64,000 bases of DNA from Candidatus Humimicrobiia bacterium (GTDB lineage Bacteria; Actinomycetota; Humimicrobiia; JAHJRV01). This document shows, one piece after another, positions 1 to 64,000 of the stretch. Below the pieces are notes generated by a model that saw only the letters and a program-made list of their open reading frames with translations, was not told the origin of the DNA and did not search any database. The DNA lies in contig JBARXA010000018.1 in assembly GCA_049647085.1 (NCBI GenBank), forward strand, positions 25,677 to 89,676. Direction: 5' to 3'. Made by a program: the position numbers and the translations under genes. Positions within the stretch are counted from its first letter, which is position 1. Each line of letters opens with the position of its first letter.

Positions 1-276
1 GGTTATAGAGATGGATATCCCAGACAATTATCCAATAAGGGAGTGGTTTTGGTTAAAGGGAAAAGGGTTCCGGTTGTTGGAAATGTCACAATGGATCAGA
101 TAATGATAGATGTTACTGATATAGATGAAGTTAAAATTGGAGATGAAGTGGTTATAATAGGAAATCAGGGAGAAGAAAAAATAGAAGTAGATGAGTTATC
201 AAGAGCTTTAAATACAATTGACTATGAAATTGTGTGTGGTATAAAAGACAGAATCCCTAAAATATATTTGGAGTAA
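1..276 (+). CDS. alr: alanine racemase, C-terminal fragment (5' end outside the window)
   Basis: The frame is open from nt 1. The translation GYRDGYPRQLSNKG...VPVVGNVTMDQIMIDVTD...DYEIVCGIKDRIPKIYLE matches the alanine racemase C-terminal beta-domain. Confidence 0.8.
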   Translation, partial: GYRDGYPRQLSNKGVVLVKGKRVPVVGNVTMDQIMIDVTDIDEVKIGDEVVIIGNQGEEKIEVDELSRALNTIDYEIVCGIKDRIPKIYLE

Positions 277-467
277 AAAATATTAATTTAGCCTTGCATT
301 TATTTTAAAATTACAATTCCTCACAGCTTTTAAGATTTTACAGCAATTCCTAGTTTTACAGAACAAAGAAATTTTGTTATCTTTTTTACATGATAAATTC
401 CTGGTATTATTATCTCATTAACTTCAAAAATAAATTTTCATCTAATAATTAGAAGGGAGAGAGGATT

Positions 468-1505
468 ATGAAATGTGCGATGTTATATGGTCCTGGTAGG
501 TTAAAAATTGAAGAGGTTGAGATCCCTGCTATAAAAAAGGGAGAGGTTTTAGTTGAAGTAAGAGCAGCCCTTACATGTGGAACAGATATAAAAACCTATA
601 TGAGGGGTCATCCGGTATTGATAAAGAAATATCCCTCACCTTTTGGTCACGAATTTTCAGGTGTAATCTCAAAAGTAGGAACTGATGTAAACAGATTTAA
701 ACCTGGAATGAGAGTAGTAGCTGCAAATTCTGCTCCATGTGGTCAATGTTATTTTTGCAAAAAAGGATATGTTAATTTATGTGAAGATTTGAGGTTATTA
801 AATGGAGCATATGCAAAATATATAGTTGTACCTGAAAGGATTGTTAATAGAAATCTTTTAGAAATTCCAGACTATATTTCCTTTGAAAATGCAGCATTAT
901 CTGAGCCACTTGCATGTTGTTTAAATGCTGTTGAACAAAGCGATATTTCATCTAATGATACAGTTGCAGTAATTGGATTAGGCCCTATTGGTCTATTTTT
1001 AACCCATCTATATCATTTAAGTGGAGCAAAAGTAATAGCATGCGGGAAGGGTAAGCAAAGACTCGAGCTTGCAAAGATTTTAGGAGCTGACTTTACTATT
1101 AACGCTGATGAAATTGAAGATGAGATAGGTGCTGTTAAAAGTTTATCAAATTATGGAAGAGGAGCTGATGTAGTTGTGGAAGCAGTTGGAAAACCTGATA
1201 TTTGGGAAATGTCTGTGAAAATGGCAAGAAGGGGAGGACTCGTAATTTTATTTGGAGGTTGTCCATCGGGAACTTCATTTTCTATAGACACATCTCTTAT
1301 TCATTATGAACAAATAACTATAAAAGGAATTTTTCATCATACTCCTCAACTTTTTAAAAGGGCTCTGGATTTAATAGTAAGCGGAAAGATAAATACAAAA
1401 GCTTTTATAAGTGGTAGGTTGCCACTTGAAAAGTTGAAGGAAGCATTTTCTCTGGTTAAACAGAAGAAAGGCGTAAAATATTTTATAGATCCCTTTTATA
1501 AATGA
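468..1505 (+). CDS. Zn-dependent medium-chain dehydrogenase/reductase (sorbitol/threonine dehydrogenase-like)
   Basis: The N-terminal GroES-like domain carries the Zn-ligand motifs (CGTD...GHEFSG...C-x2-C-x2-C-x7-C). A Rossmann GLGPIG motif follows. An RBS GGGAGAGAGG lies upstream. Confidence 0.8.
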   Translation: MKCAMLYGPGRLKIEEVEIPAIKKGEVLVEVRAALTCGTDIKTYMRGHPVLIKKYPSPFGHEFSGVISKVGTDVNRFKPGMRVVAANSAPCGQCYFCKKGYVNLCEDLRLLNGAYAKYIVVPERIVNRNLLEIPDYISFENAALSEPLACCLNAVEQSDISSNDTVAVIGLGPIGLFLTHLYHLSGAKVIACGKGKQRLELAKILGADFTINADEIEDEIGAVKSLSNYGRGADVVVEAVGKPDIWEMSVKMARRGGLVILFGGCPSGTSFSIDTSLIHYEQITIKGIFHHTPQLFKRALDLIVSGKINTKAFISGRLPLEKLKEAFSLVKQKKGVKYFIDPFYK

Positions 1506-1518
1506 TTTTTTAAATTTA

Positions 1519-3090
1519 ATGGATAGAAAAGATATTATTTTAAAGTTAAAAAAAAGAATACTAAAAGAACCCATGCTTAAGGAAATATTTAATAAAATAG
1601 TTTCTTATTTTCCTGATAGTTATTTAGTTGGTGGTTTTATAAGAGATATCGCCTTAGATATTGATTCAAGAAATTTAGACATAGTTGCTCAATTTTCCCC
1701 AGAGAAAATAGCCAAGTTTGTTTCAAGCATTAAGGGCGCTAAATTTTTCCCTCTAGACATTAAAAGAAAAATTTTTAGAATGATAATAAAAAATAATAGT
1801 GAGAAAAAAGATAATGGTAAAACAAAAAATGATAGTGATATAACAACAATTGATTTTTCATTCTACGATATTATCAAAATCAAGAATGAACTTACAGGTA
1901 GAGATTTCACTATAAACGCAATAGCAGTTCCCACAGTTATTTTTTCAGAAACTTATGAATTACCTACTAAAATTATTAAAAAGGATTATGAATTACCTTA
2001 TAAATTACCATTTAACCTTATGGACCCCTTCAATGGCTTAAAGGATTTGACAGAAGGAAGGCTTAGACTTGTAAGTGAAAAAGCATTACGAGATGATCCA
2101 GTTAGAATATTAAGAGCTTTTAGGTTTAAACTATCTCACAATCTATCAATTTCAGAAAAACTAAAGCAAAAAATTAAATCAGATTCAAATATGTTAAGGT
2201 CTGTTTCTGGTGAAAGAATAGCAGAAGAAGTTCTTAAGATATTTTCACATACCAATTTATCTTCTACCTTAAAAGAAATGCAGAAGTTAAATGTCTTAAA
2301 ACAGCTATTTCCATCAATTGAAGATAATGTTGGAATATCTCAGTTCGGATATCACTCTGAGGATGTTTTTGATCACTTATTAAAATGTGTTGATAAAATG
2401 GATAATATAGAGGAGTTTATAAAAATATATTTGACTGATTATAGTAAACAGATATTTTCTCATCTAAATAAACTAATACAGGGAGATTATAAAAAATTTA
2501 CTTTCCTAAAACTCGCAGCTTTTCTTCATGATATAGGTAAATCAGAAACTAAAGTCGTTGATAATAATGGCAGAATTAAATTTTATAACCATCAGAATGT
2601 TGGAGCAGAAAAAATAGAAAATATTTGTAAAAATCTTAGACTCAGTAATAAAGCTAAAAATTACTTAGTCAAAATGGTAGAGAAACATATGAGGATACCA
2701 AATCTATTGAGTTTAGAAAAAATTACAGATAGAGCAACATATAGATTAATCAGGGAAGCTGGTGATGAATTATTAGATTTAATTTTACTATGTTATGTGG
2801 ATAGAGTAGCTGATCCAGGACCATTAGTAGAAGTAGATTTTGAAAAGAAGATGATTAAATATTTTAATAAAATACTATATTTAAGAGCAAAGATTATAAA
2901 GCAGACTAAAAAGCCTTTAATTAGGGGAGATGAAATAATAGAAAAATTTAGGCTAACTCCTGAACCAAAAATTGGAGAAATTTTAAAATTAGTTGAAAAA
3001 GAAAGAGCTTTAGGTAATATATCAAATAAAAGACAAGCTTTAAGTATAATAAAGGAAGAAGTGAAATTAAATGAGAAAAAAAAGATTTAA
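1519..3090 (+). CDS. cca: CCA tRNA nucleotidyltransferase / poly(A) polymerase family protein with C-terminal HD(IG) domain
   Basis: The N-terminal polymerase head domain reads LVGGFIRD...D-x-D. A downstream HD domain reads LAAFLHDIGK. The head domain contains an internal K/N-rich insertion. Confidence 0.7.
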   Translation: MDRKDIILKLKKRILKEPMLKEIFNKIVSYFPDSYLVGGFIRDIALDIDSRNLDIVAQFSPEKIAKFVSSIKGAKFFPLDIKRKIFRMIIKNNSEKKDNGKTKNDSDITTIDFSFYDIIKIKNELTGRDFTINAIAVPTVIFSETYELPTKIIKKDYELPYKLPFNLMDPFNGLKDLTEGRLRLVSEKALRDDPVRILRAFRFKLSHNLSISEKLKQKIKSDSNMLRSVSGERIAEEVLKIFSHTNLSSTLKEMQKLNVLKQLFPSIEDNVGISQFGYHSEDVFDHLLKCVDKMDNIEEFIKIYLTDYSKQIFSHLNKLIQGDYKKFTFLKLAAFLHDIGKSETKVVDNNGRIKFYNHQNVGAEKIENICKNLRLSNKAKNYLVKMVEKHMRIPNLLSLEKITDRATYRLIREAGDELLDLILLCYVDRVADPGPLVEVDFEKKMIKYFNKILYLRAKIIKQTKKPLIRGDEIIEKFRLTPEPKIGEILKLVEKERALGNISNKRQALSIIKEEVKLNEKKKI

Positions 3091-3150
3091 GTAGGTTATT
3101 AATAAAAGCAACCCTTTGAGTCATTTAATAAAGGATTAAAATATAATAAG

Positions 3151-4059
3151 GTGAAAAAAATGCTTTATTTTTGTTATAGTGATAAATATATAGGAGAATT
3201 AGCTGGACATGTTTTTCCTATTGAAAAGTATAAGATGGTTTATGAAAGGTTAAAATCAGAGAAATTGATAACAGATAAGAATTTAATTGGACCGATAAAA
3301 CCTTTAAGAAAAGAATTATCGCTTGTTCATACTAATAATTATTTGGATGATCTCTTTAATTTAAGATTTACTCATAGAACTTACCCATCAGAACTTCCTT
3401 TAAATCAAAAAATTTTAGATTTTTTTCTAATAACAACAGGTGGAACAATAAGTGCTGCCAAAATGGCATGTAAACATAATGTAGCAATAAATTTAGCTGG
3501 TGGGTATCACCATGCTTTTCCAGATAGAGCAGAGGGTTTCTGTTACTTAAATGATGTAGCTATTTCAATTAGATTAGTTCAAAAAGAAAAGTTAGCAACC
3601 AAGGCTTTGATTATTGACCTTGATTTACACCAGGGAAATGGTAATGCATATATTTTTAGAGATGACCCAAATGTATTTACTTTCTCTATGCATCAGGAGA
3701 ATAATTATCCGATAAAACAGAGAGGAGATTTAGACATTGGATTAGATAATAGTACTACAGATATTCAATATCTTGAATATCTGCAAAAAATTTTACCAGG
3801 ACTTATTGAAAAGCAAAAACCAGAACTAATATTTTATTTGGCTGGAGCAGATCCTTATTATAATGATATACTGGGTGGACTTTCGCTAACAAAGGAAGGT
3901 TTAAAAAAAAGAGATGAGTTTGTTATAAATAAAGCTCAGGAAAAAAATATTCCAATTTGTATTGTTCTTGCGGGAGGTTATGCAGAAAATACGAATGATA
4001 TTGTGGATATTCACTGCAATACATGTTATATTGCAAAAAAATATAGTGAAAAATATTAA
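3151..4059 (+). CDS. histone deacetylase-family amidohydrolase (AcuC / acetylpolyamine amidohydrolase-like)
   Basis: HDAC-fold motifs are present: GGYHHAFPDRAEGFCYLNDVAI, DLDLHQGNG and YLAGADPY. Confidence 0.75.
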   Translation: MKKMLYFCYSDKYIGELAGHVFPIEKYKMVYERLKSEKLITDKNLIGPIKPLRKELSLVHTNNYLDDLFNLRFTHRTYPSELPLNQKILDFFLITTGGTISAAKMACKHNVAINLAGGYHHAFPDRAEGFCYLNDVAISIRLVQKEKLATKALIIDLDLHQGNGNAYIFRDDPNVFTFSMHQENNYPIKQRGDLDIGLDNSTTDIQYLEYLQKILPGLIEKQKPELIFYLAGADPYYNDILGGLSLTKEGLKKRDEFVINKAQEKNIPICIVLAGGYAENTNDIVDIHCNTCYIAKKYSEKY

Positions 4060-4075
4060 TAGAAAGGGTTTTGGT

Positions 4076-4387
4076 ATGAAAATTTTTAAAAGAATTTTAT
4101 CTAAAATTAAAGAAAAAGAAGAAGAGCAAAATGCCATGTTTCTATATGTTAAGTGCAATAGATGTGGTGAGAAAATTAAAGTTAGGATAGTAAAGAGTAC
4201 TGACCTTTTGTACAACTATAACCAACCCCAGGGAGATGTAGGTTATACTTTGAGAAAGGAAATATTAGGGAATAAATGTCCCAATTTGATTTATGCTTAT
4301 GCTGAATTTGATAAAAATAAGAAGATGTTAAGCCTGGATGTAAATGGTGGTATTTCCATAACACCAGAGGAACATGAAAAGGAATAA
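4076..4387 (+). CDS. small hypothetical protein (CxxC-containing)
   Basis: The listed ORF 3962-4387 overlaps the HDAC-like gene. An internal ATG at about 4076 with an upstream GAAAGGG gives a sensible 103-aa protein (MKIFKRILSKIKEKEE...CNRCGEK...KCPN). Confidence 0.4.
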   Translation: MKIFKRILSKIKEKEEEQNAMFLYVKCNRCGEKIKVRIVKSTDLLYNYNQPQGDVGYTLRKEILGNKCPNLIYAYAEFDKNKKMLSLDVNGGISITPEEHEKE

Positions 4388-4454
4388 AATTGAAAAAATA
4401 TCCAAATTCAGGATAGTTGTGATATATTAAAGGTTAGATTAAAGGAGTATTAAA

Positions 4455-5015
4455 GTGAATATAATATGGCGTGAAAGATATAAACCCTTATTGGAGAAAA
4501 TAGTTAATCGTAAAGATCAGGTTAATAAAATTTTAGATTTTTTAGAGAATGAAACTAATTGGCTTACAGCACCTGCCAGTACAAAGTACCATTTAGATAG
4601 GGATGGTGGATTAATTGATCACAGTGTTGGTGTTACACATACTCTATTAAAATTGAAAAATATTTTAGCACCTGAAATACCCGATGAGAGCTGTGTTGTT
4701 ATTGGACTATTTCATGATATTGGGAAAGTTGGGATGGCAGGAAAACCATACTATATAAAGTTGAAAATTCCCACAAAGGACAGAAAAAAATATATTATAA
4801 ATAAAGATTTAGCAGCTATGGGGATTGCTGCGAGAAGTCTTATGCTTATTTCTAAATTCATCAGTTTAAGTGATAATGAAGCACAGGCTATTGCATATCA
4901 TGATGGTCAATATATTCCCGAAGGAAAGATAGTAGCGCATAGAGAAAGTGCTCTAACACTACTTCTTCATTACGCAGATTATTGGACTTCACATATTTTA
5001 GAGAGAGGTGAATAA
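4455..5015 (+). CDS. HD/HDIG-domain metal-dependent phosphohydrolase
   Basis: Metal-ligand motifs are YHLDRDGG...H...LFHDIGKVG...AYHDGQY...D. An RBS AAGGAG lies upstream. Confidence 0.65.
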   Translation: MNIIWRERYKPLLEKIVNRKDQVNKILDFLENETNWLTAPASTKYHLDRDGGLIDHSVGVTHTLLKLKNILAPEIPDESCVVIGLFHDIGKVGMAGKPYYIKLKIPTKDRKKYIINKDLAAMGIAARSLMLISKFISLSDNEAQAIAYHDGQYIPEGKIVAHRESALTLLLHYADYWTSHILERGE

Positions 5016-5017
5016 TA

Positions 5018-5941
5018 TTGGAATATTTTGAAAATATAAACTGTTTATTTATATTTTTTCAACAATCAGAACAGGCTCCAGGAATTAATCTCTTTGGTTA
5101 TCTATCATATATTTTCTGGATTGTTATGATTTTGTTGTTAGTAATTCCCTATATCAAACAAAAAAAGTTAGCCATTGATCGCTTTCGTCAAATAAAAAAG
5201 ATAGAACGTATTAGAGGAACAAGAGTAATTACAATGATTCATCGTCAGGAAAGTCTTTTTGGATTACCATTTTTTAAATATATAGATATTCAAGATTCAG
5301 AACAGGTTTTAAGAGTGGTTAGAATGACTCCAAATAATATGCCTATTGATTTTATAATTCATACTCCAGGAGGATTGCAGTTGGCTTCTGAACAAATTGC
5401 TTTAGCCTTAGCTAATCATAAGGCGAAGGTTACTATATTTATACCTCATTATTCTATGTCCGGAGGAACTCTTCTGGCATTAGGTGCTGATGAGATTTGT
5501 ATGGATGAGAATGCTGTAATTGGTCCACTCGATCCACAAATTGGTCAATTTCCCATGGTTTATCCCGCAACTTCAATTTTGAAAGCTGTTAAAAAGAAAT
5601 CATTAGATAAGATTGATGATAGAACTTTGATTTTGGCGGATGTAGCAACTAAGGCTATAAAACAGATGAAGCAGAGGATAGTTGAAATCATTGGCAATAG
5701 GATGGATTCAAAAAAGGCAAATAAATTAGCCAGTGTGTTGACAGATGGACGATGGACTCATGATTATCCAATAACCTTTAAGGAAGCAGAAGAGTTAGGA
5801 TTTAATGTAAAGAGGGAAATTCCAAAAGAGATATATAAATTAATGGATTTATATCCTCAATCAGCAATTGGCAGACCATCTGTTCAATATATTCCTGTAC
5901 CATATCCCAAGGAAGGGGGACAAAGAAGAAGAAAAAGTTAA
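5018..5941 (+). CDS. membrane-anchored ClpP/S49-clan serine protease (SDH 'serine dehydrogenase proteinase' family)
   Basis: There is one N-terminal TM helix, then IIHTPGGLQLASEQIALALANHKAKVTIFIPHYSMSGGTLLALGADEICMDENAVIGPLDPQIG. The TTG start is 2 nt after the HD gene stop, which suggests an operon. Confidence 0.6.
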   Translation: MEYFENINCLFIFFQQSEQAPGINLFGYLSYIFWIVMILLLVIPYIKQKKLAIDRFRQIKKIERIRGTRVITMIHRQESLFGLPFFKYIDIQDSEQVLRVVRMTPNNMPIDFIIHTPGGLQLASEQIALALANHKAKVTIFIPHYSMSGGTLLALGADEICMDENAVIGPLDPQIGQFPMVYPATSILKAVKKKSLDKIDDRTLILADVATKAIKQMKQRIVEIIGNRMDSKKANKLASVLTDGRWTHDYPITFKEAEELGFNVKREIPKEIYKLMDLYPQSAIGRPSVQYIPVPYPKEGGQRRRKS

Positions 5942-6049
5942 AAATAAATTAAACACAGGTAAATCCAGAAATAGAACTTTTTTAGCAAAAAGTATGAATA
6001 AATAGTAAAATGTAAAAATAAATTTAATTTACTTAAAAATTATTATTTT

Positions 6050-6301
6050 TTGAAAGGAGAGAAAATGGCTGCTAATGCATATGTACTTATCAATGCAACT
6101 CCTCAGAAGATCGCTGATATATTAACAAATATAAAAAAATCCCCTGCAGTTAAGAGAGCTAATGCTGTAACTGGACCATATGATATTATTGCTTACATTG
6201 AAGCAGAGGATATAAATGAAATTGGAAAGACAGTTGTTTTTCAGATTCAGGGAGTTCAGGGAGTTACAAAAACTCTAACATGTATGGTCGTTGAAGTGTA
6301 A
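6050..6301 (+). CDS. stand-alone Lrp/AsnC-type RAM (ligand-binding) domain protein
   Basis: The 83-aa protein shows a beta-alpha-beta-beta-alpha-beta RAM pattern (YVLINATP...VTGPYDIIAYIEAEDINEIGK...VQGVTKTLTCMV). It has no HTH. Confidence 0.55.
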   Translation: MKGEKMAANAYVLINATPQKIADILTNIKKSPAVKRANAVTGPYDIIAYIEAEDINEIGKTVVFQIQGVQGVTKTLTCMVVEV

Positions 6302-6713
6302 AAAATTTTCCATTTTTTAACAAAAAGACAATAAGTTGGTATTCTGATTTGTTTCTTATATTTAAGAGATTAAAAAAATCTTGATATTTATTTATCTTGA
6401 TAATCTTTACCAACTGATTTCCCACGTTAAAATTTTGTTAATAGATTAAGCTTTTTTTTAATTTCTATGAATTAAATTAGTAATTTCAGCCTATATATTT
6501 TATTTCAATTTTAAGCTAAGCTATATTGAGTGTTTATTATTATTTGTACTATTAACAAGATAGGTTAACAGTTTGCTATTCAAAAAATTAATATAATGTA
6601 ATAAAAGTATTTGTCATTCCTTCGTTTCACTCAGGGACATAGTCTGAAGTGAATCTTATTAAATGTATTAAAATCTAATAGAATTTAAATATTTTAATTA
6701 AAATTACTTATGA

Positions 6714-6750
6714 GATTCTTCCCCCTCGTTACACTCAGGGTCAGAATAAC
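6714..6750 (+). repeat. dispersed ~35-nt motif, copy B, about 60 nt upstream of thiF/moeB-like start
   Basis: GATTCTTCCCCCTCGTTACACTCAGGGTCAGAATAAC. A divergent copy is at 6613-6655 and a reverse copy at 40041-40095. Confidence 0.55.
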
Positions 6751-6790
6751 AAAATAATATTAAGTTTTTAAAAATAATATTAAGTTTTTA
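6751..6790. repeat. perfect 2 x 20-bp tandem direct repeat immediately upstream of the thiF/moeB-like RBS
   Basis: The unit AAAATAATATTAAGTTTTTA occurs twice back-to-back. Confidence 0.7.
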
Positions 6791-6805
6791 AAAAGTGTAA
6801 GGAAA

Positions 6806-7546
6806 TTGATGAAATTAACAGAACAAGATTTACAAAGATATAGTAGACAAATTCTAATAGATGGATTTGGAAAAGAAGGTCAATTAAAACTAAAAAACTC
6901 TACTGTTGGTATGTTAGGATGTGGAGGCCTGGGAACAGCAACATCAATTTATTTAGCAGCAGCTGGCATAGGTAGATTAATATTAGCTGATAGTGATAAA
7001 CCTGATATAACTAATCTTAATAGACAGATAACTCATTATGAATATGATATTAAAAATAAAAGAAATAAAGCAGATTCTACAAAAGAAAAACTTTCAGAGT
7101 TTAACTCTGACATAAAAATAGAAACTTATACGAAAAATGTAAATGAAGAAAACATAGAAAAGGTTTTTGAAAAAGCAGATTTGGTTGTAGATTGTCTTGA
7201 TAATTTTGAGGATAGATATATGTTAAATTCATACTGTGTAAGAACTGACAAACCTTTAATACATGCTGCAGTTTATGGTTTTTATGGTCAACTAACAACT
7301 ATAGTTCCAGAAAAAACAGCATGTTTAAAATGCATTTTTCCTTCTCCCCCACCCCAAATCAAAATATTTCCCATAATTGGTGTCACCGCTGGACTATTTG
7401 GAATATTGGAAGCAAATGAAGTGATAAAGTATATAACTGGTGTTGGGAAATCTCTATTTAATAAGATGATGTTAATTGATCTTTCTGAAAATGAAGTGAA
7501 TATGATAAAGACAGAAAGAGATAAAAACTGTCCTGTCTGTTCATAG
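6806..7546 (+). CDS. ThiF/MoeB-family E1-like adenylyltransferase
   Basis: RYSRQILIDGFGKEGQLKLKNSTVGMLGCGGLGT, the nucleotide-binding Gly loop and RQ motif are present. The C-terminal Zn-knuckle has CLKC...CPVC. Confidence 0.8.
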   Translation: MMKLTEQDLQRYSRQILIDGFGKEGQLKLKNSTVGMLGCGGLGTATSIYLAAAGIGRLILADSDKPDITNLNRQITHYEYDIKNKRNKADSTKEKLSEFNSDIKIETYTKNVNEENIEKVFEKADLVVDCLDNFEDRYMLNSYCVRTDKPLIHAAVYGFYGQLTTIVPEKTACLKCIFPSPPPQIKIFPIIGVTAGLFGILEANEVIKYITGVGKSLFNKMMLIDLSENEVNMIKTERDKNCPVCS

Positions 7547-7750
7547 TAAAAATGAAAATTAGAAAATAAATTTAAATAGGATATTCATTAAAAATTTAAT
7601 AAAAATATCAAAAAATATACTGGAGTTATTAATATCTTAGTATAATTTTTTTTGAGTTAGAAGTTTAAAAAAATTAGTTAAATCTTTATAAAAATTAAGT
7701 ATAAACAGGAAAATACTGTTAGAGATATAAGAATTTAGAAATTAAATAAA

Positions 7751-9304
7751 ATGAAAAGAAAGTTTATGAAAAATAAGCCTATAAAGATATTATTTTTAGC
7801 AATATCAATAATAGTATTTTTAAATTTGGTTCAGACTTCTGGATTTAGCCAACAGGTGGTAGTAAAGTTTTATGTTTTTTCATCCCCAGAATGTGAATAC
7901 TGTGAAGAGTTTGAGAATGAATATTTACCAAAAATGTTTGAAAAATATGAGCAAAAAATAGAAGTAAAGATATTGGATGTTCTTAATCAAGAAGAGTATC
8001 TTCTATGGAACAGATTTAGTGAAAAACTTAATTATTCAAATCCACTTTTACCAACAGTTGTGATCGATGATGTTATGTTATCAGGATTAGATGAGATAGA
8101 AACTAGGCTTGAAGCAGAAATAGAGAGAATTCTAAAAGAAGGAGGGTGTGAATTTCCTGAAGTTGAAACCGAGGAAGAACTAACTAAAGTTACAGAAGAA
8201 ACTACTAAGGTTACTGAGGAGGCTAAGGAACTTTATATAGCGTATTTTTATCAGCCGGGATGCAAGAAATGTGGTAGTGTTTTTTATTTACTTAATCAAC
8301 TAAAAGACAGATATGCCAACCTGGTTGTCAAAGAGTATAATACCTTGGATAGTAAAAATATTAAGTTATTTGAATCGCTGTGTGAAAGAAATGGAGTGGA
8401 AAAAGAGAATTGGCTTAAAGCCCCAGCAATCTTTATAGGTGATGATTATTTAATAGAAGGAGAGATAAATTTAACTAATGTCGAAGAGTTGATTAAAAAA
8501 TATATAAAAATAGGCGCTGATTCACCTGAACATTTAGCTAAAAATTATTTAGAAAAAGCACCAAAAAATATAATTGAAAGATTTAAAGGGTATACTATTT
8601 TTCCACTTATATTGGCAGGAATTATTGACGGATTTAACCCTTGTGCATTTGCCACAATAATTTTTCTCATATCATATTTAACATATATTGGCAGGAGTAA
8701 AAGAGAAATAATTTTGATAGGTATATCATTTAGTTTAGCAGTTTTTCTTGCATATCTACTTCTTGGCGTTGGATTTTTAAGAATAATTACAAACTTAAAA
8801 GCATTTTCAGCGATTTCAAGAATCGTCTATATAATAACAGCTTTAATTGCACTAGTTTTAGGAGTCCTAAATTTTGTAGATTACTTTAGAGCGAAGAAAG
8901 GACAAATAAATAAAACAATCTTACAACTTCCCATGTTTTTAAAACGCGAAATACATAAGACTATTAGAAAAGGAAGTAAAGCGAGAGCATTCTTTATATC
9001 AGCTTTTTTAGTGGGGTTAGTAGTCTCTATATTGGAGTTTGCTTGCACTGGACAGGTTTATCTTCCAACAATTACTTATATACTTACAATTCCTAATTTA
9101 AAATTTAAGGGATATTTTTTTCTAATTCTATATAATTTAATGTTTATTCTACCTTTGATAATTATTTTTATTCTTTATTATATGGGAGCATCTTCTAAAA
9201 AGATTGAAAATTTCTTGAGAAGTAATGTAGCAAAAGTAAGGCTAATAACTGGATTATTTTTCCTCATTTTATCAGTATTTCTAATAATCAATATTATTTT
9301 ATAG
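7751..9304 (+). CDS. thioredoxin-like domains fused to a CcdA/DsbD-family membrane thiol:disulfide electron transporter
   Basis: A signal/TM helix is followed by two soluble CxxC modules (CEYC, CKKC) and a polytopic C-terminal domain. The TM helices carry the CcdA-type cysteines (DGFNPCAF and FACTGQVYLP). Confidence 0.6.
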   Translation: MKRKFMKNKPIKILFLAISIIVFLNLVQTSGFSQQVVVKFYVFSSPECEYCEEFENEYLPKMFEKYEQKIEVKILDVLNQEEYLLWNRFSEKLNYSNPLLPTVVIDDVMLSGLDEIETRLEAEIERILKEGGCEFPEVETEEELTKVTEETTKVTEEAKELYIAYFYQPGCKKCGSVFYLLNQLKDRYANLVVKEYNTLDSKNIKLFESLCERNGVEKENWLKAPAIFIGDDYLIEGEINLTNVEELIKKYIKIGADSPEHLAKNYLEKAPKNIIERFKGYTIFPLILAGIIDGFNPCAFATIIFLISYLTYIGRSKREIILIGISFSLAVFLAYLLLGVGFLRIITNLKAFSAISRIVYIITALIALVLGVLNFVDYFRAKKGQINKTILQLPMFLKREIHKTIRKGSKARAFFISAFLVGLVVSILEFACTGQVYLPTITYILTIPNLKFKGYFFLILYNLMFILPLIIIFILYYMGASSKKIENFLRSNVAKVRLITGLFFLILSVFLIINIIL

Positions 9305-9321
9305 CTAACTCAGTTTAATGA

Positions 9322-9900
9322 TTAGCTTCTATATAGTTTATTTATTAAATTTGAGGAGGAGTATGACAATATAAAATTAATAAATTCATTTGAAGCAATA
9401 AATATAAGGTCATCATCAATTAATTCTTTAAACTCTAAATCCTCATTTTTAATTTTTATTCCTATAACACCTATATCATAAATTCCATCTTTTATAGCAT
9501 TTATAACTTTTAAGGAATCACTAATAAACAGCTTTATGTCCGCTTGCGGATAAAGTTTTTTAAATCTACCAATTATAAAAGGAAGAACTTGCTCTCCAGG
9601 TATAGTGCTACCACAAATATTTATTTTTCCCCTAACTATTTCTTCCTCAATCCTTATAGCTTTAAGAAGATTTTTATGTTCAGATAATATCTTTTTTACA
9701 TATTTATAGGTTTCTCTTCCAGTTTTAGTTATTTTTATAGTTTTAGTGGTTCTGTCTAAAAGCTTGGTACCCAATTCTTCTTCTAATGCTTGCAACTGCA
9801 TGGATAGCGCTGGTTGAGATATTCCAAGTTTTTTAGCAGCCTTGGAGAAACTTTTGCTATCTACTATCTCTACAAAACTTTTTAATTGAATAATATTCAA
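9322..9900 (-). CDS. LysR-family transcriptional regulator, short (192 aa; substrate-binding domain truncated)
   Basis: The N-terminal wHTH is MNIIQLKSFVEIVDSKSFSKAAKKLGISQPALSMQLQALEEELGTKLLDR. Only about 130 aa follow, against about 240 in full-length LysR-type regulators. Its start overlaps the upstream TusA-like gene by 4 nt. Confidence 0.7.
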   Translation of the reverse strand: MNIIQLKSFVEIVDSKSFSKAAKKLGISQPALSMQLQALEEELGTKLLDRTTKTIKITKTGRETYKYVKKILSEHKNLLKAIRIEEEIVRGKINICGSTIPGEQVLPFIIGRFKKLYPQADIKLFISDSLKVINAIKDGIYDIGVIGIKIKNEDLEFKELIDDDLIFIASNEFINFILSYSSSNLINKLYRS

Positions 9901-10121
9901 TGTTTTTCCCTTTGCTTAATTATTAAATGATAAATATCATTTTTCTTTTCGATCTTGAAATTGTGTCCTGTGCTTTTTATAAGTCTACTTATATTCTCAA
10001 CTGATACTTCTGTATCTATTAATACTAAAATTGGCTCATCATTTTTTTCTTCCAAAGCTTTTTTTGTTTTTATTACTGGGAGTGGACAGGAAAGACCTCT
10101 TACATCAACTTCTTTTACCAT
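9897..10121 (-). CDS. TusA/SirA(YedF)-like sulfur (selenium) carrier protein
   Basis: The 74-aa protein has the N-terminal CPxP motif (VDVRGLSCPLPVIKTKKAL). Confidence 0.75.
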   Translation of the reverse strand: MVKEVDVRGLSCPLPVIKTKKALEEKNDEPILVLIDTEVSVENISRLIKSTGHNFKIEKKNDIYHLIIKQREKH

Positions 10122-10263
10122 TTTTAGACTCCTTTCTATAAATTTAAAAAAATAGACTATTTAATTGAATCTGTTTTAAGTTTGATCTACTTTCTATTAA
10201 TTTAAAATAAGATTAATACTTATTTAATAAAATCTCTTTTCAGAATGATATTTTATAAAATTT

Positions 10264-11304
10264 CTAGGTGAGTTCTATATTACCCACCTTTCCCTTAATA
10301 ATTTCACCTACAATTTTTTTAATTTTTACTCCCTCTTCGTCTAATCTTTGTATTAACAAATCAGATTTTTCACCTGCTACTGATATCAGTAACCCGCCTG
10401 ATGTTTGGGGATCATTTAATATATCCATTAAAACACTATCCTTAGTGGGTTTTCCTTCAACATAGTTTTTTACAAATCTTCTGTTCTCATGAGTTCCTGC
10501 AGGAACAAATCCAATTTGAGCAAGCTCTAAAGCTTTTGGATATACAGGGACTTTTTGGGTATAAATTTTTGCTGATTTATTGCTTGCTTTAAGCATTATA
10601 TGAAGATGACCCAAAAGTCCAAAACCAGTTATATCAGTACAAGCATTTACACCAACTTCAATCATGACTTCAGATGCCTTTCTATTCAGAGTTCTTGCAT
10701 TATCAATTGCATCCATCATCTCTTCTTCTGTTATAATCTCACCTTTTAATGCTGTAGCTAAAATACCCAATCCAATAGGCTTAGTTAAAATCAATTTGTC
10801 ACCAATCTTTGCATCAGCACTTGTCACAATTTTATCTGGATGACTTATTCCTGTTACTGCATAACCAAATTTTGGTTCTCTATCCTCTAAACTATGTCCA
10901 CCGACTACAACAGCACCTGATTCTTCTATCTTATCTCTTCCACCTTTTAATATTTCTTCTAAAACCCAGTGTCCTAACTTTGGTGGAAAAGCTACAAGAC
11001 TAAGTGCTGTAATTGGTTTTCCACCCATGGCATAGACATCACTCAAAGCGTTAGCTGCAGCTATTTGTCCAAAAAGATATGGACTATCCACAATTGGTGT
11101 AAAAAAATCAACTGTTTGTACTAAAACTGTGTCTTTATTTATTTTAAAAGCAGCAGCGTCATCTCCATGTTCAGTTCCGACAAGAAGTTCGTCAACTCTA
11201 CCCAATGGTACCTCTTTCATTATCTCTTTTAAATCAGTAGCACTAAGCTTTGCAGCACAACCACTTTTAGTTGAATACTGAGTCAGTTGTATTTTTTCTT
11301 TCAT
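10264..11304 (-). CDS. selD: selenide, water dikinase (selenophosphate synthetase), Cys-type
   Basis: The N-terminal motif is KSGCAAKL (Cys rather than Sec). The AIR-synthase-like fold has glycine-rich ATP loops. It has the typical 346-aa length. Confidence 0.85.
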   Translation of the reverse strand: MKEKIQLTQYSTKSGCAAKLSATDLKEIMKEVPLGRVDELLVGTEHGDDAAAFKINKDTVLVQTVDFFTPIVDSPYLFGQIAAANALSDVYAMGGKPITALSLVAFPPKLGHWVLEEILKGGRDKIEESGAVVVGGHSLEDREPKFGYAVTGISHPDKIVTSADAKIGDKLILTKPIGLGILATALKGEIITEEEMMDAIDNARTLNRKASEVMIEVGVNACTDITGFGLLGHLHIMLKASNKSAKIYTQKVPVYPKALELAQIGFVPAGTHENRRFVKNYVEGKPTKDSVLMDILNDPQTSGGLLISVAGEKSDLLIQRLDEEGVKIKKIVGEIIKGKVGNIELT

Positions 11305-11406
11305 AATTTCTCCAATATTTTTAGTGATATTGTAAGTACTTTATTTTTATTTATATTCTATAAGTATGGACTGAACCCCTAACACTGGACACATTGTATA
11401 TTAAAA

Positions 11407-12480
11407 TTAATTATGAATAAATATCTTGGTAATATATGGGGATGTACAGGCGGAAAGGAGAGCACTGTAATTCAATTTAAATCTTATTTCCTGATTTAAC
11501 TTAATCTCTTGTGAGGATTTTGATACATCTAAAACTAAATGATCACCACTCGCTCCAACAATTTCAACACCATCTATTAGTGGAGTTAATCCTTTTATAT
11601 CTACATCCTGTTTACCAAGTGCCAATATTGCTCTTTTAATTAGTCCTTTATCAATGAATTTTGGGATATTTCCAAAAGCATCTCTTCCTAATTTACCTAT
11701 TGGTAAGGAGGCTTTTTCTTTTAGCTCAATAATTTGAGCAACTAAGATAAAAGTATCCTGATAGGTTCCGGGTACTATTCTATTTCCACTTACGTCTGTT
11801 CCAGTGAGTATTACTTCACCAACTCTGAATTGGTTAATTCCAGCTGGTAAATTGTTATCCTCAATTAATTTTAAAGCACTGGTATTTCCTCCAGAAACAA
11901 CGGATATTTTTATATTAAAAAAATCTTCTAATTCATTTTTTAAATCAACAAGTTCCTTCATATTTTCATATGTGGGGAGAATACCAGAAAAACATGCAAG
12001 ATTAGTGCCAATTCCTGATAATATAACTCCATCCAATTTTAAAATTTGCTTAATATAATCTTTTGTGTCTTTTGGTAATATACCTTCTCTTAACTCACCT
12101 AAATCTATCATCAAAATAATTTTATGAATTTTACCTTGATCTTTTGCGATATCTGAAATCTTTTTTATGATACTTATTTCAGAATTTAAGCTTATGTCAG
12201 CTATCTCAACTACATCTTTTAACTCGCTTTCCATAGGTATTCTTAAAAGCATTAGTTCTTTTTTATAACCTGAACTTCTTATTTTTTTCAGATTATCTAA
12301 TCTAGAATCCCCAATAAATTTTACTCCTCCCTTAAGCATTGCATTGGCGACCTCAGGCATTCCACAACATCCTTTAGTAACCCCAACAACCTCAATTCCA
12401 ATCTTATTACAAAGGCTAGTAATGTATCTTGCATTTTTCTCAATCTTATTTAAATCAATAATCAGATAAGGACATCTCAT
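11407..12480 (-). CDS. alanine-racemase-fold PLP-dependent amino-acid racemase-like protein (COG3457/YhfX/ornithine-racemase type)
   Basis: The N-terminal TIM-barrel reads LIIDLNKIEKNARYI...VVGVTKGCCG (PLP-Lys context). A C-terminal beta-domain follows. It is co-oriented with selD. Confidence 0.6.
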   Translation of the reverse strand: MRCPYLIIDLNKIEKNARYITSLCNKIGIEVVGVTKGCCGMPEVANAMLKGGVKFIGDSRLDNLKKIRSSGYKKELMLLRIPMESELKDVVEIADISLNSEISIIKKISDIAKDQGKIHKIILMIDLGELREGILPKDTKDYIKQILKLDGVILSGIGTNLACFSGILPTYENMKELVDLKNELEDFFNIKISVVSGGNTSALKLIEDNNLPAGINQFRVGEVILTGTDVSGNRIVPGTYQDTFILVAQIIELKEKASLPIGKLGRDAFGNIPKFIDKGLIKRAILALGKQDVDIKGLTPLIDGVEIVGASGDHLVLDVSKSSQEIKLNQEIRFKLNYSALLSACTSPYITKIFIHN

Positions 12481-13020
12481 AATAATTCTCCTATTTAATT
12501 AGGTTTATAACTTTCAATTCATCTCTACGGCTAAAACCGAGAGCTTTCTTGCCTATATAATCTGTAATAGATAATATATACTATTTTTAAATGAATTATA
12601 AATATGTTTTTAATTTTTAACAATTTTCTCTCCTGGCTTTACAGGAGATTATTCTTTACCAGAAATAATTGAATTGATACTCCTGTAACTTTATAGAAGT
12701 TATTTTTGCAAAACATAACTGAATTAACACTCTATATTTTCAGAGAGAGTTATTCACTGCCAAGTGTAAAATAATTAACACTACTAAAAACTCATAAATA
12801 AACTGAATATGCTTGAATAGGAAAGACATAAAATAAATTTTCAATTATAATTAGTTCCAAATAAAAAACCTTTGAGAATGCGTTATTGTGCGGGAGCTTA
12901 TAAAAATTCATCAGGAAATAATGAGAGAAGCTGTTTCTGAACTTTTGGAAAGATTAAAGGAAGGAGAAATTAAGGGTGAAATATTTATACTATTAAGTTT
13001 TATAATTGAGAGGAAATTAA

Positions 13021-14562
13021 ATGGGAGATAAAAATTTTTATATTACTACAGCTATATATTATGTAAACGAGAAACTTCATTTGGGACATGTTTATGAGTT
13101 TGTTCTTGCTGATACTCTTGCTCGATATCATAGATTATTGGGAGAAAATGTATTTTTTCTAACTGGAACTGATGAGCATGGTCAAAAGGTTGAAAGAGCA
13201 GCTCAATCTTGTGGAAAAAATCCAAAGGAATATGTAGATTATATGTCTGGTGAAGTAGTTAAACTTTTAAAATATTTTCACATTTCAAATGACGATTTTT
13301 TAAGAACAACTCAAAAAAGACATAAAAAAATTGTTCAGAAATTCTTTGAAAAATTATGGGAAAAAGGGGATATCTATAAAGGGAAGTATAAAGGTTGGTA
13401 TTGTGTATTTGAAGAAAATTTTTTAACAGAATCTCAACTTGTGGATGGGAAGTGCCCTGAATGTGGTAGAGATGTGGAAATAGTTGAGGAAGAGAACTAC
13501 TTTTTTAAATTATCAAAATATTTGGATAAAGTTTTAGAACATATAGAAAAAAACCCGGATTTTGTTATTCCTGAAACTCGAAGAAATGAGGTAGTAAGTT
13601 TAATAAAACAAGGACTGGATGATGTCTCTATTTCCCGTACCGCTTTTGAATGGGGAGTTCCTCTAACATTTGACAAAAAGCATGTTTCTTATGTATGGGT
13701 AGATGCTTTATTAAATTATATCTCAGCTTTAGGAGCCCTGACCAGTGGAGAAAAATTTAAAATCTTTTGGCCAGCAGATTATCATATTATAGGAAAGGAT
13801 ATTATAAAATTTCATGCAGTAATATGGCCTGCTCTCTTGATGTCAGCAGGCATTGAGCTTCCCAAAACTGTAGCAGCACATGGATTTTTACTTAAAGGTG
13901 AGGAAAAATTATCAAAGTCAAAAGGAATAGTTTTAGACCCATATGAGATTGCTGGTAAATATGGGGTAGATCCAGTTAGATATTTCTTACTCAAAGAGAT
14001 AGTATTTGGTAATGATGGAACATATACCAATGAACTTATGGTAAACAGATTTAACTCTGATCTTTCAAATGACCTAGGAAATCTTGTTAGTAGAGTGTTG
14101 ACCATGGTTCAGAAATATTTTAATGGAGAAATTCCAAAGAGAGATGAGTCACATGAACTTGATTTACAATTACAAAAAAGCTGGGAAGTTTGTTTAGATG
14201 ATTATTCAAAAAATATGAGTGATTTAAAGTTTAGAAAATCCTTAGTTTCAATTTGGTCATTTGTGGCTTCAGCAAATTGGTATGTGGATAAAACAGAACC
14301 CTGGTCTTTAGAAAAGAAAGGCAATATAAGCAAGTTGAAAACAGTGATTTATAATCTATGTGAGGGTCTTAGACTTTTAGCAATAGTTACATATCCAATT
14401 ATGCCAGTTGCTATGGAGAAACTATGGATACAACTTGGTATTAAAGAAAAGATATCATCTTGTAAAATTTCTGAAGATCTAAAATGGGGTCTACTAAAAC
14501 CTGGTACCAAAATATGTAAGATATACCCACTTTTCCCAAGAGTAGAAAAACAAAAATTATGA
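13021..14562 (+). CDS. metG: methionyl-tRNA synthetase (short form, no C-terminal tRNA-binding extension)
   Basis: HIGH-type motif HLGHVYEFVLAD, Zn-knuckle CPECG and KMSKS-type KLSKSKG are present. Confidence 0.9.
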   Translation: MGDKNFYITTAIYYVNEKLHLGHVYEFVLADTLARYHRLLGENVFFLTGTDEHGQKVERAAQSCGKNPKEYVDYMSGEVVKLLKYFHISNDDFLRTTQKRHKKIVQKFFEKLWEKGDIYKGKYKGWYCVFEENFLTESQLVDGKCPECGRDVEIVEEENYFFKLSKYLDKVLEHIEKNPDFVIPETRRNEVVSLIKQGLDDVSISRTAFEWGVPLTFDKKHVSYVWVDALLNYISALGALTSGEKFKIFWPADYHIIGKDIIKFHAVIWPALLMSAGIELPKTVAAHGFLLKGEEKLSKSKGIVLDPYEIAGKYGVDPVRYFLLKEIVFGNDGTYTNELMVNRFNSDLSNDLGNLVSRVLTMVQKYFNGEIPKRDESHELDLQLQKSWEVCLDDYSKNMSDLKFRKSLVSIWSFVASANWYVDKTEPWSLEKKGNISKLKTVIYNLCEGLRLLAIVTYPIMPVAMEKLWIQLGIKEKISSCKISEDLKWGLLKPGTKICKIYPLFPRVEKQKL

Positions 14563-15419
14563 TTGTTAATTTGTCTACTACAAAGAAGATATTAAAAGAG
14601 TTTGATATAAAACCAAAGAAAAGGCTTGGTCAACATTTTTTGATTGATGGTAATGTGCTTAGAAAAATTATAGATGTTGCAAAGATTTCAAATGATGATA
14701 ACATACTTGAAATTGGTGGTGGAATTGGAACATTAACTGAAGCACTTTTAAAAAAAGCTAAAAAGGTAATATGTGTTGAATATGATAATAAACTAATTTC
14801 TGTTTTAAAAGAAGTTTTTAAAGAATTAAATAATTTAATAATTATTCAAGCTGATGCATTAAAATATGATTTTAATCCCCTGATTAAAAGATATTCCATA
14901 AATAAAATGGTTTCCAATCTTCCTTACAATATAGCCTTGACTCTAATTTTTAACATGCTAAATGAATATCCGGAAATCAAGAGATATATTGTTCTGGTTC
15001 AAGCAGAAATTGGTGAAAGATTAACAGCTAAGCCTAAAGATAAAAATTATACTGCTATCTCAGTAAAAATGTCACTTATTTCTGAAATAAAAAGTTATTT
15101 TAAAGTTTCAAAAAATGTTTTTCTACCATCACCAGAGGTTGATTCGAAAGTGATTGAAATTAAGAGAAAAAAGTTCTGTTATGAAGATTTAGACAAGAAT
15201 AAGTTATTTAAATTCATTGATATATCTTTCAGGCATAGAAGAAAAAAATTGATAAATTCCATTCTGAGGTGTAAAGATTGGGAATTAAGCAAAGCTCAAA
15301 CAGAGAAAATTATTGGTGAAGTAACAGGAAACGAAAGTGTAAGGGCTGAGGAGTTAAATTCAGAAGATTTCATAAAGCTATATAGAAAGATTAATAAATT
15401 TAACTTTTTTAATATTTAG
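14559..15419 (+). CDS. rsmA: 16S rRNA (adenine1518/1519-N6)-dimethyltransferase
   Basis: KKRLGQHFLIDGNVLRKII...ILEIGGGIGTLTEAL and NLPYNI are present. The 4-nt overlap with metG suggests coupling. Confidence 0.9.
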   Translation: MIVNLSTTKKILKEFDIKPKKRLGQHFLIDGNVLRKIIDVAKISNDDNILEIGGGIGTLTEALLKKAKKVICVEYDNKLISVLKEVFKELNNLIIIQADALKYDFNPLIKRYSINKMVSNLPYNIALTLIFNMLNEYPEIKRYIVLVQAEIGERLTAKPKDKNYTAISVKMSLISEIKSYFKVSKNVFLPSPEVDSKVIEIKRKKFCYEDLDKNKLFKFIDISFRHRRKKLINSILRCKDWELSKAQTEKIIGEVTGNESVRAEELNSEDFIKLYRKINKFNFFNI

Positions 15420-15619
15420 CAGTTTTTATCTCTGAATTGGTCGCCTAAGGCTCCTTCCTTCAGGTAGGGGTAGTTCATAAACTAAAATCTGAATATAGAT
15501 TTCTTAAAGTGTGCTTTCTATAGAAAATATAGTGTAAAAAATATTATAAATTATAATAATTAATATAAAATGTATAAATATATTAAATATTATAATATTG
15601 TATATATATTATAAAGAAA

Positions 15620-15648
15620 TAGACAAAAATGCAGAAATTTTGTATAAT
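15620..15648 (+). promoter_or_regulatory. sigma-A type promoter of veg (TAGACA-17 nt-TGTATAAT, extended -10)
   Basis: A -35 box tagaca and a 17-nt spacer precede TGnTATAAT, which ends about 30 nt upstream of the TTG start with RBS GGAG. B. subtilis veg is driven by a strong sigma-A promoter. Confidence 0.5.
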
Positions 15649-15677
15649 ATAAATAAAAAGTTTGGAGTTGATTATTT

Positions 15678-15968
15678 TTGCCTATTACTGTAAAAGAAAG
15701 ATTTAGAATTATGGAAAGAATAAAAGATAAACTTGAAAACCTAATTGGAAAAAAGGTAAGAATCAGAGCAAACAAGGGTAGAAAGGTAATAATAGAAAGA
15801 GAAGGGCAGATAGAAGAGTTATACCCAAATATTTTTGTAGTAAAAGTTTACGAGAGGGGAAAAAGAGTTAGTAGAGCATCATTTAATTTTGCTGATATCT
15901 TAACCGGAATAGTTAAAATAAGCTCAATTAACAAAGATGAAGACTTTTTTCCATGGCTTTCTGAATAA
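15678..15968 (+). CDS. veg: Veg (DUF1021) biofilm/sporulation-associated small protein
   Basis: KKVRIRANKGRKVIIEREGQIEELYPNIFVVKV...RASFNFADILTG aligns with B. subtilis Veg. It sits in the conserved ksgA-veg-ispE position. The start is TTG. Confidence 0.75.
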   Translation: MPITVKERFRIMERIKDKLENLIGKKVRIRANKGRKVIIEREGQIEELYPNIFVVKVYERGKRVSRASFNFADILTGIVKISSINKDEDFFPWLSE

Positions 15969-16245
15969 ATTAAATAAACATATACTAAAAAGAAAATTTA
16001 ATTCTCAATATATAATCTACAAATTAGATAAAACCATTATTCAATATATTTTATAGATTTCTTTTAATATTCCTCACATTTTTTCTATACCAATCATAGT
16101 TCCTTTTAAAATCCTTTATAAATAATTGGTATCTATTGGATAAATTTATTTTTTATTTGGATATGTATTAATTTTTTTTCAAAAACACTTTATAATTCAT
16201 AGTGAATGTCAGTAAAAATTTAAATCAAGAGAAAGCAATTAGAAA

Positions 16246-17121
16246 ATGATTAAAGTAAAAGCAAATGCTAAAATAAATATCTATCTTAATATTCTTGAAA
16301 AGAGAAAAGATAATTATCACAATATTTCCTCTGTTATGCAGAGCATAGATTTAAGTGATGATTTAATCTTTTTTAAAAAAAGCAGTGGAATTAAGATTGT
16401 ATGTAATGATTTAAATTTACCTTTAGATGAAAGAAATTTGATATATAAATCTGCAGAATTATTAATAACAAAATTTTTTAAGTTAGACTCTTTAGGGGTT
16501 TTAATTATTTTAAAGAAAAGAATACCTATAGCTTCGGGACTTGGAGGGGGAAGTGCTGATGCAGCTGCAACTTTAATAGGTATAAATAAACTATTAAATT
16601 TAGATTTGAGTGATAGTGAATTACTAAAAATAGGGTCTTCTATTGGTTCAGATGTTCCATTTTGTTTAATTGGAGGAACAGCTATAGTTGAGGGAAAAGG
16701 AGAGAAAATATCACCGCTTGAATCTTTAGAAGATATCTGGATAGTTTTAATGAAGCCTTCTTACAATTTATTAACTAAGGATATTTATAAGAAATATGAT
16801 AAAATTGGGAGCCCTTGTTTAAATGATATTGATAAATTTATGAAATCCTTTAGTGAAAAAGAACTACTAAAAAAATTTTCAATGATAGAAAATTGTTTAG
16901 AAAAGATTGTTGAGAAAGACCATGAAACTATATCCATTTTAAAAAAGAAAGCAATGGAAAGTGGTGCTTTAGCAGCTGTAATGACTGGAAGTGGTCCAAC
17001 AGTAGTAGCATTATGTGAAGATTTTGACTCAGCATTAAAGGTATATTCAAAGTTGTCTAAGGAAGTTGATGAGATATATATTTCCAAGACCTGCTCAAAG
17101 GGAGTTGAAATATTTTCATAA
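16246..17121 (+). CDS. ispE: 4-diphosphocytidyl-2-C-methyl-D-erythritol kinase
   Basis: The GHMP kinase motif is PIASGLGGGSADAAATL. The N-terminus is KANAKINIYLNI. Confidence 0.85.
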   Translation: MIKVKANAKINIYLNILEKRKDNYHNISSVMQSIDLSDDLIFFKKSSGIKIVCNDLNLPLDERNLIYKSAELLITKFFKLDSLGVLIILKKRIPIASGLGGGSADAAATLIGINKLLNLDLSDSELLKIGSSIGSDVPFCLIGGTAIVEGKGEKISPLESLEDIWIVLMKPSYNLLTKDIYKKYDKIGSPCLNDIDKFMKSFSEKELLKKFSMIENCLEKIVEKDHETISILKKKAMESGALAAVMTGSGPTVVALCEDFDSALKVYSKLSKEVDEIYISKTCSKGVEIFS

Positions 17122-17169
17122 AATATTATTTTAAAAAGAAAATAGTTTTTAATTATGAGGAGGTAAAAA

Positions 17170-17931
17170 TTGATAGTAGATGCAGTTATTTTAGCTGGTA
17201 AAAGCTTCATAATAAATGATGATGAAATATTAAGTGACAAGGTCACATATCCTATAAATGGAATACCTATGATAGATTATGTTGTAGGTGCTGTAAAAGA
17301 TTCTAAATATATTAATAAAATTATGATTTTAGGTCATCCCGGTGTTAAACTATCTCATTTAAAAAATAAAATTGATTATTTATTATATTCAAAACAACCT
17401 TTTGCTAATAGAATTAAAGACTCAATAATTGAACTCAATTCACAAGGAAAAATACTCTTTGTATGTTCAGACATTCCTTTAATAAATGGTGAAATAATCG
17501 ATAATTTTATTGATATCTGTGATAAAGTTAAAGCTGATGTTTATTTTCCTATTATAAGAAAAGAGGAAATACTTTCCAAATACCCTAAGACAAAAAGAAC
17601 ATTCTTCACAACAAGTGAGGGAGAGTTTACAGGAGGTAATATAGCTATTGCTGATCCAAAAGTAATTTTAGATAATCTTGATCTTATGACTGACCTTTTC
17701 GAGGGAAGAAAGAAAATTTTAAAACAGGTTAGAGTTATAGGTATAACATCACTTATAAAATATCTTTTTGGAAGATTATCCATAGATGAAATAGAAGTAA
17801 AAGCAAGTAAAATAATTAAAGCTAAGGGTAAGGCTATAGTTTATAGTGGGGTTGAAGTTGGAATAGATGTGGACAAAAAAGTTGATTTAGTTTTAGTTGA
17901 GGATGTTTTATATGGAAGAAGAGAAAGATAA
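17170..17931 (+). CDS. MobA-like NTP-transferase domain protein (function unclear)
   Basis: DAVILAGKSF...GIPMIDYVVGAV...LFVCSDIPLI resembles the nucleotidyl-transferase fold. It lacks the canonical G-x-G-x-R loop. Confidence 0.45.
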   Translation: MIVDAVILAGKSFIINDDEILSDKVTYPINGIPMIDYVVGAVKDSKYINKIMILGHPGVKLSHLKNKIDYLLYSKQPFANRIKDSIIELNSQGKILFVCSDIPLINGEIIDNFIDICDKVKADVYFPIIRKEEILSKYPKTKRTFFTTSEGEFTGGNIAIADPKVILDNLDLMTDLFEGRKKILKQVRVIGITSLIKYLFGRLSIDEIEVKASKIIKAKGKAIVYSGVEVGIDVDKKVDLVLVEDVLYGRRER

Positions 17932-18124
17932 AATTAATACAAATCAGTTAATAAAAAGAGTCATTTCTATTGTATTTGCCTTATTAATAAAAATCTCATA
18001 AAATTAATTGTTTATCTCTAAATTTTAATACTGAATATTTTGACTTAGAATTAACAAATTAGTTGTAAATATTAGAAACAAAATCAAAATTATAAAGATA
18101 ATTAAGTAATGTGGTGATTAAATT

Positions 18125-19546
18125 ATGAAGAAAATAGCAGCAATAGTTTTAGCAGCTGGTGAAGGCACAAGGATGAAATCAGAAAAGGCAAAGGTTCTGC
18201 ACCAAGTTTCAGGAGTGCCAATGATCTGCCATGTTGTAGATACATTGCTAGAATTAAAATTAGATAAAATTTATGTTGTCATAGGAAATCATGGTGAAGA
18301 AGTAACTAAGGCAATTTCTGACAGAAACTTGGATTTTATTTGGCAAAAAGAACAACTTGGAACTGGACATGCTGTCTCTCAAGTTAAAGATAAGTTAAAA
18401 AATTTTGATGGAACAGTACTGGTTCTTTGTGGAGATGTTCCATTAATAAGAAGTACAACTTTAAAAAAATTGCTGGATTTTCATATGACATCTGATTCAT
18501 ATTCTACTATACTAACGTTCTATCCAGAAAATTCAACAGGTTATGGGAGAATATTAAGGGATGATGAAGGAAATGTGATTGAAATAGTTGAAGAGTCAGA
18601 TGCCAATGAGGAGCAGTTAAAAATTAAGGAAGCAAATTCAGGAACATACTGCTTTAACTGGAAAAAGTTGTCTCAAGCTCTTGAATTATTAAATACAGAA
18701 AATGTTAAACGTGAACTTTATCTTACTGATGTTGTCAAAATATTTTCATCAAAGGGAGAAAAGATATCTGCGATAAATGTTGAGGTTTGGAAAGAAGTAA
18801 TAGGTATTAATAATAGAGAGGAATTGGCAAATGCGAATTATGAAATGAATAAAAGAATACTTAAGAAGTGGATGAACAGCGGTGTTACTATCATGGATCC
18901 AAATTCAACCTATATTCATAATCAAGTCAATATTGAAAATGATACTGTAATTTATCCGTTTACTTTTTTGGAAGGAAGCACTATTATTGGAAAGAATTGC
19001 GAGATTGGTCCTTCTACAAAACTGGTTAATTCAATTGTTGAAGATAATTCAAAAATTACTTATTCCATAGTTTTTGATTCAAAAATTAAAAAGGGTACAT
19101 TAGTTGGACCTTTTTCGCATATAAGACCTGGTACAGAGATTTCAGAAAATGCGAAAGTAGGCTCTTTTGTCGAGATTAAAAAATCTATTGTTGGAAAGGG
19201 AAGTAAAGTTCCACATCTGAGTTATATCGGTGATGCAGAGATTGGAGATAGAGTAAATATTGGAGCGGGAACTATTACTGTAAATTATGATGGATATAAA
19301 AAACATAAAACAAAAATTGGGGATGATGTTAATATAGGCTCAGATTCAATGTTAGTTGCACCTATAAAGATTGGGAAAGGGGTTATTACCGGAGCAGGAT
19401 CAGTTTTAACTAAAGATGTCCCACCAGATGCATTGGCTTTAGAAAGAGGAGAGCAGGTAATAAAAGAGGGTTGGGCAAAGAGAAAGAGAGAGTTAGAGAA
19501 AAAAAGGCAATTAAAGAAAAAAGATAAAAGTAAGGAGGGAAGTTAA
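18125..19546 (+). CDS. glmU: bifunctional N-acetylglucosamine-1-phosphate uridyltransferase / glucosamine-1-phosphate acetyltransferase
   Basis: AIVLAAGEGTRMKS is followed by left-handed beta-helix hexapeptide repeats. There is a basic K/R-rich C-terminal tail. Confidence 0.9.
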   Translation: MKKIAAIVLAAGEGTRMKSEKAKVLHQVSGVPMICHVVDTLLELKLDKIYVVIGNHGEEVTKAISDRNLDFIWQKEQLGTGHAVSQVKDKLKNFDGTVLVLCGDVPLIRSTTLKKLLDFHMTSDSYSTILTFYPENSTGYGRILRDDEGNVIEIVEESDANEEQLKIKEANSGTYCFNWKKLSQALELLNTENVKRELYLTDVVKIFSSKGEKISAINVEVWKEVIGINNREELANANYEMNKRILKKWMNSGVTIMDPNSTYIHNQVNIENDTVIYPFTFLEGSTIIGKNCEIGPSTKLVNSIVEDNSKITYSIVFDSKIKKGTLVGPFSHIRPGTEISENAKVGSFVEIKKSIVGKGSKVPHLSYIGDAEIGDRVNIGAGTITVNYDGYKKHKTKIGDDVNIGSDSMLVAPIKIGKGVITGAGSVLTKDVPPDALALERGEQVIKEGWAKRKRELEKKRQLKKKDKSKEGS

Positions 19547-19548
19547 TT

Positions 19549-20508
19549 TTGAAAGAAGTTGAAAAAAACCGGATGATGATATTTACAGGTTCATCAGTTC
19601 CTGAATTAGGAAAAAGAATAGCTGATAAATTAGGTATAAAGATTGGTAAAGTAGAGCTAACAACATTTTCTGATGGTGAGATATATGTCAGATATTTAGA
19701 GAGTATAAGAGGTGCTCATGTATTTCTGATTCAAACATGTAGTCATCCAGTAAATTATAATATTATGGAGATGCTCATAATGATTGATGCATTAAAAAGA
19801 GCATCAGCTAAGAAAATAACTGCTGTTATACCTTATATGGGATATTCAAGACAGGACAGAAAAGCAAGAGGTAGAGAACCTATATCAGCAAAATTGATAG
19901 CAGATCTATTATCAACAGCGGGAATAGATAGGATGATGACTATGGATCTACATGCTGGTCAAATACAGGGATTTTTTAATGTTCCCGTTGACCATCTTAC
20001 TGCAATACCCAAAATAATAGATTATATTAATGGAAAAAATATTAAAGATTTAGTTATAGTAGCTCCAGATTCTGGTAGAGTGGGAGTTGCAAGAAATGTG
20101 GCAAATAGGTGCAATGCTGATTTAGCAATATTGTATAAATCAAGACCGAAGCCAAATGTATCTGAAACCATAAATATTGTAGGAGATGTAAAGGATAAAA
20201 ATGTCTTTATAGTTGATGATTTAATTGATACAGCGGGAACTGTTTGTGAATCCGCTGAATTTATGAAAAGATTGGGAGCTAAAGAGGTGTTTGCTGCTTG
20301 CACTCACCCCGTTTTTTCAGAACCTGCTTATAAGAGATTAAGAGAAACACCTATAAGTGAAGTAGTTGTAACAGATACAATGCCAATAAAAAATGATTTA
20401 TTAAAGGATAAACTGGTAGTTATAACTATTGTAGATATCTTATCACAGGCTATAAAAAATGTATTTTATAATGAATCTGTAAGCGAGATATTCAGGGGAA
20501 GAATGTAA
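19549..20508 (+). CDS. prs: ribose-phosphate pyrophosphokinase
   Basis: MMIFTGSS...LA..IA..LG and the PRPP-binding motif VIVAPDSGRVGVARNVA...VDDLIDTAGT are present. Confidence 0.9.
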   Translation: MKEVEKNRMMIFTGSSVPELGKRIADKLGIKIGKVELTTFSDGEIYVRYLESIRGAHVFLIQTCSHPVNYNIMEMLIMIDALKRASAKKITAVIPYMGYSRQDRKARGREPISAKLIADLLSTAGIDRMMTMDLHAGQIQGFFNVPVDHLTAIPKIIDYINGKNIKDLVIVAPDSGRVGVARNVANRCNADLAILYKSRPKPNVSETINIVGDVKDKNVFIVDDLIDTAGTVCESAEFMKRLGAKEVFAACTHPVFSEPAYKRLRETPISEVVVTDTMPIKNDLLKDKLVVITIVDILSQAIKNVFYNESVSEIFRGRM

Positions 20509-20542
20509 CCTATATTAAATTTGTTAGAGAGGTTGGTTTTTA

Positions 20543-21223
20543 ATGAAGATAAAAGTGAGTAAAAGGAAAGAGTTAGGAACAGGTCCTTCAAAGAGATTGA
20601 GAGCTGAAGGTGAAATTCCAGGTGTTGTTTATGGAAGTGATATGGAAACAATTCCTATAAAAATTGATGCTACCCACTTAAAAGAGATTTTTAAAGAACA
20701 GGAAAGTGGGGAAAAGGTAATGGAACTCTCGATAAAAGGTGATAGAAAAAAGAAAAATTATAATGTAATGATTAAAGATGTACATAAACACTACATTACA
20801 AGGGATGTTCTTAATATAGATTTTCATTCTATTTCATTAAAAGAGAAAGTGCATGCTTCAATCCCTATTATTTTTACAGGAGAACCTATTGGTGTAAAGG
20901 AGGAAGAGGGGACTGTAGGGTACCATTTAAGACACATTGATGTTGAGTGTCTACCAAAAGATCTTCCAGAACATTTTGAAGTAAGCATTGAAGATTTAAA
21001 AATAGGGGATGTATTAAGAGTTTCTGATATTAAATATTCAGGAGAAATAAAGATACTTGTAGATCCTAATGATGTTATATTATCTGTTAGTGCTCCGAGG
21101 ATGGAAGTTGAGGAAGAAGTAGTAGAAGAGGAAGAGGAATTTATTGAAACTGAGGAGAAGGAGCCAGAAGTAATTGGTGAAAAGGAAAAAGAAAAGGAAA
21201 AAGTAAGGAAAGAAGAGAAGTAA
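20543..21223 (+). CDS. ctc: 50S ribosomal protein L25 / general stress protein Ctc, with acidic-lysine-rich C-terminal tail
   Basis: The L25/Ctc N-terminal and beta-barrel domains are present. The tail is EEEVVEEEEEFIETEEKEPEVIGEKEKEKEKVRKEEK. Confidence 0.8.
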   Translation: MKIKVSKRKELGTGPSKRLRAEGEIPGVVYGSDMETIPIKIDATHLKEIFKEQESGEKVMELSIKGDRKKKNYNVMIKDVHKHYITRDVLNIDFHSISLKEKVHASIPIIFTGEPIGVKEEEGTVGYHLRHIDVECLPKDLPEHFEVSIEDLKIGDVLRVSDIKYSGEIKILVDPNDVILSVSAPRMEVEEEVVEEEEEFIETEEKEPEVIGEKEKEKEKVRKEEK

Positions 21224-21259
21224 ATACCAAATCAAAGGGAAATTAAAAATTAAAATAGG

Positions 21260-21880
21260 ATGATTTTAAGATTTAAAAATATAATTTGTAAAAAAAGAAC
21301 CTATCATAAAGATAAAGTAAATGTGAAAGTTATAGTGGGATTGGGAAATCCCAGAGAGCAGCATAGGGGAAATAGACATAATGTTGGGTTTATGATATGT
21401 GAGGAAATTCTGAAAGAATTAGGCAATCCCAAAATTAAATTAAAGTTTAATGGAGAGATATCCGAAACAAATTATAAGAATAAAGAAATTTTAATTGTTA
21501 AACCACTTACTTATATGAATGAAAGTGGAAAATGTATAAAAGAAATTGTTAGCAATTATTCAGTATCATTAGATAATCTTCTTGTGATTCACGATGACTT
21601 GGATCTTGATTTTATTAAAATAAAATTTAAAAGAGGTGGTGGCCCTGCTGGACATAAAGGAGTTGCATCTATAATTGAAAAACTAAAAGATAATAATTTT
21701 TGTCGGTTAAGATTTGGGATAGGAAGACCCTCTGAGGGTATAGACCCTGTTGAATATGTTTTGGAGGATTTCATGGAAAAAGAATTCAAATTAATAAAAG
21801 AGAACAAAGAGAATATAGCAAAGGCAATTCTAGACTATATTGAATTTGATATAAAATATGTTATGAGTAAATATAATTAA
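21260..21880 (+). CDS. pth: peptidyl-tRNA hydrolase
   Basis: VIVGLGNPREQHRGNRHNVGFM...IHDDLDL are present. The true start may be the internal GTG before KVIVGLGNP. Confidence 0.85.
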   Translation: MILRFKNIICKKRTYHKDKVNVKVIVGLGNPREQHRGNRHNVGFMICEEILKELGNPKIKLKFNGEISETNYKNKEILIVKPLTYMNESGKCIKEIVSNYSVSLDNLLVIHDDLDLDFIKIKFKRGGGPAGHKGVASIIEKLKDNNFCRLRFGIGRPSEGIDPVEYVLEDFMEKEFKLIKENKENIAKAILDYIEFDIKYVMSKYN

Positions 21881-21958
21881 AACTATTTTTGTCAGAAGGT
21901 GTTTCATAAGATAAGAATTTATATATTTTAAATATAAAAATTAAGAAAAATATATATA

Positions 21959-21999
21959 CCAGGAAAGATAGGCCTATTAAATTATTTCCTGGTATTTTC
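21959..21999 (+). terminator. rho-independent terminator after pth
   Basis: CCAGGAAA-n-TTTCCTGG is an 8-bp stem with an 18-nt loop, followed by TATTTTCGG. Confidence 0.5.
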
Positions 22000-22112
22000 G
22001 GCATTTCAAAAACTTCCAAATTTGAGAAATTTGCAAAAAAAGCAAAAAACTTAGTTTAGAAATTTTATAAAAAAAGATAAAAATTTTTTAATTATCAAAT
22101 TTAGAGACAAAA

Positions 22113-25100
22113 ATGAAACTTGATTTTATTTGTGAAAAAATAACTTCTACTCCTAAATGGAGAAAGTTAATAGAATATATTAATAAAAATATCGAAAACA
22201 TAAGAACTTCAGAAGTAGAAAAAATCTCAAGCATAGAAGCAGTTGAAGATTTCTGGTCGTGTCTTATAAGCTGTTTATATCTTCATCTTAAAAAACCATT
22301 TATAGTTGTGACCCCAACTTGGGATAAGGCAGTACAACTTGCAGAGGATATAAAATGTTATGTTGATGATGAGTATGTTAATCTATTTCCTCCTCGTGAA
22401 AATTTACCTCATGAAAGACTTTCCCCAAGTAAAGTTACATCGGGGATGAGATTAAAAACTCTTAATTTACTTCAGAAATTAAGAAAGATTATAGTTATAA
22501 CCTCCGCTAATGCAGTATTGGATAAAATAGCACCAGTTCGAGCAGGTGTTCACTTACCATTGACTGTAAAAGTTGGCAGTAAAATTTCATATGAAGATAT
22601 TCTTAAAAATATCTCATATATGGATTACACGAGAGAGAATAAAACATATTTTCCTGGGCATTTTAGCGTGAGGGGAGGAATTTTAGATATTTTTGATGTA
22701 ACGAGTGAATATCCTTTTAGAATAGAATTTTTTGGTGATAATGTAGAATCCATTCGAGCATTTAGTACAGTCACTCAGAGGTCTTTATATGAATTAGAAA
22801 AAATAGATATTTATTCATCAAGGGAACTATTAATAGGAGAGAAACAGGATGAGCAGGTTATAAAATCAATATATTCTGATTTTAAAAATAAAGAATATGA
22901 ACATATCATGAAATCAATAGATTCTGATTACCCAATGTATTATGAAGGCATTGAATCAGACATTGCAAAGTATTATGAAAATACACAGAGTTTTTTTGAT
23001 TATATAAAACCAAAGTCGATTTTATTATTTTGTGATCAAACCGCATTTGATTTAAGGTTGAAGCAATTAGTAAAGCAAGTTTTATACAGTCTTAATTTAG
23101 AAGATGATAATGAAAAAAATAATTATATCTCTAAGACACTTATAGATCCGAAAAAATATTTATATGATATAAAAAATCCAATTATCAGATTAGATGCTAT
23201 AAGAACCTTTTCTGATTCCTTCTCTTATGAAGTAAAAAAGCAAAGAGAAGCGAGTGGTGATAGACATAAGTTTTTAAGAAATTTAAGAACTGATGCAAAA
23301 AATTTAGTGCAGGGCGTAATCTGTCTCATGTCTATCACAAGGGTTAATAGATTAAAGGATATACTTGATGAGGAAGGGGTTCCCCACAGGTTTTATCAGA
23401 AAATAAAACCGGAATTTATCCCGGGTGTACCCGCTATAATTACCTCACCCATATCAATTGGGTTCATTGATGAACAATCAAGGATCTCATTATACAGTCA
23501 GTCAGATTTATTTGCGAAAAGAATAAGACATACACCTATTTATAAGTTAAAGGAAGCTGTTCCTGTAATAAGACCTACAGACTTAAATCCAGGCAACTAT
23601 ATAGTTCACAATGTTCATGGTATTGGAATATATTCAGGGATGGTTAAAGAAGAAATAGATGGAGTAATAAGAGACTATTTTCTCTTAAAATATGCTGGTG
23701 TAGATAGATTATATGTGCCAACTTCTCAAATTGACAAGATTCACAAATATATTGGTCAGGAAAATCCTCCAATATATAGGCTGGGATCAACAAAGTGGAC
23801 CAAGGTTAAGAAAAAGGTTAAACAATCCACAAAAGAAATTGCTAAAGAGCTCCTGCAGCTTTATGCAGAGAGACAGCAAATGGAAGGTTTTGCATTTCCA
23901 GCTGATACCCCGTGGCAAAGAGAAGTTGAGGAACAGTTTCCATTTGAGGAAACAGCAGATCAAATTAAAACTGTAAATGAGGTTAAAAAAGCTATGGAAA
24001 ATCCAAAGCCAATGGATAGATTAGTTTGTGGAGATGTTGGATATGGAAAAACAGAAGTTGCTATAAGAGCTGCGTTTAAAGCTGTTTTGGGTGGAAAACA
24101 GGTTGTTATGTTAGTTCCTACTACAATTTTAGCTCAGCAACATTATCATACATTCTCTACAAGGTTTAAAAATTATCCAGTAAAGGTGAGAATATTAAGT
24201 AGATTCTTAACTTCAAAGGAACAGAAAAAAGTTATAAAGGAACTCAAGGAAGGAACTGCAGATATAGCAATAGGAACTCATAGGTTATTACAAAAAGATA
24301 TAAAGATAAAAGATTTAGGTTTGATAATAGTTGATGAGGAACAAAGATTTGGAGTAGAGCATAAAGAAAAGTTAAAAATCTTAAGAAAGAAGGTAGATGT
24401 CTTAACGTTATCAGCAACACCTATTCCAAGAACTCTATACATGTCTTTAATCGGTGTAAGAGATATGAGTGTAATTGATACACCACCGCAGGATAGGTTA
24501 TCAATTGAGACCATCGTTGGAGAAATGAATTACAATTTGATAAAAGATGCTATTGAATTTGAGCTGGGAAGAGGAGGTCAAATATTTTATGTTCACAATA
24601 GAGTTAAAACTATTGAAAGGGTAGCAGAAAGAATAAGAACTTTAATCCCAAAAGCTCGGATCGTTATTGCTCACGGTCAGATGAAAGAAGAAAAACTGGA
24701 AAAAGTTATGATAGATTTTGTTGATGGAAATTATGACATACTGGTATGCACAACAATTGTTGAATCTGGATTAGATATTCCAACAGTTAACACAATGATT
24801 ATTGAAGATGCAGACCAATTAGGACTTTCTCAACTATACCAACTTAGGGGAAGAGTTGGAAGGGGAGATAAAAAAGCATATGCTTACTTTTATTACAATG
24901 ATAAGAGATTATTAACTCCAGAAGCTTATAAAAGATTACATGCACTCAGGGAATTTTCTCAACTTGGTTCTGGATTTAATTTAGCTATGAGAGATTTGGA
25001 GATAAGAGGAGCAGGTGAGATATTAGGACCAAAACAACATGGACATATGTTTTCTGTTGGATTTGAGCTCTACTGTCAGCTTATTAGAGAAGCCATTGAA

Positions 25101-25574
25101 GAGATGAAAGGGGAGAAGAAGGAAAAAATTCCTGAAATAACAATAGAAATTCCTGTTTCAGCATTCATACCTAAGGATTACATAAGCGTTGATTCTCTAA
25201 GAATAGAGGCATATAGGGAAATAAAATCTGCTAATACAATAGATGAAATAAGCGACTTGATTGATAGTTTTATTGATAGATATGGTTTAGTACCAAAACC
25301 TTTAGAAAATCTTATAGAAATTGCTAAATTAAAGATTCTTATGAGAAAAGTGGGAATTTTTAAAGCAATTTTAATTGGTAAATATGACATTATATTTTTT
25401 CCTGTTAAATTAAGCACGTATCAGCAAAATGAGTTAATGAAGAAATTTCCACAAGTAAGATTTTCTACCTCTTCTAAATCTTTAAAGGTAAAAGGAAAAA
25501 ATACCTTTCCAAAAATAAAAATTCTGCAGGAATTGTTAAAAGAAACAATTGATTTAAAATATAATAATAAATAA
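22113..25574 (+). CDS. mfd: transcription-repair coupling factor
   Basis: The 1153-aa protein has a UvrB-homology N-terminus and a RecG-like SF2 helicase with GDVGYGKTEVA and DEEQRFGV. The TRG motif and C-terminal domain are present. Confidence 0.9.
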   Translation: MKLDFICEKITSTPKWRKLIEYINKNIENIRTSEVEKISSIEAVEDFWSCLISCLYLHLKKPFIVVTPTWDKAVQLAEDIKCYVDDEYVNLFPPRENLPHERLSPSKVTSGMRLKTLNLLQKLRKIIVITSANAVLDKIAPVRAGVHLPLTVKVGSKISYEDILKNISYMDYTRENKTYFPGHFSVRGGILDIFDVTSEYPFRIEFFGDNVESIRAFSTVTQRSLYELEKIDIYSSRELLIGEKQDEQVIKSIYSDFKNKEYEHIMKSIDSDYPMYYEGIESDIAKYYENTQSFFDYIKPKSILLFCDQTAFDLRLKQLVKQVLYSLNLEDDNEKNNYISKTLIDPKKYLYDIKNPIIRLDAIRTFSDSFSYEVKKQREASGDRHKFLRNLRTDAKNLVQGVICLMSITRVNRLKDILDEEGVPHRFYQKIKPEFIPGVPAIITSPISIGFIDEQSRISLYSQSDLFAKRIRHTPIYKLKEAVPVIRPTDLNPGNYIVHNVHGIGIYSGMVKEEIDGVIRDYFLLKYAGVDRLYVPTSQIDKIHKYIGQENPPIYRLGSTKWTKVKKKVKQSTKEIAKELLQLYAERQQMEGFAFPADTPWQREVEEQFPFEETADQIKTVNEVKKAMENPKPMDRLVCGDVGYGKTEVAIRAAFKAVLGGKQVVMLVPTTILAQQHYHTFSTRFKNYPVKVRILSRFLTSKEQKKVIKELKEGTADIAIGTHRLLQKDIKIKDLGLIIVDEEQRFGVEHKEKLKILRKKVDVLTLSATPIPRTLYMSLIGVRDMSVIDTPPQDRLSIETIVGEMNYNLIKDAIEFELGRGGQIFYVHNRVKTIERVAERIRTLIPKARIVIAHGQMKEEKLEKVMIDFVDGNYDILVCTTIVESGLDIPTVNTMIIEDADQLGLSQLYQLRGRVGRGDKKAYAYFYYNDKRLLTPEAYKRLHALREFSQLGSGFNLAMRDLEIRGAGEILGPKQHGHMFSVGFELYCQLIREAIEEMKGEKKEKIPEITIEIPVSAFIPKDYISVDSLRIEAYREIKSANTIDEISDLIDSFIDRYGLVPKPLENLIEIAKLKILMRKVGIFKAILIGKYDIIFFPVKLSTYQQNELMKKFPQVRFSTSSKSLKVKGKNTFPKIKILQELLKETIDLKYNNK

Positions 25575-25731
25575 CCTAATATTATTATAAATACGATATA
25601 TTAAAATAGTTTAAAACTTACCCAATTAATAAGAAAGTTGGGACTGACTCAGAAAATTTTATAATTTATTTATTGTTAAAAGAAAATTTTAGTAACTAAA
25701 ACGATTTTTATTAATAGTATAATTTAGGAAA

Positions 25732-26556
25732 ATGAGATTAAAGAAGGATAAGAAATATACATTTAAAGATTTATTAGATATAATAACACATTTAAGAGGG
25801 CCAGATGGTTGCATATGGGACAGGGAGCAGACTTCGAAGTCTATAAAGAGAAATCTTATTGAAGAAGCATATGAAGCAGTAGAAGCTATTGAAAGAGATG
25901 ATAGTGAGAGTTTTAAAGAAGAACTTGGTGATATATTACTTCAGATTATTTTTCATGCTCAAATGGCAGCGGAAGAAGGAAAATTTAATATGAATGAAAT
26001 AATAAATCTACTGGCTCACAAACTTATTAGAAGACACCCACATGTATTTGGTGAGCTAAAACTTAAGTCATCTAAAGAGATTTTAAGAAATTGGGAGAAA
26101 ATAAAAGAGAAAGAAAAAGAAAAGAAGAAAAGGGTGGGAAAATCTTCGAAACTTTCTAAAACTAATACTAAATTACCTGCATTGCAATATGCTCATCAAT
26201 TGCAGGTAAGAGCAGCAAGGGTAGGTTTTGATTGGGATAAAAAGGAGTTTTTAATACCAAAACTTAAGGAGGAAATTTCAGAATTAGAGAGGAGTTTAAG
26301 AGAGAAATCTAAAGATTTAGCTGATGAACTTGGAGATTTGTTATTTACAATTGTAAATATTGCAAGAAGATACAGGATTGATTCAGAGGATGTTTTAAGA
26401 AAATCCTCAAAAAAGTTTAAGGATAGATTTGATATTATAAAAAAGTTAAGTAAAGAGCAGGGAAACCAACTTGAAGAATTGTCATTGGATGAGAAGGAAG
26501 TTCTCTGGCGGAAAGCTAAAAAGATATTGGAATCTAAAAAAGGAGAAAATTTATGA
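25732..26556 (+). CDS. mazG: nucleoside triphosphate pyrophosphohydrolase MazG
   Basis: Tandem MazG domains carry EExxE/ELGD motifs (EEAYEAVEAIE, ELGDILLQII; second ELGDLLF). Confidence 0.8.
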   Translation: MRLKKDKKYTFKDLLDIITHLRGPDGCIWDREQTSKSIKRNLIEEAYEAVEAIERDDSESFKEELGDILLQIIFHAQMAAEEGKFNMNEIINLLAHKLIRRHPHVFGELKLKSSKEILRNWEKIKEKEKEKKKRVGKSSKLSKTNTKLPALQYAHQLQVRAARVGFDWDKKEFLIPKLKEEISELERSLREKSKDLADELGDLLFTIVNIARRYRIDSEDVLRKSSKKFKDRFDIIKKLSKEQGNQLEELSLDEKEVLWRKAKKILESKKGENL

Positions 26557-27965
26557 GAAGAACAAAAATAATGTGTACTATAGGTCCAGCAACAAGTAGT
26601 GAGAAAATGATAGAAGCACTAATTGATGAAGGCGTCGACATATTTCGATTAAACTTTGCTCATCGTAGTCAGGAAGAAATAAAAGAAAATATAGAAATAA
26701 TAAGGAAAGTTGCGAGTAAAAAAGAAACAGATGTAGCAATATGTGTGGATCTTCAGGGTCCAAAAATAAGGGGTTGCAAGGTAAAGGGAGATGGTATCTT
26801 TCTTAAAAAAGGAGAGACTTACTTTTTAACAGTAGATCCTTTTTTAGGTGATGAGAAAAAACTACAAATATCTTATAAGGGATTTATAAATGATGTTGAA
26901 CCCGGAACAAGGGTTCTCTTAGATGATGGTAGGATTGAACTTAATGTCATAAAAAAATATCCAAGTGAAGTTGAATGCAAAATAATAAATGGTGGAATTC
27001 TTCGATCAAATAAAGGAGTGAATCTTCCTGATATCACATTAAATCTTGATTCCTTTACCCCAAAGGATCATAACGATTTAATATTCATTCTTAATCAGGA
27101 TGTAGATTGGATTAGCATATCATTCGTTCGATCATCAAAAGATGTTGAGAAGGTTAGAGAAGTTATAGAAGACTTTGGTTCGAATGTGAAAGTGATCGCA
27201 AAGATAGAAAAACATGAAGCGATTACAAATATCGATTCTATAATAAAAGCTGCTCATGGGGTGATGGTTGCCAGAGGTGATTTGGGAGTTGAAATGCCAA
27301 TCGAAGATGTACCCAAATATCAAAAAATGATAATAAATCACAGCAACTTGGAGGGAAAACCTGTAATTATTGCCACTCAGATGTTAGAGTCTATGGTTGA
27401 AAATCCAAGACCAACAAGAGCTGAAGCCAGTGATGTTGCTAATGCTGTTTATGATGGAGCAAGTGTAGTTATGTTATCTGCTGAGACTGCAATTGGTAAA
27501 TATCCAGTGGAAAGTGTAATAATTATGTCAAAAATAATCAATAGTACTGAATCAATGATTGATTATGGTATAAAGATGATAGAAAAACTGAAGATCGGTT
27601 ATAAAAGCGTAACTGATTCTATAGCACTTGCTGCCTGTGAAATTGCAAAAAATCTTGATGCAGCTGTTATTATAACCTCAACTAAATCTGGTCATACTGC
27701 TCGTGAGATCTCCAAGAATCATCCACCAACTACAATTGTTGCTGTAAGCCCTGTTCAAAGAGTAGTTAATCAATTAAAATTATCATGGGGAGTTTACCCG
27801 ATTATATCAAAACATTCGAAAAATATAGATGAGATGATAGATAATGCAGTGAATCTTGCTTTAGAAAATGAATTTATTAGTAAAGGTGATGTTGTAGTAA
27901 TTACTGCAGGAGTATTGGTTGATCGGCCTGGTACTACAAATATGCTAAAAGTTCATATTGTTTGA
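26553..27965 (+). CDS. pyk: pyruvate kinase
   Basis: RRTKIMCTIGPA..., FRLNFAHRS and MVARGDLGVE are present. It overlaps mazG by 4 nt. Confidence 0.9.
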   Translation: MRRTKIMCTIGPATSSEKMIEALIDEGVDIFRLNFAHRSQEEIKENIEIIRKVASKKETDVAICVDLQGPKIRGCKVKGDGIFLKKGETYFLTVDPFLGDEKKLQISYKGFINDVEPGTRVLLDDGRIELNVIKKYPSEVECKIINGGILRSNKGVNLPDITLNLDSFTPKDHNDLIFILNQDVDWISISFVRSSKDVEKVREVIEDFGSNVKVIAKIEKHEAITNIDSIIKAAHGVMVARGDLGVEMPIEDVPKYQKMIINHSNLEGKPVIIATQMLESMVENPRPTRAEASDVANAVYDGASVVMLSAETAIGKYPVESVIIMSKIINSTESMIDYGIKMIEKLKIGYKSVTDSIALAACEIAKNLDAAVIITSTKSGHTAREISKNHPPTTIVAVSPVQRVVNQLKLSWGVYPIISKHSKNIDEMIDNAVNLALENEFISKGDVVVITAGVLVDRPGTTNMLKVHIV

Positions 27966-28061
27966 AATACAAATAAATATCAATAAAAAGAAGGAAATAT
28001 TATTTTTTGATTTAATATAGAATTGTAAGGAGTTTAAAATATTCTAAAAATCGGAGAGGAT

Positions 28062-28508
28062 TTGGCAAGAATAAATAAAGATAGATATCAAGAGAAAATT
28101 TCAAAAAGGATTAGGGAAAAAGAAAGAAGTAGAATAAAGAGATTGATTACTCCAACTGTAATACTAGCAATATTGTTTGTCATTGTATTTTTAGTTATTA
28201 ACACACCAACTGCTAATGAAATTTTAAAACAGAGAGAAGAGATGGAACTACTTAAGAATGAATTAGAACAAGCCAAAATGATAAACAAAGAACTCGAAAA
28301 AAAGATAGAAAAGATTAGCTCACCAGAATATATAGAGGAAGAAGCGAGAAGGAAGTTTGGACTTGTTAAGGAGGATCAAACCGCTTATGCAGTTGTAAAT
28401 GAGTCTCCAGAAAATGAAGATGAATCTGGAAATGGGCAAGCAAAGTTTGGTATAAGTTATCAATTTTGGGAGAATTTTGCTAAAAGCTACTGGTCCCTCA
28501 AACATTAA
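28062..28508 (+). CDS. septum formation initiator family protein (FtsB/DivIC-like)
   Basis: A single TM helix is followed by a coiled-coil (LKNELEQAKMINKELEKKIEKI) and SPEYIEEEARRKFGLVKEDQ. Confidence 0.6.
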   Translation: MARINKDRYQEKISKRIREKERSRIKRLITPTVILAILFVIVFLVINTPTANEILKQREEMELLKNELEQAKMINKELEKKIEKISSPEYIEEEARRKFGLVKEDQTAYAVVNESPENEDESGNGQAKFGISYQFWENFAKSYWSLKH

Positions 28509-28876
28509 TTACCAATATTAAATACTAACGAGAATAATACTTTAAATTCTATAAAAGCAAAGAGAATTCATTTTTTAAAAATCTATATAAAATATATTTA
28601 AAATATTTAATATTGCTTTTTTAATTGAAATAGTTTATAATGCAACGTATTTTATTTATATAATAAAAGTTTCATATAAAAAGGATTATATGAAATGGCT
28701 GGTTAAGTATTAAGGGAGTTGATAATAAAAATCAAATAAATCTTCTGTAAATTTTTTTAATGAAAGTTCTCTTGTGTTTAATTATTACTTTCACTGTGAA
28801 GTTTGAATTGCTATCTTGCATCTACTTCCAAAAGAAATGTTAATAGACTGAGAGAAATAAGTATAAGGAGGTTACT

Positions 28877-29146
28877 ATGCAAGGTAGTAAACTATATGTC
28901 GGAAATCTTAGCTATTCTGTAACTAGTGAAGAGCTAAAAGAATTGTTCTCCAAACATGGTGAGGTTAAGGAAGTCAATATAATTGAAGGTAAAGGTTTTG
29001 GATTTGTTGAAATGTCTAAACAAGAAGAAGCTGAAAAGGCAAAAGAAGCATTGAATGATAGTGATTTTAAAGGCCGTACCTTAAGAGTTGATGAAGCTCG
29101 ACCACCCAGAAGTAGAGAACAAAATAGAGGTTATCGAAGATATTAA
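28877..29146 (+). CDS. RRM-type RNA-binding protein
   Basis: RNP2 is KLYVGNLSY and RNP1 is KGFGFVEM. The Arg-rich tail is RSREQNRGYRRY. Confidence 0.75.
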   Translation: MQGSKLYVGNLSYSVTSEELKELFSKHGEVKEVNIIEGKGFGFVEMSKQEEAEKAKEALNDSDFKGRTLRVDEARPPRSREQNRGYRRY

Positions 29147-29214
29147 AATAATCGAAGTATAACCTATATCTAACAATAAATCTAATATAATAATTAACCA
29201 GCCAATCATATAAG

Positions 29215-29262
29215 ATTAAATAAAGAGTAAAGGTGCTTAGCACCTTTACTCTTTATTTTGTA
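29215..29262. terminator. bidirectional terminator between RRM gene (+) and carboxypeptidase gene (-)
   Basis: A perfect 15-bp palindrome AAAGAGTAAAGGTGC-tta-GCACCTTTACTCTTT is flanked by A/T tracts on both sides. Confidence 0.55.
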
Positions 29263-29276
29263 GACTACTTTCTAAC

Positions 29277-30782
29277 TTAAAGACCATAAATGTCGGTATA
29301 CTTTTTTTGCATATAAGTTAAAAATGGCTTCGTGCAGATTGGCTCTCCAGTTACTCTTTTTACTAACTCATCAGGTGTGTATTTTGCACCTTCTTTATAG
29401 ATTTTTTCTCTCATCCAATTTAATAGTGGTATAAAGTTGCCTTTCTTTATCTGACTTGGAATGTCAGGTAAATCTTTTATAGCTTGATTGTAAAAAAGAA
29501 CAGATAGTAAGTTGCCTAAAGAATAAGTAGGAAAATAACCAATTCCACCCATTGACCAATGAATATCTTGTAATACACCTTCAGCATCATTAGGAGGACA
29601 AATACCAAGGTACTCCTTCATCTTTAAGTTCCATAATTCAGGTAACTCTTTGACTTTAACTTGTCGTTCCAACATTAGATTCTCAATTTCAAATCGCAAA
29701 AATATATGAAGGTTGTAAGTAACTTCATCAGTATCAACTCGAATTAATGATGGACTTACTTTATTTATAGCTCGGTAAAAGGATTCAACACCAACACCTT
29801 TCAATTGATTTGGGAAATATTTCTTTAAATGAGGTAACCAGAAGGTCCAAAATTCCATACTGCGACCAACAACATTTTCCCACAGACGTGACTGGGATTC
29901 GTGTACACCTAAAGATACCCCACCTCTTAAAATAGTTCTGTTAAATGTTTGGTCAATACTCTGCTCATACATACCATGTCCAGCTTCATGGATAGAGCTA
30001 AATAGTGCTGATTTAAACTGGTCTTTGTAGATTCGTGTTGTAAGTCGAACATCATCTATTGAAAATGAAGTTGTGAAGGGGTGTGTTGAACGATCTTGTC
30101 TACCATGTTTAAAATCAAATCCAAGGCGCTTGATAACTTCTATTCCAAAATCCCACTGCTTATCTATATCAAAATCTTGATTAAATATAGAGTCATCTAA
30201 AGCATCTTGTCTTTCTGAGATTACTTTTACTAATGGAATAAGTTCCGCTTTCATTTCATTAAAGAGTTTCTCCACCTGAGCCGTCTTCATTTCTGGTTCA
30301 AACTCATATAACAAAGTATCATAGATCCTGTCTTTATAACCCAGCGCTTCAGCTTTTTGAATTGTCAGATCTAAAATCTTTTCCAAATGTGGTCGAAATA
30401 TGGAGAAATCTGATTTTTCTCGCGCTTTTCGCCAGGCTATATCACCTAATGAAGTTGCTTTAGCTAACGCAGCAACTAATTCAGGTGAAAGCCGTTTTAA
30501 TCTATCATAATTACGTCTTGTAACGCGAATTAAGCTGGCTTCGAATGAGTCATAATCAAGATCACCAGCTTTAGCTTCAATATCAGTAAGTAGTTGTCCG
30601 ATTTTATCAGAGATAAAGAGTTCATGAGTTTTTTTAGCTAAGGTAGTTAGTTGCATTGCTCGACTCTCAGCTCCACCTAATGGCATATAGGTCTGTTGAT
30701 CCCAACTCAATACAGCAGTAGCAGCGTGTAAATCGGATATCTCACCTAAGAGCACCTTTAATTCTTTGAATTTCTCATTCAA
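29277..30782 (-). CDS. M32 carboxypeptidase (thermostable carboxypeptidase Taq family)
   Basis: HEAGHGMYEQ (HExxH zincin) and DIHWSMGGIGYFPTYSLGN are present. Confidence 0.85.
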   Translation of the reverse strand: MNEKFKELKVLLGEISDLHAATAVLSWDQQTYMPLGGAESRAMQLTTLAKKTHELFISDKIGQLLTDIEAKAGDLDYDSFEASLIRVTRRNYDRLKRLSPELVAALAKATSLGDIAWRKAREKSDFSIFRPHLEKILDLTIQKAEALGYKDRIYDTLLYEFEPEMKTAQVEKLFNEMKAELIPLVKVISERQDALDDSIFNQDFDIDKQWDFGIEVIKRLGFDFKHGRQDRSTHPFTTSFSIDDVRLTTRIYKDQFKSALFSSIHEAGHGMYEQSIDQTFNRTILRGGVSLGVHESQSRLWENVVGRSMEFWTFWLPHLKKYFPNQLKGVGVESFYRAINKVSPSLIRVDTDEVTYNLHIFLRFEIENLMLERQVKVKELPELWNLKMKEYLGICPPNDAEGVLQDIHWSMGGIGYFPTYSLGNLLSVLFYNQAIKDLPDIPSQIKKGNFIPLLNWMREKIYKEGAKYTPDELVKRVTGEPICTKPFLTYMQKKYTDIYGL

Positions 30783-31137
30783 TTTAATTACCCCTCTCTT
30801 TTTATTTTTTTTCTATTTTTTAAAATTAATAATCGATAGTTATTAATTCGTAAACTGATAAAAACTTTAGTTTATAATTTTAACACTATTTCGATTTGTT
30901 TTAGATAATCTTTTTAATAATGGAATGTGATTTCTGGTAGATAATTTTATTTGATTTTATAGATTTGTCAAAATTTAGAAATTAAATTATTATACTGAAT
31001 GTAAAAAAGCTTACGAGTTTATTATTATAAAAATTTTATTACTTTTTTAAAGAACAAAATACAAACTCATATCGTTTATAGTAAAATTCATATATTGACT
31101 AAATTATTGTAGTATTGGTATATTTATATAGTGGATT

Positions 31138-31223
31138 GCCCGAGTGGCGGAATTGGTAGACGCAACGGACTTAAAATCCGTCGGATTGTATCCATGTCAG
31201 TTCGAGTCTGACCTCGGGCACCA
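31138..31223 (+). tRNA. tRNA-Leu (anticodon TAA), long variable arm, CCA encoded
   Basis: The acceptor GCCCGAG/CTCGGGC, anticodon loop CTTAAAA, type-II long variable arm, T-arm GTTCGAGTC and terminal ACCA are all present. Confidence 0.85.
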
Positions 31224-31430
31224 GATTTATTATATTATTTTCCATTTTTAGTTTATATAAAGAGGTATTTTTGAAAGAAATATTTTCTAAGGAAAAGCTC
31301 TAGTTAAAATTTCTAATAACTGGAGTTTTGCTTTTTTAAAAGTTTTTAAGAGATTATTAATATAATGCGTACTATTAACGAGATAATAAAGAGTTTTTAA
31401 TTATTAATGGTTGAATTATAGTGAGGGAAT

Positions 31431-32483
31431 TTGATGATAGAGAAAATGAAAGCAATAATAAAAAGAGAGAGTAAACCAGGAGCAGAGCTTGAAGTTGTAG
31501 ATATTCCAAAAATTAGTCTTAATGAGGTTTTAGTAAATGTAAAAGTAGCATCAATATGCGGTACCGATGTTCATATCTATAAATGGAATGAGTGGGCACA
31601 AAATAGAATTAAACCACCTCTTATTATAGGTCATGAATTTGCGGGAGAGGTTGTGGAAGTTGGAACTGATGTTAAATCTTTAAAAGTTGGTGATTTCGTA
31701 TCTGCAGAAACACATATTCCTTGCAATCAGTGCTTCCAGTGTAAAACGGGAAAACAACATATTTGCAAAAATGTCTCAATTTTGGGAGTCGATATAAATG
31801 GAGTTTTTGCAGATTATGTAGCTCTTCCTGAAGTATGTGCATGGAAAAATTCTGATAAAATACCATTTGAATTTGCATCAGTTCAGGAACCCTTGGGTAA
31901 CTCTGTTTATGCAACTTTGGAAGGTGGAGGTGTTACAGGTAAAAAAGTGGTAATTTTTGGTTGTGGACCAACTGGTCTATTTGCAGCAGGAGTTGCAAAA
32001 GTTTCAGGAGCATCAGAAATAATATCTGTTGGAAAGCACGAATTCAGAATGGAAATTGCTAAAAAGATGGGAGCTGATCATATATTGAAATATCCAGATG
32101 ACAATATTGTAAAATTAATAACAGAAATTACTGATGGAGAGGGAGTAGATGTAGTTATTGAAATGACAGGTAGTCAGGATGCTATAAATCAAGGCCTTTC
32201 AGTTTTAAAAAAAGGAGGGAGATTTACAGCGTTTGGTATTCCTTCAGGAAAGGTTGAAATAGATCTTGCAAATGATATTATTTTTAAGGGAGCTGTTGTT
32301 ATTGGAATATCCGGGAGGAAGATGTTTGACACTTGGTATAGAGTTGCTGGACTACTTGAATCAAGGCGGATTGACATATCTCCTGTTATTACACATAAAT
32401 TTCCTTTGGAGGAGTTTAAAAAAGGCTTTGAGCTAATGATGTCTGAGGAGAGAAAAGCAGCAAAAATATTATTATTTCCGTAA
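31431..32483 (+). CDS. tdh: L-threonine 3-dehydrogenase (Zn-dependent)
   Basis: CGTDVH, GHEFAGEVVEVG, CNQCFQCKTGKQHIC and GCGPTG are present. It pairs with kbl downstream. Confidence 0.85.
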   Translation: MMIEKMKAIIKRESKPGAELEVVDIPKISLNEVLVNVKVASICGTDVHIYKWNEWAQNRIKPPLIIGHEFAGEVVEVGTDVKSLKVGDFVSAETHIPCNQCFQCKTGKQHICKNVSILGVDINGVFADYVALPEVCAWKNSDKIPFEFASVQEPLGNSVYATLEGGGVTGKKVVIFGCGPTGLFAAGVAKVSGASEIISVGKHEFRMEIAKKMGADHILKYPDDNIVKLITEITDGEGVDVVIEMTGSQDAINQGLSVLKKGGRFTAFGIPSGKVEIDLANDIIFKGAVVIGISGRKMFDTWYRVAGLLESRRIDISPVITHKFPLEEFKKGFELMMSEERKAAKILLFP

Positions 32484-32530
32484 AATATCATTTTAAAATA
32501 AAAATAATGTATTAATAGGAGGTGTTGTAA

Positions 32531-33709
32531 ATGAGTCACCACATGAAATTTTTGGATGAAGCTCTTGATAATTTAAGGAAAAATAAAATATTCCGAGAGC
32601 TTACAGTTATAGAGGGAGCCCAAGGTCCAAGAGTGAAAATAAGAGGAAAGGAAGTAATAAATTTATCATCAAACAATTATTTAGGTCTTAATACCCATCC
32701 TAAATTAAAGGAAGCTGCTCTAAAAGCCATAGAGAAATATGGAGTAGGTTCTGGAGCAGTTAGAACTATTGCAGGTACATTAGATATTCATAAGAAAGTA
32801 GAGGAAAGAATTGCAGAGTTTAAAAATACAGAAGCAGCAATACTTTTCCAATCAGGGGAACTTGCTAATCAAGGAACAATTCAATCCATAATGGGTAAAG
32901 ATGATGTAATATTTTCTGATAGACTTAATCATGCAAGTATCATAGATGGTTGTAGACTAAGTAGAGCAGAAATTAAAGCTTATCCTCATAAGGATATGGA
33001 AGTCCTTGAAAATTTACTCAAGGAGTATAAAGGAACTGGGAAAAAGCTGATTGTATCCGATGGTGTATTCAGTATGGATGGTGATATATGCCCACTACCA
33101 AAGATTGCTGAGTTAGGGGAGAGATATGGCGCAATAACTATGGTGGATGATGCTCATGCCAGTGGAGTATTGGGCAAGAACGGTAGAGGAACAGTTGATC
33201 ACTTTAATTTGCATGGAAGAATTGATATACAGATGGGAACTCTTTCTAAAGCAATTGGTTGTATGGGAGGATATATAGCAGGTTCTAAATCGCTAAGGGA
33301 TTATCTCATCCATTTTTCAAGACCATTTTTATTTAGCACGTCTCATCCACCAAGTGTCCCAGCATCAATCTTGGCAGCAATAGATGTATTGGAAAATGAA
33401 CCAGAAATATTAGATATTCTCTGGTCAAATGTTTCATTTTTCAAGCAGGGATTAAAGAATTTGGGATTTGATACAGGTATAAGTGAAACACCTATTACAC
33501 CTGTTATTGTGGGAGAGGCTTCAATAGCTGTGAAGATGAGTGATATACTTCTTGAGGAGGGCATATTTGGACAAAGTATAGGTTTTCCTACAGTTCCGAG
33601 AGGAAAAGCGAGAATAAGAACAATTGTAACAGCTGCTCATACAAAAGATGACCTTTCCATTGCTTTAGAGAAGTTTGAGAAAGTTGGAAAAAAATTAACT
33701 ATAATTTAA
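32531..33709 (+). CDS. kbl: 2-amino-3-ketobutyrate CoA ligase (glycine C-acetyltransferase)
   Basis: This alpha-oxoamine synthase fold has SNNYLGL and PLP-Lys GTLSKA. A tdh-kbl operon is inferred. Confidence 0.85.
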
Positions 33710-33747
33710 AGATATATTTTATTTAATAAAAAATATAAATAGTATAA

Positions 33748-33796
33748 GTAAGGCTTTAGCCTTGCTTTAAAAGTAACCCTGAAGGGTTGTCCTACT
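33748..33796. repeat. palindromic REP-like element, copy 1 (two internal hairpins AAGGCT/AGCCTT and AACCCT/AGGGTT)
   Basis: GTAAGGCTTTAGCCTTGCTTTAAAAGTAACCCTGAAGGGTTGTCCTAC lies right after the kbl stop. It is near-identical to 46918-46970. Confidence 0.6.
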
Positions 33797-33807
33797 TTTA
33801 TGGAAAT

Positions 33808-34992
33808 ATGAAAAAAATGAGTAAAGTTGCAATTGTAAAATGTGAAAATTATGAAGAAGATGTAGTAAAAAAAGCAGTAGAAAAATCCATAAATTTATTA
33901 GGTGGAATTTCAAATTTTATAAATGAAAAGGATAAGGTATTTATAAAACCGAATCTTTTAAGAGCAAGTTCTCCAGAGAGTCTGATAATAACTCATCCTG
34001 CTTTAATTAAATCAGTTGCAAAACTTGTTAAAAATTTGGGTGCTGAAGTTACTATTGGAGATAGCCCTGGTGGTAAATTTACAAAAAATTCTCTCTCTAA
34101 AGTCTATAAAATTTCTGGATTAACAGATGTTTCAAAGGAAACTAGTGCTAAGCTAAATTGGAATACAAATTACTCTACTAAATCTAATCCTGAAGGTAAT
34201 ATTGTCAAATCTTTTGAGATAATAAATATAGCCTCCAAAGCAGATAAGATTATTTCTATTTCTAAGTTAAAAACCCACGGTTTCACTTATATAACTGGGG
34301 CTGTAAAAAACTTATTTGGATTAGTACCAGGTCTTAAAAAAATTGGATTTCATACAAGGTTTCAAAATGTAGACCATTTCTCACAAATGTTGCTTGATCT
34401 ATATATTTTAACAAAACCAGCACTCAACATAATGGATGCAGTAATTGCAATGGAAGGGAGCGGACCATCAGCTGGTGATGCTAAGAAAGTAGGATTGATA
34501 CTAGCAAGTGATGATGCAGTCTGTTTGGATTTAGTTGCAACCTATGCTATAGGTGTAAATCCATTGAAAGTACCAACTCTAAAAGCTGCTATAGATAGAG
34601 GTATGATTAGTGGAAAGATTAGTGATATAGATATTGTTGGAGAAGATATAAATTCAGTAAGAGTATTAGATTTTAAACCACCTCCAACTGAGAGAAGGGA
34701 TTATTGGTTTTATCCACCAGTTATTCGCAAATGGGCTATAAGAAATTTAAACTTAACACCTATTATTAAATCAAATTGCATTGGTTGTGGAGTTTGTATA
34801 AAAAATTGCCCGGTAAATGCTATAAAGTTAATATCAATAAATAAAATGTCAAAGGATAAAGATGTAAAGAAAAAAGCAAATATTGATTTAAAAAAATGTA
34901 TTAGATGTTATTGCTGCCACGAACTGTGTCCGGAAAAAGCAGTGGGATTAAAAAAACCTTTCCTTTTAAAAATGATTTCATTAAAATCCTAA
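33808..34992 (+). CDS. DUF362-domain protein with C-terminal 2x[4Fe-4S] ferredoxin domain
   Basis: The C-terminal motifs are CIGCGVCIKNCP and CIRCYCCHELCP. The listed TTG start (33787) lies inside the repeat element, so ATG 33808 is preferred. Confidence 0.6.
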   Translation: MKKMSKVAIVKCENYEEDVVKKAVEKSINLLGGISNFINEKDKVFIKPNLLRASSPESLIITHPALIKSVAKLVKNLGAEVTIGDSPGGKFTKNSLSKVYKISGLTDVSKETSAKLNWNTNYSTKSNPEGNIVKSFEIINIASKADKIISISKLKTHGFTYITGAVKNLFGLVPGLKKIGFHTRFQNVDHFSQMLLDLYILTKPALNIMDAVIAMEGSGPSAGDAKKVGLILASDDAVCLDLVATYAIGVNPLKVPTLKAAIDRGMISGKISDIDIVGEDINSVRVLDFKPPPTERRDYWFYPPVIRKWAIRNLNLTPIIKSNCIGCGVCIKNCPVNAIKLISINKMSKDKDVKKKANIDLKKCIRCYCCHELCPEKAVGLKKPFLLKMISLKS

Positions 34993-35015
34993 TTTTAAAT
35001 AGGTGCTTTATTTAT

Positions 35016-35053
35016 CTTGTCATTGCGAGAGACGAAGTCTCGAAGCAATCTCA
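35016..35053. repeat. GC-rich nested-palindrome element after DUF362 gene
   Basis: CTTGTCATTGCGAGAGACGAAGTCTCGAAGCAATCTC has nested stems ATTGC/GCAAT and GAGAC/GTCTC. A TTGTCATT(C/G)C-type left end recurs at 6611. Confidence 0.45.
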
Positions 35054-35064
35054 TATATTTTTAA

Positions 35065-36303
35065 TTGTATTTTAAAAAATTGAGAGGTGGAATTTTGGAA
35101 AAAAAAATTATTGATTCATTAATAAAAGCTGGAAAATCAAAAATTGTATTAGTAGTTATTGACGGAGTAGGAGGTCTTGCTTTACCAGGTGGTAAGGGAA
35201 CTGAATTGCAAATTGCAAACACACCCAATCTGGATGCATTAGCAGCTGAGTCATCATGCGGTTTATTAGAACCAATTGCTGCTGGAATTACTCCTGGAAG
35301 TGGTCCTGCACATTTAGCACTATTTGGTTATGATCCTATAAAAAACAATATAGGAAGAGGTATTTTATCTGCTCTTGGGACAGGATTTGATCTCACTTCT
35401 AAAGATGTGGCAGCGAGAGTAAATTTTGCAACAGTGGATAAGGAAGGTAGAGTCCTTGATAGGAGGGCAGGGAGAATAAAAACTGAATTAAATAAAAAAC
35501 TTTGTGAAAAGATTCTGAAAAATATTAAATTGGATCCCTCCATTAAAATTTCCCTTTATCCTGAAAAGGATTATAGAGCAGTTCTTATATTAAGAGGAAA
35601 TGACCTTTGGGGAGATTTAATAGATACAGATCCACAAAAAATAGGAGTTGTGCCATTTGAAATAAAAGCAACCAACACTCGTTCAGAAAAAACTGCAAGC
35701 ATTGTCTCTGATTTTATATCACAAGTAAGAATTATCTTAGCCAATGAAAAACCGGCAAATATGTTGCTTTTAAGAGGATTTGACAAATACACCCCCTTTA
35801 AATCAATAAAAGAGAGGTATAGTTTAAAAGCCTTAGCAATTGCTGAGTATCCAATGTATAAAGGAATGGCTGAATTATTAGGAATGGAAATAGCACAAAA
35901 TATATCAGGATTAGATAGTCAAATTGAGGCTTTAAAAAAGAATTATGATAAGTATGATTTCTTCTTCTTTCATATAAAAAAGACAGATAGTTTTGGTGAG
36001 GATGGAGATTTTGATGCAAAAGTAAAAGAAATAGAGAAAGTTGATGCTATGATTCCTGAGATTGTTGAACTAAACCCGGATGTTTTGGTTGTTACATCTG
36101 ATCATTCTACACCTGCATTGCTTAAGTATCATAGTTGGCATCCTATTCCTGTAGTGATTAAATCAATTTATGCAAGAAAGGATTCAGTTACAAAATTTGA
36201 TGAAATAAGTTGTGCAAATGGAATATTGGGATTAAGACCAATGACTGACTTAATGCCAATTACTTTAGCGTGTGCTAATAGATTAGAAAAATATGGAGCC
36301 TAA
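35065..36303 (+). CDS. apgM: cofactor-independent phosphoglycerate mutase, archaeal-type (ApgM family; 'proposed homoserine kinase' clade)
   Basis: KIVLVVIDGVGG...GKGTELQIANTPNLDALA and C-terminal metalloenzyme-domain motifs (SDHSTP, HS.HP.P) are present. Confidence 0.75.
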   Translation: MYFKKLRGGILEKKIIDSLIKAGKSKIVLVVIDGVGGLALPGGKGTELQIANTPNLDALAAESSCGLLEPIAAGITPGSGPAHLALFGYDPIKNNIGRGILSALGTGFDLTSKDVAARVNFATVDKEGRVLDRRAGRIKTELNKKLCEKILKNIKLDPSIKISLYPEKDYRAVLILRGNDLWGDLIDTDPQKIGVVPFEIKATNTRSEKTASIVSDFISQVRIILANEKPANMLLLRGFDKYTPFKSIKERYSLKALAIAEYPMYKGMAELLGMEIAQNISGLDSQIEALKKNYDKYDFFFFHIKKTDSFGEDGDFDAKVKEIEKVDAMIPEIVELNPDVLVVTSDHSTPALLKYHSWHPIPVVIKSIYARKDSVTKFDEISCANGILGLRPMTDLMPITLACANRLEKYGA

Positions 36304-36403
36304 ATAATTAATATCTCGTCTGTTTTTTTATTTTATAATAAATGTTACTGTAAAAATAAGTAGTAAAAGATAATTTTATTAATTGATAAGGTGATAATTA
36401 AAA

Positions 36404-36784
36404 ATGCCATATAGCAAAATAGTTATGGATCATTTTTTAAATCCACGAAATGTGGGAGAAATAGACAATGCTGATGGAATAGGGGAAGTTGGTAACCCTA
36501 TTTGTGGTGATATTATGACTTTTTATATAAAAGTAAAAGATAATAAATTAGAGGATATAAAATTTAAGACTTTTGGGTGTGGAGCTGCAATAGCTGTTTC
36601 TTCTATTGTTTCTGAAACTGCAAAGGGTATGAGTTTAGAGGAAGCTGAAAAAATAACAAATAAAAAAGTAGCTGAAATGTTAGGAGGTTTACCACCTCAG
36701 AAACTTCATTGTTCTAACTTAGGAGCAAAAGCATTAAAAAAAGCTATTGAAAACTATAGACTTCTTTCTTCGGGACCATCATAA
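36404..36784 (+). CDS. NifU/IscU-type Fe-S cluster assembly scaffold
   Basis: HFLNPRNVG...GNPICGD...FKTFGCGAAIA...LHCS carries the three conserved Cys. Confidence 0.8.
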   Translation: MPYSKIVMDHFLNPRNVGEIDNADGIGEVGNPICGDIMTFYIKVKDNKLEDIKFKTFGCGAAIAVSSIVSETAKGMSLEEAEKITNKKVAEMLGGLPPQKLHCSNLGAKALKKAIENYRLLSSGPS

Positions 36785-37536
36785 ATTATTTGATCAAGCG
36801 GCACAGCTTTGAAAGGTTTTTCTCTTTCTTCCTGTTCAATTGCGTGAGCAACTAACCCGGCTGCTCTTGATACAATATAAAAACCCTTACCATATTTATA
36901 AGGAAATCCCATATCTGATATGATAGATGCAATTGCTCCATCTACATTTAGAATTATTTTTTTATTTAAAATATTTTTAATAGATTGCTCAATCTCAGAT
37001 ACTAGCTTACAATGCCCTCCATAAATTTTGAGATCTTTTGCTAATTTTAATAATTTCTTAGTTCTTGGATCGGATTTATGGTATGGATGTCCAAATCCTA
37101 ATATTCTTTTCTTTTGTAAATGATGTTTTTGCACAATTTCATTTGCTATTTGTGATAAAGTTTTATTTAGCCTTTCGCTTTCTTCTATTCCTTCTTGGAG
37201 AATCTTTGCACATCCTTCTATAGAGCCACCATGATATTTACCCAATGCTATAATGCCTGATGCTACACTCGCTTGTAGGGGAACACCTGATGATGCTACA
37301 AATCTTGTTGCATCTGCTGATGGAGCTGCTAAGCTATGATCGCAGCCTGACACTAACATTGCATTCATCATTTTACCCTCTTCTTTAGTAGGAAATTTCC
37401 CCATCCATAGAAGATATACAACTTCCCCAAAACTCTTTTTTCCTATAATTTTATCTAAAGCATAACCTCTAATTATGATTTTGTTAGGTTCAACTTTGGA
37501 TATAGCTGTTCTCCACTCAAATTTCTTCTCTTTCAT
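36754..37536 (-). CDS. short citrate-synthase-fold protein (citryl-CoA lyase / ACL-alpha C-terminal domain-like)
   Basis: The 260-aa protein has a citrate-synthase signature-like GFGHPYHKSDPR. The catalytic-region His is in SGCDHSLAAPSADATRFVASSG. This is the size of the Hydrogenobacter-type Ccl. Confidence 0.6.
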   Translation of the reverse strand: MKEKKFEWRTAISKVEPNKIIIRGYALDKIIGKKSFGEVVYLLWMGKFPTKEEGKMMNAMLVSGCDHSLAAPSADATRFVASSGVPLQASVASGIIALGKYHGGSIEGCAKILQEGIEESERLNKTLSQIANEIVQKHHLQKKRILGFGHPYHKSDPRTKKLLKLAKDLKIYGGHCKLVSEIEQSIKNILNKKIILNVDGAIASIISDMGFPYKYGKGFYIVSRAAGLVAHAIEQEEREKPFKAVPLDQIIYDGPEERSL

Positions 37537-37576
37537 TTTCCCTCCTGAAAATCAAGAGCTTTTACATTTAAATTCT

Positions 37577-37816
37577 CTAATATAATTTTTTTATAGTGAT
37601 TGCTTTTTGAGGACATTTTTCTAAACAAAGATTACAAAATACGCATTCATCTTCATTTTCCTCAATAATTGAAATTATTCCATTATTCTCTTCTAATTTT
37701 TCAAATTTAAAAATTTCAACAGGACAAACCTCTTCACATATTTTACAATTTTTAACTTTTTTACATTTATTATTATTAATTTCTACTTTTACAAACATTC
37801 CCATAATTTTCACCAT
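37577..37816 (-). CDS. 2[4Fe-4S] ferredoxin (79 aa)
   Basis: The Cys motifs are CKKVKNCKICEEVCP...CVFCNLCLEKCP. Confidence 0.7.
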   Translation of the reverse strand: MVKIMGMFVKVEINNNKCKKVKNCKICEEVCPVEIFKFEKLEENNGIISIIEENEDECVFCNLCLEKCPQKAITIKKLY

Positions 37817-37831
37817 AAAAATAAAATATTT

Positions 37832-38728
37832 TTAGCTTAATGATTCTTTGACATAATCAACTAATTGAGTTAGTGTATCCGCTACCAATACGCCAGCTCT
37901 TTTAAATGCTTCAATTTTTCCTTTAGCTGTTCCCTTTCCTTTTTGCACAATGACACCAGCATGTCCAAATCTCATTCCAGGCATCTCATCAACAAATCTT
38001 CCACCTATAAAAGCTATTATAGGTTTAGAATATGAATACTTTAAAATATAACTTGCTGCGTCTTCTTCTTGTGTACCACCCGGTTCACAAAAAAGTACAA
38101 CGGTTTTTGTTTGAATATCTTTTTCAAAAAGAGGAAGCAGTTCTCTAATTGTCATACCCACAATTGGATCTCCACCAACACTGATGCATGTACTTTGCCC
38201 TATCCCATTACTGGTTAATAAATTTGCAAGCTCTGTTGTCATTCCACCACTGGTAGAAGCAATTCCAACTGGACCTATCATATATGATTTTTTTGTTTCG
38301 ATTTGTGGTCCGCCAATAGCTCCAACCTTAGATTTACCAGGTGAAATTATTCCTAATGAGTTTGGTCCTATAACTTTTGTACCTTTTTGTTCTGCAAAAT
38401 CTAAAATCAAAACTACATCTTTTTTTGGGATTCTCTCAGTAAAAATTACAATAAGCTTTATATTTGCGTCTATTGCTTCTAATGCAGCATCTTTTGCAAA
38501 GGGAGGAGGAACAGATATAATTGATACATTTGCTATAAAGTTTTTCACTACATCATTAACACAATCAAAAACAGGGATTCCATGAATAGTCTGTCCTCCT
38601 TTTCCTGGAGTTACACCACCAACCACATTAGTACCATAATCAAGCATATATTTAGTAAATAATGATGCTTCTCTCCCTGTAATTCCCTGAACCAAAACTC
38701 TTATTTTCTCATCTATTAAAATACTCAA
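37832..38728 (-). CDS. NDP-forming acyl-CoA synthetase alpha subunit (SucD / CcsB-like, CoA-binding, phospho-His)
   Basis: VLVQGITGREAS (CoA-binding Rossmann) and the phospho-histidine loop MRFGHAGVIV are present. Confidence 0.8.
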   Translation of the reverse strand: MSILIDEKIRVLVQGITGREASLFTKYMLDYGTNVVGGVTPGKGGQTIHGIPVFDCVNDVVKNFIANVSIISVPPPFAKDAALEAIDANIKLIVIFTERIPKKDVVLILDFAEQKGTKVIGPNSLGIISPGKSKVGAIGGPQIETKKSYMIGPVGIASTSGGMTTELANLLTSNGIGQSTCISVGGDPIVGMTIRELLPLFEKDIQTKTVVLFCEPGGTQEEDAASYILKYSYSKPIIAFIGGRFVDEMPGMRFGHAGVIVQKGKGTAKGKIEAFKRAGVLVADTLTQLVDYVKESLS

Positions 38729-38776
38729 TTAATTCTCCATTTATAAAAAAATAAATCAATCGTTTATTATCTTTAA

Positions 38777-39970
38777 TTAGGAAATCATTTCTACTGCTGC
38801 TTTTGCAGCTTGATCTATAGAATAACTCCTATCCATATATTTTATTTTGTATTTTTTAAGAATTTTGTATCCATCCTCTTCATATGCACCTGCACTTCTA
38901 AATAAAACTGGATATTCACTTAGGTTTATATCTAATTCAACCATTGCTAAAATTACCCCTCTAGCTACTAAGTCCACTCTTGTGTTATTTAAAACATTAG
39001 TTATAACTGCTAATCCTTTTATGCCTGGTTTTTTTAGAATCAGTTTTGTTAGTTCTTTTACTTTCTTAACTGTAGGGTTACCACCAATTTCACAATAATT
39101 TGCTGGTTTTCCACCATGATATCTTATAGCATCAAAGATAGTAAGGGATGCCCCACCTCCTCCGATTAATAATCCCAAATCTCCATCAAACTCAACAACT
39201 CTGCCTGCAACACCTCTGTGGTCAATCTTATCAATTTTTTCTGCTTCTATTTCAAACTTTGTGGGAATTCTTGGGCTATCTTTCCTGATTGGTATTCCTA
39301 ATTGCTCTAATTCTTTATGTCTATAAAGAGCTTCCTGTTCAAGTTCTAAATGGGCATCTGCTGCAATTAACTTTCCATCTTGAGTCAATATCAAAGGATT
39401 TATTTCTGCTAAATCACAATCATATTTTTTAAAAATATTAAATAATTTAACAGCAATACCTGCAGCCTTAAACATATCTTTTGATTTCAGCCCCATATTT
39501 TTTGCAAGTAATTTTCCTTGATAGTTTTGAATTCCCCAGATCATATTAACAGGTAAAGTAAAAACCTTTTCTGGATATTTTTTAGCTATTTCATTGATGT
39601 CAATACCACCAAGAGAAGATGAAATTATTACAGGAGTTTTTTGAGATAGGTCATAAGTTATTCCAAGAAAAAGCTCAGAAGATGGAAACAGTCTTTCTTC
39701 TACTAAAACCTTTCTTACTTCAAATCCCTTTATTCTTAATGAAAATATCTTTCTTGCTAATTGCCTTGCCTCTTTGGGGTTTTTTGCAAATGATATTCCT
39801 CCAGCCTTTCCTCTACCAGTAGCTAAAACTTGAGCTTTTATAGCAACTTCTTTTTTAAGATTATCTGCAATCTTTTCTACTTCACCTGGAGTTGAAGCTA
39901 AGTAACCCTCGGGTATAGAGATAGCCTCTTTTTTAAATATAATTTTGCTTTCATACTCATATAATTTCAT
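38777..39970 (-). CDS. NDP-forming acyl-CoA synthetase beta subunit (SucC / CcsA-like ATP-grasp)
   Basis: MKLYEYESKIIFKKEAISIP...KAQVLATGRGKAGGI carries the ATP-grasp motifs. It has the 397-aa SucC size. Confidence 0.8.
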   Translation of the reverse strand: MKLYEYESKIIFKKEAISIPEGYLASTPGEVEKIADNLKKEVAIKAQVLATGRGKAGGISFAKNPKEARQLARKIFSLRIKGFEVRKVLVEERLFPSSELFLGITYDLSQKTPVIISSSLGGIDINEIAKKYPEKVFTLPVNMIWGIQNYQGKLLAKNMGLKSKDMFKAAGIAVKLFNIFKKYDCDLAEINPLILTQDGKLIAADAHLELEQEALYRHKELEQLGIPIRKDSPRIPTKFEIEAEKIDKIDHRGVAGRVVEFDGDLGLLIGGGGASLTIFDAIRYHGGKPANYCEIGGNPTVKKVKELTKLILKKPGIKGLAVITNVLNNTRVDLVARGVILAMVELDINLSEYPVLFRSAGAYEEDGYKILKKYKIKYMDRSYSIDQAAKAAVEMIS

Positions 39971-40040
39971 TAATTACTCAATCCTTTATTTTATAAGATA
40001 TTATCTTAAGGCTTGCCATTTAATTTATTTTTAATGATAT

Positions 40041-40095
40041 TGCACAGCCTGTCCTTGACCCTTGAGTGTAACGAAGGGGAAGGAAAGGGAGAAAC
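40041..40095 (-). repeat. dispersed ~35-nt motif, copy C (reverse orientation), about 75 nt upstream of the SucC-like gene
   Basis: The reverse complement TTCCCCTTCGTTACACTCAAGGGTCAAGGACA matches 6714-6750 (TTCCCCCTCGTTACACTCAGGGTCAGAATAACA). Confidence 0.55.
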
Positions 40096-40279
40096 TATAC
40101 CCAAAGCTTTCTATGCTTCTTTTTTATTAAAATTTTATTTATATTTTAATCTAAATAAAGGTTAATCAGTATAAAAAATAATTCAAATAATTTTACACGA
40201 AAAATAAATAAATGTAGAATAATAACTAGTTAACTACTATTTAGGGTTTTAAATATTACAATAGGAGGTTATTTTATAA

Positions 40280-40705
40280 ATGGTTGCAAGGAAAAGAAAA
40301 TTAAAAATAGTGCTTGGTGTAATTGGCTCTGATGTTCATGCAGTTGGAAATAAAATACTCGAAAATGTATTGACTGAAGAAGGATTTAAAGTAATAAATA
40401 TTGGAGTTCTCTCCCCTCAAGAGGATTTTATAAATGCTGCAATTGAAACTGCAGCAGATTTGATTGTTGTTTCATCATTATATGGTCATGGTGAAATAGA
40501 TTGCAGGGGAATGAGGGAAAAATGTATTGAAGCTGGAATTGGTGATATCCCATTATATGTTGGTGGAAATTTGGTTGTAGGAAAGAAGGATTTTACTGAA
40601 GTTAAAAAGATTTTTGAAGAGATGGGGTTTAATAGGGCTTATCCTCCTGGAACATCTCCTCAACAATTAATTGATGATATAAAAAAAGATTTTAATAATA
40701 AGTAG
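40280..40705 (+). CDS. glmS: glutamate mutase sigma (S) subunit, B12-binding
   Basis: [16 protein letters not shown]...[34 protein letters not shown] matches clostridial GlmS/MutS nearly motif-for-motif (DxHxxG B12 motif). Confidence 0.9.
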
Positions 40706-40718
40706 GAGATTTTTTATT

Positions 40719-42107
40719 TTGAGAACAGCACTTTTGATTGATTTTGGAAGTACATTTACCAAATTGGTAGCAATAGATTTAGAAAAAGAAATATTCTTAG
40801 GAAGCTCATCTCACCCCACTACAGTAGATGATGATGTGATGATTGGATTTCAAGATGCATTAGATGTATTGAATAAAAAGATATCTAAAAAAGATGAATA
40901 TTATAATTTAAAATTAGCTTGTAGTAGTGCTGCTGGAGGTTTAAAAATTGTAGCAGTAGGCTTAGTTCCTCTCTTAACTTCACAAGCAGCTAAAATTGCA
41001 GCTTTAGGAGCTGGTGGAAAAGTTTTAAAAGTTTACAGCTATAAATTAACTGCAGACGAAAGAGATGAAATTGAAATTTTAAAACCGGACTTAATACTGC
41101 TTTCAGGTGGAACTGATGGAGGAAATGAGAAGGTAATAATTCATAATGCAAAGGTTTTAAGCCAACTAAAGATAGATGTTCCAATTGTTTATGCTGGGAA
41201 TAAATGTTCAGCAACTATAGCAAAGAGAATTTTAAAAGAAAATAAAAAGTCTGTATCGATAATAGAAAATATCTTACCTGAGTTAAATTATTTAAATATA
41301 GAACCAGCTAAAGAATTAATAAGAAAACTCTTTCTATCAAGTATAATCAAAGCAAAAGGTCTTTCAAAAAGGATGGATTTCTTATCAAGTGTCTTAATGC
41401 CTACCCCATCAGCTGTTTTAAAAGCTGGAGAATTATTAGCAAAAGGTACAGATAACGAGGAAGGTATTGGGGATTTAATGTTAATTGATGTTGGTGGAGC
41501 TACTACTGATGTTTGCTCATATTCATTAGGACTACCAGGTACAGGTAGTTTTGTTGTAAAGGGTCTTCCTCAACCTTATACAAAAAGAACAGTTGAGGGT
41601 GATTTAGGAATTCGTTTTAGTGCTATGAATCTTTTAAATACAGCCAAAAAGGAAAATTTTATGAAGAAATGGAAAATAAAATTAAAGGACCTGGATAAGA
41701 AAGTTGAAAAGCTATCAAGAAATATTAATTTTATTGCTGAAGACAAGAAAGATATTGAGGTAGATAAGTTACTATCTGCAATATCTACTAAAATTGCAAT
41801 AAATAGGCATGTAGGAAAGTTTCAAACAAAATATACACCAATAGGTCCAGTAAATATTTTATATGGGAAAGATTTAAGAGATGTCCCTACTGTATTAGGA
41901 ACTGGTGGGGGTGTGATAAAAGCTAAGAATCCAAAGTCTATTTTGGAAAAATCTATATTTGATGAAGATGAGTCATACATATTAAAGCCAAAATCTCCAA
42001 AATTTTTATTAGATAAATATTATATAATGTTTGCTGTTGGACTTTTAGCTCAAAAAATGCCAGACTTAGCTTTAAGGTTATTAAAAAAGAATCTCATTTA
42101 TATATAA
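40719..42107 (+). CDS. glmL: glutamate mutase-associated protein L (GlmL/MutL, ATPase-like putative reactivase)
   Basis: This 462-aa protein lies between S and E as in the Clostridium tetanomorphum/cochlearium operons. It has an actin/Hsp70-like fold (DFGSTFTK, GG.K, DVGGATTD). Confidence 0.8.
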   Translation: MRTALLIDFGSTFTKLVAIDLEKEIFLGSSSHPTTVDDDVMIGFQDALDVLNKKISKKDEYYNLKLACSSAAGGLKIVAVGLVPLLTSQAAKIAALGAGGKVLKVYSYKLTADERDEIEILKPDLILLSGGTDGGNEKVIIHNAKVLSQLKIDVPIVYAGNKCSATIAKRILKENKKSVSIIENILPELNYLNIEPAKELIRKLFLSSIIKAKGLSKRMDFLSSVLMPTPSAVLKAGELLAKGTDNEEGIGDLMLIDVGGATTDVCSYSLGLPGTGSFVVKGLPQPYTKRTVEGDLGIRFSAMNLLNTAKKENFMKKWKIKLKDLDKKVEKLSRNINFIAEDKKDIEVDKLLSAISTKIAINRHVGKFQTKYTPIGPVNILYGKDLRDVPTVLGTGGGVIKAKNPKSILEKSIFDEDESYILKPKSPKFLLDKYYIMFAVGLLAQKMPDLALRLLKKNLIYI

Positions 42108-42142
42108 AAATAAAAAATTTAGAATATATTGGGTGGTGAGGA

Positions 42143-43597
42143 TTGGAGATAAAAAATATCAGGTGGGAAGAAGAGGAGTTTCTTAAAAAGAGAAAAGAAG
42201 TGCTAAAGAGCTGGCCAACAGGTTCTCAAGTAGATTTAGAGGAATCGATAAATTATCATAGAGCCATTCCAAAAAACAAAGTTTCAAAATTGGTTCTTGA
42301 AAAGGCAAAAAATGAGGGAAGAACCTTAACTCAACCAAGGGCAGGAGTTGCTTTAATAGATGACCATATTGAACTTCTTCGATTTTTAGAAAAGGAGGGG
42401 ATGGCTGACCTCCTACCAACTACAATTGATAGCTATACCAGGTTAAATAAATATGAGGAAGCTCAGAAAGGAATAGAGGAGAGTATTAGGTTGGGCAGGT
42501 CGATGTTAAATGGTTTTCCTGCTGTAAATCATGGAGTTAAAGGTTGTAGGAAAGTTTGTGAGTCTGTTAATGTACCAGTTGAAGTTCGTCACGGAACTCC
42601 TGATTCAAGATTATTAGCAGAGATAACCTTGGCAGGAGGTTTTACAGATTTTGAAGGTGGAGCCATAACTTATAATATTCCTTATTCAAAAAATGTTCCA
42701 ATTGAGAAAAGTATTAGAAATTGGCAATATGTTGATAGATTAATAGGATATTATCAATATAATGGTGTATCTATAAATAGGGAATCTTTTGGACCCTTAA
42801 CAGGAACTTTAGTTCCTCCATGTATCTCACATGCAGTTTCTATTTCAGAAGCATTACTTGCTGCAGCTCAAGGTGTAAAAAGTATAAGTGTTGGATATGG
42901 ACAATGTGGAAATTTGATTCAGGATATAGCTTCTATAAAATCATTATCAATTATAACAGAGCAGTATCTAAAAGAATTTGGATTTACTGATATTTTAGTA
43001 ACTACAGTATTTCATCAATGGATGGGAGGCTTTCCTCAAGATGAAGCTGAAGCATTTGCTGTAATTTCATGGGGAGCAGCAGCTGCTGGTCTTGGAGGTG
43101 CAACAAAAGTTATTGTAAAAACTCCACATGAGGCATATGGTATTCCTACTAAAGAAGCAAATGCTCTTGGGCTTAGAGCAACAAAACAGATTTTAAATAT
43201 GGTAAAAGATCAGAAGCTAACAGAAATTGAGTTGATTGAAAAAGAGATTGATATCATAAAAGAGGAAACAAAGTCAATTTTAGAAGCTGTATTGAATTTA
43301 GGAAAAGGTGATATTGCTATTGGTCTGGTAAGAGGATTTGAAGCAGGAGTAATTGATATTCCATTCGCTCCGAGTCGTTTTACCAAAGGAAAAATAATTC
43401 CAGTAAGAGATAATAATGGTTCCATCAGATTACTGAATGTTGGAAATCTACCTTTCTCAAAAAAAATAAGAAATTTTCACAAACAAAAGTTAGAGGAAAG
43501 AGGAAAAGCTGAAAATAGGAAACCATCATTTAAAATGGTAGTGGATGATATATATGCTATAAGCAGAGGTTATTTAGTTGGAAGACCAGAAAAATAA
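42143..43597 (+). CDS. glmE: glutamate mutase epsilon (E) subunit
   Basis: The 484-aa TIM-barrel subunit directly follows glmL. Its size and position are canonical. Confidence 0.85.
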
Positions 43598-43654
43598 ATT
43601 TTTATTAACTTTAAAAAATTTGATAACTTTATTAGAAGGGGAGGTTAATAAATA

Positions 43655-44890
43655 ATGAAAATAAAAAAAGTAGTTGCTTCAAAGGGATTTGCAGGTTTCT
43701 ATTATGATGATCAAGCAGCTATAAAATCTCATGCAAAACATGATGGATTCGCCTATTCAGGAGAACCTATTACTCCAGGCTTTAGTACAATAAGGATTGC
43801 TGGTGAAAGCATTTCAGTCATGTTAGTTTTGGATGAAGGTAGAATTGCATATGGTGATTGTGTAGCTGTTCAGTACTCTGGAGCAGCTGGTAGAGATGCA
43901 CTTTTTTTAGCTGATGATTATCTTCCTATTATAAATGAAAAAATTGCACCATTAATGGTTGAACGTGAGATAGAAAATTTCAAGAATATGGCTGAAGAGT
44001 TAGATAATTTAAAAATTGATGGGGAACGATTACATACTGCACTTCGATATGGAATAACCCAGGCTATTTTGAATGCTGTTTCAAGAAAAAAGCATATTAC
44101 TATGGCTGAGGTAATATCCCAGGAATATGGTATAGAAATTCAAGAGGAACCAGTTCCAATATTTGCTCAGAGTGGGGATGATAGGTATAACAATGCAGAT
44201 AAAATGATAATAAAAGGAATTCAGGTTCTTCCTCATGGACTGATAAACAATGTTGAAGAGAAGTTAGGTAGGAGAGGGGAGAAATTAATGGATTATCTAT
44301 CATGGCTTAGAACAAGAGTGGTTCAATTAGGTAAACCTGATTATAATCCTGTATTTCATCTTGATGTTTATGGAACATTTGGACAGGCATTTAATAATGA
44401 TATGGGAACAATTGCAAAATATATCATGAACTTAGAACGGATCTCTCAACCATATCATCTCAGGATTGAGGGACCTGTTGATGCAGGAAGTAAAGAAGGC
44501 CAGATAAAATCTATGCGAGAGTTAAGAACAGAATTAAAGAAAATAGGAAGTAAGACTGAAATAATAGCTGACGAGTGGTGTAATACATTTGAGGACATTA
44601 AAGACTTTGTACATGGAGAGGCTGCTGATATGATTCAGATTAAGGCTCCAGATTTGGGAGGAATAAATAATACTATAGAGGCTATTTTATTTTGTAAGAA
44701 ACATGGTGTGGGAGCGTATCTTGGTGGAAGTTGTAATGAAACGGATCGTAGTGCTCGAATATGTGCTCATATAGCTTTAGCAACAGGACCATGTCAGATT
44801 CTTGCAAAACCTGGGATGGGAGTAGATGAGGCTGTGATGTTAATAAACAATGAGATGCAAAGAACTCTTACACTTATAAAAAATAGATAA
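43655..44890 (+). CDS. mal: methylaspartate ammonia-lyase (beta-methylaspartase)
   Basis: It aligns end-to-end with C. tetanomorphum MAL: GFAGFYYDDQAAIK...GESISV.LVL..G...GDC.AVQYSGA.GRD, QIKAPDLGG and KPGMGVDE. Confidence 0.9.
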   Translation: MKIKKVVASKGFAGFYYDDQAAIKSHAKHDGFAYSGEPITPGFSTIRIAGESISVMLVLDEGRIAYGDCVAVQYSGAAGRDALFLADDYLPIINEKIAPLMVEREIENFKNMAEELDNLKIDGERLHTALRYGITQAILNAVSRKKHITMAEVISQEYGIEIQEEPVPIFAQSGDDRYNNADKMIIKGIQVLPHGLINNVEEKLGRRGEKLMDYLSWLRTRVVQLGKPDYNPVFHLDVYGTFGQAFNNDMGTIAKYIMNLERISQPYHLRIEGPVDAGSKEGQIKSMRELRTELKKIGSKTEIIADEWCNTFEDIKDFVHGEAADMIQIKAPDLGGINNTIEAILFCKKHGVGAYLGGSCNETDRSARICAHIALATGPCQILAKPGMGVDEAVMLINNEMQRTLTLIKNR

Positions 44891-45064
44891 GATTGAAATA
44901 TTATTAATAAATGAATATTAAAATTTTTTAGATTATAATTTATAATTATAAATATCACTGATTTTTTAAAAAATTAAGAAATATTTTGAAATTAGATTTT
45001 TTGTATTTATAAGAGTTTAAATTCTTAATGAAAAAAATGAAAAGAAGAAGGAGGGAGGAAAAAA

Positions 45065-45445
45065 TTGGATTTTCCAGAAGAACTTTATTATTCAAAAGAC
45101 CATGAATGGGCGAAAATTGAGGGAAATATAGTAATTGTGGGAATAACCGATTATGCTCAGGATGCATTGGGAGATATAGTATTTTTAGAACTTCCACCAG
45201 TTGGTACAGAAACCCAGGTTCATGTGCCATTTGCAACAATTGAATCAGTAAAATCAGTTTCAGATGTATACTCACCAGTAACTGGTAAAATAGTGGAAGT
45301 AAATGATGCTATTACAGATGCACCTGAAGTGATAAATCAGGATCCATATGGTGGGGGTTGGATGGTTAAAATTGAGATGAATAACCCAGATGAGATAAAA
45401 GATTTAATATCTGCTGAGGAATATCAGAAATCTACAGAAGAATAA
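45065..45445 (+). CDS. gcvH: glycine cleavage system H protein
   Basis: YSKDHEWAKIEGN is present. The lipoyl-Lys context is ESVKSVSDVYSP. The start is TTG with a strong RBS GGAGGGAGG. Confidence 0.85.
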   Translation: MDFPEELYYSKDHEWAKIEGNIVIVGITDYAQDALGDIVFLELPPVGTETQVHVPFATIESVKSVSDVYSPVTGKIVEVNDAITDAPEVINQDPYGGGWMVKIEMNNPDEIKDLISAEEYQKSTEE

Positions 45446-45559
45446 AAGCAGCAACAGAAACAACCTGAATAAAAAACATCTTCTAAATTTATTTATTTAA
45501 AGTAGATTAAATTTTTAATATTTATTTTTTAATATTAGGGAATTATTAATATATAGCAT

Positions 45560-46909
45560 ATGGATTACACTCCACATTCTAATAAAGAAATCAAGGAAAT
45601 GCTCTCTTTTTTGGGGATAAAATTTTTGAAGGATTTGTATAATAATATTCCAGACAAAATTAAACAAAAAAAAGAGCTAAAATTACCTGAACCATTAAGT
45701 GAAATTGAGCTTTTAGGAAGGTTAAAATTTATAAGTAAAAAAAATATAAGTACAGATAATAAAATTTCATTTCTTGGAGCAGGTAACTATGATCACTTTA
45801 TACCTTCTGTTGTAAATTACATAATCTCCAAACCAGAATTTTATACTGCTTATACTCCATATCAGTCAGAATTAAGTCAGGGAATTTTACAATCCATGTT
45901 TGAGTATCAGACAATGATGTGTGAATTAACTGGCATGGATATCTCTAACATCTCACTTTATGATGGTGCAACTTCTGTTGCAGAAGCTGCAAATATGGCT
46001 ATATCTATAAATAAAAAGAAAAAAATCTTAATATCAGAAACTATGCATCCAGAATATCGTCAAGTACTAAAAACCTATATGAAGCCAAGAAAAATAGAGG
46101 TTTTTGAAATTCCTATGAAAGATGGTATTACTGATAAGGGGCAAATAAAAGAAAATTTAATAGATGAGTATTCATGTTTAATAATTCCTCAACCAAATTT
46201 TCTTGGGAATTTAGAACCCATAGATGAGATATTTTCAATTTTATCGGGTAGTAATACTTTGGCTATCGCTTGTGTTAATCCATTATCTTTAGCATTACTT
46301 AAACCCCCAGCTGATTTTGGAGCCGATATTGTTGTTGGAGATGGTCAAATCTTAGGTAATCCACAATCATTTGGAGGACCATCGTTTGGATTTTTAACTT
46401 GTAAAAAGAAATATTTAAGAAAAACACCTGGTAGAATTGTAGGTCAAACAGTGGATAGTGCTGGAAATATCGGCTATGTTCTCACCCTTCAAACAAGAGA
46501 ACAACATATCAGAAGAGAAAAGGCTACTTCAAATATATGTTCAAACCAATCTCTAAATGTATTAGCAGCTTGTGTTTATCTTTCATATATTGGAAGAGAT
46601 GGTTTATATGAAATTGCAGAACTTTGCTATAAAAATGCTCATTATCTTTTTCAAAAGCTAATAGCTATTAAAGGAATAAACCCAACATTCAATTCTAAAT
46701 TTTTCAATGAATTTGTCGTTTATATTGATTTAGATTCAACTGAATTGAAAAAAATATTATCAAAAAAAGGAATTTTAGGACCAATATGTTTAGAAAAATG
46801 GTACCCATCTCTCAAAAAAAGATACCTTTTTGCTGTTACAGAAAAAAGAACAAAAGATGAGATGGATTTATTAATAGATACATTAAACAAAGCATTAAAG
46901 GTAAAATAA
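45560..46909 (+). CDS. gcvPA: glycine dehydrogenase (decarboxylating) subunit 1
   Basis: The N-terminal half of split P-protein has the fold-type I PLP N-domain and characteristic YTPYQ.E.SQG.LQ. Confidence 0.85.
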   Translation: MDYTPHSNKEIKEMLSFLGIKFLKDLYNNIPDKIKQKKELKLPEPLSEIELLGRLKFISKKNISTDNKISFLGAGNYDHFIPSVVNYIISKPEFYTAYTPYQSELSQGILQSMFEYQTMMCELTGMDISNISLYDGATSVAEAANMAISINKKKKILISETMHPEYRQVLKTYMKPRKIEVFEIPMKDGITDKGQIKENLIDEYSCLIIPQPNFLGNLEPIDEIFSILSGSNTLAIACVNPLSLALLKPPADFGADIVVGDGQILGNPQSFGGPSFGFLTCKKKYLRKTPGRIVGQTVDSAGNIGYVLTLQTREQHIRREKATSNICSNQSLNVLAACVYLSYIGRDGLYEIAELCYKNAHYLFQKLIAIKGINPTFNSKFFNEFVVYIDLDSTELKKILSKKGILGPICLEKWYPSLKKRYLFAVTEKRTKDEMDLLIDTLNKALKVK

Positions 46910-46917
46910 ATTAAATG

Positions 46918-46970
46918 TAGGGCAAGGCTTTAGCCTTGCTTAATAATGCAACCCTAAAGGGTTGCCCTAC
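46918..46970. repeat. palindromic REP-like element, copy 2 (complete, 9-bp outer stem)
   Basis: GTAGGGCAAGGCTTTAGCCTTGCTTAATAATGCAACCCTAAAGGGTTGCCCTAC lies right after the gcvPA stop. Confidence 0.6.
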
Positions 46971-47006
46971 ATATAAAAATATATTAAATTTTAAGGGTTC
47001 TTAAAT

Positions 47007-48458
47007 ATGAATGATAGGTTAATATTTCAATTACTAAATTTAGAAAAAGGTAAGCAAATTTTACCAACTCTATCAGAGGAGATATCTTCTATTAAGCTTT
47101 ATATTCCAAAAAACTTAAAACGTAAAAAAACCCCTAAACTACCACAGATTAGCGAACCACAGTTGATTCGACATTTTGACAAGCTTTCAAAGAAGAATTT
47201 TGGAGTTGATAATGGATTTTATCCATTAGGTTCATGCACTATGAAATATAACCCCAAAATCAATGAAGAGATATCCAGGCTAGAGAATTTTGTCAATATT
47301 CACCCATATCAAGATGAAGAAGATATACAAGGTGCTCTCCAGCTCATGTATGAGCTAGATGTACTTTTATGTGAAATAACGGGAATGGATAAATTTACAT
47401 TACAACCATCAGCTGGAGCTCATGGAGAATTAACAGGTTTATTTATTATAGATGCTTATCATAGAGAAAAAGGAAATAAAAGAAAAAATATAATAATTCC
47501 TGATTCTGCTCATGGAACTAATCCAGCAAGTGTTACAATGGCAGGCTATAATACGGTTACAGTTGATTCGGATGAAAAGGGAAGAGTAGATATAAAAAAA
47601 TTAAGCAAACTTTTAGATGAAAATACTGCAGGATTGATGTTAACAAATCCAAATACACTGGGACTTTTCGATGAGAATATTTTAAAAATCTCTAAAATGG
47701 TACATGATGCTGGTGGATTAGTTTACTATGATGGAGCAAACCTGAATGCAATAATGGGAATAGCTAAGCCAAGAGATATGGGTTTTGACATTGTTCATCT
47801 AAATCTTCATAAAACCTTCTCAACACCGCATGGAGGAGGAGGTCCAGGCTCAGGACCTATTGGAGTGACTAAAGAACTTTCTAAATTTCTTCCTGTGCCT
47901 ACTGTAGAGGTAAATAGTAAAGGGAGATACTATCTTAACTACGAGAAAAAAGATTCAGTTGGTAAAGTAAAAGCTTTTTATGGGAATTTTAATGTTTTAA
48001 TCAAAGCCTATTCATATATTTTATCTTTAGGGGCAAAAGGGTTAAAAAGGGCAAGTCAATTAGCAGTTTTAAATGCCAATTATTTAAAGAAACATTTAAG
48101 TAAATATTATTATCTCCCATATCCAGAGATTTGTATGCATGAATTTGTTATCTCAGCTATCTGGCAAAAAGAAAAGGGAATAAGAGCTTTAGATATTGCT
48201 AAAAGACTAATGGATTTTGGTTTTCACCCACCAACAATTTATTTTCCTCTGATTGTAAAGGAAGCACTCATGATAGAGCCAACAGAAACAGAAAATAAAG
48301 AAACTCTGGATATGTTTATTAAAGCGATGAAACAAATAGCAAAGGAATCAGATAAAAACCCAGAAATTTTAAAATCTGCTCCACATAAAACTCCAATAAA
48401 AAGACTGGATGAGGTAAAAGCAGCAAAAGACCTTATATTAAAATATGATTTTAACTAA
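47007..48458 (+). CDS. gcvPB: glycine dehydrogenase (decarboxylating) subunit 2
   Basis: This C-terminal half of P-protein has PLP-Lys in [18 protein letters not shown]. Confidence 0.85.
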
Positions 48459-50857
48459 GCTGAGATATATTTAGCCTTTTCTGTGACTGGTTTTTTCTTT
48501 ATTTTTTTCTCTTTTTCTATTGCTATATCAAAGACCTCATCTACATTATTAACAAATTTTATATCTAAAGCTTTCTTAACAGATTTTGGTATATCTTTCA
48601 GGTCTTTTTTATTTTTTTCTGGTATAATTACCTTCTTTAATCCTGCTCTTTGAGCTGCTAATATTTTAGATTTTAATCCTCCGATTGGAAGAACTCGCCC
48701 TCGCAAAGTTATCTCACCTGTCATTCCAACATCATGTTTTACAGATCTATTTTGAAAAATTGATGCCATAGCTGTAGCCATTGTTATGCCAGCAGAGGGA
48801 CCATCTTTAGGAATTGCTCCAGCTGGTATATGTAGGTGAAGGTCAAAATCTTTGAATTTTTTATTGTCAATTTTTAATTTTTCAGCTCTACTTCGAATAT
48901 AACTTAAGGAGGCTTTTGCAGATTCCTGCATAACATCTCCAAGTTGTCCAGTTAATGTTATTTTCCCATCTCCTGGAAATAGAGTTGCTTCAACCAATAT
49001 TATATCTCCACCATAAGGTGTCCAGGCTAATCCAGTTGCTATTCCAATCATATTTTTTTTCTCTATTTCACTTGGATAGATTTTAGGAACTCCGAGATAT
49101 TTCTCTAAATTTCTTGAAATGACTCTCTTGGGCGGTTCTTCATTAGAAACAATTTCTCTTGCAATCTTTCTACAAATTGTGACTATACTTCTTTCAAGAT
49201 TTCTAACACCAGCTTCAGCGGTATATTTCTCAATAATTTCATAGATTGCATTATCTGAAAATTTAACCTTATATTTTTCTATTCCTTGTTCTTTTAACTG
49301 TTTAGGTACTAAAAATATTTGGGCAATATGAAGTTTCTCTTCTCTACTATATCCTGGAAGATTTAGTGTCTCCATTCTATCTTTTAAAGCTGGTGGGATA
49401 GTATCTAAAATATTTCCCGTTGTAATAAACAAAACATTAGATAGATCATAAGGAACTTCTAAGTAATGATCTCTAAATTGATTATTTTGTTCAGGGTCTA
49501 AAACTTCAAGTAGTGCTGATGATGGATCTCCTCTAAAATCTGCTCCTATTTTATCTATTTCATCAAGCATAAAAACTGGATTTATTGTTCCTACTTGAGC
49601 CATTCCTGAAATTATCCTTCCTGGCATTGCTCCGACATAAGTTCTTCTGTGTCCTCTTATTTCAGCTTCATCTCTTATTCCACCTAACGACATTCTAATA
49701 AATTTTCTATTTAATGCCCTGGCTATAGATTGGCCTAATGAGGTCTTTCCAGTTCCTGGAGGTCCTATAAAGCAAAGAATTGTTCCTCTGGCTTTCCCTT
49801 TAAGTTTTTTAACAGCTAAGTAATCTAATATGTGTTCTTTAACCTTATCTAAATCATAATGATCTTCATCAAGAATTTTCTTAGCATCTGGAATATCCAA
49901 TTTATCCCTTGTTTTTTTACTCCATGGAATATCTAACATCCAGTCTAAATATGTTCTTATATATGAATATTCAGGTGATGCTGGAGGTATGGTTTTAAGT
50001 CTTTTTATCTCCTTTAGAGCTTTCTTCTCAGCATTTTTTGGCATCTTTGCTTTTTTAATTTTTGTGTTTAATTCTTTTAATTCTGCTGTTAATTCATCTT
50101 CTTCTCCTAACTCTTCTTGTATTGCTTTTAATTGCTGGCGAAGGAAGTAATCTCTTTGGGTCTTACCCATTTCTTTTTGAACTTTACTAATGATTTTACT
50201 TTGAACTTGAAATTTTTTTACCTCTTTATCTAAATAAATACTTAATTTTCCCAATCTTTCTTTTAAATCAAGTGTTTCTAAAATAACCTGCTTTTCTTTT
50301 TCTGAAGGTAACATATAGGCTGCAAGCATATCTGTTAATTTATCTAAATCACTAATAGTTATCATTCCAGGTATTGTTAGATGAGCAGGAAATGGTACTC
50401 CTAATCCAATTATCTGCTCTACTTGAGCCATTATTAAGGTTTTTAATTCATCGATTTCTTTATCTTCTATTGGGAATATTTTAGACTTCATTCTTTCTAC
50501 TTTTGCTAAGATGAATGGTCTTTCCTGAATAAAGTCTATCATTTTTATTCTACAGATTGCATCTACATTGCATCTAATACTTCCATCTGGTTGTTTCTGT
50601 GTACTTCTGATTTCTGCAGCAGTTCCTATTGTGTATAAATCAGAGGAATTAACACTTCTTTTGTCCTTATCTTTTTGTGTGAGGAGTGCAACAATTTTAT
50701 CTTTTTTGAGTGCAAATTCTAATGCTTTAATTGATTTTTTTCTCCCTACCAATATAGGAATTGAAACATGAGGGAAAACAACGGATTGTACCATTGCTAC
50801 TACGGGCAAGAATTTTGGAATTTCAAAAATTCCTGGATTATCAAAATGATCTCTCAT
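48455..50857 (-). CDS. lon: ATP-dependent Lon protease
   Basis: Lon N-domain, AAA+ [18 protein letters not shown], and the protease domain with the catalytic Ser in [14 protein letters not shown] are present. Confidence 0.9.
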
Positions 50858-51024
50858 TACTTATATCCTTCCTTTATTATTTAGTCTTTTCACTATTATT
50901 TTAGCAAAAATTTGAAATAATTGCATATTTTTTTTAAATAATTAATAAAAAACAGTAAAAATCAATGAAAAATAATAAATAATATAGGTAAAAAATCAGA
51001 AAATCAATTAATAAAAAATGAAAT

Positions 51025-51103
51025 TGGTGGAGCATACGGGAATCGAACCCGTGTTTCAGGCGTGAGAGGCCTGTGTCCTTGACCCCTAGACGAATGCTCC
51101 ACC
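51025..51103 (-). tRNA. tRNA-Glu (anticodon CTC), CCA encoded
   Basis: The reverse complement GGTGGAGCATTCGTCTAGGGGTCAAGGACACAGGCCTCTCACGCCTGAAACACGGGTTCGATTCCCGTATGCTCCACCA has the typical tRNA-Glu D-loop and anticodon loop CT-CTC-AC. Confidence 0.8.
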
Positions 51104-51255
51104 TATTATAATAAATAAAATATTAATTTTTTTAAACAAAGAGTTTTTCAGCTGCTCTTTCAAGCATTTTTGTTCCTCTAGGTTTCTTTAATTATTTAAA
51201 AAAATTTCTATCTATATTATTAACTATTTTTAAAGAAAATTATATATTTCTTTCT

Positions 51256-51975
51256 TCAAATTCCATAGTTTTTAAAAAAGCTTTCTTGTTCTAATTTCAT
51301 GTCTCTTATTTTATTTGCATATTTTTTTACTTCTCTATCTGCAATTTTAGTTGGTTCAGGGATTCTGGTAATGGACATACCTAAAACTAATTTTATAGAA
51401 GTATCTAAACTCACTCGATGACCTATTGAAACAAATACTGGAGAAATATTATCTTTGGTTCTTAATACCACTCCAATTATTTCACCCTTATCATATAGAT
51501 ATGAGTATGAGCCCTTCTTTTTTTCAGGCATATTAAAGTCACCTATTAGTCTACTTTTTGCACACCCTATTGTTGGTATATCCAATAATACTCCAACATG
51601 ACATGCAAGTCCCATTCTTCTGGGATGAGCATATCCCTGTCCATCTAAAATCAATAAATCTGGTAAATTTTCTAACTTTTCAAAGCAGGAAAGAACAACT
51701 GGCACTTCTCTAAAAGCTAAAAGGGTTGGAATATATGGAAAATTTATTGGTTCAGAACTATTTATGACATCTATAATTCTCATATCAGGATAACTAAAAA
51801 TTACTAATGAAGCACAACTCAGGTTTTTTTCTTTTACGAATCCAACATCTACACCTGCAATTGTTTTTAGAGAATCAAAATCATCAAAAGTTTTTATTTT
51901 ATCTCTAAGTTTATGCTGGATTGATATTGCTTGCTTTGGAGTTACATTCCATGCATGAACCTTTATTATTTTCAC
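51256..51975 (-). CDS. nfi: endonuclease V (deoxyinosine 3' endonuclease)
   Basis: AGVDVGFVKEK...PYIPTLLAFREVP...LDGQGYAHPRRMGLACHVGV...IGCAKSRL are present. Confidence 0.8.
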   Translation of the reverse strand: MKIIKVHAWNVTPKQAISIQHKLRDKIKTFDDFDSLKTIAGVDVGFVKEKNLSCASLVIFSYPDMRIIDVINSSEPINFPYIPTLLAFREVPVVLSCFEKLENLPDLLILDGQGYAHPRRMGLACHVGVLLDIPTIGCAKSRLIGDFNMPEKKKGSYSYLYDKGEIIGVVLRTKDNISPVFVSIGHRVSLDTSIKLVLGMSITRIPEPTKIADREVKKYANKIRDMKLEQESFFKNYGI

Positions 51976-51979
51976 AATA

Positions 51980-54900
51980 TTACTCCATTAAGGGTCTCTC
52001 AGTTAATCCTTTTTCAACCATAAATCGAGGAAGTATTGTAGCTTTTTCATGCACTAAAACTTTTTCCCCTAATTTCAATTGAATTTTAGGTTTTTCTTCC
52101 TCAAATTTTAATCTATTTACTTGCTCCTCTTTTTCTAATTCTTTGCCATGTGGTAATGCAAAAATACCTATTTCTGTTCCTTCTTGAGTGAACTTTTTAT
52201 CAACCAAAGCGAGACCTATCTGGTATCCTTCAGCATTTGGTGCACAACTTGTAACATTTCCTATATATTGACCAATTATACTAACAACTACATCACCATT
52301 TTTAACTCTTTTAATACCCTTTCGATTCATTTTAAATCTAATCATATCCATCTTTCTTGATTTTTCTCTCTCCAAAAGTTTTTCCCTTCCTATGAAGAAA
52401 GGTTTATGAAATTTAATATATGGACCAAATCCTGCTTCAATGGGAGAGATGTTATATCTTCCAGCTAAGTCATTTCCAAAAAGGGGTAACCCAGCCTCTA
52501 TCCTTGTTGAATCTCTAGTTGCCAAACCACAAGGTTTTATTCCAAATTGCTTCCCTTTTTCTAACAGAAGATTCCATAGTCTTGCTGCGTCATCTGGATG
52601 TATATATAATTCATATCCAATATCTTCTCCTGTATAACCTGTTCGAGATATGAGCATTTCAATTCCAGCAAGATTTGTTTCAATAAATTCTGCTCTCTTT
52701 ATTCTTTTAAGTTCTCTCTTTTTTTCTTCATCTGTTGTAAGGCTTTTCAATAATTCTAATGAATTTGGACCTTGCAAAGCTATATCTATTTTCTGATCAT
52801 TTCCAGATGATTCATCTTTTAGATTTCTTATTATTACTGAGTTTTCAATCTCTTTTAAAGTATTATCTCTATCAATAATATATTTTTTAGAGTTAACGGC
52901 TTTTAACCACTTAAAATCTTTATCTTCATTTACAGCATTAGCTATCAGCATATATTTATCCTTTTTTCTGCGATAGATTATTACATCATCAATGATTTTT
53001 CCATCTAAATCTAAGAGATAAGTGTATTGTGACTGTCCATCTGAAATCCATTTAATATAATTTGATGTCACTATGTCTAAGAAGTTTATACAATTCTCAC
53101 CAGAAACTTCTATTACACTCATATGTCCAACATCAAATAAACCTACTGTCTCTCTTACTGCTCTATGTTCTTCAGATATACTTGTGTACCAAACTGGCAT
53201 CTCATAACCTGCAAAATTTATGATTTTATTGGTCAATTTTCTATGTTCCTCATAAAGTGGTGTTCTCTTTGGATTTTCCTTCTGTCTTTTTAAAATTTCT
53301 TCTTCAACTGATTTCAAGGGGAACTCTTTTTTATTTAGAACTGTATTTTTCTTGGTTTTTTCGCTATTAGCTTTCACTTTATTAAATTCTCTTTCAGAAA
53401 TAAAATATGATTGCTCATCCTTGAAGCTTTTTTCATCAAGAAGCTTACCGTGAAAGTATTTTTTAAATTTATTTTGACCAACAAAATACAATTGTTTTAA
53501 TACAAATAAATTTTTCAAATCATATAAACTATTTTTTAAACTAATTTCATATAAACTAACTCCATCAATTTTTTTCTTCTTTTTATCATTTCTTGAAAGA
53601 TCTTCATATATTGGAAAACCATTATCTTGTCTTAATTTTTCTCTTACCTTAAATCCTGCTGGAACTATATTAAATTCTTTCCCCTTTTCTAATAATAGAT
53701 TCCATAACTTAACTGCATAATTTGGATTTGTATAAAAATCATAATGCAGTTCTTCTTCAAAGTCTTCTTTATTATTATCTTCAATGTGATCATTGCCATC
53801 ACAATCATCATTAGCTTTATTATTATCACTACTGCTATTACTAGTAGTTTTGTATCCGTTCCTTGAGATTAAGCATTCAATTCCATCAATTATATATTTA
53901 ACAAATTGAAATTTTTTAATCTCAGCAAGCTTTTGGTTAATGCTTTTTATTACATCTTTTGAGTTAGGTCCATGAAGAGAAATTGCAACCATTTTCAAAT
54001 TCTCGTCTTCAATCTCCTTTAAATCATCAACCTTGACTGGTCCTTCCACTTTCTTGAATATCTCATCATCAAAAAGTATATAACCATCCGATATATTTCT
54101 CAGCCAGGTTTTTACGTAATCTGTATTAGATGGATTTGTCATAAGAATGTAGGTGTGTCTATCAAATTTATCTGGTTCAAGTTGATGGATTAAAACATCA
54201 TCAATTACCACTGCCTCTTTATCTAATAAAAAACTCCTTTGACTATAGCCTGGTTTTAATTTTGATATATCATTAGTAGTAATTTGCTGAAGAAAAGGTT
54301 TTGCTCTCTCACCAATAACTTTAATAAGACCATAATCGGACATATCTACCAGGACTGCTGAATTTTTTGAAGCCAAAATCTCATTTTTAATATCATTGTA
54401 TTTTGAAGGAATTAACCAACCATTTTTTTCCTCCAATTTTGCACCTAATTTCTTATGTTCATCTAATAGTGCAGTTTTTTTAACATTAGAATTTTCATTT
54501 AAAAACCAATAATGAGGATAACCGGATTTTTCAAATTCTTCAGTTTCAATTTCGCTTACTAACTTTGCAACATCTTTTTTTATCTCTTCAAATTTTGATA
54601 AATCCATCTTACCTCTCGGAAGTTGTCCTAACATTCCAATATAGAAATATGGATGTATATTTGTTAATATTCTATAAATAAATAAGGCAAGTCTTTTTAT
54701 TTGCTCCCTTGTTATTCCTCGCTGTGTTATCCATGGAGTACCTATTCTGATTCCACTGGCATCAGCTGCTGTTAAGTCCCCTGGTATGGTGTTTTTATTA
54801 GTGACAATTCCACATAAATCTAATATTCTTGCTGCTACTTCACCTTTTAAAGGAAGTCCTGTATAAGTTTTAATAGCATTTAAATCAATAACCACAAGAT

Positions 54901-56002
54901 GGGTATCTGTTCCATTATAAGAAAGCTTAAGTCCTAATTTTTGTAATTCATCAGCAAGTGTCTTTGCGTTTTCAGCAATTCTTTCCTGGAGTTTTTTAAA
55001 TTCTGGTGTTTGAGCTATTTCAAAAGCTACTGATATAGCAGCAAATTTGTTTGCATGTGGACCACCCTGTTCACCTGGAAAAACAGTTGTATCTATAATA
55101 TTAGCTTTATCTTCATCTGTTGTAAGAATAACTGCACCTCTAGGACCACATATAGTCTTATGGGTAGTGAAAGTTATAACATCTGCATAGCCAATAGGGC
55201 TTGGATATACACCAGCAATAGCTAATCCTGCACAATGTGCTATATCTGCAAATAGTATTGCTTTTCCAGGAACTGCATCTGCTATCTCCCTGAACTTCTT
55301 CCAATCTGGAGCCCAGGGATAAGAAGAGTATCCCGCAATTATCATTTTAGGCTTATATTCTATTGCTAATTTTTTTATCTCATCATAGTCTAATTTCTCA
55401 GTTACTCTGTTTACTTTATAGGAGATAATATTATATCTTTTACCTGATATGTTGAATTCAGAACCATGAGTTAGGTGCCCACCTTCAGGAAGCGCCATTC
55501 CCATTACTATGTCACTAGGTTCCACAAAAGCTTCATATACAGAATTGTTCGCAATGGATCCAGAAAGGGGCTGTATATTTACAAATATCTGATCAGCACT
55601 AATTTTTATCTCACTATTTTCTTTATCATTTGTAGCAAAACATTTAGCTATTCTTCTTTGAGCTAAACTCTCTAAAACATCTATATATTCAATTCCTTTG
55701 TAAAATCTCCTATCCGCATATCTTCGATAGTATGATAACTGATGACTTATATCATTTAACAGTTCTATTTTATCTCTAGTCATCTTAACTGAGGGATATC
55801 CTTCGCAATATACATTGTTAAATTGCGAACCTAATGCCTTAAGAACCGAAGATGGAGCAAAACTTTCTGAAGGAATTAGTATGATTTTTCTTTGTTGTCT
55901 TTCTTTTTCAAACTTAATTAGCTTAGAAATATAAGGATCAATCTCAGATAAATCCTTATATAAAATTGACTCAATATATTTTTTTTCTTCATTATCTGTC
56001 AT
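51980..56002 (-). CDS. giant fusion protein: serine hydroxymethyltransferase + degenerate aminomethyltransferase (GcvT-like) module + complete aminomethyltransferase (GcvT) module
   Basis: Residues ~35-470 are SHMT (LIPSESFAPSSVLKALGSQFNNVYCEGYP; PEGGHLTHG; PLP-Lys in TFTTHKTICGPRGAVIL). Residues ~510-800 are a GcvT-like N/central domain (LLDEHKKLGAKLEEKNGW...VLVDMSDYGLIKV...TGEAGYE-equivalent region). It has a Ser/Asn/Asp-rich insertion and no C-terminal barrel. A K-rich linker (~801-912) follows. Residues ~913-1287 are a complete GcvT (TPLYEEHRKL...FAGYEMPV.Y...GLFDVGHMS...RTGYTGEDIGYE...KPCGLATRDSTRIEAGLPLFGNDL... plus the GCV_T_C barrel). A 50-aa C-terminal tail ends the protein. Confidence 0.8.
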   Translation of the reverse strand: MTDNEEKKYIESILYKDLSEIDPYISKLIKFEKERQQRKIILIPSESFAPSSVLKALGSQFNNVYCEGYPSVKMTRDKIELLNDISHQLSYYRRYADRRFYKGIEYIDVLESLAQRRIAKCFATNDKENSEIKISADQIFVNIQPLSGSIANNSVYEAFVEPSDIVMGMALPEGGHLTHGSEFNISGKRYNIISYKVNRVTEKLDYDEIKKLAIEYKPKMIIAGYSSYPWAPDWKKFREIADAVPGKAILFADIAHCAGLAIAGVYPSPIGYADVITFTTHKTICGPRGAVILTTDEDKANIIDTTVFPGEQGGPHANKFAAISVAFEIAQTPEFKKLQERIAENAKTLADELQKLGLKLSYNGTDTHLVVIDLNAIKTYTGLPLKGEVAARILDLCGIVTNKNTIPGDLTAADASGIRIGTPWITQRGITREQIKRLALFIYRILTNIHPYFYIGMLGQLPRGKMDLSKFEEIKKDVAKLVSEIETEEFEKSGYPHYWFLNENSNVKKTALLDEHKKLGAKLEEKNGWLIPSKYNDIKNEILASKNSAVLVDMSDYGLIKVIGERAKPFLQQITTNDISKLKPGYSQRSFLLDKEAVVIDDVLIHQLEPDKFDRHTYILMTNPSNTDYVKTWLRNISDGYILFDDEIFKKVEGPVKVDDLKEIEDENLKMVAISLHGPNSKDVIKSINQKLAEIKKFQFVKYIIDGIECLISRNGYKTTSNSSSDNNKANDDCDGNDHIEDNNKEDFEEELHYDFYTNPNYAVKLWNLLLEKGKEFNIVPAGFKVREKLRQDNGFPIYEDLSRNDKKKKKIDGVSLYEISLKNSLYDLKNLFVLKQLYFVGQNKFKKYFHGKLLDEKSFKDEQSYFISEREFNKVKANSEKTKKNTVLNKKEFPLKSVEEEILKRQKENPKRTPLYEEHRKLTNKIINFAGYEMPVWYTSISEEHRAVRETVGLFDVGHMSVIEVSGENCINFLDIVTSNYIKWISDGQSQYTYLLDLDGKIIDDVIIYRRKKDKYMLIANAVNEDKDFKWLKAVNSKKYIIDRDNTLKEIENSVIIRNLKDESSGNDQKIDIALQGPNSLELLKSLTTDEEKKRELKRIKRAEFIETNLAGIEMLISRTGYTGEDIGYELYIHPDDAARLWNLLLEKGKQFGIKPCGLATRDSTRIEAGLPLFGNDLAGRYNISPIEAGFGPYIKFHKPFFIGREKLLEREKSRKMDMIRFKMNRKGIKRVKNGDVVVSIIGQYIGNVTSCAPNAEGYQIGLALVDKKFTQEGTEIGIFALPHGKELEKEEQVNRLKFEEEKPKIQLKLGEKVLVHEKATILPRFMVEKGLTERPLME

Positions 56003-56164
56003 GTATAAACTCCTATATTAATGTAAGAAATTTATAAAAATGTAGATTATATAAAAAATTTTATACCTATTTTATCAGTTACATTAATTTAATTTTTTTT
56101 ATTTTCTATTATATTTACTGTTCACCATAGTGAACATATGCTAAATATATATAAATCATTTTCC

Positions 56165-57343
56165 TTATTTTTTATTGTTTTTACATGCCAAGGCTGATTC
56201 AACTAAAGCATATAATCCTCCTGAAACCAAGGAATGACCTCCAAGAACTATTGGTATTGAAGCATTAATTGCTTCGTAAGTAAACTCTCTTAGAAAAGTT
56301 TCAGATATTTTTTCAGGTTTTAGAAGGTCAGAGTAGAAGCGATCATTAGCTGATGGCCACATCTTGAAATGGGAAAGTATTACTCGGCTGTCTATAAAAG
56401 CTGCATCTGCAATTTGATCTATAATTTCAAAGAATTTTTTAACCCCAAATTCTTGCAAGTAAAATCCTAACAAAGAGCGAACTTCTTCTCTTTTTTGACG
56501 ACCACTAGCTCTCATTCCTCTCTCTTCAGCAAATAACCTAACTCTGCAAGCAGTATTATTCTCTAAATATGACCAAACATCTGAATTTGTTCTTCCAGCA
56601 ATAAGGACATTTGAATTTTCTATAGTAAAATATTTTAATGCCTTTTCTAATCTTGTTGTATTGATATCAAGACTTTCTATATAGTTTTTAATATTTTTAC
56701 TGAGTGCTGGGTGATTTTTAATAGTTAAAAGATCGATAGGAGTGTCAATGTCAAGTTGCGTTGCTGCATTTCTAGGAAGGGATATATCCTTAAAATTGCA
56801 ATTATTTTTTAAAATCCATGCAATCTCATTATCATTATTGAAAGGTTCAATTGAATTAACAATGTTTGCTGGTGAAAAAGCTATAAAGTCAGTTGAATAA
56901 AGGTTATTTGTTATAAGGATCTTTTCTTTATCTGATATCCTATCTTTATTTAATTTATTTACTATTTTATCTTTATCTAATACTGTTTTTATAATGTTTT
57001 TTAAATCCTCTATTTTTAGGAGAACGCCACTTCCTCCACCCATATAAAACAACTTTTCTATTTTGTATTTATTTATAAGTTCTTTAAGTTTTTTACCAAA
57101 ATGAAATTTTTTTTGAGGTTTATCAGGTTCTATAATTATGGATTTCCCTTTTAATTCATTTATTAAAACTTCTGAATTAGTTGATAATACAATTTTATCT
57201 ATAGTTTTTTCTTTTTCTTTAATTTCTAAAAACTTCTCAATTGTATCTTTTGTAGACAATTCAATTGCTCTTGATACCATCTTAACTGGTTCACTTTTAT
57301 TCTTTTTTCCAGCCATAATTAAAATATCTACTTTTGGATCCAT
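56165..57343 (-). CDS. hypothetical protein, possible N-terminal nucleotidyltransferase-like fold
   Basis: This 392-aa protein has no confident family assignment from motifs. It is co-oriented with and immediately upstream of the SHMT-GcvT fusion. Confidence 0.4.
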   Translation of the reverse strand: MDPKVDILIMAGKKNKSEPVKMVSRAIELSTKDTIEKFLEIKEKEKTIDKIVLSTNSEVLINELKGKSIIIEPDKPQKKFHFGKKLKELINKYKIEKLFYMGGGSGVLLKIEDLKNIIKTVLDKDKIVNKLNKDRISDKEKILITNNLYSTDFIAFSPANIVNSIEPFNNDNEIAWILKNNCNFKDISLPRNAATQLDIDTPIDLLTIKNHPALSKNIKNYIESLDINTTRLEKALKYFTIENSNVLIAGRTNSDVWSYLENNTACRVRLFAEERGMRASGRQKREEVRSLLGFYLQEFGVKKFFEIIDQIADAAFIDSRVILSHFKMWPSANDRFYSDLLKPEKISETFLREFTYEAINASIPIVLGGHSLVSGGLYALVESALACKNNKK

Positions 57344-57569
57344 TATTTTTTGTTTTTAAATGTGTTATTTTTATTTTTTGAAGTTTATTATTAGAATAAT
57401 TATATAAATATTAGTTTTAAATATCTAAATAAAATGTATTATTTTAATTTTAACAGTTTGAATTAAATCTGATAGTATTATAACTTAAAAAAGTGAATTT
57501 CTTTTTTATTCATATTTAGTTTTATATAACTTTTTTAATATTTCTTTTTTAAATTGTTAGGATTACTAT

Positions 57570-58028
57570 ATGAGAGCTTTAATTCAGAGGGTAAAGGAAG
57601 CTTCTGTTGAAGTAAAAGACGAAATTGTAGGAGAAATCGGTAAAGGTTTGGTTATTTTATTGGGGGTTGGGGAAAAGGATACTGAAAAGGATATAAAGTA
57701 TTTAGCTAATAAGATTACCAATCTTAGAATTTTTGAAGATGAAAAGGGAAAGTTTAACCTTAGTTTATTGGATATAGAGGGTGAAGCATTAGTAGTATCG
57801 CAATTTACATTGTATGCTGATGTGAGAAAGGGGAGAAGACCCAGTTTTACAAAAGCAGCATCACCGCAAGAAGCAGATGCTCTTATTGAAATGTTTATAG
57901 ATGAATTAGAAAGTCATGGTATAAAAACATCAAAAGGGGTATTTGGAGCTAAAATGCTTGTAAAAATTTTTAATGATGGTCCAGTAACAATATTTTTAGA
58001 CAGTTCTGAAAAAATTAGAGAAACGTAA
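57570..58028 (+). CDS. dtd: D-aminoacyl-tRNA deacylase
   Basis: [10 protein letters not shown] and [15 protein letters not shown] are present. It has the typical 150-aa length. Confidence 0.85.
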
Positions 58029-58125
58029 TGCAGTAGAGAAAAAAATGAGCAAGATTTAAAAATTACAGGAGCTTTTAATACAGTGGTGAGAAATAGATTT
58101 TTAGAACATGTTCTATATTTTATGG

Positions 58126-59124
58126 CTACGCTTTGGTAGCTAATTGACCACAAGCAGCTTCAATATCTCGACCAAAGCGATATCTCTGAGTTACTGTTAT
58201 TCCCTCTTTTTCCAAAATTTCTTTAAACTTTCTAATTCTTTCAGGTGGAGAAGGTTGAAAAACCCCAGTGGGATTGTAAGAAATTAAATTCAAAAAAGAG
58301 AGAGGTATCTTTTTTACTAATTTAGCTAATTTAAGAGCGCACTCATCAGAATCATTCAAATCCTTTATCATTATATACTCAAACATCACTCTTCTATTGG
58401 TTTTTTTAATATAATCTTTGACTGCTCTTAAGACCTTCTCCAAGGGATATTTTTTATTTATTGGTATGATTTTTGTGCGCAATTTATCATCTGGTGCATG
58501 AAGGGAAATGGCTAAATTTATCTGTAATCTTTCTTCACTTAATTTTTGGATTTCTTCTACAATGCCCACGGTGGAAATAGAAAAATGCCTGGCTCCCAAA
58601 TTAAACCCTTCTTTATCATTTAAAATTTTTATGGCTTCCATTACATTTTCATAATTTAAAAAGGGCTCTCCCATGCCCATAAATACAACATTGGAAACCT
58701 TTGCTTTCAATTTCTTTAAATAGCGAGCAAAAAATAAAACCTGCTCTACAATTTCAAGAACACTTAAGTTTCTCTTAAATCCCATCTTACCTGTGGTACA
58801 GAAAGTGCAATTTAAAGGACAGCCGACCTGAGAAGAAACGCAAACTGTATTTCTTCCATCTTTGTGTCGCATCAAAACGCTTTCAATTTTTAAACCGTCT
58901 TTTAAGGTAATTAAGACCTTTACCACTCTTTTATCTTTGGAAGTTGAGGTTTGAGCTTGGATATCGAGAGGACACTCTTCATTCAGTTTTTTTCGTAAAG
59001 ATAAGGGTAAAGTGGAGGCTTTGAACCAGTCTTCAATTAAGTCGCAGAATATTGCTTTTTTTGCTTGTTCTAATCTATATTGGGGTTCTTTCTCTAAAAC
59101 TTTCTTCATATTAGTTAAATCCAT
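58126..59124 (-). CDS. rlmN: 23S rRNA (adenine2503-C2)-methyltransferase, radical SAM (RlmN/Cfr family)
   Basis: VCVSSQVGCPLNCTFCTTGKMGFKRNLS (CxxxCxxC) and MGMGEPFLN are present. Cys for methyl transfer is near the C-terminus. Confidence 0.85.
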   Translation of the reverse strand: MDLTNMKKVLEKEPQYRLEQAKKAIFCDLIEDWFKASTLPLSLRKKLNEECPLDIQAQTSTSKDKRVVKVLITLKDGLKIESVLMRHKDGRNTVCVSSQVGCPLNCTFCTTGKMGFKRNLSVLEIVEQVLFFARYLKKLKAKVSNVVFMGMGEPFLNYENVMEAIKILNDKEGFNLGARHFSISTVGIVEEIQKLSEERLQINLAISLHAPDDKLRTKIIPINKKYPLEKVLRAVKDYIKKTNRRVMFEYIMIKDLNDSDECALKLAKLVKKIPLSFLNLISYNPTGVFQPSPPERIRKFKEILEKEGITVTQRYRFGRDIEAACGQLATKA

Positions 59125-59312
59125 ATAATTTAATAATTAATTATATCAAAAACTTGAGAAAGATCATAAACTGGGGCATCCCAGTAGTAGAACAGAATTT
59201 ACTACAGGGTAAGAAGCTCGATTCAAGGCATGCTCTCTCAGGAAAAACCCCTTTGATTTTCTCTAAAGGATTAAAGCTTACTGTGGCTTTGGGGTAGGTG
59301 GGCGAACGTAGT

Positions 59313-59729
59313 TCAGAATCTGATATGTTTCTCTAAAAATCGAAAACACGTTCCAATGCCAACAGCGATTAAAAATGAAATAATTACCCTATATACAAAA
59401 AAGATGATTCCAAAATATTCTACTTCTAAAAATAAACGCATCGGGCCTACTAAAGTTTGGCCTGTTATGAAAGAGACGATTATACTGAGTGGCAACCCCT
59501 TTTCGTTCAATACCTTCAAAAGAGGGAGATAAGCAGCTAATGGTCCTGGTGTTGCTATGCCTATACCTGAAGCCCTTATTATGTTTCTTCCCTTTTCTTT
59601 GAGAATCTTTTCTCTCATATCCTTTGGGATATATGAACCGATAATTTGGGCTGTCACAATGGCAACTATTAAAATTGGTAAAAACTTCAAAAAATTCGCT
59701 AAAGTTAAATAAATTATGTTAGTTATCAT
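59313..59729 (-). CDS. half-size polytopic membrane protein (predicted permease, DUF318/YraQ-like C-terminal half)
   Basis: Four predicted TM helices are present. It overlaps the upstream partner by 4 nt. Confidence 0.4.
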   Translation of the reverse strand: MITNIIYLTLANFLKFLPILIVAIVTAQIIGSYIPKDMREKILKEKGRNIIRASGIGIATPGPLAAYLPLLKVLNEKGLPLSIIVSFITGQTLVGPMRLFLEVEYFGIIFFVYRVIISFLIAVGIGTCFRFLEKHIRF

Positions 59730-60154
59730 AATAATACCTCAATTAAAAATCCTCCTACAATTACGAATATCGTGCACAAGACTAACCTCGTCAAAAAGGA
59801 TTTCAACCCGAAGTATTTTAGCTCCATAATATCCCTATCAAGAGACCCAAAAATGACCTCCCCTGAGATCAAAGCAAAAATCACCCCAATGCTTGCCCCT
59901 TTCATAAACAAAGTAAAGGCTATAGGATATGTAGCATACCTTGGAATGGGAAGAACGATACCAATAACTGCGGCCAAGGGTATTGCCAAAAGTAAATTTT
60001 TCCCTAATAAACTAGTGATAATTTGGTCTGGTATGTAGAGTTCTAGCAATACGCCTATTAAGATGGCGATAAAGAATAAAGGAAAAATGGTTTTCATCTC
60101 TTTCAAGGAACTTCTATAGATTTCTTTAATCTGTTTTTTTGATAATTTTTTCAT
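59726..60154 (-). CDS. half-size polytopic membrane protein (predicted permease, N-terminal half)
   Basis: Four predicted TM helices are present. It pairs with the 59313-59729 gene, consistent with a split two-piece permease. Confidence 0.4.
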   Translation of the reverse strand: MKKLSKKQIKEIYRSSLKEMKTIFPLFFIAILIGVLLELYIPDQIITSLLGKNLLLAIPLAAVIGIVLPIPRYATYPIAFTLFMKGASIGVIFALISGEVIFGSLDRDIMELKYFGLKSFLTRLVLCTIFVIVGGFLIEVLL

Positions 60155-60251
60155 CTAAATTGGCTCTTAAAAATTTTCTTAATCACTTTTGTCAGTCTAA
60201 CTCATTTTCGGAATTTTATCAATTGTGTGAAATTCCTTAAACCTTAATTTT

Positions 60252-60294
60252 GGGTTCAAAATAGGGAAAGGGCGGACTGCTAAGCAGGGCGCCC
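60252..60294 (-). terminator. GC-rich terminator-like hairpin in 5' leader of the permease pair (candidate attenuator/riboswitch expression platform)
   Basis: The minus strand reads GGGCGCC-CTGC-tta-GCAG-tc-CGCCC followed by TTTCCCTATTTTG. It lies about 100-140 nt upstream of the permease ATG. It is strikingly GC-rich against the AT-rich background. Confidence 0.4.
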
Positions 60295-60731
60295 GAGCCA
60301 ATCAACTAAACCAATAAAAATATATATAGTCGGGAGGAAGGTTTTTAGCCTTTTAAATTCCTCTTTTTGGATTGATGAATAAGATTTGGTAGGACAATAG
60401 AGAAAGTCAGCCAGTATTCAATCTGGCTGGGGATAGTAGACACATTAAGAACTATTTATTTTAAGGATATAATTAGTCACACTCCAGAAATAAAAACATT
60501 TAAAGAACAATATTCCTTTTAAATATTGTAATACATATTAAAGGGTAGGGGATATTAAAAAGCTACAGACTTTAATCCTCTAAACCGCGGGATAGGTTCG
60601 CTTTAATTTTCGGGAAATTAACATTTCAATTTTTTAGCCTTAAATTTTAAAAATAGGCACGAAATTTTTAACAAAAATCGCTATAAAATCAATGTTTTTT
60701 AACGAAAATAGATAAAAAAGGGTAAATAATT

Positions 60732-61184
60732 ATGAGAGGCAGAAAACCAAAGCCTGTAAATTTAAAAATTTTAGAAGGAAATCCAGGCAAAAGACCGTTA
60801 AATTTAAATGAACCAAAACCTCTACAAATAGCTCCAGAATGTCCAGATTGGTTACTTGATGAAGCAAAGAAAGAATGGAATAGGCTTGCTCCAGAATTAG
60901 AAAGGCTTGGATTACTTACAATTGTTGATGAAATGGCTTTTGCAGGACTTTGCCAGAATTACGCAATATATATTGAGATAGAGAAATACCTTGAGGAAAA
61001 TGGAAGAGTAATGAAAACAGAAAGTGGAACTGTCAAATCACGACCAGAAGTTTATATTGCAAACAATGCACTAAAATTTGTTAGATCTTTCGCATCAGAA
61101 TTCGGATTAACACCATCTTCACGGGGAAGGATAAGTTTACCAAGTGAGTTAATAGATGATGAATTTGAAAAATTACTTGATTGA
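60732..61184 (+). CDS. phage terminase small subunit, P27 family
   Basis: The N-terminus MRGRKPKPVNLKILEGNPGKRPLN is the diagnostic P27-family start. The length is 150 aa. Confidence 0.75.
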   Translation: MRGRKPKPVNLKILEGNPGKRPLNLNEPKPLQIAPECPDWLLDEAKKEWNRLAPELERLGLLTIVDEMAFAGLCQNYAIYIEIEKYLEENGRVMKTESGTVKSRPEVYIANNALKFVRSFASEFGLTPSSRGRISLPSELIDDEFEKLLD

Positions 61185-61287
61185 TAAATGTTTAATGAAG
61201 AAAAAGTAAAAAGAGTTAAAAAATTTATTGAAAGGTAAATTATCTCTTATGATCTTAATTTTCAATTTATTTAAACTCTTTTAATAG

Positions 61288-61686
61288 ATAAAAAGGATAG
61301 AAGATTTAAACAGTCGAGGGATAAAGAATGAAATTATAGACAAGTATAAAATAGGCTATACTAAATTTTATGGTAAAAACTGGATTACTTATCCCACTAA
61401 AAATAAAAAGGGTAAATATATCTTCTTTAAATTAAGAGAATATCCAGAAACTGGTAATTCCAAAATAACCTATCCCAAAGGTAAGGAAGCTCAAATCTAT
61501 GACTGGCAGATGTTAGAAGAATGCTATGACTTCATTGTAATATGTGAAGGAGAACCAGATAGACTTTCACTTATATCAAAGTTTATACCAGCAGTAACCT
61601 CTACACATGGTGTGGCCACTGCATGCAATGTTAGAATCGCAATAATGACTTCAAGGGAAGAAATTTTTATCCCAAAGTTGATTTTT
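61288..61686 (+). pseudogene. primase fragment with TOPRIM motif, no start codon (phage/plasmid primase remnant)
   Basis: An open frame of 133 codons runs from a TAG to TAA without an ATG. ...GYTKFYGKNWITYP...YDFIVICEGEPDRLSLISKFIPAVTSTHG carries the TOPRIM E-x-E-G-x2-D-x2-S-L motif. The downstream DxD is missing. Confidence 0.45.
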
Positions 61687-61772
61687 TAAATCACTTCTAC
61701 TATGATAACTTCAATACTAACTTTAAAATTTATAATGAAATAATAACAATTATTTTAAGGATTTGATTTGAA

Positions 61773-62192
61773 ATGTTAGAAAATCTTTTCTTTATACTCG
61801 GGATTATAAATAATCTATTTTTAATTTTCATCTTTCTGCTTCGAAATAAAATAGCTATCTTACAGCGTATCGGGTGGATTTATTTACTTTTGGCGATTCC
61901 AGCAGTTTATGGAATTTTCTTGGTTGTAAAGGAACATAAAGCAGTCCAATATAGTATATTCCTGGGTATATTCTTGGCATTTTTAGCCATAGAAGGTTTA
62001 TATGATTTTGTTTTAAAAATTCCTTTCCGAGAAAATTGGAATTGGAAATTATTAACTCCCTATTTAATTCTTTATTATGCGGGGAGCTATGGATTTGTGG
62101 TGATGGTTTGGAAAACATCTTTGATGCGTGGGGTTATAATGCTTAGCCTTGTTATCATCCAAATAATAGTAAATATAATCACGCATACCTAA
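61773..62192 (+). CDS. hypothetical membrane protein (4 TM helices)
   Basis: It is hydrophobic throughout. No recognised motif is present. Confidence 0.4.
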   Translation: MLENLFFILGIINNLFLIFIFLLRNKIAILQRIGWIYLLLAIPAVYGIFLVVKEHKAVQYSIFLGIFLAFLAIEGLYDFVLKIPFRENWNWKLLTPYLILYYAGSYGFVVMVWKTSLMRGVIMLSLVIIQIIVNIITHT

Positions 62193-62359
62193 AAATCACA
62201 GTCTAAAAAAATTAAATTACTAGAAGAGCAATTAACATACCAGAGATCTAGCTGGATTAAAAAACTATTTAGAAGATAACTAATTTATACGTTATAAAAT
62301 ATTTAAATAATAGTTTACTTCTTTATTAATGTTTTGTTTATGGAGGATATAGGTGTTAT

Positions 62360-63091
62360 TTGATAACGTTTTTAATAAAGCTAAATGGCGTGATAAGGAT
62401 CCATCATGGCCTGTATGGAAAGACCATAAAGAAGAAACAAATAAATGGCTTAAATTTATTGAAAAAGAATCAATTGAAAAGATATAAATCTCGTCTTAAC
62501 AGTTCACGACCTAAACAGCGTGATGAAGCAATTAATGAGATAATGGCAGTCTACATAATGGAGACTAAGTTAAAATACCCTGTTATCCATTGGGAAGAAA
62601 AAACTATTAGCAAATACGATGTTGATTTTGTTATTCTTAATGGTGATGATAATATTTACTGTGAAGTAAAAACACTCACCTGGCAAAGTGAACTAACTCA
62701 GAAAGAGCGTTTGGGTGATAGAAAAGACCTACCTAAATATATACATGCAGAAGGTCATTGGGTTGCACCTTGGCAAAATATTCGTCATGCACTCTATAAA
62801 TCGGTACCAAAATTCTTACCAAATTGTATGAATTTAGTAATTCTTATACCAGATTTATTTTATTTCCCTTCCATTAATTCAAAGAAGAGTATAAATCTAG
62901 ATATAGATATAGCATTGCATGAGGATAATGGAGTATATAATAATGAAAAAGGCTATTTTGTAAATAAAGATTATGAGAATATTGGAGGAATTCTTATTTT
63001 AAAATGTAAGCTAAGGTCTTTTCCTTCTAGAATTGAACATAAGTATAAATTTTTTGCAAATGAATATGCAAAAAAACCTTTTTCAATATAA
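62360..63091 (+). CDS. hypothetical protein, possible PD-(D/E)xK nuclease fold; N-terminus probably frameshifted
   Basis: DVDFVILNGDDNIYCEVKT resembles a D...(D/E)xK core. The first ~45 codons look non-protein-like, and a clean 44-codon ORF (GTG 62353-62487) occupies the -1 frame. Confidence 0.35.
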   Translation: MITFLIKLNGVIRIHHGLYGKTIKKKQINGLNLLKKNQLKRYKSRLNSSRPKQRDEAINEIMAVYIMETKLKYPVIHWEEKTISKYDVDFVILNGDDNIYCEVKTLTWQSELTQKERLGDRKDLPKYIHAEGHWVAPWQNIRHALYKSVPKFLPNCMNLVILIPDLFYFPSINSKKSINLDIDIALHEDNGVYNNEKGYFVNKDYENIGGILILKCKLRSFPSRIEHKYKFFANEYAKKPFSI

Positions 63092-63796
63092 ACATAGTAA
63101 TGCTTTACTATTCACTTTATGAAAATATTGAGAAGTATATTTAAGTTCTAGATAAAAAAGGTTTGCTGTCAAGATGAGCTTTTTTATTTCCTTATAAAAT
63201 ACCCTTTCCTATAAGAAATATTACCTATAACAACCCTGAAACTATCTTAAAACCGTAAAAAGTGTAGAAAAATAAAAATAAACAAAAAGCGGAGGAGTAA
63301 CTAGAAACCACCCCCTAAATTTAGCGATTATTATGGTCTTTTTGTATATGCATATTCAGTATTTTTATTATTTTATATATATCTTTATATACAATTGATA
63401 TATACATTTTTTAAATTATTCTTAATGTCTATAAGATAAAAATATAAAAATTTTTATGTATATTAGCGATAGCAATAAAGGTATTTTAATAATAAAAGCG
63501 AAGAGGGAATCTGATTCTCAATTTATTTAAAGTTTTTTAAAGATCTCTTAAGAGAATAACCTCCCCCGATTAATTTGTTAAAGCGATGCAACAAAAAATT
63601 TAAAGGTTATAGAAATGCTAATATTTTATAGTTTATCGATTTTTATTTAGAAATTTGTTTTTTAGCATTAAAAAAGATATAATGTCAACCTTGAAGTATT
63701 AGTCAAAATGCTCACTTTGGAGCAAAATATAAAAATACAAAAGTATTTATATTGAATTAATAACAATATTTTTATTAAAAAGAAAGGAAGTTAACT

Positions 63797-64000
63797 ATGA
63801 AAATTAAAATTTTAAGATTGATGAGTTTAATCATTATCATGGTAAGCTTGCTTTTGGTAATCAGTTGTACTACTGTCGGTGAATTGCGTACTGAGTATCA
63901 ATCAGTTGGTCTAGATAATGCTGAGTATGTCCGAACTGAAATCACAATGGGTGCTGGAGAATTGAAGGTAGCTGGTGGGGCAGGTGAATTGTTAGAAGCT
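63797..64000 (+). CDS. lipoprotein, N-terminal fragment (3' end outside the window)
   Basis: MKIKILRLMSLIIIMVSLLLVISC is a signal peptide with a lipobox LVISC. An RBS AAAGGAAG lies upstream. Confidence 0.45.
   Translation, partial: MKIKILRLMSLIIIMVSLLLVISCTTVGELRTEYQSVGLDNAEYVRTEITMGAGELKVAGGAGELLEA

Follow-up and report, generated by a model that had tools for sequence, protein, structure and literature searches.

A predicted dicarboxylate-CoA ligase and citryl-CoA lyase family module divergent from a glutamate mutase operon: a possible ATP-dependent route of citramalate cleavage

The closest described system to the locus reported here is that of CcsAB and Ccl in Hydrogenobacter thermophilus and Leptospirillum (structures 6hxq and 6hxp), where a beta/alpha ligase resembling succinyl-CoA synthetase (SCS) is followed by a lyase of about 260 aa with the citrate synthase (CS) fold. 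A sequence-only reading of 64,000 nucleotides from a Candidatus Humimicrobiia bacterium (the window) had proposed a citrate cleavage cluster of this type, made of four co-oriented minus-strand genes with short spacers. ORF calling confirmed all four genes, and the combination of a SucCD-like pair with a short CS-fold protein does parallel the gene composition of CCS/CCL. The genes encode an SCS-like ligase beta subunit (397 aa, 38777-39970, ATP-grasp_2 3e-55), an alpha subunit (298 aa, 37832-38728, CoA_binding and Ligase_CoA), a small Fe-S protein (79-aa ORF, 37577-37816, Fer4 families, 8 Cys) and a Ccl-family acyl-CoA lyase with the CS fold (260 aa, 36754-37536, Citrate_synt C-terminal domain 3e-42). 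The spacers from beta to lyase are 48, 15 and 40 nt. The PDB matches of the lyase and ligase subunits (E-values 2e-61, 1.5e-63 and 5e-83) far exceed chance. The host is an uncultured amino-acid-fermenting sediment bacterium. The best explanation is that the four genes would act as one functional module, a predicted ADP-forming dicarboxylate-CoA ligase of the phosphohistidine type with a CS-fold acyl-CoA lyase.

Judged by its sequence, the 260-aa protein does belong to the citryl-CoA lyase family, as had been suggested earlier, and its activity is predicted. It contains GFGHPYHKSDPR and has its best PDB match in Hydrogenobacter Ccl 6hxp (211 bits, E 2e-61; residues 8-244 aligned to 6hxp_A); identity to the characterised citryl-CoA lyase is about 50%. 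It consists of the large (C-terminal) CS domain only, with residues 49-240 on positions 162-352 of 357 in Pfam Citrate_synt. The score is above three NCBIfam cut-offs for Ccl subfamilies (NF004866, 287 > 245; NF004869, 278 > 212; NF004868, 216 > 193) and below the Ccl equivalog cut-off (NF004864, 205 < 261). Catalytic and substrate residues of Ccl were taken from PMC13147460 (Table 2). H102, H150 and D199 of the lyase correspond to H274, H320 and D375 of CS and, together with R158 and R224, are invariant in an alignment of 22 sequences; R258 is also kept. The lyase is placed in a sister clade to the characterised Ccl, with GxGH-P in place of GYGH-K/R.

The alpha subunit of the ligase has the phosphohistidine motif RFGHAGVIV and a CoA_binding (Rossmann) domain (1e-26). 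Both subunits score higher against SCS than against CcsAB structures (beta, 218 bits for 3ufx_B vs 174 bits for CcsA; alpha, 282 bits for archaeal SCS alpha 2yv1/2yv2 vs 197 bits for CcsB 6hxq_A), and CcsB, at about 335-353 aa, is longer than alpha by roughly 35-55 aa. The C-terminal domain of beta matches Pfam Citrate_bind (2e-9), not Ligase_CoA. The succinate-binding GGI(x)R(x)D loop of SCS is missing from beta and is replaced by the acid loop NNTRVD (LNNTRVD in the window), which is CcsA/ACLY-like and was matched to the (A/S)N(N/F)T pattern of that type. The GGNP loop is kept (EIGGNPT). Loop 2 reads FRSAG and has no Arg equivalent to ACLY R379 or to that in CcsA VRRxGP. This Arg is conserved in ACLY and in all canonical CcsA, whereas every beta subunit of the clade described below has FR(S/V/I)(A/P)G, with Ser, Val or Ile in its place. 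Sun et al. reportedly found in 2010 that ACLY R379 binds the pro-R carboxylate of citrate. The loss of R379 fits citramalate, because the pro-R carboxylate is the exact group that is CH3 in citramalate. R379 has been described as a citrate-binding residue and R379A as a citrate-site mutant (PMC10593830).

The pair is assigned to a separate, large and unnamed ligase clade (Fdx-type). In trees built by neighbour joining (NJ) only, this clade was supported by 190/200 bootstraps (95%) and in 152/200 joined SCS to the exclusion of CcsA/ACLY; the canonical CcsA clade was recovered in 199/200 and the FRSAG subclade in 148/200, and support for the subclades is only moderate, at about 52-74%. The window has all of the Fdx-type trio features, namely an N-x-T/S-R beta loop, no R379-type Arg, an alpha subunit of about 300 aa and the Fe-S gene, and 79 of the 80 metagenome beta subunits carry the acid loop. 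The proposal that the pair is CcsAB was rejected on the higher SCS scores, the separate clade, the missing R379-type Arg and the shorter alpha. The view that it is no TCA-cycle SCS was borne out, because both subunits are below the NCBIfam SCS cut-offs (beta, TIGR01016, 302.8 bits against 375.55; alpha, TIGR01019, 313.3 against 353.2) and the GGI loop is lacking; the pair lies beside bona fide SCS as a sister clade, not within it. Among ORFs of at least 110 aa scanned across the 64-kb window there were no genes for sucAB/sdh, aconitase, isocitrate dehydrogenase (IDH), mesaconase or a CitDEF-type citramalate lyase; OFOR, frd and citrate transporter genes were likewise absent from the window, and no citrate transporter was found beside any Fdx-type locus.

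Partner genes were counted in 31 well-flanked loci of the Fdx-type clade. An acyl-CoA lyase accompanies the ligase trio in 27 of them; it is of the CitE type at 20 loci and of the Ccl type at 7, and the two types never occur together. This either-or partnering is a pattern typical of non-orthologous displacement. Since the lyase is so regularly present and the genes often have overlapping start and stop codons, the ligase product would be the lyase substrate. The CitE-type partners are RipC/Ccl-like and related to (S)-citramalyl-CoA lyase. The larger ones (about 354 aa) have sub-cut-off NCBIfam matches to the RipC/Ccl and haloarchaeal malyl-CoA/beta-methylmalyl-CoA lyase models, and presumably resemble Chloroflexus Mcl. 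With the CitE-type partners come Ich-like MaoC hydratases (15/31 loci) and acyl-CoA dehydrogenases (7/31); a MmgE/PrpD gene follows the module in L007 and L020 and is also present in L098, and GTP-PEPCK is recurrent near 11 loci. These lyases, hydratases, dehydrogenases and MmgE/PrpD genes make up the gene content of the itaconate/methylsuccinate (C5-dicarboxylate) cluster, in which SCS-type activation is known to take the place of the CoA transferase (PMC12290011). IDH adjoins the canonical and no-Fdx CCS/CCL loci in 6/6 cases, whereas neither IDH nor aconitase was found beside the Fdx-type loci. In the archaeal locus L089, porGDAB, a gene set for pyruvate chemistry, is transcribed divergently from the module. 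The loci with Ccl and the trio in L002, L004, L007, L015, L021, L034 and L089 have no glutamate mutase genes and lie in mixed contexts.

The Fe-S gene directly follows the alpha gene in 28/31 loci, mostly starting -4 to +17 nt relative to the alpha stop. The ferredoxin noticed between the CcsB-like and Ccl-like genes is present and is no peculiarity of this locus: the ligase clade conserves it as a third gene. Its motifs C-x5-C-x2-C-x3-CP and C-x2-C-x2-C-x3-CP supply 8 Cys for two [4Fe-4S] clusters, and the family consensus includes F(I/V)..V, CPV.IF, N.DEC..C.LC and KLY. Because the N-terminus is conserved across the family, the true start is likely to be Met5 (MGMF..., codon at 37804), giving 75 aa. 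The protein may carry electrons to pyruvate:ferredoxin oxidoreductase or serve as a structural or regulatory subunit.

A plus-strand operon (40280-44890), which had gone unmentioned in the sequence-only reading, is transcribed divergently from the module. The operon encodes the B12-binding methylaspartate (glutamate) mutase subunit S (GlmS, 40280-40705, NF002612 217 bits > 110), the mutase accessory protein GlmL (40719-42107, NF040745 592 > 475), mutase subunit E (GlmE, 42143-43597, TIGR01503 754 > 390) and methylaspartate ammonia-lyase (mal, 43655-44890, TIGR01502 588 > 286), whose product is mesaconate; all are above the NCBIfam equivalog cut-offs. It starts 309 nt from the beta-subunit start. 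About 90 nt of the shared control region (39971-40279; block at about 40134-40224) are conserved in the window and in three relatives with the same arrangement (L001, L008 and L009), of which L009 has a shorter spacer (161 nt). A promoter-like TTTACA-17-TAGAAT lies within this block at 40192-40220, and promoter-like matches in the divergent region showed no excess over shuffle expectation. In an Aerophobetes MAG (L012) both sets of genes lie in one operon of eight overlapping genes, SucC-SucD-Fdx-Ccl-[P-loop]-GlmS-GlmE-MAL. The window and L012 beta subunits are in different subclades and were sisters in 0/200 NJ bootstraps; linkage to glm-mal is seen in two different arrangements, each from an independent lineage. 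Neither glm-linked cluster has a mesaconase or hydratase.

These genes suggest that the module finishes the methylaspartate pathway as a citramalate (or mesaconate) CoA ligase with a CS-fold (S)-citramalyl-CoA lyase, replacing citramalate lyase. This reading is given a probability of about one in two. Glutamate would be converted to methylaspartate and mesaconate, as assigned from gene identity, and a mesaconase or class-I fumarase with its gene elsewhere would add water to mesaconate, giving (S)-citramalate. The ligase would then convert citramalate, ATP and CoA to (3S)-citramalyl-CoA, which the Ccl-type lyase would cleave to acetyl-CoA and pyruvate. The ACP-dependent citramalate lyase of clostridia would be replaced at zero net ATP cost, since acetyl-CoA gives the ATP back. 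In a sub-variant, mesaconate itself would be ligated and hydration would take place at the CoA-ester level. Class-I fumarases are promiscuous mesaconases (PMC4682846), so a dedicated mesaconase is not needed in the cluster. By CIP reasoning, (3S)-citramalyl-CoA is an exact steric analogue of (3S)-citryl-CoA. The glm-mal linkage, the lack of another mesaconate route in the window, the separate ligase clade, the C5-type partners, the beta loops with loss of R379, the lack of IDH neighbours and the porGDAB genes of L089 argue for citramalate. Against it, the lyase keeps R158, R224 and R258, with no obvious oxaloacetate carboxylate ligand lost, and is close to characterised Ccl; the glm-linked clusters have no hydratase, most loci with Ccl and the trio have no glm genes, and some beta relatives are linked to Kor-like genes. 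To our knowledge, no CS-fold enzyme uses pyruvate.

Citrate itself could be the substrate of a true citryl-CoA synthetase and lyase, serving citrate fermentation, a reductive TCA branch or the reverse, ATP-conserving synthesis of citrate towards 2-oxoglutarate and glutamate. The lyase scores and nearest structure, the conservation of every catalytic residue and Arg of the CS type, the GGNP and NNTR(V/I)D loops that beta has in common with CcsA, the Citrate_bind match and the JGI annotation of relatives as SCS beta/citryl-CoA synthetase large subunit agree with this. Proximity to the glm-mal genes would in that case be a matter of glutamate metabolism in general, as citrate synthesis is also the first step of the methylaspartate cycle. 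However, beta lacks the Arg found in ACLY and all canonical CcsA, the pair is outside CcsAB in the tree, aconitase, IDH and citrate transporter genes are missing from the window and the Fdx-type loci, and the clade is mostly paired with CitE-type lyases and C5-dicarboxylate genes. Citrate cleavage is considered less likely than citramalate cleavage, but a serious rival. Of the citrate-cleavage proposal, the Ccl-family lyase stands, and citramalate, which the proposal named in passing as an alternative substrate to assay, is the better fit because methylaspartate-pathway genes adjoin the module.

The pair may instead be a divergent SCS making ATP from the succinyl-CoA of a 2-oxoglutarate:ferredoxin oxidoreductase, with the ferredoxin as redox partner of the latter and the Ccl-like protein as an independent short citrate synthase or lyase. 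The higher SCS structure scores and sister position (152/200) are in line with this, and lone Ccl-like genes are common in archaea. The L168 and L169 beta subunits are 52-55% identical to that of the window and belong to the FRSAG subclade as well; their loci are co-linear with a Kor-like 2-oxoacid oxidoreductase, and L169 also has a fumarate-reductase-like pair. As these loci are among the nearest beta relatives from other lineages, the linkage points to use of succinyl-CoA by that subclade. The sub-cut-off scores, the replaced GGI loop, the absence of OFOR, sdh and frd from the window and the lyase beside the trio in 27/31 loci make a divergent SCS very unlikely here. Another hydroxy-dicarboxylate, either (S)-malate via malyl-CoA to acetyl-CoA and glyoxylate or beta-methylmalate via beta-methylmalyl-CoA to propionyl-CoA and glyoxylate, would suit the beta pocket, the CitE partners' model matches, the nearby GTP-PEPCK and the methylaspartate cycle, in which glm and mal precede CoA-ester chemistry (PMC5592240), but is improbable: the malate-CoA ligase (MtkA) model gives 206 bits against a cut-off of 604, the beta-methylmalyl route requires a mesaconyl-CoA hydratase absent from both glm-linked clusters, and CS-fold enzymes make or break the bond to the acetyl methyl group, from which acetyl-CoA and a 2-oxoacid are expected as products; citramalyl-CoA or malyl-CoA fits this and beta-methylmalyl-CoA does not.

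In its full form, the citramalate reading is of a so far unrecognised three-component ADP-forming ligase with a dedicated [4Fe-4S] protein as third component that, with a CS-fold enzyme recruited as (S)-citramalyl-CoA lyase, would complete glutamate fermentation in uncultured sediment bacteria by a new ATP-dependent citramalate cleavage; this wider claim is put forward tentatively. Such a route has no biochemical description so far. If true, the lyase would be the first CS-fold enzyme with pyruvate as 2-oxoacid, and the Fe-S protein the first such subunit in the SCS/ACLY superfamily.

Compared with CcsAB and Ccl, the module shares the lyase family, the catalytic His/His/Asp and the N-N-T-R-(V/I)-D and GGNP loops of beta. 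It differs in a ligase that is 31-40% identical, sister to SCS and without the VRRxGP Arg, in its shorter alpha, the added Fe-S gene, the lyase sister clade and a glutamate mutase context instead of IDH/rTCA. SucCD shares the domain architecture of an ATP-grasp beta and a CoA-binding alpha carrying the GHAG phosphohistidine, gives the top pairwise scores and has some relatives linked to 2-oxoacid:ferredoxin oxidoreductase; the window ligase is under the SCS cut-offs, with NNT instead of GGI, Citrate_bind, an Fe-S gene and a lyase partner. All three enzymatic parts have homologues in ACLY/AclAB, which uses the same acyl-phosphate, phosphohistidine and CoA thioester chemistry, but ACLY is one or two fused polypeptides with the citrate-binding Arg379 and no Fe-S protein. 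In MtkAB and Mcl of the serine cycle an SCS-like ligase also activates a hydroxy-dicarboxylate for cleavage to acetyl-CoA and a 2-oxoacid; the MtkA score, the CitE fold of Mcl and the lack of an Fe-S protein set that system apart. The CitE-family (S)-citramalyl-CoA lyases (RipC/Ccl of the itaconate cluster, CLYBL) and the clostridial citramalate lyase share the proposed acetyl-CoA and pyruvate reaction and a place in C5-dicarboxylate and glutamate catabolism. The former are HpcH/CitE TIM barrels and the latter is ACP-dependent and needs no ATP-dependent ligase, whereas the window lyase has the all-alpha citrate synthase fold.

The module consists of four minus-strand genes, which lie just where the sequence-only reading had put them. 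The SucC-like ligase beta subunit (38777-39970, 397 aa) matches ATP-grasp_2 (3e-55), and the SucD-like alpha subunit (37832-38728, 298 aa) has CoA_binding and Ligase_CoA domains and an RFGHAGVIV phosphohistidine loop. A 79-aa Fe-S protein (37577-37816) with two ferredoxin motifs and eight Cys follows, then a Ccl-like lyase (36754-37536, 260 aa) which has a citrate-synthase (CS) C-terminal domain and contains GFGHPYHKSDPR. The intergenic spacers are 48, 15 and 40 nt. On the opposite strand, 309 nt upstream, lies a complete methylaspartate-pathway operon that is absent from the sequence-only reading; its GlmS, GlmL, GlmE and methylaspartate ammonia-lyase (MAL) all exceed the NCBIfam equivalog cut-offs. 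No sucAB, sdh, aconitase or isocitrate dehydrogenase gene occurs among the ORFs scanned across the 64-kb window, which bears out the earlier remark that sucAB and sdh are missing near the module. A class-I fumarase mesaconase, a MaoC hydratase and a CitDEF-type lyase were also sought in the window, and none was found.

The host belongs to an uncultured lineage and has a GC content of about 30%. Its nearest named records are MAGs labelled 'Actinomycetes bacterium'; the proteins of locus L009, from one of them, are 90-98% identical to their window counterparts, protein by protein, and a marine-sediment metagenome encodes a beta subunit 98% identical to that of the window. The window MetRS has only 50-53% identity to its named matches (Actinomycetota MAGs, Firmicutes MAGs and Thermoanaerobacter). 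Genes for amino-acid catabolism are abundant in the wider window (tdh, kbl, gcvH, gcvPA, gcvPB, an SHMT-GcvT fusion and an M32 carboxypeptidase). The fusion is an unusual 1340-aa ORF (51980-56002, minus) adjoining gcvH/gcvPA/gcvPB, in which an SHMT domain (~91-442) is joined to GCV_T aminomethyltransferase domains in three stretches, the best at 916-1193. For two other ORFs, of 392 aa (56165-57343, minus) and 243 aa (62360-63091, plus), Pfam gave no match at E <= 1e-4. A NifU/IscU Fe-S scaffold gene (36404-36784, plus) overlaps the lyase gene convergently at its 3' end by 31 nt (36754-36784) and is also kept in the related locus L001, as is a DUF362 protein with a C-terminal 2x[4Fe-4S] domain (33787-34992, plus); locus L004 also has a DUF362 protein, some 8 kb away from the module. 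An ApgM-type cofactor-independent phosphoglycerate mutase (35065-36303, plus) is near the module and also near canonical citryl-CoA synthetase/lyase (CCS/CCL) loci (L076, 192-1430; L084; L087), which may be due to chance or reflect a conserved tie to C3 metabolism.

The divergent arrangement of module and methylaspartate operon also occurs in the relatives L001, L008 and L009. The relatives share a conserved block of some 90 nt within the divergent spacer, and the whole L009 spacer is 161 nt. A GC-rich island of about 65 nt (40044-40110) in the AT-rich spacer is missing from L009 and not conserved in L001 or L008; therefore, it is probably a lineage-specific insertion. No riboswitch or structured RNA was found in the spacer, the Rfam matches in the whole window being two tRNAs only, and a promoter and terminator scan gave matches no commoner than in shuffled sequence. 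Locus L012, from a Candidatus Aerophobetes MAG, has eight genes on one strand in the order SucC-SucD-Fdx-Ccl-[P-loop NTPase]-GlmS-GlmE-MAL, where Fdx is the Fe-S protein, with frames overlapping or nearly abutting. In NJ analysis of the beta subunit (200 bootstraps), the subclade with the FRSAG motif is recovered in 148/200 replicates and L012 with L004 in 144/200, and the window and L012 are never sisters (0/200). Since the two beta subunits fall into separate subclades, the association of the module with glm genes was assembled at least twice. Genes for a mesaconase, a CoA-ester hydratase and a CitDEF-type citramalate lyase are missing from both glm-linked clusters (window and L012). The 294-aa ORF of L012 (3873-4757, plus) was considered as a mesaconase and rejected, being a P-loop NTPase (GGQGAGKS). 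It has no Pfam family and no homologue in the window, and occupies the GlmL position; it is probably a GlmL substitute and perhaps a chaperone of a new type for glutamate mutase. We found no literature connecting Ccl with glutamate mutase.

Judged by homology, the 260-aa lyase is a true member of the Ccl family, as had been proposed. Its best solved relative in a PDB comparison is Hydrogenobacter Ccl (6hxp, 211 bits, E 2e-61), far above its scores against ACLY CSH modules (~74 bits) and citrate synthases (~72 bits), and its scores clear the cut-offs of three NCBIfam models for citryl-CoA lyase subfamilies. Residues equivalent to CS H274, H320, R329, D375 and R401 do not vary across the family alignment, and R258 is the retained equivalent of CS R421. 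In an NJ tree the window lyase groups with many lone archaeal Ccl-like genes and with all other Ccls linked to the trio of ligase beta, alpha and Fdx; Hydrogenobacter Ccl and the CcsAB-linked Ccls form a separate clade. Clade-specific changes adjoin the catalytic residues (GxGH-P versus GYGH-K/R, DHS versus DHG, and Asn85 to Val). A lost oxaloacetate carboxylate ligand was sought among the residue changes and none was found; all CS-type Arg residues are kept. The K/R-to-P change after the catalytic His was rejected as a loss of an acid ligand, the site mapping to R976 of human ACLY, which contacts CoA (PMC10115795). In Bathyarchaeia loci L005 (7191-8783) and L006 (7190-8789), thyX is directly followed by a lone Ccl-like gene, and no gene for an SCS-like ligase lies within 8 kb.

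The ligase pair, which had been read as of the CcsA/CcsB kind, is not CcsAB, judging by its scores, grouping and acid site. The beta subunit scores 218 bits against true succinyl-CoA synthetase (SCS) and 174 against Hydrogenobacter CcsA, and the alpha subunit 282 against SCS and 197 against CcsB; both fall under the curated SCS cut-offs. The beta subunit was aligned with human ACLY (verified against 3pff), Hydrogenobacter CcsA, two SCS beta subunits and sequences from the loci. Its acid site is a hybrid, with NNTRVD and GGNP loops of the CcsA/ACLY type, whereas SCS has GGIxRxD and GGGA. In place of the CcsA/ACLY motif VRRxGP the window has FRSAG; therefore, the equivalent of ACLY R379 is missing. 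This Arg reportedly (Sun et al., in 2010) forms a salt bridge to the pro-R carboxylate of citrate. Mutation of R379 has been used to disable citrate binding by ACLY (PMC10593830).

A Ccl profile on genomes and a beta profile on metagenomes gave 160 further loci, and linkage was counted in the 31 non-redundant loci that have 4 kb or more of flank on each side. P0128 looks like a long beta homologue but is a chimeric duplication, and was left out. Beta subunits of the Fdx type are monophyletic in 190/200 NJ bootstraps, group with SCS apart from CcsA/ACLY in 152/200, and all lack the R379-type Arg. Among the best 80 metagenome matches to the beta profile, 79 are Fdx-type, and members are found in soil, sediment, Acidobacteria, Chloroflexi, archaea and high-GC lineages. 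Databases label the beta subunits only 'ATP-grasp domain-containing protein', 'acetate-CoA ligase family protein' or 'SCS beta/citryl-CoA synthetase large subunit'. The Fe-S gene follows alpha in 28 of the 31 loci, its start usually overlapping the alpha stop or lying <=17 nt from it. The family is marked by conserved termini, with F(I/V)..V close to the N-terminal end and a C-terminal KLY, and by two motifs, CPV.IF and N.DEC..C.LC. Every member has one [4Fe-4S] ligand set, whereas the other is retained in the clade of the window but lost from a large high-GC clade. Given this conservation and the family-specific motifs, the 'embedded ferredoxin' is a defining component of a ligase clade lacking a name. 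Neither the ligase nor the lyase chemistry requires redox. The Fe-S protein could be the acceptor for a pyruvate:ferredoxin oxidoreductase using the released pyruvate; a 2-oxoacid:ferredoxin oxidoreductase (OFOR) is nearby in only 3/31 loci, which weakens this as a general explanation. The tight coupling to alpha, the family-specific termini and the persistence of the protein with a single cluster in the high-GC clade suggest instead that it may be a structural or regulatory third subunit.

A lyase is near the trio in 27 of the 31 loci (CitE-family 20, Ccl 7, both together 0), and the CitE-type gene abuts or overlaps the trio in L148, L134, L119 and L098. The CitE-type partners match citE and RipC/Ccl ((S)-citramalyl-CoA lyase) models below cut-off, in the company of RipB/Ich-like MaoC hydratases (15/31) and acyl-CoA dehydrogenases (7/31). 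An MmgE/PrpD gene follows the module in L007 and L020 and is also in L098. The itaconate/methylsuccinate cluster comprises Ich, CitE-type Ccl, methylsuccinyl-CoA dehydrogenase and an MmgE/PrpD methylsuccinate isomerase, and SCS can activate the acid where the CoA transferase gene is missing (PMC12290011); the likeness is that the same gene set travels with the Fdx-type trio. Isocitrate dehydrogenase is in the flanks of all the canonical Fdx-less CCS/CCL loci (L076, L078, L084, L087) and of Fdx-less L040 and L066, and in those of no Fdx-type locus. The three OFOR-linked loci are archaeal L089, where PorGDAB is divergent from Ccl-SucC-SucD-Fdx, and L168 (6282-11337) and L169 (6483-11337), where Kor-like alpha, beta and gamma genes run in line with, and overlap, SucC-SucD-Fdx genes of this clade; in L169 a fumarate-reductase-like FrdB/FrdA pair comes next. 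The Kor-like linkage suggests that some trio members handle succinyl-CoA, and since three loci tie the trio to OFORs, the clade is probably not mono-specific. L002 (4710-7255, minus) has SucC-SucD-Fdx, then a CN-hydrolase and an amidohydrolase on the same strand, with Ccl divergent, which points to another feeder pathway for the module. The comparative-genomic pattern is well supported; what the analysis shows are gene identities, synteny, clade structure and residue patterns.

We infer the substrates, direction and hydratase source as follows. The module would take over after methylaspartase and split citramalate to acetyl-CoA and pyruvate, which is the most economical reading and one to which we give a probability of about 50%. 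Mesaconate would be hydrated to (S)-citramalate by a housekeeping class-I fumarase, enzymes known to suffice for this step (PMC4682846). The ligase would then form (3S)-citramalyl-CoA, which the CS-fold lyase would cleave to acetyl-CoA and pyruvate. (3S)-Citramalyl-CoA is (3S)-citryl-CoA with CH3 replacing the pro-R CH2COO- arm. The carboxylate of that arm is what R379 is said to bind (again Sun et al., in 2010), and the window ligase is without that Arg. True citrate chemistry, either cleavage or ATP-yielding citrate synthesis, is a less probable but plausible alternative, its main support being a lyase with no visible loss of oxaloacetate-binding residues. A plain SCS role, for which the ligase scores speak and the sub-cut-off matches do not, and malate-type substrates share most of the remaining probability.

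If citramalate is the substrate, the module would supply the missing final steps of the methylaspartate pathway in lineages without citramalate lyase, would alter the way in which glutamate fermentation is identified from metagenomes, and would widen the substrate range of the citrate-synthase fold. It would also define a large SCS-like ligase clade with a conserved Fe-S partner, swapping two unrelated lyase folds. The module genes are now read as rTCA markers ('citryl-CoA lyase/synthetase'), and false autotrophy calls are possible. The Fe-S-linked ligase clade and its separation from CcsAB merit characterisation even if the substrate is citrate.

The proposed citramalate route is energetically equal to the clostridial citramalate lyase route, since the invested ATP is regained from acetyl-CoA. 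The component superfamilies and the two-step logic (CCS/CCL, Mtk/Mcl) are already known; new here are a separate ligase clade with an associated Fe-S protein, the way this clade alternates between two lyase folds, and the proposed recruitment of the ligase and a CS-fold lyase to the methylaspartate pathway.

Follow-up and report, generated by a model that had tools for sequence, protein, structure and literature searches.

The locus described here raises the question of how a methylaspartate route of glutamate breakdown ends where the genes for its closing steps are missing beside those for its opening ones. The window, meaning the whole 64,000-nucleotide stretch that was analysed, belongs to a MAG of Candidatus Humimicrobiia, in the Actinomycetota, and its 3-methylaspartate ammonia-lyase (MAL) matches at 100% identity a protein that NCBI lists under 'MAG: Candidatus Humimicrobiia bacterium'. 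On the plus strand lie glmS (glutamate mutase B12-binding subunit; 40280-40705, NF002612, 217 bits versus a cutoff of 110), glmL or mutL (accessory/reactivating protein; 40719-42107, NF040745, 592 versus 475 bits), glmE (catalytic subunit; 42143-43597, TIGR01503, 754 versus 390 bits) and mal (43655-44890, TIGR01502, 588 versus 286 bits). All four products exceed their NCBIfam equivalog cutoffs, and their identities show a gene set that would convert glutamate to mesaconate. Diverging from this run (40280-44890) across a spacer of 309 bp (39971-40279) is a compact minus-strand operon (36754-39970), which encodes a SucC-like ligase beta subunit (38777-39970, 397 aa; Pfam ATP-grasp_2 and Citrate_bind), a SucD-like alpha subunit (37832-38728, 298 aa; Pfam CoA_binding and Ligase_CoA), a small 2x[4Fe-4S] ferredoxin with two CxxCxxCxxxCP motifs (37577-37816; 79 aa in the longest reading frame, 74 aa in the gene calls of relatives) and a citryl-CoA-lyase-like acyl-CoA lyase of the citrate synthase (CS) fold (36754-37536, 260 aa; Pfam and NCBIfam NF004866). 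The divergent pairing reported in the initial annotation is thus present with the gene content and coordinates claimed. It is set in an amino-acid catabolic island, with tdh-kbl upstream (profile scores of 430 versus a cutoff of 380 bits and 500 versus 460 bits, respectively) and gcvH/PA/PB downstream.

In clostridial clusters of the order glmS-glmL-glmE-mal-mesAB-citDEF-citCXG, mesAB and citDEF are carried together with glm-mal (PMC4682846). The window shares the setting of anaerobic amino-acid catabolism and has the first four genes complete and in the same order, but the MesAB and CitDEF genes are missing at the locus and the ligase/ferredoxin/lyase operon stands in their place. The claim that a class-I fumarase mesaconase of the MesAB or FumD kind and citramalate lyase are missing from the window as a whole is borne out by a Pfam scan of about 50 non-overlapping ORFs of at least 100 aa (overlapping shadow ORFs excluded; a CitD-sized ORF of less than 100 aa would escape), which contain neither Fumerase/Fumerase_C (PF05681, PF05683) nor CitD, CitE or CitF. 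Class-III CoA-transferase (CoA_transf_3), MaoC hydratase and HpcH/CitE domains are likewise absent from these ORFs, as are genes for 2-oxoacid:ferredoxin oxidoreductases (OFOR). In Acetohalobium, a canonical relative (MAL 63% identical), Fumerase/Fumerase_C is found 4 kb downstream of mal. A dedicated mesaconase is nevertheless not required, because housekeeping class-I fumarases are able to hydrate mesaconate (PMC4682846).

The presence of ligase, ferredoxin and lyase genes beside those leading from glutamate to mesaconate suggests a CoA-dependent ending of the fermentation route. The favoured reading, a tentative one that falls just short of being probable, is that the minus-strand operon completes the methylaspartate route in this form. 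An unlinked and probably promiscuous class-I fumarase, its gene not in the window, would hydrate mesaconate to (S)-citramalate; the SucCD-like ADP-forming ligase would couple this C5 hydroxy-dicarboxylate to CoA at the expense of ATP (activation of mesaconate, or regeneration of succinyl-CoA for an unlinked CoA-transferase, being less likely roles); and the CS-fold lyase would cleave (3S)-citramalyl-CoA to acetyl-CoA and pyruvate. By CIP analysis, the (S)-citramalate formed by mesaconase shares the geometry of (3S)-citryl-CoA. The ferredoxin, which is weakly similar to OGOR delta and OorD subunits (33 and 27 bits, both under the cutoffs), may be a legacy partner of 2-oxoacid:ferredoxin oxidoreductases that would accept electrons in the oxidation of pyruvate to acetyl-CoA. 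Its position is constant in bacterial and archaeal modules, the gene lying immediately behind those for the ligase or flanked by the alpha-subunit and lyase genes; its presence is probably explained by the location of the closest ligase homologues with such oxidoreductases.

The coupling of glm-mal to the module is strengthened by its occurrence in a second phylum. In addition to the Humimicrobiia relatives (L001-L004, L012, L013), in which the divergent arrangement is kept with proteins 86-95% identical and flanking genes rearranged, Aerophobetes (L016, L092) carry sucC-sucD-fd-ccl-[P-loop ORF]-glmS-glmE-mal on a single strand as one co-directional operon with tiny or overlapping gene junctions. 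The Aerophobetes and Humimicrobiia ligases fall into different subclades of a neighbour-joining tree, and the MAL of L016 is no closer to the Humimicrobiia MALs (58-59% identity) than to those of Firmicutes (61-62%); therefore the pairing probably arose twice, once in each of these unrelated lineages of uncultured sediment bacteria. Among the 11 module-bearing lineage groups, GlmS, GlmE and MAL are the sole module neighbours common to different bacterial phyla; most module-bearing lineages are without glm-mal, and their modules neighbour a PrpD-like gene, sugar-metabolism genes or amidohydrolases. A domain scan of the Aerophobetes operon found no mesaconase (PF05681, PF05683) and no CitD, CitE or CitF there either. 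The putative pathway requires a mesaconase, and its gene is in neither version of the operon.

The ligase combines an ATP-grasp beta subunit with a CoA-binding alpha subunit bearing a phosphohistidine loop ('FGHAG' in the translation), as in SucCD. With its short (~260 aa) CS-fold lyase, this two-subunit, SucCD-like ADP-forming enzyme resembles the CcsAB/Ccl system of Hydrogenobacter thermophilus (6HXQ, 6HXP), and the succinate loop of SucC, N-I-F-G-G-I-(V/T)-R, is replaced in the window beta subunit by 'NVLNNTRVD', in which 'LNNTRVD' resembles 'ANNTRID' of CcsA (a shared 'NNTR(I/V)D' loop). This CcsA/ACLY-like N-x-T hydroxy-acid loop is retained in the Fd-module ligases; in ACLY this loop holds citrate by its hydroxyl and carboxyl groups. 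Unlike CcsAB, however, the window ligase lacks the second arginine of the RR pair, with 'FRSAG' where CcsA and ACLY have 'VRR(N/G)GP' ('VRRNGP' in CcsA). The equivalent ACLY residue, R379, binds citrate (PMC10593830). Both Arg residues are kept in CcsA (6HXQ_B), the Aquificae-type Ccs (L080, L081, L086, L089), L070 and human ACLY; the second position is S, V, I or G in all Fd-module ligases and in the whole set of best homologues (120/120). In the ligase tree, a rough distance tree that carries no bootstrap values, the beta subunit forms with its relatives a clade of its own (the 'Fd-module' ligase family) apart from CcsA. An Aquificae-type Ccs identity was rejected on these two grounds, and the original label 'Ccs' is wrong: the ligase belongs to a separate family, the nearest members of which lie beside 2-oxoacid:ferredoxin oxidoreductases. 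The missing Arg would fit a hydroxy-dicarboxylate substrate such as (S)-citramalate, because a methyl group there replaces the pro-R carboxymethyl arm of citrate. The residue is missing across the entire family, glm-linked or not, including ligases in operons with Kor-like OFOR and fumarate reductase, for which succinyl-CoA would be the obvious substrate.

The latter operons point to a different function, in which ligase and ferredoxin would serve the organism as its succinyl-CoA synthetase, or as one for acyl-CoA in general, in partnership with a 2-oxoacid:ferredoxin oxidoreductase on a second glutamate branch, from 2-oxoglutarate through succinyl-CoA to succinate and ATP, the lyase having a separate and unrelated role. 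The closest beta subunits outside Humimicrobiia (P0250, 55%; P0268, 52%) are encoded in Fd-OFOR(alpha, beta, gamma)-sucC-sucD-Fd operons with a Kor-like OFOR, and operons of the OFOR-SucCD-like-ferredoxin type in uncultured Chloroflexota and others (L173-L176) share with the window the ligase family (52-55% identity, 'FRSAG') and, immediately downstream of the ligase, the same small ferredoxin; in L175, a TRAP dicarboxylate transporter is followed by the Kor-like OFOR and then by a TfrAB-like fumarate reductase. The top NCBIfam and PDB matches of both window subunits are also SucC and SucD (for the beta subunit, Thermus SCS beta at 218 bits, with CcsA 6HXQ_B at 174 bits). However, both remain under the trusted cutoffs (beta, TIGR01016, 303 versus 376 bits, and a second SucC profile, 296 versus 370; alpha, TIGR01019, 313 versus 353 bits, and a second SucD profile, 309 versus 336), the succinate loop has given way to the CcsA-like one, and where the L173-L176 operons have a Kor-like OFOR but no CS-fold lyase, the opposite is true of the window. 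Furthermore, in many lineages the lyase gene is tightly packed against, or overlaps, those of the ligase and ferredoxin, which argues for a common substrate. On balance, a succinyl-CoA synthetase with an unconnected lyase is distinctly unlikely.

The lyase itself (Pfam Citrate_synt C-terminal domain, E 3e-42) scores 287 bits against the 245-bit cutoff of the 'citryl-CoA lyase' subfamily NF004866, although it does not reach the equivalog NF004864 (205 versus 261 bits), and its top PDB match is the H. thermophilus citryl-CoA lyase (CCL) 6HXP (211 bits). Residues H67, H102, H150, R158, D199 and R224 correspond to pig CS H238, H274, H320, R329, D375 and R401 and are all conserved, with an intact His/His/Asp catalytic triad (H102, H150, D199), as in Ccl; at every residue mapped to the CS oxaloacetate site the protein matches genuine citryl-CoA lyase. 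The proposal that a CS-fold lyase cleaves citramalyl-CoA therefore gains nothing here, there being no visible catalytic or oxaloacetate-site change relative to the H. thermophilus enzyme. After the catalytic His comes a Pro, at the position occupied in CCL and ACL by Arg or Lys (ACLY R976, a CoA contact). To our knowledge, no CS-fold enzyme uses pyruvate. With the lyase triad and the alpha-subunit phosphohistidine motif retained, the enzymes are predicted from their sequences to be competent.

Such conservation, together with the match to Citrate_bind in the ligase, favours a genuine citrate system, in which citrate, ATP and CoA would give citryl-CoA and then acetyl-CoA and oxaloacetate, or the reverse would operate as an ATP-yielding citrate synthase; the adjacency of glm-mal would then stem from shared glutamate/central-carbon metabolism or from chance, and canonical genes elsewhere would handle the C5 product. 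The L115 module also adjoins an OFOR of the PorA type, which is what a reductive TCA cycle would use once citrate has been cleaved. This reading, which we regard as unlikely, must nevertheless accommodate a ligase that lacks the citrate-binding Arg of CcsA/ACLY and does not group with CcsA, the absence of aconitase and isocitrate dehydrogenase near any examined module, and a double linkage to glm-mal, once as a single operon, that it leaves unexplained. Very improbable is a route like the haloarchaeal methylaspartate cycle, in which the ligase would make mesaconyl-CoA and the CS-fold enzyme would cleave the beta-methylmalyl-CoA or citramalyl-CoA formed from it by an unlinked hydratase: haloarchaea do handle mesaconate as a CoA ester (PMC5592240; PMC4682846), and mesaconase is found in neither operon version, but neither a MaoC/enoyl-CoA hydratase nor a CoA-transferase was detected by domain scan in the window or the Aerophobetes operon, and the ligase keeps a loop of the type that binds citrate hydroxyl and carboxyl groups, whereas mesaconate has no hydroxyl. 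Overall, the CoA-dependent citramalate reading is supported in part, by the Aerophobetes co-operon and the missing RR Arg, and is weakened by the CCL-like lyase residues and the mistaken 'Ccs' label.

Compared with known pathways, the proposed CoA-dependent citramalate cleavage would be new in its enzymes rather than its chemistry. In mesaconate use by Burkholderia and in itaconate degradation, (S)-citramalate is converted to (S)-citramalyl-CoA and then to acetyl-CoA and pyruvate (PMC4682846), so the idea of an undescribed pathway variant would hold for the pairing of ligase, ferredoxin and CS-fold lyase with glm-mal, but not for a reaction sequence already known from other enzyme families. 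The chemistry proposed for the window is identical, yet the enzymes are non-homologous: an ATP-dependent SucCD-type ligase is found where those systems use a class-III succinyl-CoA:citramalate CoA-transferase, and a CS-fold lyase where they use a CitE/HpcH-fold (S)-citramalyl-CoA lyase; nor are those systems linked to glutamate mutase and MAL. As its fold is that of citrate synthase and not the HpcH/HpaI (CitE-like) TIM barrel, the window lyase, if it cleaves citramalyl-CoA, would share the function of the known CitE/HpcH-fold enzymes Ccl, Mcl and CLYBL without homology. The haloarchaeal methylaspartate cycle (Glm, Mal, Mct, Mch, Mcl) similarly couples glutamate mutase and MAL to CoA-ester processing of a C5 dicarboxylate, as proposed here, but homologues of its mesaconate CoA-transferase (Mct), mesaconyl-CoA hydratase (Mch) and beta-methylmalyl-CoA lyase (Mcl) are absent from the window ORFs of at least 100 aa, and the window role is likely catabolic instead of acetate assimilation. 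Unlike CcsAB/Ccl, the module has an embedded ferredoxin gene and is partnered by glm-mal or OFOR genes, not by those of the rTCA cycle. The advantage initially seen in conserving the thioester would not raise the net energy yield, since one ATP is consumed in the activation step: with that one spent and one regained from acetyl-CoA, the proposed route would equal citramalate lyase in net ATP, while avoiding an ACP-based lyase complex and delivering acetyl-CoA directly.

The intergenic region (39971-40279) has no Rfam match. Its core, at approximately 40125-40222, is near-invariant in four of the Humimicrobiia relatives (L001, L004, L012, L013), and the remaining spacer is variable or deleted. 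Within this core falls a putative promoter-like site that can be read, by consensus match only, in both directions, as TTTACA-17-TAGAAT on the plus strand (40192-40220) and as TCTACA-17-TAAAAT on the minus strand (40218-40190).

The four methylaspartate genes, glmS (40280-40705), glmL (40719-42107), glmE (42143-43597) and mal (43655-44890, encoding 3-methylaspartate ammonia-lyase, MAL), lie on the plus strand, and each scores well above its NCBIfam equivalog cutoff. Divergent from them across 309 bp, a compact four-gene operon on the minus strand encodes a SucC-like beta subunit (38777-39970), a SucD-like alpha subunit (37832-38728), a 2x[4Fe-4S] ferredoxin of 79 residues (37577-37816) and a protein of the citrate-synthase (CS) fold of 260 residues (36754-37536), whose score is above the cutoff of the 'citryl-CoA lyase' subfamily in NCBIfam. 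Pfam scans of the ca. 50 non-overlapping window ORFs of at least 100 residues returned no class-I fumarase, CitDEF, CoA-transferase or MaoC hydratase. Since these scans and the matching gene calls agree with it, the initial annotation was correct both in its account of the gene content and divergent layout, which the NCBIfam and Pfam scores confirm, and in reporting that mesaconase and citramalate lyase are missing from the window. Recent horizontal acquisition of the ligase/ferredoxin/lyase module was considered and rejected, as its GC content (0.31-0.32) is that of the surrounding sequence in this AT-rich window (ca. 30% GC). At the far end of the module, a NifU/IscU scaffold gene (36404-36784, plus strand) converges on the lyase gene, and the two 3' ends overlap by 31 bp (36754-36784).

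The window MAL has 100% identity to a protein of a 'Candidatus Humimicrobiia bacterium' MAG at NCBI, and the nearest genomes in GTDB bear the label of Actinomycetes MAGs. The divergent pair is kept, despite gain and loss of flanking genes, in Humimicrobiia relatives with 86-95% identical proteins (L001-L004, L012 and L013). In a Candidatus Aerophobetes MAG contig (L016), the ligase, ferredoxin and lyase genes are followed on the same strand by a 294-residue P-loop ORF and by glmS-glmE-mal, with minimal or overlapping gene junctions, and this arrangement recurs in a metagenome contig (L092) whose lyase is 91% identical to that of L016. In a crude neighbor-joining (NJ) distance tree of the ligase beta subunits, the Humimicrobiia protein falls in an 'FRSAG' subclade with L005, L115 and proteins linked to 2-oxoacid:ferredoxin oxidoreductases (OFORs), and the Aerophobetes protein in an 'FRVPG' subclade with L007, archaea and Bryobacterales; the Aerophobetes MAL, moreover, is 61-62% identical to Firmicutes MALs versus 58-59% to those of Humimicrobiia. 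Judged by these sequence relationships, the two pairings are not copies of each other. Across 11 module-bearing lineage groups, GlmS, GlmE and MAL are the only neighbors common to different bacterial phyla. Canonical clusters are built differently: those of clostridia contain mesAB and citDEF (PMC4682846), and in Acetohalobium (MAL 63% identical), unlike in the window, a class-I fumarase of two subunits is encoded 4 kb downstream from mal. The conservation within the lineage, the recurrence in Aerophobetes, the lack of any other shared neighbor and the differing canonical clusters together make a good case for a functional link between the module and the methylaspartate genes. A metagenome scan with the lyase alignment gave no new glm-linked locus and only relatives of at most 53% identity among the matches listed, and no paper was found that links Ccs/Ccl-like (citryl-CoA synthetase/lyase-like) genes to glutamate mutase or deals with methylaspartate metabolism in Humimicrobiia or Aerophobetes.

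The P-loop ORF of the Aerophobetes operon (L016 3873-4757 and L092 3127-4011, both plus strand), situated between the lyase gene and glmS, carries a Walker A motif (GGQGAGKS), belongs to no Pfam or NCBIfam family and has no homologue in the window. It was rejected as a mesaconase on account of this motif and its position where glmL would lie, which makes an accessory NTPase for glutamate mutase, perhaps a new one, more likely. In another NCBI MAG with a MAL 64% identical (L178, 4335-11239), glutamate racemase, glmS, a MurD-like Mur ligase, mutL, glmE and mal are clustered without a mesaconase, which hints at a non-fermentative, perhaps cell-wall related, use of glutamate mutase and MAL.

Both ligase subunits score under the SucC and SucD cutoffs, the distance of the ligase to CcsA (the Ccs large subunit) is about that to succinyl-CoA synthetase (SCS), and the beta subunit forms a clade of its own in the NJ tree. 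Its loop 'N-N-T-R-V-D' resembles that of CcsA and human ATP-citrate lyase (ACLY) and replaces the 'F-G-G-I-V-R' of SCS, and 'FRSAG' stands in place of 'VRR(N/G)GP', with the second Arg missing. This Arg is kept in CcsA, in the Aquificae-type Ccs adjacent to CCL genes (L080, L081, L086 and L089), in L070 and in human ACLY, whereas the window ligase lacks it, as do all of the 120 best homologues. The label 'Ccs' does not fit the ligase, though the CcsA-like loop is present; on its sequence, the enzyme is not an Aquificae-type Ccs. In the 2010 work of Sun and co-workers, ACLY R379 is reportedly engaged in a salt bridge with the pro-R carboxylate of citrate. From our own CIP analysis, the methyl group of (S)-citramalate takes the place of citrate's pro-R carboxymethyl arm, and (3S)-citryl-CoA and (3S)-citramalyl-CoA share the same spatial arrangement. 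R379 is treated as a citrate-binding residue (PMC10593830), and the isomer produced by mesaconase is (S)-citramalate (PMC4682846); a ligase without this Arg is what would be expected of a citramalate-activating enzyme.

The closest match of the lyase is the CCL of H. thermophilus (6HXP, 211 bits), and the CS catalytic triad is conserved together with the Arg and His of the oxaloacetate site. In a comparison with H. thermophilus CCL, Chlorobium ACL, pig CS and ca. 90 homologues, the glm-linked lyases are not set apart by any residue. The equivalents of H238 and R421' are variable even among Aquificae-type CCLs, so that the comparison does not discriminate, and nothing in the lyase sequence points positively to a change of substrate from oxaloacetate to pyruvate. 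Pro151, in place of Arg or Lys, was rejected as a specificity marker, as the corresponding R976 of ACLY makes contact with CoA and not with citrate (PMC10115795).

The best reading of the locus, held tentatively and at somewhat less than an even chance, is that the methylaspartate route has a CoA-dependent ending. An unlinked class-I fumarase, of a class of enzymes known as promiscuous (PMC4682846), would hydrate mesaconate, the SucCD-like ligase would activate the C5 acid, acetyl-CoA and pyruvate would be released by the CS-fold lyase, and the ferredoxin would serve pyruvate oxidation. The net ATP of such a route matches that of citramalate lyase, and 'conserving the thioester', as the initial annotation proposed, thus brings no energetic advantage. 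No paper was found on the association of the module with glm-mal or on a ligase that uses ATP to activate citramalate or a C5 acid akin to it; the same chemistry is known in Burkholderia and in itaconate degradation, with enzymes non-homologous to those of the window. A true citrate Ccs/Ccl system, merely co-located with glm-mal, would suit the CCL-like lyase and its intact oxaloacetate site, and is doubtful given the Arg-less ligase and the recurrent pairing with glm-mal. Activation of mesaconate itself, as in the haloarchaeal cycle, is very improbable, with neither a CoA-transferase nor a MaoC hydratase among the window ORFs scanned.

The wider family, presently annotated as succinyl-CoA synthetase/citryl-CoA lyase, complicates this assessment. 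The module has a wide distribution, which takes in Chloroflexota, Acidobacteriota (Bryobacterales), Tectomicrobia, Archaeoglobi-related (Mnemosynella) archaea and many metagenome contigs, and the ferredoxin and the missing Arg are traits of the whole ligase family, not confined to its glm-linked members. The closest beta subunits outside Humimicrobiia (52-55% identity) belong to Fd-OFOR(alpha, beta, gamma)-sucC-sucD-Fd operons without a lyase (L173-L176, around 7300-14600), whose OFOR is Kor-like; in L175, a TRAP dicarboxylate transporter precedes the OFOR and a TfrAB-like fumarate reductase follows. In this context the ligase looks like a succinyl-CoA synthetase, and in L115 (6855-13277) the lyase-ligase-ferredoxin module is divergent from a PorA-type OFOR. 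These OFOR-linked and mixed contexts imply that ligase and ferredoxin form a common core, complemented by an OFOR in some loci and a CS-fold lyase in others, and the simplest role for the ferredoxin is that of a partner to OFORs. That the window ligase serves an SCS/OFOR branch, with the lyase unrelated, would fit these operons and is unlikely. A broader reading, decidedly unlikely, takes the whole family not as a citrate system but as a ligase and a lyase that, coupled to ATP and freely reversible, act on 2-hydroxy-dicarboxylates such as citramalate or malate. The methylaspartate route would thereby become reversible in Humimicrobiia and Aerophobetes; glutamate could then be synthesized independently of the TCA cycle from acetyl-CoA and pyruvate, by way of citramalyl-CoA, citramalate (with formation of ATP), mesaconate and methylaspartate, with the ferredoxin feeding pyruvate synthase.

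Should the CoA-dependent ending prove true, it would be the third for the methylaspartate pathway, besides citramalate lyase and the haloarchaeal CoA-ester cycle, and would bring the first CS-fold enzyme whose substrate is an adduct derived from pyruvate, as well as the first ligase to activate citramalate, or a C5 acid related to it, with ATP. It would clarify glutamate use by abundant subsurface fermenters (Humimicrobiia, Aerophobetes), and a large, uncharacterized SucCD-like/ferredoxin/CCL gene family, now routinely taken in MAGs as evidence of a reductive TCA cycle, would need rereading. In E. coli O157:H7, too, it is an open matter what becomes of citramalate (PMC4682846).

Database labels for the ligase family range from 'ATP-grasp' and 'acetate-CoA ligase family' to 'succinyl-CoA synthetase beta subunit/citryl-CoA synthetase large subunit'. 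In the archaeal modules, a very divergent MmgE/PrpD-family gene is next, with overlapping genes (L008, L009 and L024, 10788-12098; L010, 10725-12050), and scores only 55 bits against PrpD models with a cutoff of 950; elsewhere the module is surrounded by unrelated genes. A 902-residue neighbor in L025 and L093, a suspected aconitase, proved to be a methyl-accepting chemotaxis protein. In Humimicrobiia, a DUF362 protein whose C-terminal part is a 2x[4Fe-4S] domain (window 33787-34992, plus strand) retains its syntenic place at a few kb from the module, and L007 has another DUF362 protein (18147-19628) at a distance of 8 kb from its module.

Within the divergent spacer, a core around a promoter-like site (40192-40220) is nearly invariant among the Humimicrobiia relatives, the remainder varies, and no Rfam match to a riboswitch or structured RNA was obtained. 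A GC-rich insert of ca. 70 bp (40045-40091) is absent from L013 and different in L001, L004 and L012; it occurs as a single copy in the window, and its predicted folding does not exceed that of shuffled sequence (z = -1.2).

Upstream of the glm-mal locus are tdh (L-threonine 3-dehydrogenase) and kbl (glycine C-acetyltransferase; 31431-33709, plus strand) and downstream gcvH-gcvPA-gcvPB (45065-48458, plus strand), which places the locus within an island for the catabolism of threonine, glycine and glutamate. Near the gcv genes, a single ORF of 1340 residues (51980-56002, minus strand) encodes an unusual fusion of an SHMT domain (ca. 91-449) to a GcvT domain (ca. 908-1283), separated by ca. 450 residues without family assignment. 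Further on, a Terminase_4 gene (phage terminase small subunit; 60732-61184, plus strand), followed by ORFs without a family match, suggests that the window ends in the remnant of a prophage.

Follow-up and report, generated by a model that had tools for sequence, protein, structure and literature searches.

An open reading frame joining serine hydroxymethyltransferase to two GcvT-like modules, a predicted bifunctional folate enzyme, in a Candidatus Humimicrobiia bacterium

The stretch of DNA analysed here (the window; 64,000 nucleotides from Candidatus Humimicrobiia bacterium) carries on its minus strand, at 51980..56002, one unbroken ORF of 1340 aa plus stop, with an ATG start, zero internal stops and an AGGAG Shine-Dalgarno-like motif about 8 nt 5' of the ATG. 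The ORF encodes, in this order, a complete serine hydroxymethyltransferase (SHMT), a GcvT-like module that lacks the C-terminal barrel (T1), a linker, a complete GcvT (T2) and a tail; all module coordinates below are on the minus strand. An earlier reading of the DNA from sequence alone (the sequence-only reading) had proposed this single-ORF, three-module fusion, and the proposal was confirmed by the uninterrupted frame, by HMM matches and by recurrence across assemblies. Domain annotation with profile HMMs supported one PF00464 and two PF01571 domains, with PF08669 weak and below its gathering score. Furthermore, the motifs named in that reading (TTHKTICGPRG, GGHLTHG, VDMSDYG, GLFDVGHMS, RTGYTGE and KPCGLATRDSTRIEAGL) were all located, and the Ser/Asn/Asp-rich (S/N/D-rich) insertion and Lys-rich linker that it described are both present.

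The SHMT catalytic module (aa 1-446; 54665..56002) matched PF00464 at 4e-119 / 2e-120 in a profile search of the translated ORF, scored 407.7 against NCBIfam NF000586, above the cutoff of 335, and matched Thermus thermophilus SHMT (2dkj) at 4.5e-91. The active-site motifs, namely TTHKT with the PLP Schiff-base Lys282, GGHLTHG, DIAH and SGIRIGTP, align with those of 2dkj and are near-invariant in the fusion-family consensus. The module shares the complete fold-type I PLP enzyme with GlyA (T. thermophilus 2DKJ, Escherichia coli 1DFO), but adds two family-conserved insertions (aa ~72-98 and ~124-137) and a conserved C-terminal extension of about 50 aa (aa 447-500; 54503..54664). This extension, delimited by alignment and by partial NF010094 coverage, carries the motif NIxPFxYIGxxGxLxRGKxDL ... 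GYPHY and runs into T1. The fusion SHMT resembles the long-SHMT profile NF010094, yet scores 300 against a cutoff of 735.

T2 (aa 906-1286; 52145..53287) is a full GcvT, as the sequence-only reading had it. On its own it matched PF01571 at 2.3e-75, and the GcvT NCBIfam scores were 432.9 for NF001567 (cutoff 300) and 372.9 for TIGR00528 (cutoff 235.85). The C-terminal barrel family PF08669 (GCV_T_C) was detected weakly, its 18-20 bits falling short of the gathering score (25.9); the barrel was nevertheless accepted because T2 aligns with residues 6-346 of the 365-residue Bacillus subtilis GcvT 1yx2 and residues 2-347 of 1woo, and because GcvT structures matched the AF2 model, which covered T1 and T2 only, with a Foldseek target-normalised TM-score (TMt) of 0.89-0.92. 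Residues M961, D1006, Y1123, E1131 and R1163 of T2 correspond to Met56, Asp101, Tyr197, Glu204 and Arg233 of human GcvT (HsGcvT), which have THF-binding or catalytic roles (PMC9551070). Compared with canonical GcvT/AMT proteins (Thermotoga maritima 1WOO, B. subtilis 1YX2, E. coli 3A8I), T2 shares the three-domain fold and the THF/catalytic residues, but it is preceded covalently by SHMT and a degenerate GcvT copy, has a sub-threshold GCV_T_C match, carries an insertion of about 20 aa ahead of ALQGP (aa ~1041-1070) and ends in a conserved tail of about 50 aa (aa 1287-1340; 51983..52144; family alignment and AF2). The equivalents of the five human residues, together with that of Asn117, which we take from the human T-protein literature to belong to the key set, are kept in 120/120 homologues of the fusion.

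T1 (aa 501-860; 53423..54502) comprises GcvT-like domains 1 and 2, as delimited by residue statistics, AF2 and matches of the module alone to PF01571 (3.8e-44) and B. subtilis GcvT 1yx2 (4e-26). The GCV_T domain is present, the C-terminal barrel is absent and the set of invariant THF/catalytic residues is incomplete; no PF08669 match was found in Pfam, and T1 ends at a KPYFVGQ-like motif that is followed by the disordered, poorly conserved Lys-rich linker (aa 861-905; 53288..53422; alignment and AF2). In this ORF the key positions of T1 are Y557 (Met56-equivalent), D602, Y717, D755 (Glu204-equivalent) and R787, and 30 aa are inserted between Y717 and D755, within the folate hairpin that spans the Tyr197 and Glu204 equivalents. 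The inserted S/N/D-rich, low-complexity segment (aa 721-748; 53759..53842) is lineage-specific, being a gap in 94% of class A homologues, and has a pLDDT below 50. Among class A T1 modules (n=82), the Met56-equivalent is Met in 42/82, the Tyr197-equivalent Tyr in 53/82 and the Glu204-equivalent Glu in 53/82, and the Asp101-equivalent is Asp in 68, Glu in 13 and Gln in 1. Near-invariant in the same set are the first Asp of the DD pair (82/82), the Asn117-equivalent (81/82) and the Arg233-equivalent (81/82). In class B homologues (n=38) the fusion is kept, but T1 is cut to a remnant of about 100 aa: domain 1 of T1 is deleted, the Tyr/Glu/Arg region is gone and Ser stands at the Asp101 position in 31/38. 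All that class B retains of T1 is a conserved core at aa 561-660 (54023..54322; GERAKPFLQ..IDD..TNPSN..VKTWLRNISDGYILFDDEIFKKVEGPVKVDD), delimited by alignments and dN/dS. These data agree with the sequence-only reading, which saw in T1 a GcvT copy that lacks the barrel and looks catalytically degenerate.

T1 is 33-40% identical to T2 modules, versus 21-32% to the GcvTs of B. subtilis, T. maritima and E. coli, and the insertion of about 20 aa occurs in T1 and T2 at the same site. The dN/dS ratio was 0.11-0.33 for T1 and 0.07-0.13 for SHMT and T2, with a value of 0.11 for the T1 core (versus orthologue L001). T1 seems to have arisen by tandem duplication of the T module and to have shed both the C-terminal barrel and the strict folate and catalytic residues; the purifying selection that acts on it, and its greater resemblance to T2 than to canonical GcvTs, lead us to read it as a duplicate that now has a structural role. 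A precedent is found in YgfZ/Iba57, which keeps the GcvT fold but no longer has the canonical residues that contact THF (PMC9551070); however, YgfZ/Iba57 is a free-standing, three-domain protein of Fe-S protein maturation, T1 is internal and without the third domain, and the sequence of T1 is nearer to T2 than to YgfZ.

It is unlikely, in our judgement, that T1 is instead a non-catalytic or weakly catalytic folate-binding module that relays polyglutamylated THF/CH2-THF between T2 and SHMT in true channelling. Such a role would suit the purifying selection on T1, its well-folded AF2 model (pLDDT >90 outside the S/N/D-rich insert), the near-invariant Asp, Asn and Arg positions and the Asp101-, Tyr197- and Glu204-like residues that most class A members have. 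However, Met56, Tyr197 and Glu204 are invariant in all THF-binding GcvT-fold proteins (PMC9551070) and vary in T1, and class B keeps the fusion after losing T1 domain 1 and the catalytic Asp. The sequence-only reading had raised THF binding as a possible role for T1; in the present protein the split hairpin, together with the Met-to-Tyr and Glu-to-Asp changes, argues against a normal folate pocket. In our reading, T1 is a folded domain that serves for spacing or docking and not as a third catalyst, and the pTM of 0.82 of the predicted model hints at a fixed orientation of T1 and T2. With T1 full-length in some lineages and about 100 aa long in others, the family shows clearly how a duplicated enzyme domain can become a structural element.

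The remaining genes of a glycine cleavage system lie in the same window on the plus strand: gcvH (45065..45445; 126 aa, lipoyl-Lys motif ESVKSVS, PF01597 at 2e-46), gcvPA for P-protein subunit 1 (45560..46909; PF02347 at 4e-131) and gcvPB for P-protein subunit 2 (47007..48458; PF21478 and PF02347). This cluster is 3.5 kb from the fusion, and no separate glyA or gcvT was found in the 64 kb, the fusion being the sole SHMT found there. Upstream, on the minus strand at 56165..57343, lies a conserved neighbour of 392 aa (U392), which matched no Pfam or NCBIfam family and of which the N-terminal half alone could be assigned a fold, that of a CofC/MobA-like nucleotidyltransferase. Across 80 fusion neighbourhoods, GcvH, GcvP and U392 were the only recurrent neighbours. 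At loci having at least 1.5 kb of downstream sequence, gcvH was located within 10 kb of the fusion in only 19/59, about a third, and in 10 of those 19 gcvH-gcvPA-gcvPB follows less than 400 bp downstream on the same strand, without another gcvT. The fusion, and with it T2, often occupies the gcvT slot directly 5' of gcvH-gcvPA-gcvPB. The window also encodes tdh-kbl (threonine to glycine) and methylaspartate genes, all above NCBIfam cutoffs; the methylaspartate glutamate-fermentation genes are directly 5' of gcvH-gcvPA-gcvPB, and peptidases are present as well, a context that points to the catabolism of glycine and amino acids. Searches for a glycine riboswitch upstream of the fusion, upstream of gcvH and in 10 operon-type loci found none, and induction by glycine therefore gains no regulatory support.

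Taken together, these data are best explained by a bifunctional folate enzyme that combines SHMT with the T-protein of the organism's glycine cleavage system (T2), with T1 as a structural duplicate between them (probability about 0.75). The SHMT module is predicted to catalyse the PLP-dependent reaction Ser + THF <-> Gly + CH2-THF, and T2 the reaction aminomethyl-H-protein + THF <-> CH2-THF + NH3 + reduced H-protein, for which the separately encoded GcvH and GcvPA/PB would be its partners; T2 may be the T-protein of its host or merely one of them. Because SHMT is an obligate dimer, the fusion would be expected to form a dimer with two T1 and two T2 modules, setting the SHMT:T ratio at 1:1. The probable gain is the co-localisation of two enzymes that draw on one THF/CH2-THF pool, and in the direction 2 Gly -> Ser + CO2 + NH3 the CH2-THF made by T2 would be used by SHMT and THF returned. 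The compound that SHMT and T have in common is THF/CH2-THF; the suggestion of the sequence-only reading that SHMT hands glycine straight to the fused GcvT was imprecise: P-protein decarboxylates glycine onto H-protein, T-protein acts on aminomethyl-H-protein and GcvT accepts no glycine. Since glycine goes via the P- and H-proteins, the fusion could not pass it directly to the fused partner. The coupling of the glycine cleavage system (GDC) to SHMT is well known from plant mitochondria and glycine-utilising bacteria, and this non-covalent couple has the same activities, the same single THF/CH2-THF pool and the same balance (2 Gly <-> Ser + CO2 + NH3); its components, however, are separate proteins, whereas here T and SHMT are on one chain.

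Judged from the sequence, flux could be from glycine to serine, from serine to two C1 units or towards reductive glycine and serine synthesis. The last of these underlies an anabolic explanation, in which T2, with the H-, P- and L-proteins, makes glycine from CH2-THF, CO2 and NH3, SHMT uses another CH2-THF to turn glycine into serine, and the fusion arose so that both C1 units would come from a single pool. Such a role would accommodate the reversibility of the SHMT and T reactions, the many hosts among anaerobic Chloroflexota or Aerophobetes MAGs and the linkage of the fusion with gcvH and gcvP. However, fhs, folD, metF, formate dehydrogenase and glycine reductase were not recurrent in the 80 neighbourhoods, the glycine cleavage genes of the window have genes of catabolism around them (tdh-kbl, peptidases and those of the methylaspartate pathway), and the two modules would act in parallel on CH2-THF, leaving the fusion no cofactor-recycling benefit; we consider this explanation doubtful. 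A bolder and rather improbable idea is that SHMT-T1-T2 is a self-contained folate-cycling machine, in which T1 retains or relays polyglutamylated folate or docks H-protein so that the C1 unit from T2 reaches SHMT without a free folate pool, and U392 might supply or modify a cofactor for this system.

The same fusion was found as a single polypeptide in more than 120 protein clusters (90% identity) and at least 186 GTDB representatives of uncultured species, mostly Anaerolineae/Chloroflexota, but also Aerophobetes and some MAGs labelled Thermoplasmata. Orthologues were 92-97% identical (P0001, L003, L004) or about 80% identical (P0002-P0005, L001, L002), and more than 100 further fusion clusters were 49-58% identical. 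The phyletic-spread search thus places single-polypeptide SHMT-GcvT fusions in many species. An artefact in which a missed stop, a frameshift or a chimeric glyA-gcvT join made the fusion, which shorter architectures in the representative library had at first seemed to favour by resembling split variants, is excluded for practical purposes by the recurrence of the same ORF, at 49-97% identity, in dozens of assemblies that were made independently and come from various projects and phyla, by the conservation of the inter-module junctions under purifying selection, and by inspection of two short variants, which are genes cut by contig ends.

The fusion was also compared with dimethylglycine oxidase and its relatives (DMGO/DMGDH, sarcosine oxidase alpha, TMAO demethylase), in which a GcvT-like THF domain is likewise joined to a catalyst of C1 metabolism and which are weaker structural and sequence relatives of the fusion. 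In these enzymes the partner is an FAD oxidase or demethylase, iminium or formaldehyde is tunnelled to the folate site and H-protein is not involved; in the present fusion the partner is a PLP enzyme that has a folate site of its own, and T2, from its sequence, seems to depend on H-protein. No FAD/DAO domain was found in the ORF by profile search, and TIGR01372 (soxA) scored 188 against a cutoff of 1164, covering the GcvT part only. An assignment to the FAD-oxidase/GcvT fusions (DMGO, DMGDH, SoxA) was rejected, as the N-terminal FAD-dependent amine oxidase domain is missing.

C1 units enter folate metabolism mainly by two routes, SHMT and the glycine cleavage system, which together also make up the core of the reductive glycine pathway, now a target of engineering for the assimilation of formate and CO2. 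A widespread natural covalent fusion of SHMT and T-protein would amount to a Rosetta-stone confirmation of their physical coupling, supply engineers with a scaffold, a linker and a stoichiometry ready for use, and serve as a tractable system for testing folate channelling between two sites. The sequence-only reading had taken such a fusion to be undescribed; this held in that full-text literature searches found no description of an SHMT-GcvT fusion, but the protein is neither rare nor unseen, with many copies in databases. NCBI names these proteins 'glycine cleavage system aminomethyltransferase GcvT', and both activities are mentioned in the name of one JGI record; annotation pipelines that rely on the NCBI name may therefore score genomes with the fusion as lacking glyA.

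The minus-strand reading frame at 51980-56002 comprises 1340 codons with an ATG start and zero internal stops, and an AGGAG motif lies ~8 nt 5' of the start codon. Comparison of the whole fusion protein with Pfam returned one SHMT domain (PF00464, 4e-119) and GCV_T (PF01571) in separate stretches. The protein was also split into three pieces for a per-piece search: aa 1-500 matched PF00464 (2e-120); aa 490-910, holding the middle GcvT-like module (T1), matched GCV_T (3.8e-44) with no match to the C-terminal barrel; and aa 900-1340, holding the C-terminal module (T2), matched GCV_T (2.3e-75) and GCV_T_C (PF08669) at 20 bits, below the gathering score of 25.9. Furthermore, the fusion scored above the NCBIfam cutoffs of GcvT NF001567 (433 vs 300), TIGR00528 (373 vs 236) and SHMT NF000586 (408 vs 335). 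The single 1340-aa ORF with SHMT and two GcvT modules described in the sequence-only reading is therefore real, and the account of its architecture was good, as PF00464 occurs once, PF01571 occurs in both T1 and T2, PF08669 is sub-threshold in T2, and all of the motifs cited were found in the protein. Predicted promoters and terminators near the gene were no more frequent than in shuffled sequence and are thus uninformative in this 30% GC DNA, and the protein had no exact-sequence match in the contig index.

A protein search covering 5.8 billion proteins, clustered at 90% identity, recovered >120 clusters carrying both PF00464 and PF01571, whose proteins have 1090-1358 aa, share 49-92% identity with the query and come from assemblies of NCBI, JGI, ENA and Logan. 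In a GTDB scan of one genome per species, using patterns from the fusion-specific junction (alignment A1), a relative was encoded in 186 species, and tblastn demonstrated the order SHMT, T1, T2 in every locus of sufficient length. An artificial join or a missed stop codon, which had been named as a way in which the fusion could be spurious, is ruled out, because the same ORF is present in many independent assemblies and its junctions show conservation and selection. Used as query in an exhaustive HMMER search of 1.84 billion representatives (50% identity), the junction matched 69 of them at E<=1e-30; shorter hits resembled partial architectures. Natural split variants (SHMT-T1 alone or T1-T2 alone) were considered; both inspected cases, the homologues P0373 and P0341, proved to be genes cut by contig ends.

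The best 80 of the 186 loci (L003-L082) all came from MAGs, mostly of Anaerolineae and other Chloroflexota, with several Candidatus Aerophobetes, a few labelled Clostridia or Thermotogae, and five labelled Thermoplasmata archaea. The contigs that bear the latter five full-length homologues (L052, L053, L054, L058, L059) belong to MAGs with this archaeal label, which points to inter-domain transfer or else to binning or taxonomy errors. The nearest relatives (L003 and L004, 92-97% amino acid identity) come from cold-seep MAGs named "Actinomycetes bacterium" at NCBI. With the window at ~30% GC and with its gene content this label seems improbable, and it is probably untrustworthy.

The SHMT module (aa 1-446) aligned with solved bacterial SHMTs (T. 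thermophilus 2dkj at 4.5e-91) and retains the PLP lysine (TTHKT), GGHLTHG, DIAH and SGIRIGTP; every testable mark of SHMT membership was found in it. Two insertions relative to solved structures (aa ~72-98 and ~124-137) and a C-terminal extension of ~50 aa (aa 447-500, NIxPFxYIGxxGxLxRGKxDL...GYPHY) are conserved family-wide.

T2 (aa 906-1286) aligned end to end, barrel included, with the T-proteins of B. subtilis, T. maritima, P. horikoshii and E. coli, and an AlphaFold2 model of aa 495-1340 (T1 and T2; mean pLDDT 83.9, pTM 0.82) superposed on solved T-proteins with target-normalised TM-scores of 0.89-0.92, in agreement with its earlier description as a full GcvT. Among THF-binding members of the fold there is no variation at the positions of human GcvT Met56, Asp101, Tyr197 and Glu204; Arg233 is specific to GcvT, and Asp101 is essential for catalysis (PMC9551070). 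These residues were mapped through the motifs FDVSHM, IDD, GYTGEDGxE and ARD, the catalytic Asp being the second of the DD pair by T. maritima and E. coli numbering. The T2 equivalents of all five residues, together with Asn117, were invariant in 120/120 homologues, and T2 displayed every testable feature of a GcvT.

T1 (aa 501-860) corresponds to GcvT domains 1 and 2 and is predicted to be well folded (pLDDT >90), but it stops at a KPYFVGQ-like motif where the barrel would start, and is followed by a Lys-rich linker predicted to be disordered (aa ~855-887). Its S/N/D-rich stretch (aa 721-748) is disordered in the model, gapped in 94% of long homologues, and confined to the window's own lineage. 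Residue counts were made in 82 long and 38 short homologues. The Met56 equivalent is Met in 42/82 long and 25/38 short proteins (Tyr557 in the window); that of Asp101 is Asp in 68, Glu in 13 and Gln in 1 of the long proteins and Ser in 31/38 of the short (window Asp602). The remaining three positions are deleted in the short proteins; among the long, Tyr197 is matched by Tyr in 53/82 (window Tyr717), Glu204 by Glu in 53/82 (window Asp755), and Arg233 by Arg in 81/82 (window Arg787). The spacing from the Tyr to the acidic residue is 37 residues in the window T1 vs 7 in T2 and 6 in canonical GcvT. As T1 lacks the barrel and does not keep the folate residues invariant, it is, by its sequence, GcvT-like and not a GcvT, and the variability of the folate and catalytic positions across the 120 homologues supports the earlier suggestion that it is catalytically degenerate. 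Against an ~80%-identical orthologue (L001), dN/dS was 0.11 in the T1 core and 0.25 elsewhere in T1, compared to 0.12 in SHMT and 0.125 in T2; given these low values, T1 looks like a maintained structural element, and free drift is contradicted.

Module-wise BLAST and a 121-sequence alignment separated two classes. Class A (n=82, 1205-1358 aa) has a complete T1; in class B (n=38, ~1090-1124 aa), T1 is reduced to query aa ~555-660 and a short PDGxSLY...SKPYFVGQ element. In both classes, conservation within T1 is highest in the core retained by class B, which has the consensus GERAxPFLQ..IDD..TNPxN..VKxWLRGLSDGYIxFDxDDIFRKVEGPVVVxDL. T1 is 33-40% identical to T2 modules vs 21-32% to the GcvTs of B. 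subtilis, T. maritima and E. coli. T1 (core 54023-54322) and T2 (52145-53287) have in common an insertion of ~20 aa, placed after the NAxN...W helix and before the (A/S)LxGP strand (W-L-x-x-x-S/N-x-x-Y-I/L-x-F/I-D ... E-G-x-V-x-V/I-x-D-L), which those three GcvTs lack and which may be a candidate T1-T2 interface. In the simplest history, the T module would have been duplicated in tandem inside the fusion family, after which the upstream copy lost its barrel and its folate pocket decayed.

When all ORFs of the 80 loci and the window were clustered, only three families recurred beside the fusion, namely GcvH, both subunits (A and B) of GcvP, and an unannotated ~390-aa protein (U392; 56165-57343, minus strand, in the window). 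None of folD, fhs, lpd, sdaA and grd was a recurrent neighbour in the 80 loci. Among the loci with at least 1.5 kb downstream, gcvH lies within 10 kb of the fusion in 19/59, and gcvH-gcvPA-gcvPB follows on the same strand <400 bp downstream in 10 of those 19 (L025, L034, L038-L041, L056, L061, L071, L081). The ordinary operon order is gcvT-H-PA-PB, with gcvT directly upstream of gcvH; the fusion in those 10 loci stands exactly where gcvT normally stands. In the window, gcvH (45065-45445), gcvPA (45560-46909) and gcvPB (47007-48458) are 3.5 kb from the fusion, with lon, a tRNA gene and nfi between, and the 64 kb contain no separate gcvT or glyA. Because of this neighbourhood and the lack of a separate gcvT or glyA in the window, T2 is predicted to be a working GCS T-protein, the gcvH/gcvP linkage being the main evidence. 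No glycine riboswitch was detected at gathering score upstream of the fusion, upstream of gcvH or at the 10 operon-type loci, nor at E<=1 in two intergenic regions of the window.

Altogether, SHMT and a GCS-linked T-protein, both intact, are on one chain with a degenerate T-like domain between them, and we consider it likely (roughly three chances in four, judged from sequence) that the fusion is a bifunctional SHMT and GCS T-protein in which T1 is a degenerate spacer or docking domain. Specific claims of channelling or flux direction deserve much less confidence. P-protein decarboxylates glycine onto lipoyl-H, and T-protein moves the methylene from aminomethyl-H to THF. A direct hand-over of glycine from SHMT to GcvT, as previously proposed, is contradicted, because GcvT does not bind glycine and P-protein, not T-protein, takes it. 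We infer that folate is what SHMT and T2 share. The classical GDC/SHMT couple converts 2 Gly to Ser + CO2 + NH3; in that direction, SHMT would use the CH2-THF from T2 and give back THF, and the fusion would keep a small folate pool cycling locally with SHMT:T fixed at 1:1. In serine oxidation, or in reductive glycine and serine synthesis, SHMT and T2 would each act on the same folate species, in parallel, and co-localisation would be the only gain. As SHMT dimerises obligately, the holoenzyme probably consists of two chains, with two T1-T2 arms, and the pTM of 0.82 for the T1 and T2 model suggests that their packing is defined.

Dimethylglycine oxidase/dehydrogenase, the sarcosine oxidase alpha subunit and TMAO demethylase are known GcvT-fold fusions and came up only as weaker relatives: their folate domain is joined to an FAD oxidase or a demethylase, and none uses H-protein. 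YgfZ/Iba57 provides a precedent for the GcvT fold minus folate binding (PMC9551070). The earlier reading, which knew of no described SHMT-GcvT fusion, was borne out in the full-text literature searched, which covers few subscription journals. The fusion proteins are common in databases and under-annotated: NCBI names them "glycine cleavage system aminomethyltransferase GcvT", and JGI names them T protein or glycine hydroxymethyltransferase, with one record (P0119) giving both. Two well-known enzymes are thus joined in a widespread, apparently undescribed domain fusion, which also contains a duplicated pseudo-enzyme domain internally. Its logic is unsurprising, as functionally coupled enzymes fuse often, and it is at once an annotation trap, a natural scaffold for C1-pathway engineering and a test bed for folate channelling.

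The setting of the fusion in the window looks like amino-acid catabolism. A complete pathway of methylaspartate mutase S, accessory GlmL, mutase E and methylaspartate ammonia-lyase (40280-44890, plus strand), all above NCBIfam cutoffs, directly precedes gcvH-PA-PB, which is likewise on the plus strand, and indicates putative glutamate fermentation. The paired genes tdh and kbl (31431-33709, plus strand), which encode L-threonine 3-dehydrogenase and glycine C-acetyltransferase, also scored above NCBIfam cutoffs; these enzymes convert threonine to glycine and acetyl-CoA, and the route would supply glycine to GCS/SHMT. The window has further catabolic genes, among them that of an M32 carboxypeptidase. 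The start of nfi (endonuclease V; 51256-51975, minus strand) is 4 nt past the fusion stop codon, and nfi is probably co-transcribed with the fusion; this adjacency was seen in L001-L003, which belong to the window's own lineage, and not outside it. Between nfi and lon there is a tRNA gene (51028-51100, minus strand), and a second is at 31138-31220 (plus strand). U392 gave nothing significant against Pfam, NCBIfam or a PDB profile, and its lead came from fold search only; conserved beside the fusion and CofC-like, it is a separate loose end. The plus-strand ORFs at 7751-9304 (517 aa) and 17170-17931 (253 aa) matched no Pfam family at E<=1e-5. Finally, on the minus strand at 36754-39970, a citryl-CoA lyase (NF004866, 287 vs cutoff 245) adjoins SucD-like and SucC-like subunits, both below the succinyl-CoA ligase cutoffs, and these genes could be a citryl-CoA synthetase/lyase pair of the two-step ATP-citrate-lyase type.
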